A DNA stretch of 61,398 nt, the filler included, from Nemertoderma westbladi (lineage: Eukaryota; Animalia; Xenacoelomorpha): NCBI GenBank assembly GCA_032718475.1. It is 3 parts of 3 records of this genome, joined end to end, with 100 filler letters (N's around TTAATTAATTAA, not from the genome) between each part and the next. Parts side by side here need not be neighbours in the genome. Positions count along the whole stretch, not along the records: positions 1 to 31,767 come from JAUCBJ010004102.1; 2 more parts are not named here. One strand, given 5' to 3'. Of this stretch, positions 1 to 61,398 are shown piece by piece; the first letter of the stretch is position 1, and the number at the start of each line of letters is the position of its first letter. A model generated the notes under the pieces. The model had not been told where the DNA came from. It did not search any database and saw only the letters and a list, made by a program, of their open reading frames with translations. The translations under genes were made by a program, and so were the position numbers.

Positions 1-404
1 GATGAAAGGGGATATGAGTGGTTTATGTGACATTGCGTACCAAAATCCCAGGAGAACATAAAGCTTTAGTTAATACTGCGTAGATTAAGTTAATATCAGA
101 GTTTATTCTAAAATTCTTACTGATGTAAAAAGTAAAGTTGATGGTTTTAGCAATTTTATATATTTATTTATGTTCTAAAAAAAACTCTAAACAGGGCGTA
201 AATGGAGGCAGTACAGGAGGTGAACCACGCGGTTCAACAGGAAGCCGAGACGACGTAGCTAGAGATCGACAGTCTCAATGAGAACGACGATATCGTCTAC
301 GGGTGCTGGTTCGACGCCAACCTAAGCAGCACGATTTACTGAAACGAAACTCAGCGACGTTCATCGGATGTAAGGTCATCCGACACCACAGATGGGTTCA
401 GCGA

Positions 405-885
405 TGAGGTGGGTTACGGATTCGGAGGTGGGTTTGGTTTCGGAGATGGGATCCGGTTACGGAAATGGGTTCCGGTCCCGGATATGGGTTCCGGTTATTC
501 CTGGTATCCGGAGATGGGTTCCGGTCCCGGATAGGGGTTCCGGTTATTCCTGGTATCCGGAGATGGGTTCCGGTTATGGAAATGGGTTCCGGTCCCGGAG
601 ATGGGTTCGGGTTATTCATGGTATCCGGAGATGGGTTTGGGTTTCGGAAATAGGTTCCGGTCCCGGATATGGGTTCCGGTTATTCCTGGTATCCGGAGAT
701 GGGTACCGGATAGGGGTTCCGGCTATTCCTGGTATCCGGAGATTGGTTCCGGTTATGGAAATGGGTTCCGGTCCCGGAGATGGGTTCGGGTTATTCATGA
801 TATCCGGAGATGGGTTTGGGTTACGGAAATGGGTATCGGTCCCGGAGATTGGTTCCGACCCTTAGATTGGTTCCGGCTCCGGGTC
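405..885. repeat. CpG-rich composite minisatellite built from ~18-bp (GGGTTCCGGTCCCGGAGA-like) and ~30-bp (GGGTTCCGGTTATTCCTGGTATCCGGAGAT) subunits
   Basis: Repeated gggttccggt/tccggagat motifs read directly. The overlapping ORFs in several frames are by-products of the repeat. Confidence 0.85.
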
Positions 886-3677
886 ATTGCCCAATAAACA
901 GCGAGCCCAGAAAATGTGAACCACCAATAATAATAGAATGTAAAGGGAATTAAATGAGAGGACGTGAGGGATAGGCGTGATGAATTCTCAATTATCTTGG
1001 ATATTTGTTTATACCTAGAGCACAGCAAACAGAGTTAATCCCAGTGCATGAAGGGAAGGGAAATTATTAATGAGGTGCGGAAAACGAATAGCTGAATAAT
1101 TATGTCCAAATATGAAAAACGACTCCGCGATAAGTGATCAATGATTGATAATTCATATCTTAGTAGAAGCGACATGATCGTGGCAGTAATATGAACTGGA
1201 ACTGTTCAAGTATCAAGTATAATAATTTCTTTCATATCTATCAAATTAAATTAAATCGCACACAATAATAAATATTTATTATGGAAATTGTTAATGTGTG
1301 GTCTTGGTGCTGCTACCACAGCCAGGCTGACTAGCTGTCAAGCCCAACTGCAGTAGCTGATAGATGGGGTGGGGGGGGGGGGGGGGGGGGGGGGTGTCTA
1401 TAATTCTTTTTAAAAAAAGACAATACTTCAGAGTTGTAAAATTTAGTAATGATATTTTTCATTACAGTATTTTAGAATTTAAAATTTTTCCTGTGGATTC
1501 CGTCTCGTCTGTTAGATATGCTACAATTTAGCGAAACAGGCACAAGTAATGTAGACTTATTTTTTTTATATTTTTCAATTGGAATACAATAAGATAGAGT
1601 GAATGAAGGATATATTAAAGGACTTTTTGAGATAAATAATATATGGAATTAATGGAGGAATGCTTCAATGATCGAAAATATTCAATGAACTATAACAAAC
1701 AGGGAAAATGTTCAATACAGTACATACATAGAATAGAGTATTAGTTAACAATCTATAACTCAATATACATATATACATAGAACTTCAAATAACCTCAAGC
1801 CATCTATCTCAGCAATCTCATCAGCTGCGTTGGTGCTCCCTCCAAATTTTACTTTTGAATTTCAGGTAAGAAAAAAAAATAATCACCATTTACGCAATTC
1901 AAGAAAACGTTTACTAAATAATACTCTTCGCCGATATTAAATATAATTATTAACACAGGAATTAATTATTATGGCCCCCCCTCAGCACCCTCACCCTGAC
2001 CACTGGTGTTTGATTATTTTATAGCCCTCATCTGTTTGATGAATGATAAAATGAAAGAACCATTAAACAACGACGTAATTCATACATACGTGACTCATAA
2101 TAACGTAGGGCAGAGAGAAACAACGCGAGTAAAACAATTGGAGGTTACACGCTACCGTTTGGGGGTCATTTCAATAATAATAATTATAGATCGAATGACT
2201 GTATAAAAACTCTTACCATATGGCAGTCTCACCAATTATTATGGTGCAGCTAATTATACACACGTTTTAACAGCCGACATCACACCGCACAAAGCCTTGC
2301 TCTATCGATCCTAAATGGGTCATTATTTTTTTATTGTAAAAGTGTTGTTTAATTTATAATCCACACACTCCCGCATATTAATCATAATATTTATATTTTT
2401 CGCATTCGAATAATAATAAACTATATTGTATTTACATTCATTTTATAACTGACGCTGACGTGCGATTTTATAAAATAAATGGTACCAAAAAAATAAAAAT
2501 TGCAATAATTTTAATAGAAATTTTAGTGTCATAATTGTTGCTAACTAATGTTTAGTAGAGGCGGAGTTATAGTGTGAAACTGACTTAAATAAATCTTTGT
2601 GAATTATAATCGTATACATTGATTTGGGTTTACATTGAGCGATATTGCACTTAACTAGCGTTAGATTGGGTGTAAGTGAGATAATTTTGTGTTAGTTTTA
2701 GTGAGATTGCAGAGAGTTAGATACATGATTTACTAACACTGTAGTGGGTTATATTGAGCGAGATATTGAGTGACATTAGCGTGTGTTAGATTGACAGACT
2801 ATTATAGTAGATTGGGGTAAGTCACGGATAACTGTATACTTGTTTGGGTTCGGTAGCGATCGAGTGAATCGCCTTGCACGTGAGGAGGCATCCATGGAGT
2901 AATTGAACGGCATCAACAACTCCAGTCAAAGCGAAGATCACGAACGGGGGGAGGCGAGAGTGGTTCGTAATAATTGGTTCAAAGATTTGTAGCAGCATCG
3001 AGAAGTCGGTATAATGACAAGATGATTTTTAACCCATTTCAAAGCGGTAATTGCAGTATTAACAAGGCGAACTGCTGCATGGATTCAACTCTCAAGAAAA
3101 ATCGGAGCATAAAAAATAATGAGACGGATATAAAGACAGTTGGATAATATAAACGGTGAGAGAGAATTGTGGGAGGTGGGGATCGTGCCTCACCGACGAG
3201 GTTACAACAACCAGCAGTTCTCCTCAGCGTGTACATTCGCGGTCCATTGAGGTAAATCCCAGCGCAAACGTTGACTCTACGTCCCTGCGGAAGGGAGGCG
3301 AAGCCACGGCCGCCAGGCGATAAGGAATTGATCCCGTATAATAGCAGCAGCCATTGGGAGCGACTTGCTCACAGCGGACCGTTCCTTCCTACCAGTAAGT
3401 CGACCAATCGCATCGTCGGAGGCTCTCGTTGCCGGAATTAAATCCTGCCGCATTCACCAGCCGTCACACAACTCCAACTATTAAACAATCGTTCCTAACA
3501 TAAATAATTAAATAATACAGTAATCACAGTTTACACACAAAATAAGTATCGATTAAAAGATATTAAAACATAAATAAGTAATTTTTCAATAAATATAGTT
3601 GAAATACATTTTAGTGTTCACAGTTATAAACTGCTCGTTTTACATTATTCGCACATTTTATTAATGGTTTTTCCGAC

Positions 3678-6600
3678 ATGTTACCATTTGTAAAACTTTT
3701 CGTTCTGTTAGCTTTATTCACGATCACGGCGTATTGCCGCGTCTTACCGGCACTGCACTACGTCGTGGAAGAGGAACAACCGAAACGCTTCAAGATCGGG
3801 AACCTACGAGACTCTTTCCCGGATGTGGGAACCAATACCCAGTTCCTCACGGCCAAGGACGTCACTAAATGGGTCGAGGTCGCTCGATCCGGCGAGGTAT
3901 TCACTCGGAGGAAGTTGGACAGGGAGGCTGAATGCTTGGATCAAGACAGACTTCAACCATGCACGCAAGAACTGGAGATTGAGGTTAAATACCACAAAAG
4001 CACCAACTCTGACAGCACTATGCTTGTCATTGAATTAATTGATATTAACGACCACTCACCAGAATTCCCTGTTAGACATTACGATGCGAAAGTGGTAGAA
4101 TCTAATAACCCAAATAGTCAACGGATAGAATTGCCGAGTGCAACTGATGCAGACATCGGCGATAACGGGGTACGTTATTACGAGCTGGCAGGGAGCGGGA
4201 TGAATGCGTTCCGGTTGAAAACGCGCCCTGGAGCACACGGCAGTCCCATGACGCCAGTACTAACTCCTGCCTACGAGTTAGACAGGGAGCAGCGTAGCAG
4301 CTACCAGCTGGTCCTCATCGCCATGGATAACGGGAGCCCAATGCGTACAGACGAGATGAGAATCACTGTAACCATTATAGATCGTAATGATAATACTCCG
4401 ATCTTCGAGCAGTCTATTTATCGAGCCGAAGTTGGAGAGAACCAGGTCAAGGGAACCAAAGTCGTCATTGTAAAAGCCACCGACACGGATGAAGGTGTCA
4501 ACTCACAAATCAGGTATCAAATCGCAAACAGCAATCCGGATGAAGTTAAAGAAGTATTTCATATAGATGAGTACGACGGATTTATATCAACTAATCGCCA
4601 ATTGGACTTTGAACACAAGAGAATGTATCGGATTATTGTTATCGCTTCGGACCATGGGGAAGAATCATCACAAAGTCAGACTGTGGTCGATGTTCAAGTC
4701 TTGGATGTGAATGACAATACCCCGGAAATAACACTGATAAATAAGGTTAAAATAAAAGAAAACAATATATTAATAGTACCAGAAGACATTCATCCCGGAA
4801 CAGTTATAGCCAGGGTGCAGGGCAAAGACGCCGACAGTGGTATCAATGGACGACTGGATGCTCGGGTTACTGCTGGGACCGAATACTTCGAAATGGTTGA
4901 AATGCTAGCTAATCGTCTTTGGCTACTGCAAATAAAGAAACCACTGGACCGAGAAGTCACCCCTTATCACAACATAACAGTAACTGTGTCTGATAAAGGC
5001 AACCCTCCACTAAGATCATCAATATCTCTTGCCATAGAACTCACTGACGTAAATGACTCTCCACCAAAGTTCGATGAAGATATTTATAATTTTGAAATCC
5101 AAGAAAATGTTATTCAGAGAGATATAGGAAGTGTGAGAGCAATAGACCCCGACCTCGACAGCAGTGGAATTCGGTATTTTCTGGAAGACAACGCATATGG
5201 TAGCTTGAGTATTGATCAAAACAATGGCAGCATCAGTGTGATTAGGTCGTTAGACAGGGAAGGGAAATACGGACCCGTGTTGATGGTTAATGTCATAGCT
5301 GAGGATATAGCGAAAGAACCGGCAACGTCAACAGTTATGGTCAACATCAACATCATTGATGAAAACGACAACGACCCAGTGTTCATCCCCAAAAGCGCCA
5401 AGGGGGAAATATTTACAGTGTATTTGGATGAAAACACAAAAGCAGGTACCCTGGTACATAATGTGCACGCAGAGGACAACGATGAAGGCAACAACGGAAA
5501 AATTCGATATTCTCTGATAGATGACTCTATTGGGTTTATCATTAATGAGAATAGTGGCAACTTGACAACCAGCAAGGTGTTTGACAGAGAACTTGTTAAA
5601 GCACCAATCAACCTCATTGTAGTTGCCCAAGATACCGGTTTTCCGGAAACACGGAGTGCAAGAAAAATACTTAAAGTTATCATAACCGATAAGAATGACA
5701 ACAAGCCGTGGATAAGTTACCCGATACGAGATAAATCATATCCAATTCCGCGGACCGCTGCCATTGGCTCCCGAGTTCTCCAAGTAAAAGCCACGGATGA
5801 CGATCTCCATGGAAACAGTCAGATCGTTTACAGTATCATCAGTGGAGATCCCGAAGATATTTTTGGAATAAAACACCAGACGGGGGTGCTCTATGTAAAG
5901 AATCCTATTCCTAAGCACCTCTCAGGAAAACACACGCTAACTATAGAAGCACGGGACAGGGGCAACCCACCCCGTTGGGACACTGTCCCGATAGAATACG
6001 AGATAGTAAGCAAACCAATTGGGAATTCATCCATGATTATTTTAGATGAATTCGTTGTCACTACAGCGAATGTCGACCCTGAGAAAGACGGCCAATTCAA
6101 CCTAGTGCTTGCAATGGGGATTCTTGGGAGTGTCATATGCATCGTGATGTTAGTGCTTTTTCTCGTCGTTGTTTATTATAAATGCTACGACAACCGCCGA
6201 GCCTACCACCCGACGAAACAGCAATCGAAACGTGAGAAATCTGGCGACATCGAGGGTGTGATCGCTAATGGCGGCTTTTTCGGCCGCAAAAGAGATAAAA
6301 AGGGAAAGTATAACAGCGATACAACGGCCAATCGGCTGAGTTACACAGGGGAGGAGAACCATAATAGTTTATCGGGAACTCCGATGACAATTCGCGGGAA
6401 TCCAGTACATGACTACAGTACAATAAAACCCAACGACGTCCATGTAGTCTACGTTCCATCAAACAGTAGGAAGAACGGACCAGTCGAGACGACGTGTACG
6501 TTGGTGCCGATGGAGAAGAGCCGAGAGAAACCCGACGGAGCTGATAGCAATCGGTACCCGATGTCACGGCAGAATTCCTTGAAACGGAGCCACGACGGCC

Positions 6601-7184
6601 GTCGCAGTATCGGAGACAGACCGCCGGGTTACTTTCAGCAGACTAGTTGCCCCGCAGACTGTCCCGGCGGTGCAAGGGACTGTCCCAGCCGCGCCAGTGT
6701 ACAATCAGACGACCCCTGGATACAAATGCACTGCAAACCCGACCACAAGTACGCCACAACCAACGGGGACACAAATACAACGGAGCAAATTCGTCCAATT
6801 CTCTCGGTTGGACGTCATAAAAAATCCTTAGAAAATTTAGCCCCCAGAGGTTCAGTAGCCGGGGTTAAACGTGGCCATTACGCCGACTGCGGCCTTCCAT
6901 CGAAAAACTCATTCAACCCGAACGGCGTGGAAGCTAATTTATGGTCGCCGAATCAGCGTGCAATGAAGGGCAGCTGCCCGGACATTCACAACGTAGAGAG
7001 AGACTATACACAGCGTTCTGGAACAGCTCCAAGGAAACTCCGCATACGAAACAACCCCGAATTAACTGAGGTGGACAATCCGTGGCTTAAGAAATCTGCA
7101 GCGCCATTCTACGAGCAGCGCAAACAACCAACAATCGGACCAACATCGCAGATATGTCGGCTAACCTCGAACGAGGACCACTAG
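3678..7184 (+). CDS. Protocadherin, delta-1-like architecture (signal peptide, 7 EC repeats, TM helix, ~330-aa cytoplasmic tail), single coding exon
   Basis: 1168-aa ORF with a hydrophobic N-terminus. Six DxND linkers (DINDHSP, DRNDNTP, DVNDNTP, DVNDSPP, DENDNDP, DKNDNKP), LDRE/LDFE and AxDxG motifs, a 7th EC ending ARDRGNPP, and TM LVLAMGILGSVICIVMLVLFLVVVYY. Confidence 0.95.
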   Translation: MLPFVKLFVLLALFTITAYCRVLPALHYVVEEEQPKRFKIGNLRDSFPDVGTNTQFLTAKDVTKWVEVARSGEVFTRRKLDREAECLDQDRLQPCTQELEIEVKYHKSTNSDSTMLVIELIDINDHSPEFPVRHYDAKVVESNNPNSQRIELPSATDADIGDNGVRYYELAGSGMNAFRLKTRPGAHGSPMTPVLTPAYELDREQRSSYQLVLIAMDNGSPMRTDEMRITVTIIDRNDNTPIFEQSIYRAEVGENQVKGTKVVIVKATDTDEGVNSQIRYQIANSNPDEVKEVFHIDEYDGFISTNRQLDFEHKRMYRIIVIASDHGEESSQSQTVVDVQVLDVNDNTPEITLINKVKIKENNILIVPEDIHPGTVIARVQGKDADSGINGRLDARVTAGTEYFEMVEMLANRLWLLQIKKPLDREVTPYHNITVTVSDKGNPPLRSSISLAIELTDVNDSPPKFDEDIYNFEIQENVIQRDIGSVRAIDPDLDSSGIRYFLEDNAYGSLSIDQNNGSISVIRSLDREGKYGPVLMVNVIAEDIAKEPATSTVMVNINIIDENDNDPVFIPKSAKGEIFTVYLDENTKAGTLVHNVHAEDNDEGNNGKIRYSLIDDSIGFIINENSGNLTTSKVFDRELVKAPINLIVVAQDTGFPETRSARKILKVIITDKNDNKPWISYPIRDKSYPIPRTAAIGSRVLQVKATDDDLHGNSQIVYSIISGDPEDIFGIKHQTGVLYVKNPIPKHLSGKHTLTIEARDRGNPPRWDTVPIEYEIVSKPIGNSSMIILDEFVVTTANVDPEKDGQFNLVLAMGILGSVICIVMLVLFLVVVYYKCYDNRRAYHPTKQQSKREKSGDIEGVIANGGFFGRKRDKKGKYNSDTTANRLSYTGEENHNSLSGTPMTIRGNPVHDYSTIKPNDVHVVYVPSNSRKNGPVETTCTLVPMEKSREKPDGADSNRYPMSRQNSLKRSHDGRRSIGDRPPGYFQQTSCPADCPGGARDCPSRASVQSDDPWIQMHCKPDHKYATTNGDTNTTEQIRPILSVGRHKKSLENLAPRGSVAGVKRGHYADCGLPSKNSFNPNGVEANLWSPNQRAMKGSCPDIHNVERDYTQRSGTAPRKLRIRNNPELTEVDNPWLKKSAAPFYEQRKQPTIGPTSQICRLTSNEDH

Positions 7185-9242
7185 AGAAAAAAACTAGAAA
7201 ATAAATTAAATAAATATGTGCGTAGGATATATGTGTAAATCATGATTATGTAATGGTTTATATCCCGATAACTTTTTGTATATTTATTGTATATTTTCTC
7301 ATAATTTTTTATATTTTGTCAACTAGCATTTTAGCAAGCAGCTATCTAATCGCATGCAATATTCATAAATATGCGAAAATAAAATATTTATTTTAAAGAC
7401 CTCCATCGCAAATTTAATAACAAGTTATATATATTTAATTAACGGAAAATGTGAACATGGGAGGGGATGGGAGGGGGGGGGGGGGGGCAGTAAATTAATG
7501 TCATATATTCCAGGGGATAGACGAACATTTTAAAGTAAGAAGTTTAAACATATTTATATTTTTTTATTTACAATTATTACTTTCCCTTAAAATAAATATT
7601 GGTTTATATATAGATGAGACAAGGTTGCTGGCTGCTGCTATTACTACAAAAACATATATATTTGGATTATATTATGTTCTATCGAAATTTAATACCCCGC
7701 CCGGAACCATTTTTTGAAATTATTATCAGGAAACAAATTATATTACAATTGGTGATGAATTACCAATCGTAATGTATTTTGATTGACGATAAAATTAAAT
7801 TTTGATAAAATAATAATGAATTATCATTATTATCAAAATTTAATAAACCGCGACAATATATTAACGAAGCCTGGAAAAACAGCAATTCGTTTGTTAGACT
7901 TATTATTCAGCTGAGTTAGTTAAAGTAGTTAGTTTTAAGTCAATCAATGAATGGCTCTCCAAATGTATCAATTCACTCAGAAGATTTGGATAATTTGGTT
8001 TGTAATAAAACCTGAATTATATAATAATTATTAACAATTGAAATGAAAAAATTATAAAAGTGTTCCGCGGTATAATGTAGTACATAATATACAACTTGGT
8101 ATACCAACTGAGTTTCATAATATTTCAATTATAAAATAAAATTAGGCATATCATGCTTTATAACTTTATTTTACTTTACTTGGATAGCTATAACCTGTTA
8201 CTTTATAAGGGGTAATATAACTAATTAATATTTCAGCATCATTATTGTGTATTGTATACTTTACGCTTTTTGTTCGATTACATGTTGTTGTGATACAATT
8301 ATGATGTAGGAGTTAATAATGTATTAAGTATAGAATTGTTACATAAATACAAAGGAATCCTATTTTGTACTAAAATTTTGAAGTTAATAATACCTAACAG
8401 CGACTTAAGTTTTAGATTGTGTCTAAATTGTGACCCGTGTGAATATACCTAATAAATGTGTCAAATACAATGTTATTTTACCTCTCAAAATATGTTGTAA
8501 TAATGACTTACAGCGTTTTATTTATTATAAAAATACTTCGGTTTATACGGACACACACCCATGCAGGATAATAAGGGGACTCAATAAATAAAATACTGTC
8601 TAAAAAAATAATGAATGTCAAAAAAATATATTATTTAATAGAACCTTTGTATATTACATGTAAAAGAATCGAATATTATAATTGCTGTAATATGCCAATA
8701 ATGTTGAGAGAACAAGTTGAGTCAAATGATGATAATAAATTTGGCAGGTGGAAAGCTGTCACATCAGAGAGTAGGAGAAGCTCCTAATGACCCACATATA
8801 TGGCTCGCACCCCATATACAAATCGATTGAAATCTTCCCTCGGGTTACACTTTACGGACCAGACCAGTAATATTTAACGGAGACGCCAGCATCAACCCAA
8901 CCAATGCAGGTCGTGAATTAATATGTAAATAATGACAACATTTTATGTTAATAAAGGCCTTGGTTCCAACACATGGCTTATACCACTACACATTGCGTAT
9001 CTACTCTGTCATGTTGGCCGCGATTTCTTGTGTCCTTGAGTTGTGGTAACATGTGCTACGAAGTCTCTGTGTTTTAATTAAGGAATTATATATTATTTGG
9101 CTATAATATTTAGTCAACATTGATTTATGAAATCAATAACAGTCATAGATTCGGAAAATTCACTTACAGATTTCTGTTCAAATATGTGAAGAAACTTTAT
9201 GGTTGGTGGATCAATGGTGACTAAAAACTCAACAAAATAAAT

Positions 9243-9366
9243 ACTGGACTGGACTGGACTGGACTGGACTGGACTGGACTGGACTGGACTGGACTGGACT
9301 GGACTGGACTGGACTGGACTGGACTGGACTGGACTGGACTGGACTGGACTGGACTGGACTGGACTG
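9243..9366. repeat. (ACTGG)n pentanucleotide microsatellite, ~25 copies
   Basis: Perfect ggactggact run. Confidence 0.97.
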
Positions 9367-10058
9367 GGAAACCTTCCGATCAGCTGATCTCTAACTTTAA
9401 TAAATGCAACTTCTGTTTTTGGTTCGCAAGAATATACAAGATAGTTAGGCTGCGTGGGATTTTACTGTGTTTGAGTAAAAAATACAGACGTGATTCATTA
9501 ACAAAATGAAATGAATACCAATTTTCCAAACCACAACCAGGTAACTGGAGTGTGTGTCGACTGCGTGCGGACGTGGAGTAATTTCAATTGATGGCACGAC
9601 TCAGATAGATAGATTACCTGTGTAAGGGTATACCTCTTCCCATCGGTCAATCGCTAGCTACGCTAACTGAAAACAGTAACGAAAATGGACAGTACGGTAA
9701 AGCAGGGGGTAAACCAACGTCACCTGGGGAATTAGTCAAAAACGCACAACCTGAATACAAATAAGTTGAGGCAATTGCTTGCTGTAAGGGGTGCCAAGAC
9801 ACAGGGCCTATTACTGTGACAAGGGGAACATTATACCTCGTTGTATGTATGCGTGTCTGTCTGTGGGTAAAAGGTTTGCCTTTTAAAATAAGAAAAAGTG
9901 TTACTAATGGCCTATTGTAATTAAATTATACCGTGAGCCATCTTCCTAAAATCGAATTAACATTCGCAGAATCTCTGCAGAATTCTGAATCAATATTCGT
10001 CTATTTGTGCTGTTATCAATACAATTAAACGATAGAATGTAACGACATGCTGACTTAA

Positions 10059-10165
10059 GGGGATTCTGGTACATGATGGTACATCATGGGATTCTGTTAC
10101 ATATTATGGTACATAATGGGATTCTGGTACATATGATGGTACATCATGGGATTCTGGTACATATG
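10059..10165. repeat. ~29-30-bp minisatellite (GGGATTCTGGTACATATGATGGTACATCAT), ~3.5 copies
   Basis: Tandem copies read directly. Confidence 0.85.
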
Positions 10166-11574
10166 AGGTGATCAATAAAATTAATCGTGTTATAAGACGA
10201 AATTGCCGTTTCTGGCTAATTATTGTTCCCCATTGAAATTTAACATCCTTATACGCACAATATGTCAGTTTAAAGCAAAAGTGCGAAGTAAAGCTTAACC
10301 TTTCATAAAGAAACTAAAATCTCACATGTGTTTCACCATAAAAAAAAAGTTGTTATGTATTTAAGGGTCATATAAAATGACTGTCCGAAATGATGTCACA
10401 TTACGATATTATTATTAACGGAAATCCAAAACTATTTCTAAGAAAATACGATCATAAAATAATTACGGAATATCAATAATGCCCAACAAATAATATTTGT
10501 TAATGAGTTTTTTATTACTTTTTTGTACGTGTTTTATACGGGTATGTTATGAAGCCGACAAATTCTACTCGCAATTAAAATTATTTGCGAAGCAAAGAAA
10601 GCTTCCGAATCTATTCGAGTAGTTGGCATACGTAATTAAAGATATGAAGTGAATATAATACAGTAACTATATGCAGATATAATTGTAATATATCGATATT
10701 TCGCAGTCAATCAGCCCATAATAAGGGCGCTATACTAGCCAAGCGCATAATAGTGTTCCTTTCAGGAAAAAACCCCTTAATGGAACAATAATAATTGAGT
10801 GCAGATTTATCTCACTCAACCTTGCTTCTCAGAATCACCACAGGTGATTAAAGCGTTTCACGAGCTATCGAGTTGAGCGCAGACGGCCCATTAATAATCT
10901 TGTAAAAATATAAATAATAATGGGGGAGTGCAAATATATATGAGCATCGGTGACAAACATACGGCCGCTATGCTGGCCAGAGAACATTCAAGGCCGTGTA
11001 TGTCACCAGGTCGGGGAGGGGGGGGGGGGGGGGGGGGGATGCATGCGGTCCGAGTGAATAAATAATAACCAGTCCAAACTTCATTTCCCAAACTTCCTGT
11101 CCCATAAGCAGAAAACCAACAATTACGAGCTGTCAGCTACTACAGCTCTCATTTAAACACCTAATCCCAAACACAAGGTCGCGGGTATTCTTATTATTAT
11201 TATTACATGAAGAAATCGCTTGAGAAATTCATATATTTTTTGAAAAAAAAAACAGTTTGATTTGAAAGAGCTAAGCAGTTCTGGCTCAGCTCAATGCCAA
11301 CTACTTACTGCAAGAACGATGACAGCTTAATAAATAAGTCATAAAACCGGCAGAAATTAAATAACAGGATATTAAAAAATGTTACCAACCCATCACTCAA
11401 CGCAAACAAGTTACTGTAATCAGTCAGTTCTAACTTATGTGGTTGTTCTAATTTACAAATTATTGATAGTATCAATGTGTTGGCAAGCTGTATTTTTCGA
11501 GGTGTTTGTTATTATACATTTATTATAGGAAGGGATCTAGGGGTCTTTACCTCGAATGATAAGTTTATTTTACC

Positions 11575-11939
11575 GAAAATAACTTATCTTTTATTGGCGC
11601 AATTGTAGGACTAATCCCATCACATGCGTTCTTTTTAACCGGGTAGTGTACAAATTTAAGAATCGCGTATTTTTTCTTGAAATTAATATCTCATATCTCT
11701 CCAAACCACGTACGCGTTTCGACCTTACTGGGTCTCATCAGCGTGGTGTCGGATTCGAACCTGGGACCTCGAGGTGGAAGCCGAGACTACAACCACAAGG
11801 TCACAGGTTCTTGAGATATGGAGTATTAATTTCAAAGCCAGCTGCCATTTTATTAGCCCCTGATTTTTTGATTATTGATAGTATCTGATATTGATGGGAT
11901 TAGTCCTACAATTGCGCCAATAAAAGATAAGTTATTTTC
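11575..11939. mobile_element. Inverted-repeat-bounded element (48-bp perfect IR) enclosing a tRNA-derived SINE head
   Basis: 11575-11622 gaaaataacttatc...cccatca is the reverse complement of 11892-11939. Confidence 0.75.
11745..11804 (-). mobile_element. tRNA-derived SINE head or tRNA pseudogene
   Basis: Minus strand reads gtgaccttgtggttgtagtctcggcttccacctcgaggtcccaGGTTCGAATCCgacacc: canonical B box, a TTCCA-containing anticodon-like loop, poor acceptor stem. Confidence 0.65.
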
Positions 11940-14900
11940 TAATTTACAGTAACGGTTAGTTCTAACTCATGTGGTTGTTCTAATTTACTGTAACAGTCAG
12001 TTCTAACTTATGTGGTTGTTCTAATTTACTGTAACAGTCAGTTCTAACTCATGTGGTTGTTCTAATTTACTGTAACAGTCAGTTCTAACTTATGTGGATG
12101 TTCTAATTTACTGTAACAGTTAGTTCTAACTCATGTGGTTGTTCTAATTTACTGTAACAGTCAGTTCTAACTTATGTGGTTGTTCTAATTTACTGAAACA
12201 GTCAGTTCTAACTTATGTGGATGTTCTAATTTACTGTAACAGTTAGTTCTAACTCATGTGGTTGTTCTAATTTACTGTAACAGTCAGTTCTAACTTATGT
12301 GGTTGTTCTAATTTACTGTAACAGTCAGTTCTAACTTATGTGGTTGTTCTAATTTACTGTAACAGTCAGTTCCAACTCATGTGGTTGTTCTAATTTACTG
12401 TAACAGTCAGTTCTAACTTATGTGGATGTTCTAATTTACTGTAACAGTTAGTTCTAACTCATGTGGTTGTTCTAATTTACTGTAACAGTCAGTTCTAACT
12501 TATGTGGTTGTTCTAATTTACTGTAACAGTCAGTTCTAACTCATGTGGTTGTTCTAATTTACTGTAACAGTCAGTTCTAACTCATGTGGTTGTTCTAATT
12601 TACTGTAACAGTCAGTTCTAACTTATGTGGATGTTCTAATTTACTGTAACAGTTAGTTCTAACTCATGTGGTTGTTCTAATTTACTGTAACAGTCAGTTC
12701 TAACTTATGTGGTTGTTCTAATTTACTGTAACAGTCAGTTCTAACTTATGTGGTTGTTCTAATTTACTGTAACAGTCAGTTCCAACTCATGTGGTTGTTC
12801 TAATTTACTGTAACAATCAGTTCTAACTCATGTGGTTGTTCTAATTTACTGTAACCGTCAGTTCTAACTCATGTGGTTGTTCTAATTTACTGTAACAGTC
12901 AGTTCTAACTTATGTGGTTATTCTAATTTACTGTAACAGTCAGTTCTAACTTATGTGGTTGTTCTAATTTATTGTAACAGTTAGCTCTAACTTATGTGGT
13001 TGTTCTAATTTACTGTAACAGTCAGTTCTAACTCAGGTGGTTGTTCTAATTTACTGTAACAGTCAGTTCTAACTTATGTGGATGTTCTAATTTACTGTAA
13101 CAGTCGGTTCTAACTTATGTGGTTGTTCTAATTTACTGTAACAGTCAGTTCCAACTCATGTGGTTGTTCTAATTTACTGTAACAGTCAGTTCTAACTCAT
13201 GTGGTTGTTCTAATTTACTGTAACAGTCAGTTCTAACTCATGTGGTTGTTCTAATTTACTGTAACAGTCAGTTCTAACTTATGTGGATGTTCTAATTTAC
13301 TGTAACAGTTAGTTCTAACTCATGTGGTTGTTCTAATTTACTGTAACAGTCAGTTCCAACTCATGTGGTTGTTCTAATTTACTGTAACAGTCAGTTCTAA
13401 CTTATGTGGATGTTCTAATTTACTGTAACAGTTAGTTCTAACTCATGTGGTTGTTCTAATTTACTGTAACAGTCAGTTCTAACTTATGTGGTTGTTCTAA
13501 TTTACTGTAACAGTCAGTTCTAACTCATGTGGTTGTTCTAATTTACTGTAACAGTCAGTTCTAACTCATGTGGTTGTTCTAATTTACTGTAACAGTCAGT
13601 TCTAACTTATGTGGATGTTCTAATTTACTGTAACAGTTAGTTCTAACTCATGTGGTTGTTCTAATTTACTGTAACAGTCAGTTCTAACTTATGTGGTTGT
13701 TCTAATTTACTGTAACAGTCAGTTCTAACTTATGTGGTTGTTCTAATTTACTGTAACAGTCAGTTCCAACTCATGTGGTTGTTCTAATTTACTGTAACAA
13801 TCAGTTCTAACTCATGTGGTTGTTCTAATTTACTGTAACCGTCAGTTCTAACTCATGTGGTTGTTCTAATTTACTGTAACAGTCAGTTCTAACTTATGTG
13901 GTTATTCTAATTTACTGTAACAGTCAGTTCTAACTTATGTGGTTGTTCTAATTTATTGTAACAGTTAGCTCTAACTTATGTGGTTGTTCTAATTTACTGT
14001 AACAGTCAGTTCTAACTCAGGTGGTTGTTCTAATTTACTGTAACAGTCAGTTCTAACTTATGTGGATGTTCTAATTTACTGTAACAGTCGGTTCTAACTC
14101 ATGTGGTTGTTCTAATTTACTGTAACAGTCAGTTCTAACTCATGTGGTTGTTCTAATTTACTGTAACAGTCAGTTCTAACTCATGTGGTTGTTCTAATTT
14201 ACTGTAACAGTCAGTTCTAACTCAGGTGGTTGTTCTAATTTACTGAAACAATCAGTTCTAACTTATGTGGTTGTTCTAATTTACTGTAACAGTCGGTTCT
14301 AACTCATGTGGTTGTTCTAATTTACTGTAACAGTCAGTTCTAACTCATGTGGTTGTTCTAATTTACTGTAACAGTCAGTTCTAACTCATGTGGTTGTTCT
14401 AATTTACTGTAACAGTCAGTTCTAACTCAGGTGGTTGTTCTAATTTACTGAAACAATCAGTTCTAACTTATGTGGTTGTTCTAATTTACTGTAACAGTCG
14501 GTTCTAACTCATGTGGTTGTTCTAATTTACTGTAACAGTCAGTTCTAACTCATGTGGTTGTTCTAATTTACTGTAACAGTCAGTTCTAACTCATGTGGTT
14601 GTTCTAATTTACTGTAACAGTCAGTTCTAACTCATGTGGTTGTTCTAATTTACTGTAACAGTCAGTTCTAACTCATGTGGTTGTTCTAATTTACTGTAAC
14701 AGTCAGTTCTAACTCAGGTGGTTGTTCTAATTTACTGAAACAATCAGTTCTAACTTATGTGGTTGTTCTAATTTACTGTAACAGTCGGTTCTAACTCATG
14801 TGGTTGTTCTAATTTACTGTAACAGTCAGTTCTAACTTATGTGGATGTTCTAATTTACTGTAACAGTCGGTTCTAACTCATGTGGTTGTTCTAATTTACT

Positions 14901-16846
14901 GTAACAGTCAGTTCTAACTCATGTGGTTGTTCTAATTTACTGTAACAGTCAGTTCTAACTCATGTGGTTGTTCTAATTTACTGTAACAGTCAGTTCTAAC
15001 TCAGGTGGTTGTTCTAATTTACTGAAACAATCAGTTCTAACTTATGTGGTTGTTCTAATTTACTGTAACAGTCGGTTCTAACTCATGTGGTTGTTCTAAT
15101 TTACTGTAACAGTCAGTTCTAACTCATGTGGTTGTTCTAATTTACTGTAACAGTCAGTTCTAACTCATGTGGTTGTTCTAATTTACTGTAACAGTCAGTT
15201 CTAACTTATGTGGATGTTCTAATTTACTGTAACAGTCAGTTCTAACTCATGTGGTTGTTCTAATTTACTGTAACAGTCAGTTCTAACTTATGTGGATGTT
15301 CTAATTTACTGTAACAGTCGGTTCTAACTCATGTGGTTGTTCTAATTTACTGTAACAGTCAGTTCTAACTCATGTGGTTGTTCTAATTTACTGTAACAGT
15401 CAGTTCTAACTCATGTGGTTGTTATAATTTACTGTAACAGTCAGTTCTAACTTATGTGGATGTTCTAATTTACTGTAACAGTCGGTTCTAACTCATGTGG
15501 TTGTTCTAATTTACTGTAACAGTCAGTTCTAACTCATGAGGTTGTTCTAATTTACTGTAACAGTCAGTTCTAACTCATGTGGTTGTTCTAATTTACTGTA
15601 ACAGTCGGTTCTAACTCATGTGGTTGTTCTAATTTACTGTAACAGTCAGTTCTAACTCATGTGGTTGTTCTAATTTACTGTAACAGTCAGTTCTAATTCA
15701 TGTGGTTGTTCTAATTTACTGTAACAGTCAGTTCTAACTCATGTGGTTGTTCTAATTTACTGTAACAGTCAGTTCTAACTCATGTGGTTGTTCTAATTTA
15801 CTGTAACAGTCAGTTCTAACTCAGGTGGTTGTTCTAATTTACTGAAACAATCAGTTCTAACTTATGTGGTTGTTCTAATTTACTGTAACAGTCGGTTCTA
15901 ACTCATGTGGTTGTTCTAATTTACTGTAACAGTCAGTTCTAACTCATGTGGTTGTTCTAATTTACTGTAACAGTCAGTTCTAACTCATGTGGTTGTTCTA
16001 ATTTACTGTAACAGTCAGTTCTAACTCATGTGGTTGTTCTAATTTACTGTAACAGTCAGTTCTAACTCATGTGGTTGTTCTAATTTACTGTAACAGTCAG
16101 TTCTAACTCAGGTGGTTGTTCTAATTTACTGAAACAATCAGTTCTAACTTATGTGGTTGTTCTAATTTACTGTAACAGTCGGTTCTAACTCATGTGGTTG
16201 TTCTAATTTACTGTAACAGTCAGTTCTAACTCATGTGGTTGTTCTAATTTACTGTAACAGTCAGTTCTAACTCATGTGGTTGTTCTAATTTACTGTTTCT
16301 AATTTACAGTAACAGTCAGTTCTAACTCATGTGGTTGTTCTAATTTACTGTAACAATCAGTTCTAACTTATGTGGTTGTTATAATTTACTGTAACAGTCA
16401 GTTCTAACTCATGTGGTTGTTCTAATTTACTGTAACAGTCAGTTCTAACTTATGTGGTTGTTCTAATTTACTGTAACAATCAGTTCTAACTTATGTGGTT
16501 GTTATAATTTACTGTAACAGTCAGTTCTAACTCATGTGGTTATTCTAATTTACTGTAACAGTCAGTTCTAACTTATGTGGTTGTTCTAATTTACTGTAAC
16601 AATTAGTTCTAACTTATGTGGTTGTTATAATTTACAGTAACAGTCAGTTCTAACTTATGTGGTTATTCTAATTTACTGTAACAGTCAGTTCTAACTTATG
16701 TGGTTGTTCTAATTTACTGTAACAATTAGTTCTAACTTATGTGGTTGTTATAATTTACTGTAACAGTCAGTTCTAACTCATGTGGTTGTTCTAATTTACT
16801 GTAACAGTCAGTTCTAACTCATGTGGTTATTCTAATTTACTGTAAT
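11937..16846. repeat. Satellite A: 41-bp unit CTGTAACAGTCAGTTCTAACT(C/T)ATGTGGTTGTTCTAATTTA, ~120 copies
   Basis: Period of 41 checked (ttctaac at 12001 and 12042). One detached unit lies at ~11411-11457. Confidence 0.98.
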
Positions 16847-17756
16847 GAACACTAACGAAACTATTCTGTTGAGGTTGCGGTACACTGTGGACATCCCCCC
16901 TCCCCCAGGGTTCTATGTACAGCCAATGGCCCATAACTTTGGTTCAAGTCGATATTATTAAATACTAGCTGACAATACCCGAGGCGGGTTACCCCGTATT
17001 TCCCGATAATTGTATTGCTAGCTAGGCTTACCTAATGCAGAATGTAGTACCATTAATGTGTACGGTAATTCAAAAAACCGAGCCGGTACCGGTTCCGCCA
17101 AAATTGGCAATAACCGGTACCGAACGTGAATTAAACTTTTCGAAAAGTGGCCTATAATGAGCGCTCTTAAAGTTATTCACACATGCCAAGTCCCAGCGCA
17201 ATCCCTCCGCCCGTTATGGGGGGAATTCGAGCACAACAGAGAAACTTATTGGAATTACACAAAAATATTAATAGATAGCGATAGGCCACCATACAGCTGG
17301 GATATAGGCGTTCAAGATGGCAAGAATTATCGTAGCTGCCTTTTATTCTATTTAACAAAAATATACACAACATTCTGGAATATTTTAATTATGTGTGTGT
17401 AGCTATACGCAATACAGATATTGTGTAGTCACATCGTCGTTGCCCATAGATATTCATGAGATATCTAAAACGTTCCAGAACGGTGTGTACTTATCAAATA
17501 TAATATGGCCTCCAAAGAACGAAAATTCTTGCAATCTTCGAACGCATATCAGCTGTTTTTCAACAAAATTCAGATATTGTTTGCAATTATTGCAAATCTT
17601 TCTAATTATATATAAAATAAAAATCACGACTAATGTGAAGAATGCCACGACATGGCGAGTGCAATGATCCCTGAACGGACAAACAGATAGGCCTATTAGC
17701 TACCGGTACCCTGGCGGATGCGTCCTTAAATTGGGCACAGATTTGCTAAGTCGGCA

Positions 17757-17844
17757 ATGACGTCCAGGTGGGATCGAACTGGTGACCTCCGGGTTGGAAG
17801 TCTGACACTCTAACCACCATTCAGCTAGTGGCTCAGGTAAAAGG
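17757..17844 (-). mobile_element. tRNA-derived SINE head, left inverted copy
   Basis: Near reverse complement of 18089-18179; contains GGATCGAAC, the reverse of the B box. Confidence 0.7.
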
Positions 17845-18088
17845 TAGACCTGGAAATACTTCATGATATGATGCCTTGTATGTCCGCAATTTACCTCCTC
17901 ATGGCCTCCCATCTGTCAATACCATAATTATACAATTATTAAAGAGTATGGGAACCAGGGGTCTATCTCCCTTTAAATCTTTAACTCCAAACTCTTTAAT
18001 AATTACAATGAACAACTCCCTTAAGACGGCGTGTCGGCAAACCCGATAATTATACAATATTATGTCAATACGTAGTATTTCCAAGTCT

Positions 18089-18179
18089 CCTTTTACCTGA
18101 GCCTGAGCAGCTAGCTGAATGGTTAGAGTATCAGACTTCCAACCCGGAGGTCACCAGTTCGATCCCACCTGGAAGTCAT
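18089..18179 (+). mobile_element. tRNA-derived SINE head, right copy
   Basis: A-box-like TAGCTGAATGGT, loop acttccaa, B-box-like GTTCGATCC. Confidence 0.7.
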
Positions 18180-18750
18180 AACTGACTTTGCCAAGCTGCG
18201 CCCAACAAAAGTTATAATAATATAAAAACCACCCATTCACACAAAACACCAACAAGACGTCCTTTAAACCAACCAGCTAACCGTAATCAGCAGTCAGCTC
18301 ACTGGAAGCTTCCATTCTGCGGTCAATCTATTCCAATTCCGAACGAAATGCGGTGCTAAACATAAGTTTGCAAAGCTACAAATATGACCGCAAATTACAC
18401 CAGTGTACAGTAGTATATGAACGCGGCAAGGATTACTTATAGCAAAGTTGTCCTAGGATCACGGTCATTGAACGTAGGCCATTATTAGTAAGAAAAAGTT
18501 GGATTAAAAAAAGTTGTATTATATACAACCAATGTAATTGAAGATAAAAGTCCTAGGAAAATAATAGTCCTTTGTTTCCACTTCCATTCATGTACATACA
18601 TCTAGTAATTGTAGGACAAATAAAAGAAAACACACTTAATTTAGAAACACCCGTTATAAATAGTTCCACCGGGACATTTAGTGAAATAATAATTAATTAT
18701 TACATAGGAATAAAAGTAGAAACTGCTCTTTCTAAAAATAATTAGAATAC

Positions 18751-18906
18751 AGAATAATTATTTATTGAATGGTAAATAACGTGGAACATATTTTCACTAT
18801 ACGCTCTCGATTCTTTATTAACCTCGTTACGCTCGGTAAATAAAATATCTCGAGTATAGTGAAAATAATGTTCTACATTATTTACCATGCAATAAATATT
18901 TATTCT
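18751..18906. mobile_element. Short fold-back (hairpin) element
   Basis: Imperfect palindrome: atttattgaatggtaaataa...ttttcactatac versus gtatagtgaaaa...ttatttaccatgcaataaat, with centre cctcgttacgctcgg. Confidence 0.7.
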
Positions 18907-19260
18907 TCATTTGGATGGAGTTTACAGCATTGGTAATAAAAAAAAAAAGGTTAGAATGTTTCAACATTGGTTCTCCATCCAGTTCTATTGTACAGATAGG
19001 ATTAGAAATTTGAAAAATACAATAAGATATTTTACAATTTTTTATCAAATACTAAAATTTCATCACAACTGATGGTATTTATAAATCATAGGTGCAGTGT
19101 TTTTTGGATTTTAATCCACTCCAGATAACAAAATTATATAAAACAACTTAAAATATCGAATTTTTAAAAGCATTCACACAATTTTGGAACAAACAGCCTC
19201 TCATCTCTCACTATATGCACTAATCTGTTGTTACCTGGCAACGTCGTTACTGGTACTTAC

Positions 19261-19455
19261 CCACATCCAACACGTCGCCCTTAGGTTGGTCTGCGTTCAC
19301 CGTTTGGTAAACGGAAGAGTAACTCTCCAATAGACCATCGACATTACGGTGATATTCAATGAGACGGGAAACGATCCCCTCAGAGTGGCTGTCCTCGACC
19401 AATCTCTGTTCAACTGACGGATCAGCTGGCCAATCAAACGTCGTATGGTACACGT
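19261..19455 (-). CDS. AK8: AK8-like exon (lid region to end of the first adenylate kinase domain), phase 1-1
   Basis: attag|AC GTG TAC... encodes (D)VYHTTFDWPADPSVEQRL...LIEYHRNVDGLLESYSSVYQTVNADQPKGDVLDV, then G|gtaagt. Matches recalled AK8 motifs YHTTFDWP, EYHRN and ADQP. Confidence 0.9.
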
Positions 19456-20374
19456 CTAATAGAGTAAAATATTAGAATTAGATATATAGCAAGTATATAA
19501 GTATATAAGTATATAAGTATAGTATATAATTAGAATATATAACGATTTAAAACGATACTGAAACTGTAACTTAAAATTATATTGAAATTTTTGTAACATT
19601 AATTTACAGATTTAATATACGTAAAAAAAACTTCACGATTTAAAATAAACAACTGTATGATTATCATATTTGTAATTTACGATGTACGCATTTCGGCCTC
19701 CCGGATAAAAAGAAAAAAATAATTATTTACAACCCGGCGGCAAAGACCCTCATAGACCAATTTAATACTTTCAAAATTTGTTTTGAATTTTGAAATTTTT
19801 GTAATTATTTCAGTAGATTATTTCAGTTATTCCACAGCAGTACCGGAATATTGTTAAAAGAAATTGAGAAAAATATACCGCTTACTGTAACTAGAATAAA
19901 CGCAATTCCACATTTTGAATAATCTCATATGGTAAACTGTAACTAAAATCGAATCAAGATGCGATAGCAAACTAAAGAGGTAACTGTAAGATAAATTATT
20001 TAGATTTTATTTCAGTTACAACAATTTTTGTTCGGTTAAATGGGGCATTGGAGATATCGGGGAGAAATAGGAAAAAAACTACCGCAACTAAACAAACTCG
20101 GGTGCCGTATAAGATATTGAATTGATTAAGTAAATTATATACTTAACGTGACGTCAAAAATGAAATTAGAATCCAAAGATGCTTATTGAGCAATAAAAAA
20201 AACCACAAAAAAAAATAAAAAACACAAATCCGCGGCAAAAAAACATAAGAATTAAAAAACACAGATCGCCTGCAAAATATAAAAAATAATTAAGACCAAT
20301 AAATTAAAACCCGGCTAATTATTCTAAAACATTGATTCACAAATATTAAAACATTCGATAATAACATAACTAAC

Positions 20375-20528
20375 CCCCAGTCTCGGGGTCTACCCTTTTG
20401 CCTTCTTGTCTCTCGACAAGAACGCTATCCGGAGCTTCTAGAAGTACTACATGCTTCGCTAAGATACCAATCCTCTGAAGGGCTTGAGCTTCAGGGCGTG
20501 AGTGAGGCATACCGTCGAGCAACCAACC
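20375..20528 (-). CDS. AK8: AK8-like exon, phase 0-1 (not called as such in the ORF track)
   Basis: ttttag|GGTTGG... 154 nt encodes GWLLDGMPHSRPEAQALQRIGILAKHVVLLEAPDSVLVERQEGKRVDPETG, then G|gttagt. Contains the adenylate kinase GWxLDGxP motif and the AK8-type APDxVLxERxxGKRxDPxTG motif. Confidence 0.92.
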
Positions 20529-20600
20529 CTAAAACATACCGGTAATGAGTTAGGTATAAGGATAGTAAACAAAACATAGAACAGGATGAGTTAGGTATAA

Positions 20601-21214
20601 GGGGCCGTGCACAAATGATGCCACGCTTTTTTTTGACGATTTTCGACCACCCCCCCCCCCCCCCCCTCCCCCCTCTGTCACAATCTGTCACGAATATTGT
20701 AACCCCCATCCCCCCTTGAACGTCACGTCACAAAAAAAACCCAGTATAGTTAATAAAAACTGTTAAATTTTAAATTATTTTGTTATTAAAACTAAATGTT
20801 AAAACTTCATTAATTCAGCTGTACACAATGACTAAACAAAGTAAGACACCCCACATAATCACTCCCATGGGAATGACGACATCTTAGTGGACAAGTGGAC
20901 CAGGTATACGATCGACTATTGTGCCACTTCCTGGGTCTAACTCTACCTCGTCCTTATCTACCCAGTCAATGTGATGTCCTTCATCTTTATCGCCACTTAG
21001 AATTAACACTTTATCACCTCGATTCGCGATTACTTGAATAGATTTCACTTTGGCTGTTGATGTTGGTGTTATGTATTTTATTTGTTCACCAAAGTGCTAT
21101 TGTGACGTCACAAGTATAGCAACCCCCCCCCCCCCCGCCCCCATGTCAGAAATTATCACAAAATTGCCAACCCCATCTCCCCCTTCGACTGTGACATTAT
21201 TTATGCACGGCCCC
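20601..21214. mobile_element. PIF/Harbinger-type MITE
   Basis: TIRs GGGGCCGTGCA...TGCACGGCCCC with a 3-bp TAA target duplication (20598-20600, 21215-21217). Inserted into the ggtaTAAggtac site of a satellite B unit. Confidence 0.88.
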
Positions 21215-24200
21215 TAAGGTACAATAACCAACCCTGAAACAGAATGAGTTAGGTATAAGGTACAATAACCAACCCTGAAACAGAATGAGTTAGGTATAAG
21301 GTACAATAACCAACCCTAAAACAGAATGAGTTAGGTATAAGGTACAACAACCAACCCTAAAACAGAATGAGTTAGGTATAAGGTACAACAACCAACCCTA
21401 AAACAGAATGAGTTAGGTATAAGGTACAACAACCAACCCTAAAACAGAATGAGTTAGGTATAAGGTACAATAACCAACCCTAAAACAGAATGAGTTAGGT
21501 ATAAGGTACAATAACCAACCCTAAAACAGAATGAGTTAGGTATAAGGTACAATAACCAACCCTAAAACAGAATGAGTTAGGTATAAGGTACAACAACCAA
21601 CCCTAAAACAGAATGAGTTAGGTATAAGGTACAACAACCAACCCTAAAACAGAATGAGTTAGATATAAGGTACAATAACCAACCCTAAAAGAGAATGAGT
21701 TAGGTATAAGGTACAACAACCAACCCTAAAACAGAATGAGTTAGGTATAAGGTACAACAACCAACCCTAAAACAGAATGAGTTAGGTAAGGTACAATAAC
21801 CAACCCTAAAACAGAATGAGTTAGGTATAAGGTACAATAACCAACCCTAAAACAGAATGAGTTAGGTATAAGGTACAATAACCAACCCTAAAACAGAATG
21901 AGTTAGGTATAAGGTACAACAACCAACCCTAAAACAGAATGAGTTAGGTATAAGGTACAATAACCAACCCTAAAACAGAATGAGTTAGGTATAAGGTACA
22001 ACAACCAACCCTAAAACAGAATGAGTTAGGTATAAGGTACAACAACCAACCCTAAAACAGAATGAGTTAGGTATAAGGTACAATAACCAACCCTAAAACA
22101 GAATGAGTTAGGTATAAGGTACAATAACCAACCCTAAAACAGAATGAGTTAGGTATAAGGTACAATAACCAACCCTAAAACAGAATGAGTTAGGTATAAG
22201 GTACAACAACCAACCCTAAAACAGAATGAGTTAGGTATAAGGTACAACAACCAACCCTAAAACAGAATGAGTTAGATATAAGGTACAATAACCAACCCTA
22301 AAAGAGAATGAGTTAGGTATAAGGTACAACAACCAACCCTAAAACAGAATGAGTTAGGTATAAGGTACAACAACCAACCCTAAAACAGAATGAGTTAGGT
22401 AAGGTACAATAACCAACCCTAAAACAGAATGAGTTAGGTATAAGGTACAATAACCAACCCTAAAACAGAATGAGTTAGGTATAAGGTACAATAACCAACC
22501 CTAAAACAGAATGAGTTAGGTATAAGGTACAACAACCAACCCTAAAACAGAATGAGTTAGGTATAAGGTACAATAACCAACCCTAAAACAGAATGAGTTA
22601 GGTATAAGGTACAACAACCAACCCTAAAACAGAATGAGTTAGGTATAAGGTACAACAACCAACCCTAAAACAGAATGAGTTAGGTATAAGGTACAACAAC
22701 CAACCCTAAAACAGAATGAGTTAGGTATAAGGTACAACAACCAACCCTGAAACAGAATGAGTTAGGTATAAGGTACAATAACCAACCCTAAAACAGAATG
22801 AGTTAGGTATAAGGTACAACAACCAACCCTAAAACAGAATGAGTTAGGTATAAGGTACAACAACCAACCCTAAAACAGAATGAGTTAGGTATAAGGTACA
22901 ATAACCAACCCTAAAACAGAATGAGTTAGGTATAAGGTACAATAACCAACCCTAAAACAGAATGAGTTAGGTATAAGGTACAATAACCAACCCTAAAACA
23001 GAATGAGTTAGGTATAAGGTACAACAACCAACCCTAAAACAGAATGAGTTAGGCATAAGGTACAATAACCAACCCTAAAACAGAATGAGTTAGGTATAAG
23101 GTACAATAACCAACCCTAAAACAGAATGAGTTAGGTATAAGGTACAATAACCAACCCTAAAACAGAATGAGTTAGGTATAAGGTACAACAACCAACCCTA
23201 AAACAGAATGAGTTAGATATAAGGTACAATAACCAACCCTAAAAGAGAATGAGTTAGGTATAAGGTACAACAACCAACCCTAAAACAGAATGAGTTAGGT
23301 ATAAGGTACAACAACCAACCCTAAAACAGAATGAGTTAGGCATAAGGTACAATAACCAACCCTAAAACAGAATGAGTTAGGTATAAGGTACAACAACCAA
23401 CCCTAAAACAGAATGAGTTAGGTATAAGGTACAATAACCAACCCTAAAACAGAATGAGTTAGGTATAAGGTACAATAACCAACCCTAAAACAGAATGAGT
23501 TAGGTATAAGGTACAACAACCAACCCTAAAACAGAATGAGTTAGGTATAAGGTACAACAACCAACCCTAAAACAGAATGAGTTAGGTATAAGGTACAATA
23601 ACCAACCCTAAAACAGAATGAGTTAGGTATAAGGTACAATAACCAACCCTAAAAGAGAATGAGTTAGGTATAAGGTACAACAACCAACCCTAAAACAGAA
23701 TGAGTTAGGTATAAGGTACAATAACCAACCCTAAAACAGAATGAGTTAGGTATAAGGTACAATAACCAACCCTAAAAGAGAATGAGTTAGGTATAAGGTA
23801 CAACAACCAACCCTAAAACAGAATGAGTTAGGTATAAGGTACAACAACCAACCCTAAAACAGAATGAGTTAGGTAAGGTACAATAACCAACCCTAAAACA
23901 GAATGAGTTAGGTATAAGGTACAACAACCAACCCTAAAACAGAATGAGTTAGGTATAAGGTACAACAACCAACCCTAAAACAGAATGAGTTAGGTATAAG
24001 GTACAACAACCAACCCTAAAACAGAATGAGTTAGGTATAAGGTACAACAACCAACCCTAAAACAGAATGAGTTAGGTAAGGTACAATAACCAACCCTAAA
24101 AGAGAATGAGTTAGGTATAAGGTACAACAACCAACCCTAAAACAGAATGAGTTAGGTATAAGGTACAACAACCAACCCTAAAACAGAATGAGTTAGGTAA

Positions 24201-27200
24201 GGTACAATAACCAACCCTAAAACAGAATGAGTTAGGTATAAGGTACAACAACCAACCCTAAAACAGAATGAGTTAGGTATAAGGTACAATAACCAACCCT
24301 AAAACAGAATGAGTTAGGTATAAGGTACAACAACCAACCCTAAAACAGAATGAGTTAGGTACAAGGTACAACAACCAACCCTAAAACAGAATAAGTTAGG
24401 CATAAGGTACAATAACCAAAACCAACCCTAAAACAGAATGAGTTAGGTATAAGGTACAACAACCAACCCTAAAACAGAACGAGTTAGGTATAAGGTACAA
24501 CAACCAACCCTAAAACAGAATGAGTTAGGTATAAGGTACAACAACCAACCCTAAAACAGAATGAGTTAGGTAAGGTACAATAACCAACCCTAAAACAGAA
24601 TGAGTTAGGTATAAGGTACAATAACCAACACTAAAACAGAATGAGTTAGGTATAAGGTACAACAACCAACCCTAAAACAGAATAAGTTAGGTATAAGGTA
24701 CAACAACCAACCCTAAAACAGAATGAGTTAGGTATAAGGTACAATAACCAACCCTAAAACAGAATGAGTTAGGTATAAGGTACAACAACCAACCCTAAAA
24801 CAGAATGAGTTAGGTATAAGGTACAACAACCAACCCTAAAACAGAATGAGTTAGGTATAAGGTACAACAACCAACCCTAAAACAGAATGAGTTAGGTATA
24901 AGGTACAACAACCAACCCTAAAACAGAATGAGTTAGGTATAAGGTACAACAACCAACCCTAAAACAGAATGAGTTAGGTATAAGGTACAATAACCAACCG
25001 AAAACATAATGAGTTAGGCATAAGGTACAATAACCAACCCTTAAACAGAATGAGTTAGGTATAAGGTACAATAACCAACCCTCAAACAGAATGAGTTAGG
25101 TATAAGGTACAACAACCAACCCTAAAACAGAATGAGTTAGGTATAAGGTACAACAACCAACCCTAAAACAGAATGAGTTAGGTATAAGGTACAACAACCA
25201 ACCCTAAAACAGAATGAGTTAGGTATAAGGTACAACAACCAACCCTAAAACAGAATGAGTTAGGTATAAGATACAACAACCAACCCTAAAACAGAATGAG
25301 TTAGGGATAAGGTACAATAACCAACCCTAAAACAGAATGATTTAGGTATAAGGTACAATAACCAACCCTAAAACAGAATGAGTTAGGTATAAGGTACAAT
25401 AACCAACCCTAAAACATAATGAGTTAGGTATAAGGTACAACAACCAACCCTAAAACAGAATAAGTTAGGCATAAGGTACAATAACCAAAACCAACCCTAA
25501 AACAGAATGAGTTAGGTACAAGGTACAACAACCAACCCTAAAACAGAATAAGTTAGGCATAAGGTACAATAACCAAAACCAACCCTAAAACAGAATGAGT
25601 TAGGTACAAGGTACAACAACCAACCCTACAACATAATGAGTTAGGCATAAGGTACAATAACCAACCCTTAAACAGAATGAGTTAGGTATAAGGTACAACA
25701 ACCAACCCTAAAACAGAATGAGTTAGGTACAAGGTACAACAACCAACCCTTAAACAGAATGAGTTAGGTATAAGGTACAACAACCAACCCTAAAACAGAA
25801 TGAGTTAGGTATAAGGTACAACAACCAACCCTAAAACAGAATAAGTTAGGCATAAGGTACAATAACCAAAACCAACCCTAAAACAGAATGAGTTAGGTAC
25901 AAGGTACAACAACCAACCCTAAAACATAATGAGTTAGGCATAAGGTACAATAACCAACCCTTAAACAGAATGAGTTAGGTATAAGGTACAACAACCAACC
26001 CTAAAACAGAATGAGTTAGGTATAAGGTACAATAACCAACCCTAAAACAGAATGAGTTAGGTATAAGGTACAACAACCAACCCTAAAACAGAATGAGTTA
26101 GGTATAAGGTACAACAACCAACCCTAAAACAGAATGAGTTAGGTATAAGGTACAATAACCAACCCTAAAACAGAATGAGTTAGGTATAAGATACAATAAC
26201 CAACCCTAAAACAGAATGAGTTAGGTATAAGGTACAACAACCAACCCTAAAACAGAATGAGTTAGGTATAAGGTACAATAACCAACCCTAAAACAGAATG
26301 AGTTAGGTATAAGGTACAATAACCAACCCTAAAACAGAATGAGTTAGGGATAAGGTACAATAACCAACCCTAAAACAGAATGAGTTAGGTATAAGGTACA
26401 ACAACCAACCCTAAAACAGAATGAGTTAGGTATAAGGTACAACAACCAACCCTAAAACAGAATGAGTTAGGTATAAGGTACAATAACCAACCCTAAAACA
26501 GAATGAGTTAGGGATAAGGTACAATAACCAACCCTAAAACAGAATGATTTAGGTATAAGGTACAATAACCAACCCTAAAACAGAATGAGTTAGGTATAAG
26601 GTACAATAACCAACCCTAAAACAGAATGAGTTAGGTATAAGGTACAATAACCAACCCTAAAACAGAATGAGTTAGGTATAAGGTACAATAACCAACCCTA
26701 AAACAGAATGATTTAGGTATAAGGTACAATAACCAACCCTAAAACAGAATGAGTTAGGTATAAGGTACAATAACCAACCCTAAAACAGAATGAGTTAGGT
26801 ATAACGTACAATAACCAACCCTAAAACAGAATGAGTTAGGTATAAGGTACAATAACCAACCCTAAAACAGAATGAGTTAGGTATAAGGTACAATAACCAA
26901 CCCTAAAACAGAATGAGTTAGGTATAAGGTACAACAACCAACCCTAAAACAGAATGAGTTAGGCATAAGGTACAATAACCAACCCTAAAACAGAATGAGT
27001 TAGGTATAAGGTACAATAACCAACCCTAAAACAGAATGAGTTAGGTATAAGGTACAATAACCAACCCTAAAACAGAATGAGTTAGGTATAAGGTACAATA
27101 ACCAACCCTAAAACAGAATGAGTTAGGTATAAGGTACAATAACCAACCCTAAAACAGAATGAGTTAGGTATAAGGTACAACAACCAACCCTAAAACAGAA

Positions 27201-30200
27201 TGAGTTAGGTATAAGGTACAATAACCAACCCTAAAACAGAATGAGTTAGGTATAAGGTACAATAACCAACCCTAAAACAGAATGAGTTAGGTATAAGGTA
27301 CAATAACCAACCCTAAAACAGAATGAGTTAGGTATAAGGTACAATAACCAACCCTAAAACAGAATGAGTTAGGTATAAGGTACAACAACCAACCCTAAAA
27401 CAGAATGAGTTAGGCATAAGGTACAATAACCAACCCTAAAACAGAATGAGTTAGGTATAAGGTACAATAACCAACCCTAAAACAGAATGAGTTAGGTATA
27501 AGGTACAATAACCAACCCTAAAACAGAATGAGTTAGGTATAAGGTACAATAACCAACCCTAAAACAGAATGAGTTAGGTATAAGGTACAATAACCAACCC
27601 TAAAACAGAATGAGTTAGGTATAAGGTACAACAACCAACCCTAAAACAGAATGAGTTAGGTATAAGGTACAATAACCAACCCTAAAACAGAATGAGTTAG
27701 GTATAAGGTACAATAACCAACCCTAAAACAGAATGAGTTAGGTATAAGGTACAATAACCAACCCTAAAACAGAATGAGTTAGGTATAAGGTACAATAACC
27801 AACCCTAAAACAGAATGAGTTAGGTATAAGGTACAATAACCAACCCTAAAACAGAATGAGTTAGGTATAAGGTACAACAACCAACCCTAAAACAGAATGC
27901 AGTTAGGGATAAGGTACAATAACCAACCCTAAAACAGAATGAGTTAGGTATAAGGTACAACAACCAACCCTAAAACAGAATGAGTTAGGTATAAGGTACA
28001 ATAACCAACCCTAAAACAGAATGAGTTAGGTATAAGGTACAATAACCAACCCTAAAACAGAATGAGTTAGGTATAAGGTACAACAACCAACCCTAAAACA
28101 GAATGAGTTAGGTATAAGGTACAATAACCAACCCTAAAACAGAATGAGTTAGGTATAAGGTACAACAACCAACCCTAAAACAGAATGAGTTAGGTAAGGT
28201 ACAATAACCAACCCTAAAACAGAATGAGTTAGGTATAAGGTACAATAACCAACCCTAAAACAGAATGAGTTAGGTATAAGGTACAACAACCAACCCTAAA
28301 ACAGAATGAGTTAGGTATAAGGTACAATCCAACCAACCCTAAAACAGAATGAGTTAGGTATAAGGTACAACAACCAACCCTAAAACAGAATGAGTTAGGT
28401 ATAAGGTACAATAACCAACCCTAAAACAGAATGAGTTAGGTATAAGGTACAACAACCAACCCTAAAACAGAATGAGTTAGGTATAAGGTACAATAACCAA
28501 CCCTAAAACAGAATGAGTTAGGTATAAGGTACAACAACCAACCCTAAAACAGAATGAGTTAGGTATAAGGTACAACAACCAACCCTAAAACAGAATGAGT
28601 TAGGTATAAGGTACAACAACCAACCCTAAAACAGAATGAGTTAGGTATAAGGTACAACAACCAACCCTAAAACAGAATGAGTTAGGTATAAGGTACAATC
28701 AACCAACCCTAAAACAGAATGAGTTAGGTATAAGGTACAACAACCAACCCTAAAACAGAATGAGTTAGGTATAAGGTACAATAACCAACCCTAAAACAGA
28801 ATGAGTTAGGTATAAGGTACAACAACCAACCCTAAAACAGAATGAGTTAGGTATAAGGTACAATAACCAACCCTAAAACAGAATGAGTTAGGTATAAGGT
28901 ACAACAACCAACCCTAAAACAGAATGAGTTAGGTATAAGGTACAATAACCAACCCTAAAACAGAATGAGTTAGGTATAAGGTACAACAACCAACCCTAAA
29001 ACAGAATGAGTTAGGTATAAGGTACAATAACCAACCCTAAAACAGAATGAGTTAGGTATAAGGTACAACAACCAACCCTAAAACAGAATGAGTTAGGTAT
29101 AAGGTACAACAACCAACCCTAAAACAGAATGAGTTAGGTATAAGGTACAACAACCAACCCTAAAACAGAATGAGTTAGGTATAAGGTACAACAACCAACC
29201 CTAAAACAGAATGAGTTAGGTATAAGGTACAACAACCAACCCTAAAACAGAATGAGTTAGGTATAAGGTACAATAACCAACCCTAAAACAGAATGAGTTA
29301 GGTATAAGGTACAACAACCAACCCTAAAACAGAATGAGTTAGGTATAAGGTACAATAACCAACCCTAAAACAGAATGAGTTAGGTATAAGGTACAACAAC
29401 CAACCCTAAAACAGAATGAGTTAGGTATAAGGTACAATAACCAACCCTAAAACAGAATGAGTTAGGTATAAGGTACAACAACCAACCCTAAAACAGAATG
29501 AGTTAGGTATAAGGTACAACAACCAACCCTAAAACAGAATGAGTTAGGTATAAGGTACAACAACCAACCCTAAAACAGAATGAGTTAGGTATAAGGTACA
29601 ATAACCAACCCTAAAACAGAATGAGTTAGGTATAAGGTACAATAACCAACCCTAAAACAGAATGAGTTAGGTATAAGGTACAACAACCAACCCTAAAACA
29701 GAATGAGTTAGGTATAAGGTACAACAACCAACCCTAAAACAGAATGAGTTAGGTATAAGGTACAATAACCAACCCTAAAACAGAATGAGTTAGGTATAAG
29801 GTACAACAACCAACCCTAAAACAGAATGAGTTAGGTATAAGGTACAATAACCAACCCTAAAACAGAATGAGTTAGGTATAAGGTACAACAACCAACCCTA
29901 AAACAGAATGAGTTAGGTATAAGGTACAATAACCAACCCTAAAACAGAATGAGTTAGGTATAAGGTACAATAACCAACCCTAAAACAGAATGAGTTAGGT
30001 ATAAGGTACAATAACCAACCCTAAAACAGAATGAGTTAGGTATAAGGTACAACAACCAACCCTAAAACAGAATGAGTTAGGTATAAGGTACAATAACCAA
30101 CCCTAAAACAGAATGAGTTAGGTATAAGGTACAACAACCAACCCTAAAACAGAATGAGTTAGGTATAAGGTACAACAACCAACCCTAAAACAGAATGAGT

Positions 30201-30966
30201 TAGGTATAAGGTACAACAACCAACCCTAAAACAGAATGAGTTAGGTATAAGGTACAACAACCAACCCTAAAACAGAATGAGTTAGGTATAAGGTACAACA
30301 ACCAACCCTAAAACAGAATGAGTTAGGTATAAGGTACAATAACCAACCCTAAAACAGAATGAGTTAGGTATAAGGTACAATAACCAACCCTAAAACAGAA
30401 TGAGTTAGGTATAAGGTACAATAACCAACCCTAAAACAGAATGAGTTAGGTATAAGGTACAACAACCAACCCTAAAACAGAATGAGTTAGGTATAAGGTA
30501 CAATAACCAACCCTAAAACAGAATGAGTTAGGTATAAGGTACAATAACCAACCCTAAAACAGAATGAGTTAGGTATAAGGTACAACAACCAACCCTAAAA
30601 CAGAATGAGTTAGGTATAAGGTACAATAACCAACCCTAAAACAGAATGAGTTAGGTATAAGGTACAATAACCAACCCTAAAACAGAATGAGTTAGGTATA
30701 AGGTACAACAACCAACCCTAAAACAGAATGAGTTAGGTATAAGGTACAACAACCAACCCTAAAACAGAATGAGTTAGGTATAAGGTACAACAACCAACCC
30801 TAAAACAGAATGAGTTAGGTATAAGGTACAATAACCAACCCTAAAACAGAATGAGTTAGGTATAAGGTACAACAACCAACCCTAAAACAGAATGAGTTAG
30901 GTATAAGGTACAACAACCAACCCTAAAACAGAATGAGTTAGGTATAAGGTACAACAACCAACCCTA
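21215..30966. repeat. Satellite B: 41-bp unit AAGGTACAA(T/C)AACCAACCCTAAAACAGAATGAGTTAGGTAT, ~237 copies, inside an AK8 intron
   Basis: Homogeneous tandem array, ~9750 bp / 41. Degenerate units at 20520-20600 overlap the exon boundary. Confidence 0.98.
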
Positions 30967-31202
30967 CATTTAAAAATATTTCATAAAATACTCCAAGATA
31001 CTATGATAAAAAAAAGTAGCACTTTCTTTAGACTTTACTTATGTTAACATCACTTTCGGGGTGCCCGATTGTTTCTACTCTACTGGCAGAGCGACGCGAG
31101 ACAAGTAAAATAAAGTGCTGTTCTCGAATAAAATGTAGGTGAATAATAAGTCATTTATAAAGTGAAATCTATATACTACAGAACTAATGTAGATTAACCC
31201 AC

Positions 31203-31385
31203 TCGCTTTACGCAATCGTCGCATTCAATTCGATTTTTAACAAGATCAGCCCAAACTTCGGGTGGAACTTCTTTGCCGCTCTCAATAAGTTCCTTCGCAT
31301 CCTCTCCGGTATCAGTGGCATCGTCCGCCAAGATTGTCTCCCGTGTAAGGTAAACAGTTCGCAATCGTTTACATATAAGTCGAGA
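31203..31385 (-). CDS. AK8: AK8-like exon, phase 0-0 (not in the ORF track)
   Basis: gacag|TCT... 183 nt encodes SRLICKRLRTVYLTRETILADD...KEVPPEVWADLVKNRIECDDCVKR, then |gtgggt. Joins in frame to GWLLDG (compare recalled AK8 ...EEDCIKQ-GWILDG). Confidence 0.88.
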
Positions 31386-31767
31386 CTGTCATAAAATTAA
31401 AATATATAAGTCAGATAATACTATAATATTTATTATACCAGAATAAATTGAGGGCAAATAAATATACGAAAATAAAAAAACGTACCGTAGTTGTTGGCAA
31501 AAAATTTATTTTTTATATTGGAAAATTATTGTAACAAATTACGAACCGATCAGTCGAGTAAAAAAGGGTGAAACTCGGACAAATTGCAAATTAAGTTAAT
31601 TGGGGGAGGGGGGGGGGGGGGGGGGGGGCAAGCAACGGCACCCCCAAATGTAACCTCACGTCTGGACCTTAAAATTGGGAGGAAATTATTTGTTGTGCTA
31701 CTAAACATCTCTTATGTTGTTTAAGAATATATAGCCATACAAAATTGCCATTGGCCCCAAAATGGCT

Positions 31768-31867
31768 NNNNNNNNNNNNNNNNNNNNNNNNNNNNNNNNN
31801 NNNNNNNNNNNTTAATTAATTAANNNNNNNNNNNNNNNNNNNNNNNNNNNNNNNNNNNNNNNNNNNN
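31768..31867. other. Assembly gap with artificial TTAATTAATTAA linker
   Basis: N-run, then ttaattaattaa, then N-run; the second gap has the same structure. Confidence 0.95.
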
Positions 31868-32207
31868 TCACAAATCTAGTGGTACGAGACTTATGTCCAG
31901 CTAAAGACGATTTAAACTTACTTTCCGTCTTACCATCTGGTACACCAACTCTCCTTATTACCTCGAGTGTTCTAATTGAGGGATTGAAACCAAATATCTT
32001 TATGGCTTCTTGGATGTTGTATCCAGGTTCATTGGTATTGGAGGCAGGATCTGGAACAGACGCAAGCTCACTTACTGCCCCTTGCAAAGATACCTCATTG
32101 ACCTGAGTAGGATTAATTTCATCCAGATCCAGAACAGTCTGATCTAAATCTACTGAAGATTCACTACTCACCCTGGATTTAGATTGAAAGGAATTATTTT
32201 GGGCCAT
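31868..32207 (-). CDS. Gap-truncated ORF N-terminus, possibly retrotransposon Gag-like
   Basis: ORF from ATG 32207 runs into the gap. SLAGHKSRTTR loosely recalls BEL/Pao Gag N-termini. Weak support. Confidence 0.3.
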
Positions 32208-34656
32208 CTCTAAGCAACTACGTACTGTTGAAACAGGTCTACCTAGATTTGTAATTAAGGAATGAAATTAAAACAAAGAACTGGCAGACTGGGATTCCCT
32301 CAAATTTCAGTCTTGGCGTTGTGTATCAGCCTAATTCTTTACTACACTATTTCATTGAGGCACCCGTATGTACTTGCAATAATAGTCCTGTCCTGATAAT
32401 AAAATGTTACTCCAGAACGCCAGCAGCCTAGTTAACAATGCAGTAGTAATACTGGTATTTTAATAGAAACACTACAATACAGATATAACAATTGCAGAAA
32501 ACTGGTTTATGACACCACGGTTATGAATATGAATGTACTGATACTGATATATGCTTAGCCTATCTATAAATAAATAAATCTATATATATATATATATAGC
32601 CTAGGCTTAATATGTTACAGATAAAGGTACCGGTATAGGCTTAAGGTTACAGATATAAAGTACCTACCGGCGGCATAAGCGTAATAATATAAGCGTATTT
32701 AATAAATGTATATATATCTGTATATGTACCGCTATAGACTTAATGTTACAGATATAAGGTAGGCCTATAGGCTTAATATTTAATTCAGCACCTGTCAGCC
32801 TGTGTACTGTTACTGTACATTAAGCCTAGATAATATTAATTTAAATATAAATTAGATCAGTGAATTTTTTAGTACCGGTATTTTAATATTTGGCAATATC
32901 AGAATATAGGCTAAATTTTATTTTCCACTTTTATTTTGTTATAAAATAAAGCATAGTAACCGGTATCATTGATCATTAATGCTTTATTTGATTAATTTAC
33001 TTGGACCGGTATTCAACAATTAATTTTTAAATAAAATATAAAAATATAAATCTAAGAACAGAAGAATAGGTACACATTCAGACATTTCATTCATTACACA
33101 GATGTACGAGTCAGGGTTTAATTTAACAACACTGTGGCGTCACTGGCCGAAAACCAGTCAAGATAAAACAGTAACTGGCGTCAAGTATGTGCGTTAAACT
33201 TATAAGTACTGGTACAAAGGTTGATTTGTTTATTACAACCCGGAAATTATAATTTCCGTCTGTCTGTGTGTGGAAATTGTGTTTAGTGCTACCTGCAGAC
33301 CTAATAAACGACTGAGAACTGACGTCAGTTTGGTTAAAACCGTATACCAGACAAGAATAAAATATCCAGCTGGCGTCGATTGTGGCTAAAGCCGTATGTC
33401 AATTCTGAGGTCGGTGTGACAGTGTAATAGGCTAGTCCTGTAGTCTGTCTCCTATACCAAGTCAGGGGCGGACATCAAGTTTGGGTAAAACCGTAAACCA
33501 GTCAGGACAAGGCAGTAACTGGCGTCGAGTTTGGCAAAGGCCGTAAATCCGTCCAATTGTTGGTAGAGAAGGCCTACCGGTAATAGTAATCAGGTAATTG
33601 CGTCCTGTAATTAATTTAATTATATAAGAAATATAATGAACATTAAAATGAATATTGCAATGAATATTACTATGAATATTACTGTAGCGGCTAAAGGATA
33701 GCAGTGAGCTCATCCGTACAATAAACCGGAAACACCCTGCCGCTAAAAGACTTTCGGGCTTTTGATATCACGCAGTTTGCCAGTGACGCTGCACTGCATT
33801 CACACCAGTCTGACAGTCGGTAACAGGACAGACAGATGACACACAGATAAACTAACACAGTCATACATAAGACACTGAGACAGACACTAACAGACAAACT
33901 CACCAACCGAATGTGCTGGACACCTTTGAATGCGAGTTACCTGGTTGCAAGTGCACTGCAACTTACATTAGGCATAAAGCACACACGCAGAAACCCCTAG
34001 GATCCAACGTGTGTAAGCTATGACAGCCTCACCAACGTCGCTTGCGAAAGGATGGATGGGGATGCGAGGCAAGGAAAACGCAGGTCCTGTTAAGATTCTC
34101 GGTCCGTCTCCATATTAATACAATGAACAGATGAATGATAAATAATAATCACCGGATCGGAATCACTGATAAAACTGGTTAAATCTGTTAATGGCTAATT
34201 GACTAACTGGCAACTGGCAACTGACAACTGACAACTGGTAATATTCATAGGACTCTTCGCCCAAAAGTGGGTGTCCGGGAGGACGCAAAATAACAGTACC
34301 GGTACCGGTAATAAGATAAGACTGTAAGATACAGTAACTAAAGCACTGCAGCACTGTGACTAAAAGGTAAGTAAAAGAGCCTAGCTCCCATCACCATTGT
34401 ATATCACTGAAAGGCTAACAGCCAATCAGAAACAAGCACCTGGCATTACAACTAGGGCCATTAAATTATGACACTTACATCAGTATACTGAATAGATTTA
34501 ACATGTTACACTTATCTGTACTTACAATAATTTTGGTTGGGGGTAGAATGCGTATTGGCGCTTACAGTGGCACCTCCTTTATGCTGCATGGAGGTGGCAA
34601 GTTTTCTTGATCAATGACCTAGGATACCTGACCTGACCTGACTGTGAGCAGCAGTT

Positions 34657-37600
34657 CTATAAATCTAGTCCATCACTGTGAAGTTTGTCAAGGATAGCCG
34701 CCTCAAAATGCTCTGCATCTTTTTTCCCATGTATCTCCACGAAATCAATGAACACTTCTTTAATAGTGGCTTTCTTTGTTTCGTAATCAATATCGACAAA
34801 CCGTAGTACTTCAGACAACTGTTCCTTGTGTGAAACATCCGGAGTTGTGTCAAACATCATTCCGTAATACTGTTCAGTTTTTATCTTGTTTATAATCGAT
34901 GAACGTACCTCGCTACCGAACAGTTTAATGACTTCATTTTGTATTTGTGTAGATAGAAATGACGTTGCAAAGGGATGACTTTTGACATACTCTAGGTCTA
35001 GGTGTTCTCTCATGACATTGTCATAGCGACTCAGCAACTTCACAAGAGCTAAAATGTTTCCTGGGTTCTCGATTGAATCAACATCTTCTCTATGGCCATG
35101 AAAAGATAGATTTTGCATTGCCCAAGTTTTCATACAGTCCATTAATCTTTTCAAAATTTACCTCCATCTCGCCTTTGATGCTTCCAACTGAGAAAGGGTC
35201 TCATCTTGGATTGTTTTGCCTTCGTTAAGACGTCGTTCTAGTTCCTTCCACTTCAGAAATGCTTCTACATGACATTTCCCATTTTCATGCTCTGGAATCT
35301 TTTCATTCAGTTTTTTCCAATTGTTGAAGCCACTGGGAAATTGAAACACATTCCGTCTGTTTTCACTGCAAGTTGAACATAACAGACAACAGAAACAAAA
35401 GGCAGCGTCCTGTTTCGGTGAATATAGTAACCATTTTCTAGGCACAGTGCATCCCGTGGGGAAACAATTGTCTTTTGAAACCAAAAGTTCGTGAAGCACC
35501 TATTTTGGATTATTTTGAATGGCCCAGTTTTTTTTTCAAACTCTTCCGATGCAAGTTGAACCATTCGAATTCGTGGACGGTACAGTGAAGTGGCACTGGT
35601 TGCCACGGAAGAAGTAGCGCTGGTTGCCACAGTGGCAGTGGCACTGGTTGCCACGGTAGAAGTAGCGCTGGTTGCCACAGTGGCAGTGGCACTGGGTGTC
35701 ACGGTAGAAGTAGCGCTGGTTGCCACAGTGGCAGTGGCACTGGTTGCCACGGTAGAAGTAGCGCTGGTTGCCACAGTGGCAGTGGCACTGCTGGTTGCCA
35801 CTATAGAAGTAGCGCTGGTTGCCACAGTGGCAGTGGCACTGGGTGTCACGGTAGAAGTAGCGCTGGTTGCCACGTTGGCAGTGGCACTGGTTGCCACAGT
35901 GGCAGTGGCACTGGTTGCCGCAGTGGAAGTAGCGCTGGTTGCCACAGTGGCAGTGGCACTGGTTGCCGCAGTGGAAGTAGCGCTGGTTGCCACAGTAGCA
36001 GTGGCACTGGGTGCCACGGTAGAAGTAGAGCTGGTTGCCACAGTAGCAGTGGCACTGGTTGCCACGGTAGAAGTAGCGCTGGTTGCCACAGTGGCAGTGG
36101 CGCTGGTTGCTACGGTAGAAGTAGCGCTGGTTGCCACAGTGGCAGTGGCATTGGTTGCCACGGTAGAAGTGGCGCTGGTTGCCACAGTGGAAGTGGCACT
36201 GGTTGCCACAGTGGCAGTGGCACTGGTTGCCGCAGTAGAAGTAGCGCTGGGTGCCACAGTAGCAGTGGCACTGCTGGTTGCCACTATAGAAGTAGCGCTG
36301 GTTGCCACAGTGGCAGTGGCGCTGGTTGCTACGGTAGAAGTAGCGCTGGTTGCCACAGTGGAAGTGGCGCTGGTTGCCACAGTGGCAGTGGCACTGCTGG
36401 TTGCCACTATAGAAGTAGCGCTGGTTGCCACAGTGGCAGTGGCACTGGGTGTCACGGTAGAAGTAGCGCTGGTTGCCACGTTGGCAGTGGCACTGGTTGC
36501 CACAGTGGCAGTGGCACTCGTTGCCGCAGTGGAAGTGGCGCTGGTTGCCACAGTGGCAGTGGCACTGCTGGTTGCCACTATAGAAGTAGCGCTGGTTGCC
36601 ACAGTAGCAGTGGCACTGCTGGTTGCCACTATAGAAGTAGCGCTGGTTGCCACAGTGGCAGTGGCACTGCTGGTTGCCACTATAGAAGTAGCGCTGGTTG
36701 CCACAGTGGCAGTGGCACTGGGTGTCACGGTAGAAGTAGCGCTGGTTGCCACGTTGGCAGTGGCACTGGTTGCCACAGTGGCAGTGGCACTGCTGGTTGC
36801 CACTATAGAAGTAGCGCTGGTTGCCACAGTGGCAGTGGCGCTGGTTGCTACGGTAGAAGTAGCGCTGGTTGCCACAGTGGAAGTGGCGCTGGTTGCCACA
36901 GTGGCAGTGGCACTGCTGGTTGCCACTATAGAAGTAGCGCTGGTTGCCACAGTGGCAGTGGCGCTGGTTGCTACGGTAGAAGTAGCGCTGGTTGCCACAG
37001 TGGCAGTGGCATTGGTTGCCACGGTAGAAGTGGCGCTGGTTGCCACAGTGGCAGTGGCACTGGTTGCCGCAGTGGAAGTGGCACTGGTTGCCACAGTGGC
37101 AGTGGCACTGGTTGCCACGGTAGAAGTAGCGCTGGTTGCCACAGTGGCAGTGGCACTGGTTGACGCAGTGGCAGTGGCACTGGTTGCCACAGTGGAAGTG
37201 GCACTGGTTGCCACGGTAGAAGTAGCGCTGGTTGCCACAGTGGAAGTGGCACTGGTTGCCGCTGTGGCACTGGCACTGGTTGCCACAGTGGCAGTGGCAC
37301 TGGTTGCCGCAGTAGAAGTAGCGCTGGTTGCCACAGTAGCAGTGGCGCCGGTTGCCACAGTGGCAGTGGCACTGGGTGTCACGGTAGAAGTAGCGCTGGT
37401 TGCCGCAGTAGAAGTAGCGCTGGTTGCCACAGTAGCAGTGGCGCCGGTTGCCACAGTGGCAGTGGCACTGGGTGTCACGGTAGAAGTAGCGCTGGTTGCC
37501 ACAGTGGCAGTGGCACTGGGTGTCACGGTAGAAGTAGCGCTGGTTGCCACAGTGGAAGTGGCACTGGTTGCCGCAGTGGCAGTGGCACTGGTTGCCACGG

Positions 37601-38837
37601 TAGGAGTAGCGCTGGTTGCCACAGTGGAAGTGGCACTGGTTGCCGCAGTGGCAGTGGCACTGGTTGCCACAGTGGCAGTCTCGCTGGTTGCCACGGTAGA
37701 AGTAGCGCTGGTTGCCACAGTGGAAGTGGCGCTGGTTGCCACGGTATAAGTAGCGCTGGTTGCCACAGTGGAAGTGGCACTGGTTGCCGCAGTGGCAGTG
37801 GCACTGGTTGCCACAGTGGCAGTGGCGCTGGTTGCCACGGTAGAAGTAGCGCTGGTTGCCACAGTGGAAGTGGCACTGGTTTCCGCAATGGCAGTGGCAC
37901 TGGTTGCCACAGTGGCAGTGGCGCTGGTTGCCACGGTAGAAGTAGCGCTGGTTGCCACAGTGGAAGTGGCACTGGTTGTCACAGTGGCAGTGGCACTGGT
38001 TGCCACGGTAGAAGTAGCGCTGGTTGCCACAGTGGAAGTGGCACTGGTTGCCACGGTAGAAGTGGCACTGGTTGCTACGGTAGAAGTAGCACTGGTTACC
38101 ACAGTGACAGTGGCACTGGTTGCCACGGTAGAAGTAGCACTGGTTGCCACAGTGGAAGTGGCACTGGTTGCCACGGTAGAAGTAGCGCTGGTTGCCACAG
38201 TGGAAGTGGCACTGGTTGTCACAGTGGCAGTGGCACTGGTTGCCACGGTAGAAGTAGCGCTGGTTGCCACAGTGGAAGTGGCACTGGTTGTCACAGTGGC
38301 AGTGGCACTGGTTGCCACGGTAGAAGTAGCGCTGGTTGCCACAGTGGAAGTGGCACTGGTTGCCACGGTAGAAGTGGCACTGGTTGCTACGGTAGAAGTA
38401 GCACTGGTTACCACAGTGACAGTGGCACTGGTTGCCACGGTAGAAGTAGCACTGGTTGCCACAGTGGAAGTGGCACTGGTTGCCACGGTAGAAGTAGCGC
38501 TGGTTGCCACAGTGGAAGTGGCACTGGTTGTCACAGTGGCAGTGGCACTGGTTGCCACGGTAGAAGTAGCGCTGGTTGCCACAGTGGAAGTGGCACTGGT
38601 TGTCACAGTGGCAGTGGCACTGGTTGCCACGGTAGAAGTAGGGCTGGTTGCCGCAGTGGAAGTGGCACTGGTTGCCACAGTGGAAATGAGAAACCTTTCC
38701 ATTAACACGCTTTCCCGCTTTCGTTGTTCTTCCTCCATCCTGCGCCCTTTCCGGCCCTGACTCCTAGATTCTTGCTTTCTTTTTGAATTTTCCATTATTT
38801 TGCAACACGATTTATATATCACGAAATCACAGAACAT
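34657..38837 (-). pseudogene. hAT-superfamily (ZMYM1-like, TTF zinc finger + DUF4371) transposase, frameshifted and 3'-truncated
   Basis: Three consecutive frames: a basic N-terminus (MENSKRKQES...); RKWLLYSPKQDAAFCFCCLL...GFNNWK...HENGKCH; QNLSFHGHRE...NPGN...YYGMMFDTTPDVSHKEQLSEVLRFV...EVFIDF. The C-terminal catalytic and dimerisation part is not seen. Confidence 0.9.
35587..38685. repeat. 24-bp coding-frame minisatellite (~128 units) translating to TSAT(S/A)TVA repeats on the minus strand
   Basis: Unit gtggcactggttgccacagtggca and variants, some 27 bp; open throughout on the minus strand. Confidence 0.97.
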
Positions 38838-39299
38838 TTTATTTATTAAACATATTATTAGTTAACCATAAAATAATATTGCTTATATACAAATATCATT
38901 AGAGGTTCCAGAATACTTGAAATCGAATAACTTGAAATTGAGGGTGATGCAAAATATAACACTGTACCAGAATGATATAACTTTATATAAATGCAATCAA
39001 AGCAATACACTACTATACAGCATAAACCAATCACGGTGCAGCTTGTGTTTCACAACACCTGACTGGGGGTGGGGAGCATGCCCAATAATAAATATCGGAG
39101 TTTGTCCTGTGTTGTCTCCAGCTTCAAGTGATTTCGTCACACTCACAATGGGGGTATCACCCCCCATACCGCACCATGCCCTCGAACATAGTGTTGTTAT
39201 TCAGTTTGAATTATTATATAATAATAAAATATAATTAATATATATTCATTCGGTATTCATTATTGAGCCAGAATATTTCATATTTTTCCATACAAACTA

Positions 39300-40321
39300 C
39301 TAGCAGCTACAAGCGTTTAAATAAGGTGTCTCTGACGATATTGCACCAGTCCCGCTGCAGTTATTCTTCTACTGTACAACAGTACTTTATAGCTGTTTGT
39401 TGGTACTGATGGAAAGCCTGACCATGCAAGGATTCCAAATATGTAACACAAGAGATATGTGCGTTCAAATGTGAATGGTTTTGCACTTGCGCGAGGCTTT
39501 TTTATTCTACTTATACTACAACATATTATTCTGCAATATTTTGTTTATCCTATATGTAGCTGGGCAACAACGCAATTCCTCTTTAATCATACTATTTCAT
39601 AGCTATTCATACAAAAACAAAATGTTCAGAATATTGTGTATATATTATTATTAAATATGTTGAATTAAAAACCCTTGCGCAGGAACAAAACCATGCAACA
39701 TTTGAACGTGCATATCTCAGCTATCTTTTAACGGAATTCGGATTAACTTACGGTACATAATTGGAATCCCAGCACGGACTGCTTTCCAGGGTCCCTACTT
39801 CGCCCTGTCGACACCGCTGCCATTTTTTCACCAGTCCTTTATTAGTGTTTTTTAATGCTCTTTTGGTATTGATGAATGTTCTAGAAAATTCGTAAATATT
39901 TTTTTTAGTGGTAGCTAGTGTTTTTTTTTACTAGCTAGTATTTATTGAAAATTGCAAAAAATAATATAAACTGTAAACTGTTGGTTAAACCTGAAATATC
40001 AATGTTTTAACATTTTTCATAATTTCAATAAATACTAGCTACTGTAGTAAAAAAACACTAGCTACCATAAAAACATATCTGCTTATTTTATAGAACATTT
40101 TCTAGAACAGAAATAAAACATGCTAGAATCAATTTATAATGTATTTCCAAGTACCGGTATAAAATTTGCATTAGAAAAAATCTCATTTTGGGACCCTTTT
40201 GCTTGACAAGGTCCGCTTTCCATCAGTACCAACAAATCACTATAAGGCTGAAGTATAACTGCGGTTGAACTGCTACTGTAGAATATCGTCGGAGAAACCT
40301 TTATTAAACGCTTGTAGCTAG
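39300..40321. mobile_element. Non-autonomous fold-back/TIR element
   Basis: agctacaagcgtttaaataaggtgtctctgacgatatt at ~39306 versus aatatcgtcggagaaacctttattaaacgcttgtagct at ~40283-40319. Inner IR pairs include ttggtactgatggaaagc / gctttccatcagtaccaa and a hairpin at ~39880-40100. Confidence 0.75.
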
Positions 40322-40776
40322 AGATCAAAGCAAAAATAACATTCTGGCTCACCCAGCAAGGAAGAGGGAAGGTGAAACAATCTATGTTTCAAATTTCATG
40401 CAGTCTCAATCATTTGTAGAAAATTTGTTTTGGCGGTGTGTGGGGGGCAGGGGCTTAAAACGACACTGCAGTATATTCCAGGACATGGTGACTATAGGTA
40501 GGTATAAATGAATAATCTACTGCAGAAGTCCAAAGTCTACGACAATTCATGGCTATTTACTATTATTATTAATAATAAGGTTTTATATTTTAGGTAGCTA
40601 CTTTTTTTTATGGTACCCATTGTAGTAAAAAATAAGATATAAATTTAAAAATATAAAATGTTAAGCATACTGTAAACTAATATTATTGTAATTGTGAATT
40701 AAATTATTACATTACTTACACAAAAATTATGAAACTTGTACTTGTGGACCTTATGTGATGGACATCGTGAAGAACG

Positions 40777-42039
40777 ATGGTGGTACATGTTATAAATAGT
40801 GTGGGTGAAGATGTTGGATTGGTAAAGGAAGATAGTGGCAACATGAGGGGGGATAGTGGCAACAAATGGGAAGATAGTGGCAGCATGAAGGAAGATGGTG
40901 GCAGCATGATGGAAGATAGTGACATTATTGTTAAGGAAAATGGTGACAAGATGAATGAAGATGGTGTCAATGTGACGGAAGATAGTGTTGATCTGAAGAA
41001 CGACAGCGACATTGTGAAGGACGATAATGCTGCAATAACAGGGAATACTGTGGAAGTTGCTGATGGCGGAAGTCCCCGGGGAGATATTAATGACGCTTCT
41101 AACCGATGCGGAAGTACATTAATAGATGCAAACCCATGCGGTGATGCCACCATAATACAAAGTACCAATCGCAAACGTAGGGTCACTGATGACACTGCAG
41201 GTGTAGATCGTCCATCAAAAGTATCTCCTAGTTCATCGGTACAACCGGAATGTTCGACGTCCAGGGAGACTGTAGAATCAATCGAGTCGACAAATTCAGA
41301 AAAAAAAACAGTCGAAGAGGAAAAGCTTAAACGAGAAACGCTGAATGCGTTCGATAAGCAACGGATTCAACGGGTCATGGAGAAAGAAACTTTGCTAATT
41401 CGGGCAACAAACCTCAAGTTAGAGGTAGAAGAGGGGAACTGGCGTAGCGATCCGGATGAGGTGAAGAGACGGGTGACAGATGGTTTGGATAGGTTCAGCT
41501 TTAATGAATACGAAGATCTACAGGAGGAATTAGCCGACATAAGGATGCAGCTGGGTGGAGAGAAGGATGAAACCAAAAAGAGAAAGTTTGAGTTGATCAT
41601 TATGGATCTTTCGTGGAAGATCGTCAGATCTAAATGGAATGACACTGAGCAGCGGAGAGCATGGAAGAGGAAGAGGATCCATGATCTGGAGTTATCGCGA
41701 TCAATTTCTGAGCGTGATGCCCTTCGCGATTTGGGATGGTCGGAGGATTTGTTTACGGAGATGGTTAGGCCTGTAATCATCGGATCCTTGGATTGTCCAT
41801 TACGGCTCTCGCTATGCGTAGACCGGTCATTAGCCGACGTTCTATCCCACGTCGGAATTGTGTTCGCCAGCGATCTCGTCCGTGAAGTGGTCGTTAAGGA
41901 CAACTGGGGTAACTTTTTGGATTTTATCCGACGAATCTGTGCCGACCACTCTTTGGTTAACATTTCCGATATATTTATTCGTTGGGCCTTCATCTGGGCC
42001 GCCCAGATACATTTTTTGTCAGAGGAGTTGCCCTGTTAA
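40777..42039 (+). CDS. Uncharacterised 420-aa protein (acidic repetitive N-terminus, charged helical middle)
   Basis: Long intact ATG ORF with higher GC than its AT-rich flanks; no family recognised. Confidence 0.55.
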   Translation: MVVHVINSVGEDVGLVKEDSGNMRGDSGNKWEDSGSMKEDGGSMMEDSDIIVKENGDKMNEDGVNVTEDSVDLKNDSDIVKDDNAAITGNTVEVADGGSPRGDINDASNRCGSTLIDANPCGDATIIQSTNRKRRVTDDTAGVDRPSKVSPSSSVQPECSTSRETVESIESTNSEKKTVEEEKLKRETLNAFDKQRIQRVMEKETLLIRATNLKLEVEEGNWRSDPDEVKRRVTDGLDRFSFNEYEDLQEELADIRMQLGGEKDETKKRKFELIIMDLSWKIVRSKWNDTEQRRAWKRKRIHDLELSRSISERDALRDLGWSEDLFTEMVRPVIIGSLDCPLRLSLCVDRSLADVLSHVGIVFASDLVREVVVKDNWGNFLDFIRRICADHSLVNISDIFIRWAFIWAAQIHFLSEELPC

Positions 42040-43773
42040 TAATATTTAATATAGGGTTTTGTACAAATTAAACACCAGAAAATGCCATGGAGAAATTCAT
42101 TTCATTTATTTAGTAGTATTTCAACATCGCGTTGCTAATGAACCACAATCTCCCCTCAATTCTGGGCGAGAAAAACGCAACTTTAATTTCTGTAGCATTA
42201 CTTCCCTTTGAAATTGTAGACCCTACCAATGCAATACCGTACTGTGTATATTATTTGTTATTGTTTGTTTCACAATCAACCCACAGGAATGTCACCAATT
42301 CTGCACGAGAAATGAAGTTAAAATTACTTCCCCCAAAAAATTGGTTTATTCACGAAAAGTAAATCTCCTACGGCCAAGGATTACGGACAAAGTCTGACAA
42401 CTTATTTCCAGTGCGGTCCCCCTAGATCATGATTTATTATTTATTATTATTATTTCAATTTTCCGAAATTATTTTGGCTCGGATGGTCTTTACTGCGTGC
42501 CTCCGCCAGGAACTACTATCAACCATAAAATAAATTTATCAATTTATTTGTTGATATATTTATTTATCTCGGAACTTTATACTGTATTAGTTAAATTTCG
42601 ATATTTTACAATACTGTACAACATTATTTTGGTAATGTTAAATTAACCGCGTATAAATGTAAGAATCTACATAGATCAGATCGATAAACAATGATTGTGA
42701 CTCATTTTACAGATACAGAAACCTTCAAAATTAAAAACCGATCTTTGACACTGTAAACAAAATGAACATAACTGCCACATCACACTTACCACTCAAATAG
42801 CATCCCCCCCCCCCGCCCCCGCCCTCCACACTCCAGTTACGTTACAATATGCCTGGGAATGGGACACTATAGTACTGCTAGCTTCAATAATTATTGTTAT
42901 TGTCCTTTATGGCAGTATGGAGGAGGGAAATTCGAACATGAACCATATATAGGTAGTCTGATTTGTTGACACCAGTCAGCTGGTCCCGGTACACGGTAGG
43001 GTACAGGGTAGGTGGTAGTTGCTGCGTTGCTGGTATGTATGTATCGCAGTGGCAGTACCGGTACTCAGGTACTACTGGCTGACTGGTACTGCTGTACTGC
43101 ATTATCTCCTGATCTCCGCACCACCGCAGTACACTACACTCAGACACTAGTACACATCTCACAGTCTCACCCGCGCCGCACCACGGTAGGGTACCGTGTA
43201 CGTGTACCGGTAGGCCTACTTCAGACATTCTCTGACTACCTGACTACAGGACTAAGGGCAGCGCCAACTGACCAAACCAAGTGCTGCAGTAAGTGTAGTG
43301 CCGTGCCTGCCTATGTGACTTTAAAGTTTAAGTTGCCTGTACAGCTGTACCTGTACGGGTATGGACGTATGGTAAGTATGCCCAGAAAAGGGAAAGTTGG
43401 CAGGACACAAATAAAAGGAAGAAACTGACAAATTTGTGTAAGTACTACAGCACTAGTACAGTCTGACAGTAGTAACCTGTAACGTAACATTCATACCTGC
43501 TACGCACCTGCACCTTTCGTTTCCTCTCCTTTCCGCAAATTGGACGTATTGCCTGATTGCTGGTACTTACATTCATTGAACCAGTAAACAGTCTGACAGT
43601 AGGGCTACTGGCTACTGCATTCTGCATACTGGTATTTATACTGTCTGACTGTAACCTAAACCTGACAGCCTCACTGTCTGACTAGCGTACTTTAAGTGGC
43701 TTGTGGGGTGTTTGGTTTATTATTTTGGTTAGGGTTAGTTGGTCAGGCCACACCACAACCATCTGACCATATA

Positions 43774-44000
43774 TAAAACTGTCATGTAACCCTAACCCTA
43801 AGTCATAATCTAAGAAATTTAATGGAATTTCTGACATTATTGCCATCTACAGATCTAGGCCCGAAGGGCCATTATTGGCAATAATGTCCGAAATTCCGCT
43901 AAATTTCTTAGATTATGACTTAGACAGTTAGGGTTAGGGCAAGGCCTACTAGAGAAACTTTCTCTAGTAGGCCTTGGGTTAGGGTTACATGACAGTTTTA
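43774..44000. repeat. Nested palindrome with telomere-like CCCTAA/TTAGGG hexamers
   Basis: Outer IR taaaactgtcatgtaaccctaaccc / gggttagggttacatgacagtttta; inner ~45-bp IR around ggcccgaagggcc; second hairpin caaggcctactagagaaa-tttctctagtaggccttg. Confidence 0.85.
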
Positions 44001-44461
44001 ATTATGACAAGAAGTCTTATCTTATCCCGGTGTTTTTCCCTGTTCCCCCCCCCCCCCCCCTTACTATGTACTAGGCCTACCTGCCTGCCTGCTCCTCCCT
44101 CCATAAACTGATATATGTGGAAATTTAAATTTACACAGTAAACTACCGCCTGCCGGTAACATATATTGTGAATACGGACCGGTACAGCAAAGCAAACCGG
44201 CATATTAATTTTATATTTTGTTCTGCTACTCGCTCAATGCTGCTGAGCTGACTCCGCGATGTATCTCTTATCAGCTTATCCGTATTCAGGTATTATGTCC
44301 TAAATAATTGTTCTAGCCCCCCCCCCCCCCCCCCCCTCAGCCTATTTCATATCTATTTTCTCTAATATTATTGGAACTTGGAAGTGCTCTCATTATAATA
44401 TAATGGTACGGTACTGTTGACTGTAATTTAGTAATATTTCACGATTATTAATGTGAATTTC

Positions 44462-44645
44462 ATGGATTCTAAAACGGATAACAACCTATACTCTGAGCTA
44501 CATATGAGTTTAAGGGATCCAAACTTTATATTATCTTGTGATGGAAAAGAATTCGTGGAATCTCTTACTAATAAACTCGGCAAGAACAGACAACGCGAAG
44601 GCGATCGTGGTACCGACTATCTTATGATCACAGCTAATAAAAAAG
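44462..44645 (+). CDS. POP4: POP4/Rpp29 coding exon 1
   Basis: ATG...AAAG|gtaact, 184 nt, phase 1, matching the phase of the acceptor at 46252. LYSEL...EFVESL resembles the Rpp29 N-terminus. Confidence 0.75.
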
Positions 44646-46251
44646 GTAACTATTGTTGAGTTTTATTTTTGTGTGCACCGAATATCATCACTTTTTAATA
44701 TCTGGCCCGACTGATTTCTGGTAAACTTGCGCCGGATATTAAACCTTAATGTTACTAAACGCGGTTAGGGGAACTTTCGACACAATCAAAATTCATCCCT
44801 CTCTAGGGGGGAATCGATGCGGATACTCCTATTATTTCGCTATTACTCCAACAATATAACAGTAACCCTTTAGAGTGTCGGGTCGGTCGTTTATTCATGT
44901 TTTTTAATGAATTGATTAACTATTATAGGAGTTCTGCCCTATGTTCTCTCCAATCTGGCCAAAAAAGGGGGGTCAACACAAGAAATTCGCAATTCATCCA
45001 AACCATTTTTTTATTCTATATTACCTTGTTAATTTTAATACCCCAGAAAAAGTCTATAAAAATATATTATACGGATCACTTTTAATTTCCTGTTTCTTTC
45101 CTTAGCAACATGGATTTTACATAGCAACAGGCAACTATTAGTGGGATTTTAGCCAAACTTGGCGTACACAAACTTTAGTACAATGACTATCGATTGACTG
45201 AACTATGCACTAATACATAGTTTCCAATTTAGTTTCCAGAGCAACGGAAATTTGTATAATAATTTCCTCATTTTTACTATCATTTTCGCTGGTACAAAAT
45301 GGGAAGCTTAAGCTTATTAACACTACTTATCCTCAAAAAGGGTGTATCAGATTTGTCGACCCCAAAAAACCCGTATTCCCAAAAAAATACCCTGCCATGT
45401 GATAAACTATTGTGATTTTCAAATAAATTAATTACACCAAAATTCAATGCAGTAGCAATCCCAATTTTATTTTATTATATGAAAAATCTTCGATAACATT
45501 AATGGCAATTATTACATTTCTCTGCAGTGGAATTATATTATATTTTTGCATCAGTTAATATATCAGTAACATTTTTATATTTAAAATTTTGATGCGACTT
45601 CTAGTTTCCGAGATATAGCAATTAATGTGTAACACGCCAGTGAAAATATTACTGATTTCCCATTGAATCACAGCTTATTGTGAAACTAATTAAATTATTC
45701 TGGAACATCACCAATTTGCTACTCACTCTTCCCTACTGTTCCTTTTGTTTGGCTTGTGTTATGCAAATTTAAGCAGAATTTCTATGAATCTATCAAACAT
45801 ATGATTCGCGAAATAATATTTTATAGACTTTTTTGGTCATTAATAAGGTAATAGAATCCAAAATATGTGGTTCGGATTGATTGCAAATTACGTTATGGTT
45901 TTTTTTTGCTAGATTGACTTGACTATAGTATATACGCCCGGTACTATTATAAGAAATAGGCCCAGCGTATTTATTAATTTAGTTTAATAAATACTTTTAT
46001 TATTTACATTCCGGGCGGGGTAGGACTGTCATTTATTTTTCAAAACTTATTTTTAGTTCTTCTGAGAAAAGTTAGTGAAATATACTTTTTATCTTCCGCC
46101 AATTTATATCTACCGTCGGTATCTATTTAAAATATTAATAATGTCCATATTATTATTATATGTATATTATTAATTTAATAAGTCCCTATAATTCCTCTGG
46201 CACCTCTGAAATAATTTATTAATCGCAATTATTCATATTTAACTTTTCTAG

Positions 46252-46730
46252 AATTTGAAGTGCAAAAGTCGAAAAAAGTAAAGAATCAATCGGAAAGTCA
46301 TTTGACTCGTAAACAACGTCGAATAAAAATCAAATCGGACGAAGTTTCAACTAACCGTCGCTTCCGAGATTTCCAACCTTTGAATCAGTTGTGGGAGGGG
46401 TACATGCGGGACCTTCTTAAGGACTGCACCGATACAGTAAAGGTAGCCAGTCGCGTGGCTCGCGCCAGTATGCAGGGGGCCTTACTCACTGTCGCGCGAT
46501 CAAAGTGCCCCACCTACGTGGGTCTAACTGGATTGGTTATCGATGAGTCTAAGAATGTATTCAAACTCCTTTGCACCGATAATAAGGAGAAGAAACTCCC
46601 CAAGCACTCCTGTGTGTTCTCATTTATTCTGGATAACCGGCTGTACAAGATTTACGGGAATAACTTTCGATTTAAACCTTTCGAAAGGGCCACCAAAAAG
46701 CAAAAGTTTAAGTGCAATATTGAATTGTGA
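46252..46730 (+). CDS. POP4: Ribonuclease P/MRP subunit p29, coding exon 2
   Basis: ttttctag|AA; motifs PLNQLWEGYMRDL, GALLTVARSKCPTYVGLTGLVIDESKN, IYGNNFRFKPFERATKK. AATAAA at ~46789. Confidence 0.93.
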
Positions 46731-47418
46731 TCGGAATAATGTCGTATTTATTACTCGACTTTATAATAATATAATATAATATTTTTAGAAATAAAGTTTA
46801 TTATTGAATTAGAAAATTGGCATAATTTATCGCACATTTTCTTCATACCAAATTTGAGACTTCCATGTCATTTACTCTTAATTTAATTTTATGATAAGTG
46901 TCCGTTCATAAAATATGTTACGGTTTTTTCAGCGAAATTTGGCCCCGCCGTGTTATTAATTTGTTTTTGGGTTATAGTAGTTGGTCTGCCAAGCCCTGCT
47001 GTAATTAAAATTGTCATGCCCCCCCCCCTCCTCCTCCTTAACTTTAAGTCATTTCATGCTCTTCAATATTTATTATGGAATTTCATCTAATAATTTAAGA
47101 AAGACACGTGAAGATCTATGGTCCATAAATGGTCCAAGCGTGGGGTAAATATGGTTCTACATCAGTAGGGATGTGCCGGATTGACTATTTTCAAACCGGC
47201 CAGGCCGGAGCCGGATTTGTAAAAAAAAATCATTTTTTTTATATATCACCATAACCATTTGCACCATAACCTACGGCGATTTGATATTGATAATTTGATA
47301 TAATGGTTGATTTGATGTTGTTAAATGTTAAATATGATAATGAAATGAAATAAAGTGCAAATTGAAAAATAGAAAGAAGTAATAATAGTGGTAGTTTATT
47401 GTATACTATCTCTAACTA

Positions 47419-48124
47419 CTACTACTAGGATCGGCATGCTGCATTGCAGCTGCATTTTTAAGAATGCTGTGCCGGCTTGTCAACAAAATTGCACCGCCAC
47501 AACTCACTATCACCCATGACATTTGCTAGATCATCCGCATCTTCAAGGCCAGTGTCCTTTAAGATGCGTCTCAAGAAAGTCATGGGCTGTCCACCATGCT
47601 TATTCACCCCATGAGGCTGCCAAAGTACAAGATTATGCACTGGCTGGTCCTCACTGCGAAAGCAATGTCCTGCAAAGCGGAGGCGATTTTGTTCTAGTGT
47701 CAAGCTTGGGGAAACCGATGAGACACCTCCAATGTTATATAGTGTCTGGTTGGAGATGTGTGCATTGTACTTGGCACAATGAACCCGGCGTAGCATTCTT
47801 GTGAATGTGCCATCCAGAGATTTGGTGTCCTCAGCAGTTAGAGCCCAGCATGGACTCCCGTAGAGGAGTACTGGAACTACTGCTGCTCTAAATAATCGGA
47901 CCTTAAGTTTCCGATTAATTCTCGGTGACTTCCAAATCCTGGAAAGCCTATTCAAGGCTGCCCATGCCTTTCCATTACGTATTCGAAGGTCCTCACCTGA
48001 CTTCCGGATCCATGATCCCAGGTAACAGAAGTCGTCCACATGCTCAAGCATACGATCCTTTGAGCTTATGCTCATCCGATCAGAGACTTGCTGAGGACTT
48101 TCAAAGTTAACTGTCAGTTAACTT
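47419..48124 (-). mobile_element. 5'-truncated non-LTR retrotransposon (RTE-like clade), copy 1
   Basis: Post-RT region VDDFCYLGS...RLFRAAVVPVLLYGSPCW...RLRFAGH; (TAG)n tail; 10-bp TSD tctctaacta (47409-47418, 48125-48134). Confidence 0.92.
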
Positions 48125-48668
48125 TCTCTAACTAAAGAGATAGGATAACTAAATATCTAATATTCCTAAATTGCCTGTCGAATATAAAAATTGGTCATTC
48201 AAGGTGGTAAAATTAATCTTAATTTATAATAATAGCTACTAGACCTAACATCAACGCTTGGGAGCTGGGACAATATAATAATTATTGACGAGTTATAATT
48301 AGTATATATTATGGGCATACGTGTCTGTTAGTGAGGCTGAGCACAACAAAATAAAAAATTATTATTGGCAAAAAGTAGTCCGTCCGCTCAGCATGTAAAT
48401 AGTCATAAAATGATAGCTTTGGGTTAGACTTGATCATATTCATAATATGAATGAATATGATACAAACTATGAAAAAATTTGTCTTGTATTCCATTGTGTT
48501 TGCTTATGTTTAAATTTATTTGAATTAAAAAGAAAATTAATTTTGATGTTTTTTTTTGAAAATTTACATTAATTGGAAATTTTGTTGTAAAAATTGTACA
48601 ATTCGTTGAAATGAAAATCCGCCCAAAATATTCAATTCCGGCCGGAGCCGGAGACGGAATGCGTTCGT

Positions 48669-48768
48669 NNNNNNNNNNNNNNNNNNNNNNNNNNNNNNNN
48701 NNNNNNNNNNNNTTAATTAATTAANNNNNNNNNNNNNNNNNNNNNNNNNNNNNNNNNNNNNNNNNNNN
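48669..48768. other. Assembly gap with artificial TTAATTAATTAA linker
   Basis: Same structure as the first gap. Confidence 0.95.
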
Positions 48769-49599
48769 TACGTATATGGCACATTCTTTAGGAGATGCTT
48801 TGTTATCAATTACACTCATACACAATGCTCCACAATACTGCACACTAATCTGCCGACCTTCACTAACTTTAGTCACGTATAAAAAGAGCAACATACAATT
48901 TATGTCGGGCATATGAAATAGCATTAGATTCACTTCAAACCACTTAACATAGGTCGCAATCGTTTATCTGTAACCGGTCTCTCTAACCTTTAGTATATCA
49001 AGAAGGTGGGGTATCTGACTATTGATCAGTATTCCGATATAATATTTCATCAACCAATATAATGAATAACCGACAGTAAAAGCAGTAATATTAGTAATTT
49101 ATGGATAGATATGGTATGTTAACTCGAATTGCATTGGTATGGTTAGATAACAGATATACGTTCTATAATTAAGCCTACTAATGTAAAGCTAAAGAATGCT
49201 GATATACGGAGGTGCCAAAAGCCGATGTTCTTAGGCTCTGGGCAAAAACATAACACACACTGAACTACTGAGTTCTGTATCCACCTCCAACACAGAGACA
49301 AAAAACGCTCTGATTGGTCAACCGAACAACGAGAGAACAAAGAAACAAAGAAATGTCGACGTGGCAATATCAGCTGTTAGCCGTCGTCATGGTAGCGACA
49401 CTGTTTTCAAGAGTATCGAGCTTATTGCGTCCCGAAATTGCGGATTATGTCCTCTAAAGTACAAATACAGAAGAAATGGCTTTTATGTCCTCTAAAACAC
49501 CAGTACAGTAAGGACACGGCCCTTTTATGCCCAGTAAACCAACTACAGAGTACTTTACGGGGAAAATAACCGGCTAATTACGCAAAAGCTTTTACAGGA

Positions 49600-49944
49600 T
49601 GAGACGCCAGGATCCGGTATCAGTTTGTCATTGATCGCCATCTAACCAAACTTGTTAACAGCCAACAGTGGAGGTGCAGGATCATCAGCAGCTCTCCACA
49701 AAAGAACTTGCAAACGAGCCCGTTTTACATGTTGTACAGCAGCACTCTGTGTGGGGGGAAGGTTGAATACTTTAGGGTGTTGTTTCTTTGTAGTGAATAG
49801 CCTATGTCGAAGTTCATTCAGAGTTTCCGATATGACAACACCATTGAGGTGTATAATGAACGAGAGGCCTATTTGTAGCCATTCTTCTTCTGTAACATTT
49901 GGATCACAGAAAATCTGCAGAGATTCGTGCAACCTACACAGCAA
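49600..49944 (-). pseudogene. DNA-transposon protein fragment (possibly Academ/XPG-type C-terminal region)
   Basis: LNELRHRLF...LPPTQSAAVQHVKRARLQVLLW...P.P....FG*; the stop falls where this recalled invertebrate motif has GW. Confidence 0.55.
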
Positions 49945-50091
49945 TTTGATTAATTTTATTAAAATACTAGCTATTAAAAAATTTTACTAAAAAACCAAAA
50001 TATTTTATTTACAGTTTTTGCTTATTCTCTTATTCTGGAATATTTTAGAAATTTCAATTTAGCTAAATTCATTTTCAACACAACTAAAACC

Positions 50092-50864
50092 GGGCACTAC
50101 TACAGTATATACGTGTACCCATGACCGGGATTTTTTGTAGTAGCTAGTTTTTGCTACTTTTTTTTATGTTTTTTTTTGTTCTAGAACATTTTTTTTTTAA
50201 TTTTTTAATTCCTAATAATACATCTTAAAATGAAAATCAGTTGCCATTGAAATACTTCAAAATATTATTCTAGAATGTTTTTTAATGTTTACAGAAGTTA
50301 CTGTAGTTCACTTTAACCGTTTTCATTAAATAAAATGCCACATCACGAAACCAAAAGTACTCTAAATATCTAATTATTATTGAGATTTCAAACGAATTGT
50401 CAACGGAGGAGGGTGCAATTAAATTAGCACAATCGTATGGCCTTTTGCCAACCGGTAATGACAAATATTTATTTGAACTGTAACCATAGCAACAATAACA
50501 TAATATCTGGAATTATTTAATAAAATTAGATTGTAGCTGTAATGGAAATATAAAAGAATTGCATAATTTTGAAAACAAATTTTTTTTTAATAATAGCTAA
50601 CTTGGAAAATCACTAGCTAGCCTGATAATTTGTATTTTTTAATGTTATAGATAAATAAACTATTTATTACACATAATAACTAATTTTTATTAAATTTTTA
50701 TTTTTATTTTAAAATGTTCTAGAACAAAAAATATTTGTTCTAGAACATAATTTTTTTTCCTAACAATAGCTGACATGAAATAAAATAGTTCTAAATAAAA
50801 GTAGCAAAAACTAGTTATAGTAAATAAAATATGGTCATGGGTATACATTACTGCAGTAGTGCCC
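50092..50864. mobile_element. MITE with long imperfect TIRs
   Basis: gggcactactacagta...tacccatgacc versus ggtcatgggtatac...ctgcagtagtgccc; further internal IR agctagtttttgctactttt / aaaagtagcaaaaactagtt. Confidence 0.75.
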
Positions 50865-52225
50865 TAAAAGTGCTACCAATAATAAAAAACGTTAGCTATG
50901 TAAACTACAAAACAAGTTACGTAATATTATTTTTTTTTATTTTATGAATAATTGTGCTGCTGTGTGCTGCCATAAAAATACTAGCTATATCAATTTCAAT
51001 AAATAAGACTAATCACCAATAAAATGTGTGTGTAAACCAAGTTAAATTACGAGGCGGTAGGCAAAATATAAACGAAGCGGTTAACGAAACGGCGGTGAAC
51101 AATAAATAAAACAAACGAGCATAGGCGTAGGCCTACGGTACCCCTACATACCGTTAGACGATTTGCCAAATATGGGTAATCAAAGCTTTCATATCATAGC
51201 TAAGTATACTGAAATTACAGTACATTCAGATCTAAACATATACAGATATACGTAGTTGTTTATCTCTGTTCTAGAACACTTAATTTAATTACTCCAGTAA
51301 CAAACGTTTATAATTTAATGTAATTTTTGGAATAGATTGACTAATTTGTACTTGTATTTTATGCTGTAAAAAAAATTCCCCAAGGTATCCCAACTGGCAC
51401 CCAGTGAATATTTACATTATTACTATCAGGGAAGACATTGAGAAAATAAAATTGCGTGATGACCCAAGTTCACGGTCCTCCCTTGAGCTCTATTGGGCGT
51501 CTACTGGACTAAGTGATTTATGTTCTGGTACATATTTTCGACTCGTTACATGTTTAATTTTTGTGGTAGCTAGTGTTTTCAATGGTAGTTAATCTATTCA
51601 TAAAATGGTACAGCAGCTAGTGTTTATAAAAATACCAACAAAGCGTATTATTATTACGAATATCCATAGTAAATTTGGTTTATCTTTATTTATTTATCAG
51701 TGAAAAGAGCCTAGTATTGAAGAAAGTAAAATAACATTATTTCTGCAACAATTAATTAAATAAGATAATTAAAAAAATACAGTAGTTGCACAGACTCGGT
51801 CGTCCTTACCTTATGTTAGAGGCAATGAATGCGGAAATGAAAAAAAAAAACAAGGAGACCTCCTTGTAACAAGTACGAAAAATAGAAAAGAAGGTCACAC
51901 AACTCATTTCCAGTATAGACCCCACAGAACTATACTCCTTACAGGCAAAGAGATAACTGGTACTCATTTAACGACAATTTAATTAATAAAGCAAATATGC
52001 GAGCGCCCTGGTTTGGTTAGTCCCTTTAATGCATTTGTGCCAAAACGAAAACTATCCTGGCCCGCCTGCAGGGGAACAAACCCACGACCTCTGGAGCGAT
52101 ATTAATTCAAGGAAATGGATTTAAATGCTACGCAAGGCTTACGTATTGTATTAGAACACGATCCTTAAAAAATACAAAGTATGCTGTCATGTTGTTCGTT
52201 CAATATGCTCTAATTAACAATAAAC

Positions 52226-52461
52226 ACAATATTGCAATGTTCTAGAGTTAATATACGGAAATAAAAACCTTCAGCGAATAAAACTGTAATAATCACTTCT
52301 GCCTTATCATTCAGCTAATTAACCTAATATAATAACCTCGGCCTGCGGCCTCGGTAATTATACAGGTTAATTTGCTTCTGGAACGGCATCAGTGATTATT
52401 CAGTTTAATTCGCTTCAGGTTATTATTTCCGTATATTAACTCTAGAACATTGCAATATTGT
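52226..52461. mobile_element. Fold-back hairpin element
   Basis: acaatattgcaatgttctagagttaatatacggaaataa is a perfect IR of the right end; centre cctcggcctgcggcctcgg. Confidence 0.85.
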
Positions 52462-52463
52462 AT

Positions 52464-52956
52464 GTGGGGCGAGCCACGAAGTTGGCGGAGCCTTAGCGAA
52501 TTGACACTGTTAGGGGGTGGGTCAATTTATGCAAATAGTTGTCGTCGTCGTCGTCGTTGTCGTCGTCGTCGTTGTCGTCGTCGTTACGATTTTGACATGC
52601 TAATAACTTTGTCGGATTTAAAGCTGCCAAGTTGAAAATTTGTAGGTATCAATATGAGCAAAAGTTGAGATTTTTGAGAGACTTTCAGACACCATCAGTG
52701 CAATGGTCTCCCGCTAGAGGGCCACATGTCTAAACATTAAATGCCCTCCCATTTCTTTGCTTTTAATCCGTTTAAGCTGAAACTTGGCAGATATGTATTA
52801 GACCATTAGCTGTGACTTTCAAAGGAGGCGAATCCATCTGCAGTTCTCCAGTCTGCCGCTAGAGGGCCAACGTGACTATTTGCATAAATTGACCTACCCC
52901 CTAACAGTGTCAATTCGCTAAGGCTCTGCCAACTTCGTGCTGCGCGAAGTCCCCAC
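52464..52956. mobile_element. MITE with ~75-bp TIRs and an internal (GTC)n microsatellite
   Basis: gtgggg...gccttagcgaattgacactgttagggggtgggtcaatttatgcaaatagt versus its reverse complement at ~52875-52956. A diverged lone arm lies at ~58494-58570. Confidence 0.85.
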
Positions 52957-52980
52957 TTCGTGTATATTAAATGTGTTCAT

Positions 52981-53879
52981 ATACACCATAACCCTTAATA
53001 CAACAACCATTTTTAGGTGGTCGGAGCCCCCCCCCCCCCCCCCTAATTTTCGTAAAATTTCAATAAAATGCTACGAAATTCGGTATGATGATAGATCGAC
53101 ACCTTTTCTTACTGGTGGCCTGGCCGAATTTTTCAATTTTTCAGTTATTTTCCATTCAACAATCCCTTAAAAAATGTCTACTTAGCAATGTTTAACCACC
53201 TCCGTAGACTTTATTTTACGTCTTTGAAATGTAATCTACTGTAGATATCATTCGAAGCGCCTTCGTCTGTAGATTCCGAATCTGAAAACTGTTTTAAATT
53301 TAACCAAATATTGGTAAAGATATTATCAAAATACTAATGTGTAAATTTAGAGACGTAAATCGCTATAATTCTGATGTTTTGTTGTCTTTATTCTAGAATA
53401 TTAATTATTATTTAGCTGAGCGTTTAAAACTCTCCATCTTGTTTTTCATTACCCATTATTAATATTCTAGAATTGAGTAAAAAAAAACATTAGAATTATA
53501 GCGATTTACGTCACAAAAATTTACACCTTAGTATTTTGATAATATCTCCGGAAGTTCTTGGTGAAATTTACAACGGGTTTCATATTCGGAATCTGTAGAT
53601 GAAGGCGGTTCTAATGATATCTAGATTTCATTCCAAATACAAAAAAATAAAGCTGACGGAGGTGGCTAAATATTGCAAAATATACGATTTTTATCGGCTT
53701 GTTGTATCGAAATAGCTGATAAATTAAAAAATCCAGCCAGGCCAGCAGTAAGAAAAGGTGTCGATCTATCATCATACCAAATTTCGTAGCATTTTATTGC
53801 AATTTGAAAAAAATTAGGGGGGGGGGGGGGGGGGTCCGACCCCCTAAAAATGGTTGTTGTATTAAGGGTTATGGTGTAT
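52981..53879. mobile_element. ~900-bp almost fully palindromic fold-back element
   Basis: atacaccataacccttaatacaacaaccatttttagg versus cctaaaaatggttgttgtattaagggttatggtgtat; symmetry continues inward to ~53400/53470. Confidence 0.88.
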
Positions 53880-55231
53880 TTATGCATGTTTTCTTTATTT
53901 TACTTAGTTATTTCATTCGTGCACAGTAATTACAGTACTTTCACATTTTTTAACATAATTTTATTTTGATTTAGGCTACACACATTGCATTATTAAGATT
54001 ATGTTATGATTATGTTAAGATTATATCTATACAATATACAGATACTGTATTTGTAAGGTAATCTTTAAAAAAAACGCGTGATACTTTTCTTGTTAATGTG
54101 GCCGGTGTACTAAATAGAAAAACTCACAATTATCCACAATCATTACAAATTTTCAGCTGCTGCGTTATTTGACTATTAAAAAATCAAACCGATTCAATCT
54201 GCCGATCTTGTAAAGCTGTTTGTAGTGCAGGGGTGTGTCAGGCTGAGGCAACTTAACGATACTGAACGGTTCCAAAGTACCAGACCAGGTACCACACCGC
54301 TGTACCAGTTGAGCAGTACCAGTTAGTACCAGTATCACTGATGTACCACTACCTCAGTATTTGGTACTGTGGTAGTACCGGTAGACTATTGGTTTCTCCT
54401 CAGCTACGCACCTGCTCTGCTGTTCTGTGTTTATAGTTTCAGGGTTTTACGTGTCTGCCTGCATGCTGGCATGTCAGCATGTGCAATGCAGCAATGCTGC
54501 AATGTGGCATGTCTGCATGTGTACCAGTTGCCAGTACAGCAGTAAACGGTACCCGCCGGCCACCAACTGACCGACACATTGTGTGATTCACGGATTGATT
54601 CCTCCACTAAACAACCAGAAAACACCAGTTCAGCAGTCACCCGCAGTCAGGCAGTCTGCCAGTCATCATACTGTTGTTACGGTAGGTACCGGTACTGTGT
54701 TATTATAGGCCTACTGTATACAGGGTACCGGACAGCCGGACCGGTGCAATAGGCCTACTGCCAGACTGCTGTACTGCAATACCAGAATGTCCCAATACAG
54801 CAATACCAATACCGGTACCTAAATACAGCAATAGCTGGATAGGGCTTACCACATACAGACATAGCTGCATACACTGATACAGGCATGAGCATAGGCCTAC
54901 CACCTACAGCCATAAATCAAATTTCCCGGTACAAACACAATCAGACAGTCGCAGTGTCGCGTCGCTGCTGCACTGGCTGACTGGCCTGCCTGCCTGCTGG
55001 CTGCAGGCTAACTTGACTACGAGTTGCAAACGTTCATATAACAGTCTGCCAGTATAGTGGTAGGTATAGGCCTACATACAGCAGTACACAGGTACAGGAA
55101 TATCGGAGGTTCGCCTGCTTTCCAACTACCGGTCACGCGGTCAGCTGGTAGGCCTACCCTGCTACCGTACGGTAGCTGACTAGGGAGGGCCACTCCTGCA
55201 CTCCCTTACAGCCTTTGGGCTTATCCGCGAG

Positions 55232-55774
55232 ATGGGCGCTCTTTTCTGTAAACTTTGGAGTTTGTTTTCAACCCGTGAGTATAAAGTTATCATAGTTGGG
55301 TTGGACAATGCCGGAAAAACCACGATACTCTATCAATTTCTTATGAACGAAGTTGTTCACACGTCCCCTACCATCGGTAGCAATGTGGAAGAGATTATTT
55401 GGAAGAATATCCATTTCCTAATGTGGGACATCGGGGGACAGGAGACCTTGCGATCCGCTTGGAACACTTACTACGCCAATACCGACGTGCTAGTATTAGT
55501 CGTAGACTCCACCGATCGAGAGCGAATAAATATATCTAAGAGCGAACTACACAACATGTTGGCGTCTGAAGACTTACACCGCGCCAGTATACTGGTATTC
55601 GCGAATAAACAGGACGTCGATGGTTCTATGAGCGCCGCTGAGATCTCACAACACATGAATCTTACTAATATTAAGGACCACATGTGGCACATACAGGCGT
55701 GTTGCGCGCTGACTGGCCATGGACTGTCTGATGGACTGGATTGGATTACCTCGCAGATTCGTAAAACCTCTTGA
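55232..55774 (+). CDS. ARL5: ADP-ribosylation factor-like GTPase 5, intronless CDS
   Basis: MG myristoylation start, [12 protein letters not shown]5-typical [39 protein letters not shown]. Confidence 0.96.
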
Positions 55775-56156
55775 TATCGGGTCCCTTACTAGTCCGCAGT
55801 ACCGAGGGGCGCGTGGTTTATTACAGCCAATGAGACTGAAGTAATATCCCTTATATATTTATTGCCCGCCTCCGGTTCGTTTCTTTTAATGATATTTTTT
55901 TAAACATAAGAATATTTATATCAGTTTCCAGTTGTTCCCGCTCATTAAATAGTAACATTTTTTAATACAGTAACATACAGGCGTAATGTAAATTTTGGGT
56001 TTATAATATCATGGCCCATAGCAGCTTGATTACAGATAACATATGTATAAAAATGTTAGACAGCTTAATAATCTTACTGAATTGGTATTCATCATTTATA
56101 TAGATTAGCATAGATGACTAGGATTAATTCATTGGTACTGGTACTAAAGTAGAGCG

Positions 56157-58010
56157 ATGTTACGTGCCTTTATTCAACGTGGATATTCTAGCCGTAGCCC
56201 AAGATTAACAACATGGGACACTAAGATTAACCAATCACAGGGCTGCCAGTTTACCAAGGTTAACCAACCACAGGGCGACCGATTTTCGGCGCACCAATCC
56301 AACCCTGAACGGACCGTACGTTTGCCCTTACCCAGGAAGACCACTCTGACATCGGGACTGGGGCAGTCCCGTCACGGACAGGCAAGGTCTGTTATTAGCG
56401 AGCTGAAGGAACCAGTTGCGATTGAGGGAAGGAAGGTGACTTCCAGGGGATGGATAGGGGATCCTGGGAGAAGGTTTGCGGATCCTGGGAGAGGGATTGG
56501 GGATCTTGAAGAGATTAGGGACACCAAGAGTGTCGATGGTGATAAGGGGGAAGGGGATCTAAAGGCAGGGGCGGGATCCAGACATCCCTATAAACATCCT
56601 CCACCCTCCATCCAGTACTACGGTAACATTAAGTTCGAGGTTATCACTGGACACTCGCCTAAGTGCGACCGCATCCTCTCTGTGCTCCGATTGCGGTCCT
56701 ACCGTGACCGGCACGCCAAGGTCTTCCTCGAAGGTCGACTTCTCATCCGAGACGCGCTGGAAGCCGGCGCTGTACTGGAGACTTTGTTCTTCGACAATGT
56801 AGGAACCCTAGAAGGAGCCTCCATTACACCGGAGCTCCTGTCTCACTCCAACCACAAAGCCGCGCTCTACAAGGTTAAATTTTCGGAAATTAAACGCTGG
56901 TCCGATTATTTCTACCCAGGTCAGGGAATCATTGCGGTGGTAAGAAAACCAAACTGCACCCTTTTCCCAAGCAACTCTCGTGCTCTGCCATCTCGTCATG
57001 ATGCGCCTACTGACTCCCCCTCCAATCCACCTAATTCAGCTCAACCCACTAGAACTAGCCCTCCCCTTCCCACCACTCCCCTCCCCACCACTCCCCTCCC
57101 CACCACTCCCCACCCCACCACCCCCCTCTCCACCACTCCCTTCTCCACCAATCCCTTCTCCACCACTCCCCTCCCCGCCACTCCTCCCACTCCCATCCCC
57201 ACCACTCCCCTCCCCACCACTCCCCACCCCACCATCCCCCTCCACACCACTCCCTTCTCCACCACTCCCCTCCCCACCACTTCACTCCCCACCACTCCCC
57301 TCCCCACCACTCCCTTCTCCACCACTCCCCTCCCCACCACTCCTCCTTCCATTATTCTCATCCTCGATGGAATCCGAGATGTTGGTAACTTGGGTAGCAT
57401 CATCCGCTCTGCTGCAGCCTCCGGTTGCCATGGAATTGTCACCCTCCCCGGGTGCGCTGACCCATGGGGTATACGACCTCTGAGATCCGGGATGGGGGCT
57501 CACTTCCGGATCCCATTGTACCAGTGCTCCTCTTGGCGGATCGCTTCCCAGGAGCTCTGTGACCGAGGTGCCGTTGTATTCCTAGCCGATAATACGCTAC
57601 CGAGCGAACGGGTCCCAGACGCAGTCGAACTGCTCATGGAAAATTATCAGGAGAAACTCATTAAATCTAAAAAACATAAACTCACATACCCACACCTATC
57701 AAATACAGCAGACAAAAACAAAGAAACACACTATGCTAGCACTGAGAACAACGACTACAGTTTCCCTGTTCAAGAACGTTCTATTCCATATCACCAACCT
57801 TGGTTCCAATCCCCCATCACACTTCCCCCATGTATAGCCCTTGTTGTTGGTGGTGAGGTTTCCGGGCTCAGTTTAGAGGCCTACCAACTATGCTACACTA
57901 CCGGTGGACGCCGTATTAAAATACCCATGGCAGGCGGAGTAGAAAGTATTAACAGTGCAATGGCTGCTACAATATTACTATTTCATTTGAGAAATAATAT
58001 TAACTGGTGA
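56157..58010 (+). CDS. MRM3: Mitochondrial rRNA methyltransferase 3-like (SpoU/TrmH SPOUT family), intronless CDS
   Basis: Arg/Ser-rich presequence-like N-terminus; FLEGRLLIRDALEAG, KRWSD...QGIIA, DGIRDVGNLGSIIRSAAASGC, LRSGMGAHF, VVGGEVSGLS, IPMAGGVESINSAMAATILLF. Confidence 0.9.
   Translation: MLRAFIQRGYSSRSPRLTTWDTKINQSQGCQFTKVNQPQGDRFSAHQSNPERTVRLPLPRKTTLTSGLGQSRHGQARSVISELKEPVAIEGRKVTSRGWIGDPGRRFADPGRGIGDLEEIRDTKSVDGDKGEGDLKAGAGSRHPYKHPPPSIQYYGNIKFEVITGHSPKCDRILSVLRLRSYRDRHAKVFLEGRLLIRDALEAGAVLETLFFDNVGTLEGASITPELLSHSNHKAALYKVKFSEIKRWSDYFYPGQGIIAVVRKPNCTLFPSNSRALPSRHDAPTDSPSNPPNSAQPTRTSPPLPTTPLPTTPLPTTPHPTTPLSTTPFSTNPFSTTPLPATPPTPIPTTPLPTTPHPTIPLHTTPFSTTPLPTTSLPTTPLPTTPFSTTPLPTTPPSIILILDGIRDVGNLGSIIRSAAASGCHGIVTLPGCADPWGIRPLRSGMGAHFRIPLYQCSSWRIASQELCDRGAVVFLADNTLPSERVPDAVELLMENYQEKLIKSKKHKLTYPHLSNTADKNKETHYASTENNDYSFPVQERSIPYHQPWFQSPITLPPCIALVVGGEVSGLSLEAYQLCYTTGGRRIKIPMAGGVESINSAMAATILLFHLRNNINW
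57063..57347. repeat. 15-bp in-frame minisatellite (CCCACCACTCCCCTC; PTTPL), ~19 units
   Basis: Read directly inside the MRM3 ORF. Confidence 0.93.
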
Positions 58011-58718
58011 TTAATTAAAGTGAGGTTATTTTATTACGCTGTGATTTGAGTTTTCTTTAATTAATATATGCAGTATAAACAATGATTATGTCATATAGAT
58101 ATTTTATTTCAGATACTTTTAAATTTTAATTCCTGGGGGTAAAATAAAAGAAACAATTTGTGGTTTTTTGTCTATATTTTAATACATTTTCCAAGAATTA
58201 TTAATGGTAGCCTCTAAGCTCTAATAGTGGAGGATATTATCTGAAGACTAATCAAAAATGCTATTTAAAGATCATTAAATATTACCGCTAATATAAATAA
58301 TATAAACAAATAGTTAAGTTAGAACTCTGTGTTTATTGGATCGAAGGAGAGACCTTTAGTAAACGAGGAGCACACCAATAAACGATCCAATCGTTGGTAA
58401 AACTCATTGGTTGTATTTTTGCAGGTTATGATTTGGTAATACGATATCATAGAGGTTGTACAATCGCGAGTTCGCTCGTTTTACCATTGTATTGTGGGGC
58501 GAGCCTCGAAATTGGCGGATCCTTGGCGAACTTACGCTGTGAAGGGGGTGTGTCAATAATGGCAAATAGTGAAACAAGTCTGAAATATTATTACATAAAT
58601 TATAATATATGACATATATACGTTATATAAGTTATAACAGTGTCCAGCTTTTCTTTAGTAGGATATCCATTCCAGAAGGACGCATATTCTTCAATATATA
58701 TTGAGTTACAAAAGTGAG

Positions 58719-59343
58719 ACGACATGTGGACGACTTCTGTTACCTGGGATCATGGATCCGGAAGTCAGGTGAGGACCTTCGAATACGTAAGGGAAAGGCA
58801 TGGGCAGCCTTGAATAGGCTTTCCAGGATTTGGAAGTCACCGAGAATTAATCGGAAACTTAAGGTCCGATTATTTAGAGCAGCAGTATTTCCAGTACTCC
58901 TCTACGGGAGTCCATGCTGGGCTCTAACTGCTGAGGACACCAAATCTCTGGATGGCACATTCACAAGAATGCTACGCCGGGTTCATTGTGTCAAGTACAA
59001 TGCACACATCTCCAACCAGACACAATATAACATTGTAGGTGTCTCATTGGTTCCCCCGAGCTTGACACTAGAACAAAATCGCCTCCGCTTTGCAGGACAT
59101 TGCTTTCGCCGTGAGGACCAGCCAGTGCATAATCTTGTACTTTGGCAGCCTCATGGAGTGAATAAGCATGGTGGACAGCCCATGACTTTCTTGAGACGCA
59201 TCTTAAAGGACACTGGCCTTAAAGATGCGGATGATCTAGCAAATGTCATGGGTGATAGGGAGTTGTGGCGGTGCAATTTTGTTGACAAGCCGGCACAGCA
59301 TTCTTAAAAATGCAGCTGCAATGCAGCATGCCGATCCTAGTAG
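58719..59343 (+). mobile_element. 5'-truncated non-LTR retrotransposon, copy 2 of the same family
   Basis: Nearly identical to 47419-48040 in inverted orientation; ends gatcctagtag; 12-bp TSD tacaaaagtgag (58707-58718, 59344-59355). Confidence 0.93.
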
Positions 59344-59885
59344 TACAAAAGTGAGGGTGGGGGGGCATTTAAGGGACGAGCCGTGGATCATCAATAGAGA
59401 CTAGAGGTTGACGCCATGGAGATCGATATCCCCTGAGGCACATTCTGCAGATCTCACCAGGCTGAACGACAGTCTACAACGCAACCAGTGAGCTACTGCC
59501 GGATATGTAGAGTTGCGCTTCTCTGCCAGCAGTAGAGACAGTTGCTTTAGAAAGCGGCTACATTCTGAGCTAGCGGCACCCCCTGAAGTGAAGATTTGAG
59601 GAGTGAAAGAAGCTCTTTCTACATTGATGATGCGATCGTTGTGTCGGCGTTTCTCATTCTCATGGGATTTAAATAGTACTGGAAGAGAGGCATCTTTGTA
59701 TGAAGGTGCATAGGGTGGAATATTCGAACATCAAAGAATGTTTAAAAATAATAATGATAATGAAATAATAATGAAATGATAATGAAACAATGGCAAATAG
59801 TTGTTGTTTTTAAGTAGGGTACCTGTCCCTGTCCTCTGCCAAACGTCCCCACGTTTTGGGAGGTTTGACATGTTTGAAATCAGTC

Positions 59886-60011
59886 GACAAAATCGATCCT
59901 CGTGTGTCGAAATCTGTTTAGAATTTATTCAAATTATGACTGAAAGCCATTTTTCAGTCATAATTTGAATAAATTCTAAACAGATTTCGACACACGAGGA
60001 TCGATTTTGTC
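59886..60011. repeat. Perfect 60-bp inverted repeat with 6-nt spacer
   Basis: 59886-59945 is the reverse complement of 59952-60011; spacer gccatt. Confidence 0.92.
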
Positions 60012-60489
60012 TTTAAATTGTGGACAAAATGAGAACTCATTAAAAATTACAATGAGTAAACAGATATGGAAGATAAGAGTGGGCATTTTCAAAGTAAGCA
60101 TTCCAAACATTGAAGAATTCAGCTAAATTTCAGTTTATATGAGAATTTCAGTTCGCTTTTCGAACTAGTTCTCAACCTAGTAGAACAATCAATTTTCAGG
60201 AAATGAACAGGAAAAAAAAACAGATTTTTTGCTGTATTTTTGACAGATTTCGCCATTTTTGGCCCAAAATTTACACATTTTGTTAAATATTTCAGCTATA
60301 GCAAAGAAAATTAAAAACCGTGGTTGCATCTCCCAATTATTATTCATGCCAAATTTCACAAGAATTCGTCAATTTTTAGAAAAGCCTTTGTATTTTGAAA
60401 TTTAAAATTTGCATTCTTCAGAAAACGCATTAAAGTTTATCGCTTGAGCGTAATTAAGTATGTCCAGTGAAATGTTAGAATGACACAGC

Positions 60490-61215
60490 ACCGCTGAAAA
60501 TTTTGTTGCAAGGGTTTTCCGGGTCGGTGATTTCATTTCTGAAGTCCGTTTTCTCATTTGACAGAGTCATGTCTGTCTGTCATTGCTGTCTGCTCTGTCC
60601 GTCAAAATATGAACCGACAGCTGACAACAGACAATGTGGATGACATCAAACACGAAAACTGACATCGGAAATGAAATCACCACCATGACAACCCCATAAC
60701 AAAATTTTTAGCTAGTTGGTATGCATTCCTATTACTTTGACAGACAGATCACTGGACAGACAGAAAAACACGACAGACAGACCATAGTAGGTTTTGTTAA
60801 AAGTGAAAACTGACGTCGGAAATGAAATCAGCAACCAGGATAACCTCCATAACAAAACTTTTATCTAAGTTGGAATGCTTTCCTTATATTTTGACAGACA
60901 GACGGACATACAGACAGACAGACAATCAGACATAATAGACTTCACTAAAAATTGAAACTGACTTCGGAAATGAAATCAGCGACCAAAAACCACAAAAAAG
61001 TTTCAGCTATGTGGTATGATATCCTTATATTTTGACAGACAGATCGTCGGACAGAATCTAGACGGATTGACAGACGGACATAGAGACATAATAGTATTCG
61101 TTAAAATTGAAAACTGATGTTGGGAATGAAATCAGCGACCAGGAAAACCCCCATAACATAACTTTTACCTAGAAAGAATAATTTTATTATATTTTGACAG
61201 ACAAACCTTTGACAG
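60490..61215. repeat. Degenerate ~150-bp tandem repeat (4 direct copies, 1 inverted), probably transposon subterminal
   Basis: aaactgac.tcggaaatgaaatcagc.acc at ~60656, 60807, 60955, 61112; inverted copy at ~60525-60551. Confidence 0.8.
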
Positions 61216-61398
61216 AGAAACACAATCCCGGAAAGACAGTTTTCATAGAAATTAACGTAGAGTAAGGTTACGATTACACTCATAGCTATTGAACTACATA
61301 CATTAGCTATTAACAAACGGTTTGAAGTTTTGAAATCCTCATAAAAATCTGCACCTGCATCTGGGATTGAAAATGAAAATTCGAATATTTTCTGAATT

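What the first reader, a model, noticed from the sequence alone, without database searches (positions are those of the whole stretch)
20520..30966. A 9.7-kb intronic satellite whose monomer is the host intron's own 3' splice site
Seen: on the AK8 sense (minus) strand each 41-bp unit reads cttataCCTAACtcattctgTTTTAG|GGTTGGTT(g/a)ttgtac. The true acceptor at 20529/20528 reads cttataCCTAACtcattaccggtatgTTTTAG|GGTTGGTTGCTC (Gly-Trp-Leu). About 91% of the 10.7-kb intron (31202-20529) is therefore ~237 tandem decoy acceptors, each with a consensus-like branch point (yUnAy) and the first 8-9 exon nt. Inference: because those nt encode the conserved GW of the GWxLDG motif, the array probably arose by amplification of the intron/exon junction. 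The spliceosome must skip, or process through, hundreds of near-perfect sites.
Basis: partly seen in the sequence, partly recalled or inferred. Interest (0 to 1): 0.9.

Follow-up and report, generated by a model that had tools for sequence, protein, structure and literature searches.

The report
Giant exon-derived splice-junction "mirage" satellite
An intron of an animal's adenylate kinase 8 gene is 91% filled by about 237 copies of a 41-base unit that was likely copied from the start of the next exon, and the one transcript seen uses only the last, real junction; this is an unusually large case of a known repeat type (a "mirage"), and the working splice signal itself likely began as protein-coding sequence.

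Summary
The array is real: 21215-30966, 237.5 x 41 bp, 91% of a 10,674-nt AK8 intron, 237 AGs, 229 with CCTAAC upstream. A spliced contig from one public run joins 31203 to 20528, confirming the junction; whether that animal carries the array is not shown. Corrections: (1) a 614-bp MITE and one AG-less unit separate the array from the working acceptor; (2) the unit is mostly exon, not intron: read from its AG it matches the exon's first 33 nt without gaps (24/33; 15/24 beyond the first nine, p about 5e-5). So the branch-point motif is likely the exon's Pro-His codons, and the AG at the array's 5' edge (30964) is likely the ancestral acceptor of a 239-nt intron. Exon definition, branch-point spacing (-16 in decoys, -22 real) and early stops behind all 237 decoys likely keep splicing correct; none was tested. 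The class is known: amphioxus "mirages", human F7 and CBS junction repeats. This scan noted it before in eight findings on other genomes (up to about 105 copies). New here: size, and an acceptor rebuilt from exon sequence. Interest 0.42.

The parts
31203..31385 (-). AK8 coding exon upstream of the intron (ends ...Asp-Cys-Val-Lys-Arg, phase 0)
   Evidence: tblastn; HMM iE 6e-13; Pfam ADK; loose end of spliced contig equals 31203-31232
30964..31202 (-). Unique 5' part of the intron (239 nt): donor GTGGGT at 31202 and an AT-rich end ...TAG at 30964, likely the ancestral acceptor
   Evidence: sequence (edge analysis). Ancestral role is inferred
21215..30966 (-). Tandem array, 237.5 x 41 bp; each unit = about 33 nt diverged copy of the exon start + about 8 nt ending in AG; most variable in units 91-180, with 7- and 15-unit higher-order blocks
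   Evidence: high monomer depth in runs X1 and X3
20601..21214 (.). 614-bp MITE inserted into a repeat unit; 25-nt inverted arms, TTA target duplication (PIF/Harbinger-like by recall, not tested); high-copy in the genome
   Evidence: summed contig depth mostly hundreds to tens of thousands against 11-23 for single-copy DNA
20561..20600 (-). Degenerate unit next to the working acceptor; AG changed to AT; all 11 differences lie in its last 25 nt
   Evidence: 0/16 vs 11/25, Fisher p 0.003, split chosen after looking; 20563-20593 identical in a second sample's contig (X3 record 19)
20529..20560 (-). Working acceptor: CCTAAC (branch A predicted at 20550, -22), a TACCGGTA-type spacer that decoys lack, TTTTAG
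   Evidence: use of the site shown; branch point predicted only
20375..20528 (-). AK8 exon (154 nt) starting Gly-Trp-Leu-Leu-Asp-Gly-Met-Pro-His-Ser-Arg; source of the repeat unit; donor GTTAGT at 20374
   Evidence: covered without differences by spliced contig X4 record 25
19261..19455 (-). Next AK8 exon, after a 919-nt GT-AG intron
   Evidence: joint 19455/20375

Best explanation
This is a very large acceptor-side 'mirage' minisatellite: a tandem array of about 237 units fills the AK8 intron, the unit likely arose by duplication of a short segment made of the exon's first 33 or so bases and the last few intron bases, and the one transcript seen splices to the last copy, likely because only that copy is close enough to the next donor to be defined as an exon. 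Inferred history: (1) the intron was about 239 nt and ended at the AG now at 30964; (2) a junction-spanning tandem duplication gave a second AG whose upstream 30 nt were exon codons that already held a yUnAy motif (CCT CAC), so the downstream AG could take over and the redundant copy was spliced out; (3) the now intronic copy drifted about 27% from the exon (CCTCAC to CCTAAC, five of the G's at unit positions 10-33 lost) and was amplified and homogenised (96%), growing the intron about 45-fold; (4) the copy next to the working site lost its AG, a 6-nt spacer moved the working branch point to -22, and a MITE landed one unit upstream. Decoy use is likely suppressed by exon definition (154-nt exon versus 859 nt or more), by the short -16 branch spacing, and wrong products would carry early stops and likely be degraded. 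The array is most likely tolerated clutter, not a control element. Shown: anatomy, junction use, exon similarity, stops. Inferred: order of events, ancestral acceptor, mechanism of choice.
For: Junction used: X4 contig (1,186 nt, depth 189.5) covers 20375-20528 and its loose end is the 31203 exon end. Exon origin: in the register fixed by AG|GGTTGGTTG, 15 of 24 further bases match (shuffle p 5.5e-5; dinucleotide shuffle 1 of 60,000) and 16 of 32 with no chosen end point (p 4.9e-4; 4 of 60,000); the other 40 cyclic registers give 3-11 of 32. The unit still translates G-W-L-L-x-x-I-P-x-S, keeping the Pro found in 119 of 120 homologs and the Ser that this exon shares with only 3 of 120. The array's 5' edge begins at TAG after unique AT-rich sequence, as a tandem duplication with a short intron part predicts. 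All 237 decoys give an in-frame stop within 7-63 codons. Nearest intact repeat decoy would make an 859-nt exon. Most mammalian branch points lie 18-37 nt upstream (PMC8531310, passages). Array is in reads: monomer-part depth about 246x single-copy in X1 and 121x in X3, a different study. Same architecture and normal splicing are reported for amphioxus mirages and distal-site use for CBS 844ins68.
Against: A position-free gapped alignment of unit bases 10-41 to the exon start is only p 0.008, and an unrelated exon start scored higher (24 vs 22, p 0.04), so the case rests on the fixed register. The proposed ancestral acceptor is weak today: 8 of 17 pyrimidines, no CTRAY motif. The RNA-like run X4 shows no monomer contigs, so it is not shown that this animal carries the array. 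Contigs drop rare forms, so decoy use was not measured. X2, the same sample as X3, gives only about 12x. Depth of contigs is not a copy number. X1 may be the source of the assembly. The -16 versus -22 argument uses mammalian data. No relative without the array was found.
Confidence: 0.8

Rival explanations
1. One reading: the unit is the intron's own older branch point and pyrimidine tract (32 nt) plus 9 exon bases; the further likeness to the exon is chance and the 5' edge is a random truncation.
For: The working acceptor and the unit share 26 intronic bases exactly apart from the spacer; position-free alignment beyond base 9 is only p 0.008 and a control exon start scored higher; the 5' edge is a poor acceptor today.
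Against: Fixed-register match p 5e-5 to 5e-4 and far above all 40 other registers; codons for Pro and the lineage-specific Ser are kept in frame; this model predicts that the array starts with the branch-point part, but it starts at TAG|GGTTGG.
Confidence: 0.09
2. The array has a splicing role: decoys feed regulated unproductive splicing (early stop, decay) or stepwise removal of the long intron, so that copy number tunes AK8 output.
For: 236 of about 237 units keep an AG and 229 keep CCTAAC; each AG is followed by G|GTTGGT, one base from the real donor GTTAGT; copy number may differ between samples.
Against: Retention is expected from recent homogenisation; the donor-like GT lies one base after the AG, so stepwise splicing would leave an extra base and shift the frame; the only RNA form seen is the direct junction; amphioxus mirages are reported not to disturb splicing.
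Confidence: 0.06
3. The monomer is an unrelated dispersed satellite that inserted at the end of the intron and resembles the junction by chance.
For: A second 41-bp array lies 4.4 kb away and shares the 9-mer CTAACTCAT; the whole genome could not be searched.
Against: 24 of 33 bases match a conserved exon in frame; the two arrays are not significantly alike (p 0.11 and 0.07); no monomer 20-mer with up to 3 mismatches elsewhere in the window.
Confidence: 0.03
4. The long array is an assembly artefact that inflates a few copies.
For: The first 54 units are almost invariant; X2 depth ratio is only about 12; the window is pieced together with linkers.
Against: Depth ratios of about 246 (X1) and 121 (X3); ordered rare variants and 7- and 15-unit blocks in the middle and 3' parts.
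Confidence: 0.02

Closest known systems
Amphioxus 'mirage' minisatellites: globin BflGb6 and BflGb9 (PMC3087553; passages and supplement 4 read), PGBD5 (PMC3902484; passages), Adh3 (Canestro et al. 2002; not held, known only as cited in those papers)
   Same: Tandem units span an intron/exon boundary; BflGb6 is the acceptor side (intron end plus exon start); many units keep AG; edge units escape homogenisation; unit number differs between haplotypes; normal mRNA is made.
   Different: Copy number 237 against 2-7 in the two papers read (Adh3 counts not seen); BflGb6 units carry about 50 intron nt with their own pyrimidine tract and a near-intact exon part, whereas here at most about 8 nt are intronic and the signals are likely converted codons; the animal is not Branchiostoma lanceolatum (AK8 51% identical).
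Human F7 intron-7 37-bp VNTR (PMC1557585; abstract and Discussion read)
   Same: Short VNTR whose end unit spans the junction; five to nine identical sites, only the exon-proximal one is used; pseudo-sites are functional when the real one is removed.
   Different: Donor side, about 30 times fewer copies, identical to the real site; tested by minigenes, which this locus is not.
Human CBS 844ins68 (PMC2630376; passages read)
   Same: Duplication of an intron end plus exon start; the downstream site is favoured and the redundant exon copy is spliced out.
   Different: Two copies only, recent and undiverged.
Intron birth by tandem duplication, Rogers model, ATP2A1 (PMC3265369; passages read)
   Same: Duplicated coding sequence supplies a pyrimidine tract and a YTNAY branch motif and becomes intron.
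   Different: There a new intron forms at an AGGT; here an existing intron's 3' end is likely rebuilt and then amplified.

Membership tests
Mirage minisatellite | Head-to-tail repeats whose unit spans an intron/exon boundary of the host gene | tested here: met
Mirage minisatellite | Many units keep the splice dinucleotide | tested here: met
   237 AGs, 232 YAG
Mirage minisatellite | Regular mRNA is still made from the authentic site | tested here: met
   One spliced contig, one run; array not shown in that animal; rare forms invisible
Mirage minisatellite | Concerted evolution inside the cluster, edge units excluded | tested here: met
   96% matches; edge unit 11 of 41 different
Mirage minisatellite | Length differs between alleles | tested here: inconclusive
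   Depth ratios 246, 121, 12 are not copy numbers; two runs of one sample disagree
Mirage minisatellite | Somatic instability (reported for Adh3) | not testable with these tools
   No raw reads were listed
Recursive splice site | AG directly followed by a donor GT (zero-length exon) | tested here: not met
   AG is followed by G then GT in the unit; definition recalled
Dispersed satellite family | Monomer at several unlinked loci | tested here: inconclusive
   None elsewhere in the window; no genome held
AK8 (host gene) | Exons match AK8 homologs in order and frame | tested here: met
   HMM of 120 AK8 homologs, columns 74-134, 135-185, 186-250, iE 6e-13 to 6e-22

The most novel reading that the evidence does not exclude
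A conserved exon's working branch point and pyrimidine tract are its own converted codons: the ancestral acceptor is stranded 10.4 kb upstream, the intron grew 45-fold from 239 nt by amplifying the exon start, and selection has since tuned the 3' end (AG lost in the adjacent copy, a 6-nt spacer, and a MITE in one allele or possibly an AG-less sub-array in another) to keep 236 decoys silent. It would be a natural, polymorphic test of acceptor choice and a caught-in-the-act route to rebuilding a splice site and inflating an intron.
Probability: 0.35. Interest if true: 0.62.

Novelty: new variant of a known kind. Interest (0 to 1): 0.42.

Why it matters
It extends mirages from a handful of copies to a 10-kb satellite in a non-amphioxus animal and shows how far acceptor choice tolerates decoys. 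If the exon origin holds, it is a clear case of coding sequence turned into a working 3' splice signal, and a route to intron growth that needs no transposon. It also warns gene predictors: the first AG after the donor gives a plausible Gly-Trp-Leu-Leu start followed by a stop. No function for the array is shown.

Tried and rejected
RNA structure as the discriminator: rejected; the real AG is predicted as paired (unpaired 0.03-0.08) as the decoys tested (0.01-0.44), 3 decoys of 237 folded. Recursive splicing: GT offset by one base. Kinship of the two 41-bp arrays: p 0.11 and 0.07. The second array as a mirage of AK8: no further AK8 exon in 1-19260. A 47-nt ancestral unit: the spacer matches the exon at only 4 of 9 bases and TACCGGTA is common in this window (12 seen, 0.5 expected), so an insertion is preferred. 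Rare unit variants 21G and 16G equal the exon state, but 2 of 17 variant types is near chance. No whole genome is held. No RNA holder listed; X4 is filed as DNA but is spliced. Public reads on the donor side were not obtained, so donor-to-decoy junctions are unexamined. Metagenome scan gave 22 loci at 38-57% identity, not used. Protocadherin search did not place the animal (best hits 27-34%); AK8 is at most 53% identical to 120 homologs. Canestro et al. 2002 is not held. Paper searches showed no junction array of this size in their listings; that is weak, since most subscription papers are missing. Own-genome and look-alike look-ups of earlier notes were empty.

Full report
Host gene. Three exons on the minus strand (31203-31385, 20375-20528, 19261-19455) match consecutive parts of AK8: tblastn with a sponge AK8, an HMM of 120 AK8 homologs (columns 74-134, 135-185, 186-250), Pfam ADK for the first two (below cut-off). 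The animal is not closely placed: at most 53% identity to the 120 homologs, 51% to Branchiostoma lanceolatum. No whole genome is held.

The junction is real. Six public runs were listed and none is on record as RNA. Four were laid on 19200-21260. Run X4 behaves as RNA: a 1,186-nt contig (depth 189.5) covers both exons without differences, skips the 919-nt GT-AG intron, and its loose end behind 20528 is letter for letter window 31203-31232, which occurs once in the window. So donor 31202 is joined to 20528. Limits: one contig of one run; contigs drop rare forms; X4 shows no monomer depth (0.6 left after the MITE share), so that animal's array is not shown.

The array. TRF gives 21215-30966, period 41, 237.5 copies, 96% matches: 9,752 of 10,674 intron bases. 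It holds 237 AGs (236 in units plus the 5' edge), 232 YAG, 229 with CCTAAC in front. Units 1-54 vary only at one position; units 91-180 are the most varied; rare variants recur at lags of 7 and 15 units. Depth on the monomer part of the last bin is about 246 times single-copy depth in X1 (possibly the assembly's source), 121 in X3 (another study; allele differs at 11 bases and 2 gaps in 478) and only 12 in X2, the same sample as X3. These are not copy numbers, but they argue against an artefact.

Correction 1: the array does not reach the acceptor. A 614-bp MITE (20601-21214; 25-nt arms, 88% complementary; TTA on both sides) sits inside a unit. Below it is one unit with 11 of 41 differences, all in its last 25 bases, including AG to AT, then the working acceptor with a 6-nt longer spacer. 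X3's single-copy contig has the same AG-less sequence over 20563-20593 and the same acceptor. The MITE brings its own AGs from 97 nt upstream; I did not score them.

Correction 2: the unit is mostly exon. Read from the base after its AG, the unit matches the exon start without gaps at 24 of 33 bases. Beyond the first nine, 15 of 24 match (base shuffle p 5.5e-5; 24 of 101,312 window positions reach 15). With no chosen end point it is 16 of 32 (p 4.9e-4; dinucleotide shuffle 4 of 60,000); the other 40 registers give 3-11. The unit translates G-W-L-L-Y-L-I-P-N-S-F against the exon's G-W-L-L-D-G-M-P-H-S-R; Pro is in 119 of 120 homologs, Ser in only 3 of 120. Against: a position-free gapped alignment is only p 0.008 and a control exon start scored higher. 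The branch motif CCTAAC lines up with the exon's CCT CAC (Pro-His), itself a yUnAy. At the 5' edge the array starts at TAG after unique AT-rich sequence, 239 nt from the donor. A tandem duplication of a few intron bases plus the exon start predicts just this: the first copy keeps the old upstream context, the last keeps the exon. The edge is a weak acceptor now (8 of 17 pyrimidines, no CTRAY), so its ancestral role is inferred, not shown.

How the last site is likely chosen (inference). The real exon is 154 nt; the nearest intact repeat decoy (AG at 21234) would give 859 nt. The CCTAAC branch A is at -16 in decoys and -22 at the real site; the acceptor at 19456 has candidates at -17 and -23; most bovine and human branch points lie 18-37 nt upstream (PMC8531310, passages). 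All 237 decoys run into a stop within 7-63 codons, so errors would likely be degraded. RNA folding does not separate real from decoy. Stepwise splicing is unlikely because the donor-like GT is one base after the AG. Whether the AG loss and spacer were selected is open; the clustering of changes (p 0.003) used a split chosen after looking and could also come from conversion between neighbours.

Unexplained. X3 has a contig (depth 457) that loops from 20602 back to 20562, and depth 696 over 20511-20579 where X1 has 17. This hints at a tandem of AG-less units next to the acceptor in another allele. X2, the same sample, does not show it, and I could not see the contig.

Comparison with what is known. 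Tandem repeats across exon borders are 'mirages' in amphioxus: BflGb6 is the acceptor-side type with 6 and 3 units, length-unstable, with normal splicing (PMC3087553, passages and supplement 4); PGBD5 has 2-7 (PMC3902484, passages). The Adh3 paper was not held. Human F7 is the donor-side mirror with five to nine sites (PMC1557585, abstract and Discussion). CBS 844ins68 is a two-copy acceptor case with distal use (PMC2630376, passages). ATP2A1 shows duplicated coding sequence supplying a tract and branch motif (PMC3265369, passages). This locus meets the mirage features that I could test. It differs in size and in having at most about 8 intronic bases per unit, against about 50 in BflGb6. Earlier AI notes of this scan list eight similar findings in other genomes, with about 3 to 105 copies where given; they are unchecked and I had reached the mirage reading before seeing them.

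Verdict. A real, well-supported feature; a new variant of a known kind. The size is extreme and the exon-derived acceptor is the new point. No function is shown. Interest 0.42.

Noticed in passing
window 11937-16845: A second 41-bp tandem array (about 120 copies), not significantly like the first. By eye it too is cut off from a lone copy (about 11410-11460) by an element with long inverted ends (about 11575-11936). The same period twice in 20 kb is unexplained.
   Followed up: partly
window 3630-7184 (+): Single-ORF protocadherin-like gene (six cadherin domains) on the opposite strand; since no further AK8 exon lies in 1-19260, it is likely nested in an AK8 intron of over 19 kb.
   Followed up: partly
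window 31768-31867 and 48669-48768: Identical joins of 44 N, a 12-base all-frame stop linker and 44 N: the window is three pieces, and neighbours across them may not be linked.
   Followed up: yes
window 20562-20602, run X3: A contig of depth 457 loops back over the AG-less unit, hinting at an AG-less sub-array in another allele; absent from X2 of the same sample.
   Followed up: partly
window 34657-38861 (-): A 24-bp array (128 copies, 35582-38685) keeps a 1,184-codon Thr/Ala/Ser-rich ORF open at the front of a broken transposase-like gene (hAT-like by recall, not tested).
   Followed up: no
whole window outside the arrays: The palindrome TACCGGTA occurs 12 times against 0.5 expected; one instance forms the spacer of the working acceptor. 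Source unknown.
   Followed up: partly
window 46215-46730, 55184-55774, 56148-58010 (+): Long uninterrupted ORFs that look like an RNase P subunit p29, an ARL5-type GTPase and an RNA methyltransferase with a 15-bp Pro/Thr repeat (labels from recall, not tested).
   Followed up: no
window 47458-48117 and 58705-59307 (-): Two near-identical fragments of a reverse-transcriptase-type element (label from recall).
   Followed up: no
run X4: Filed as DNA but its contig is spliced and unique intron parts have no depth: it behaves as an RNA run.
   Followed up: yes

Follow-up and report, generated by a model that had tools for sequence, protein, structure and literature searches.

Splice-site mimicry is tolerable within an intron: in the adenylate kinase 8 (AK8) gene of Nemertoderma westbladi, about 236 near-perfect copies of the 3' splice site take up 9.75 of the 10.7 kb of a single intron, and the normal junction is still made at the last acceptor, at position 20529. 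With moderate confidence, we explain this locus by a duplication of the intron/exon boundary that grew into a minisatellite, in which the last copy is chosen by exon definition and the 6 nt that distinguish the used acceptor from the copies are later and secondary. Positions are those of the window, i.e. the whole stretch of 61,398 nucleotides that was analysed. The relevant features, in transcript order from the donor to the used acceptor and beyond, are as follows.

Positions 31203 to 31385, minus strand: AK8 exon covering about aa 74-134, followed by the donor GTGGGT (tblastn/HMM; 3' end from a loose end in run X4, 5' end by homology only).
Positions 30967 to 31202, minus strand: 236 nt of unique sequence that open the intron; the two pseudo-acceptors here, at 31082 and 31079, have canonical spacing and are skipped.
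Positions 30955 to 30966, minus strand: 12 nt at which the array begins on its 5' side; TAG and nine bases of exon start, they repeat the real junction without a change and are preceded by AT-rich sequence.
Positions 21215 to 30966, minus strand: 41-bp tandem array of 237.5 copies, each unit combining a CCTAAC that resembles a branch site with a pyrimidine stretch, an AG and GGTTGGTTR (the G-W-L codons of the exon).
Positions 20601 to 21214, no strand assigned: MITE-like element of 614 bp, high-copy, with GGGGCCGTGCA inverted ends and a TAA duplication, inserted into a unit.
Positions 20562 to 20600, minus strand: diverged unit beside the real site, 30/41 identical to the array unit, lacking the AG (TAT) and the 6 nt.
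Positions 20529 to 20561, minus strand: used 3' splice site with a putative branch A at 20550 and 21-nt spacing (motif and X4 spliced contig).
Positions 20537 to 20544, no strand assigned: palindrome TACCGGTA accounting for the extra 6 nt (alignment to the array unit).
Positions 20375 to 20528, minus strand: AK8 exon of 154 nt, aa 135-186, starting with G-W-L (homology and X4 contig).
Positions 19261 to 19455, minus strand: next AK8 exon, about aa 186-250, with the donor GTAAGT (homology only).

The translation of the 154-nt exon matches Pfam ADK, and its top PDB match is adenylate kinase 8 (E 6.7e-21), with a sponge AK8 as the top database match. Per-segment HMMs found none of the remaining AK8 exons (aa 1-73 and 253-479) in the window, over 19 kb downstream (1-19260) and 30 kb upstream (right of 31385); these exons may be missing from the assembly, or the gene may extend across its neighbours, and two N-containing gaps lie to the right of the array. 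The intron between the exons at 31203 and 20528 measures 10,674 nt, and its position is presumably old and common to human AK8. Use of the last acceptor is evident from contig 25 of run X4, which spans exactly 20375-20528 with zero differences and whose loose end behind 20528 corresponds to window positions 31203-31232 in the upstream exon, the whole array being skipped. Despite its label 'DNA?', we read X4 as RNA because its POP4 sequence has a poly(A) tail as well as a GT..AG joint. The normal junction is the only AK8 junction seen in the X4 contigs; this support comes from one RNA run and one contig, and assembled contigs lose rare forms, so rare use of the copies is possible. For two array units in the stretch compared, X4 has no contig cover, which is absent cover and not evidence. 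The acceptor behaves as U2-type, with the GT donor (GTGGGT) joined to the AG in frame and the K-R|G-W frame in agreement with homologues. U12-type introns carry an RTATCCTT donor and a TCCTTAAC branch site; this class was considered and rejected for the AK8 intron, whose donor is GTGGGTTA and which has only a partial TCCTTATAC upstream.

The array has a period of 41 with 96% matches throughout, far beyond chance. On the minus strand, positions 20529-20549 read ctcattaccggtatgttttag, which places 21 nt from the A of CCTAAC (20550) through the AG, while the array units read ctcattctgttttag, with 15 nt over the same interval. Among the 237 AGGGTTGG sites on the minus strand of 20400-31200 (the real site and 236 upstream of it), 231 have CTAAC at 15 nt and 227 carry TTTTAG. 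The difference between a 21-nt spacing at the real site and a 15-nt spacing in the array, which had been claimed in an earlier note on this DNA, is thus borne out by the coordinates and by the count over all 237 sites. Assignment of the branch A at 20550 is motif-based and putative, with further yUnAy motifs lying 17, 28 and 37 nt from the AG of the real site. Spacing is also not the sole difference between the real site and the copies, as there is a TA/TC change adjoining the 6 nt, divergent sequence from +10 on, other upstream context, and a donor near the real site but none near the copies. The 21-nt form is present in a second sample too (an X3 contig, 341 letters over 342 places), in which no 15-nt allele was seen. 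In the same X3 data, the AG-less diverged unit (20562-20602) was observed in tandem at a depth of 457 versus 23 for a single-copy contig; the second sample may hold an array of such AG-less units, summed contig depths not being taken as copy numbers. Metagenome contigs gave 0 exact matches to the array unit pattern.

Under the favoured explanation, the 41-bp unit would have arisen locally by duplication of the AK8 intron/exon boundary, and the array would have grown by unequal exchange or slippage. The unit aligns to the real junction including 9 exon nt, and it carries the codons of G135 (120/120 aligned homologues) and W136 (115/120). Because of these codons, we infer that the unit is a copy of protein-constrained exon sequence, a local boundary origin being the simplest reading. 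A smaller event of this kind is described in PMC7490669 for human CBS c.844_845ins68: 52 intron nt and 16 exon nt are duplicated, splicing takes the downstream copy, and the protein is left unharmed. Both loci carry a tandem intron end, AG and exon start with use of the downstream copy, which for AK8 is read from the one contig of the one RNA run. In contrast to the one 68-bp copy in CBS, the 41-bp unit at AK8 is present about 237 times, and the AK8 intron further has a MITE, a spacer unit devoid of AG and the 6-nt difference in spacing. Introns gained through tandem or segmental duplication (PMC3265369, PMC4974935) resemble AK8 in that splicing absorbs duplicated splice-signal sequence; however, they make a new intron, whereas at AK8 an existing intron is lengthened.

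Selection of the last copy would then depend on exon definition, the copies losing since they have no nearby donor or exon, helped by the short spacing and by a predicted hairpin over the branch site. A scan for donor motifs over 20300-31000 returned 5 sites, of which 2 lie in the array, one at its edge and the other in one variant unit. The real site is 154 nt from the real donor, as opposed to 859 nt for the nearest intact copy, which the MITE-like insertion places about 700 nt from the real site. This element presumably belongs to a PIF/Harbinger- or Zator-like family. The decoy frame reaches a stop after 35 codons (105 nt), and rare use of a copy would thereby lead to likely nonsense-mediated decay. 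Exon definition combined with nonsense-mediated decay is the likely, predicted arrangement at AK8.

The extra bases at the used site appear as a single 6-nt gap when it is aligned to a unit, converting TA to TACCGGTA. With the arrays masked, TACCGGTA occurs 13 times in the window against 0.6-1.0 expected, making it the top over-represented 8-mer after G/C runs, and TAGGCCTA occurs 10 times against 0.3-0.5 expected; at one site in the window TACCGGTA is doubled. Since this motif is so strongly over-represented, the 6 nt were probably inserted later and the 21-nt form is probably derived; the 6 nt would have been inserted at a TA by whatever process spreads TACCGGTA across the genome. The TA form with 15-nt spacing is found at three upstream AG sites, and the adjacent diverged unit likewise lacks the 6 nt. 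If the insertion was indeed later, a 15-nt acceptor may therefore once have worked at this position. On the opposite polarity, a C stands both in the array and in the neighbouring diverged unit at a place where the real site reads A, and for this reason a single deletion in the first duplicate would be as parsimonious as one insertion. Empty-like counterparts were found in the window at the AK8 acceptor alone, namely the array units, and none of the other TACCGGTA or TAGGCCTA sites (22 tested in the window) gave a convincing copy without the insert.

As to source, the 6 nt possibly derive from an insertion process active genome-wide, such as a transposon excision footprint. A +6 footprint takes the form TA-NNNN-TA. 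The AK8 insert has TA duplicated around a few fixed bases, a pattern that recurs in the window, in the manner of Tc1/mariner-type footprints. According to PMC12632400, Tc1/mariner excision at TA leaves +4 footprints (TATGTA, TACATA), which like TACCGGTA consist of a few bases and a second TA at a TA dinucleotide, but the AK8 insert is +6. A TA-targeting element with matching CC..GG ends was not found in the window. Literature searches for TACCGGTA and TAGGCCTA returned nothing relevant by title among the best 20 of 791 matches. Over the whole window, the palindromic 8-mers TACCGGTA, TAGGCCTA and TTCTAGAA are about 15-30x over-represented, and two similar local repeats at 32628 and 32760 have TACCGGTA and TAGGCCTA at the matching place. 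The insert at AK8 also creates a donor-like GTATGT (20534-20539, minus strand), 11 nt before the real exon start.

With regard to origin, it is possible, if on the unlikely side, that the acceptor came from the repeat. In that case the AG at the 5' end of the array would be the original one, and the insertion of a short sequence, accompanied by a 12-nt target duplication at the start of the exon, would have provided a better branch site and displaced it, turning an intron of about 239 nt into one of 10.7 kb. Such a history is consistent with the occurrence of the same 12 nt (TAG and 9 exon nt) at either end of the repeats and with AT-rich intron-like sequence before the 5' one, whose place at the array end makes an older acceptor or a target-site-like duplication possible. 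However, by our own estimate a random left boundary hits such a 3-nt window about 3 times in 41, and the 5'-most AG is pyrimidine-poor (8/17) and lacks a good branch motif. Since this alternative is about origin, it is compatible with boundary duplication followed by exon definition.

A different question is whether the spacing itself determines which acceptor is used. In humans, AGs about 12-18 nt past the branch point are sterically disfavoured and an AG moved into this zone is less used, and cryptic 3' splice sites in SF3B1 mutants lie 13-17 nt from the branch point, as given in PMC4358997. The AG of each AK8 copy, 15 nt past its best branch motif, falls in this protected zone and could hence be weakened; yet in the human case described there the AG competes with a nearby canonical AG for one branch point, whereas each AK8 copy has its own putative motif. 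It is unlikely, in our estimate, that spacing is the switch, with 15 nt lying in the hindered zone of the spliceosome and the 21-nt site, as the sole usable one, letting the array grow. The uniform contrast of 15 versus 21 nt, the occurrence of the 21-nt form in both DNA samples examined, and the human 12-18-nt zone, in which the placing of an AG lowered its use in earlier reporter work cited in PMC4358997, all speak for it, and the 15-nt spacing could suffice alone. Against it, each array unit has a second yUnAy (CTTAT) 22 nt from the AG beside the CTAAC at 15 nt, CTAAT lies at both 16 and 22 nt in the next AK8 intron, the insert resembles a genome-wide event, and canonically spaced pseudo-acceptors are passed over as well.

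Such pseudo-acceptors, defined as YAG with >=11/17 pyrimidines (at least 11) and a yUnAy at 18-40 nt, number 90 over the 39,325 nt of minus strand outside the arrays; the array-bearing AK8 intron contains 2, both skipped, and the next intron 2 more. At five other acceptor-like sites in the window, few and ambiguous, several candidate branch motifs each are found at 9-29 nt, including 16 nt, and a second RNA comparison added one clear acceptor (POP4) and one beside a poly-C run. The proposal in the earlier note that short spacing may make the copies poor acceptors is partly supported: the site at 20529 is the used acceptor, and 15 nt lies inside the human hindered zone. Short spacing is neither needed nor isolated as the cause; it is a plausible, putative contributor to skipping and likely not its main reason. 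Nor does the locus provide the clean natural experiment on minimum branch distance that had been envisaged, spacing being confounded with exon context, donor distance and predicted folding. The spacing limit is already known from human work, so that the AK8 locus is a striking example and not a new rule, unless the 6 nt are the switch.

A combination of these elements is quite unlikely, namely that a splice-site duplication was repaired by a 6-nt scar left by a transposon, which shifted the last AG beyond the hindered zone and exposed its branch site, so that this copy became the sole good acceptor and the array could grow unchecked. Were this scar reading true, 236 short-spaced acceptors would have grown inside a conserved ciliary gene. 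Improbable, too, is RNA structure as the switch, by which the branch A of a unit would pair with the unit's own GGTTGG and that of the real site would be more open. When folding was predicted at 18 and 37 C with two pairing spans (60 and 150), the mean probability of the branch A being unpaired was 0.01-0.06 in 15 sampled units versus 0.37-0.79 at the real site; but the folds are weak (about -10 kcal/mol) and uncontrolled by shuffling, individual units rise to 0.5-0.7 when the span is longer, and the AG is predicted to be paired in the real site and the units alike. Removal of the 6 nt in silico lowered the openness from 0.76 to 0.29 at span 60, and at span 150 hardly changed it (0.37 to 0.40 at 37 C, 0.47 to 0.34 at 18 C). 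That splicing goes to the copies at an appreciable rate, the array damping AK8 output via nonsense-mediated decay, is very improbable: 236 upstream AGs with pyrimidines of 13/17 versus 11/17 at the real site and an early stop in the decoy frame would fit, but a downstream donor is required, the array has almost none, and the normal junction is the sole AK8 junction seen.

Narrow literature searches turned up no description of an array of splice acceptors, which does not prove that none exists. The AK8 locus offers a substrate for testing exon definition against branch spacing and RNA structure in a non-model animal.

The window holds a second 41-bp tandem array of about 120 units at 11937-16845; next to it are a 48-bp inverted repeat (11575-11622 / 11892-11939) and an orphan partial copy at 11408-11456. 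A relationship between this array and that in AK8 was considered and rejected on a dinucleotide-shuffle p of 0.2 for the commonest units, a mononucleotide shuffle of one unit pair from both arrays giving 0.03. A hAT-like transposase remnant (DUF4371, zinc finger) lies at 34657-38861 on the minus strand, and inside its long open frame is a 24-bp array of 128 copies (35582-38685). The last exon of POP4 (46215-46730, plus strand) is spliced and polyadenylated in X4; a POP4 protein search gave no match at 1e-15. Also on the plus strand are an open frame of 422 codons that contains a 21-bp repeat and matches nothing in Pfam (40771-42039), a protocadherin-like single large exon (3630-7184), an intronless Arf (55184-55774) and an MRM3-like methyltransferase (56148-58010).
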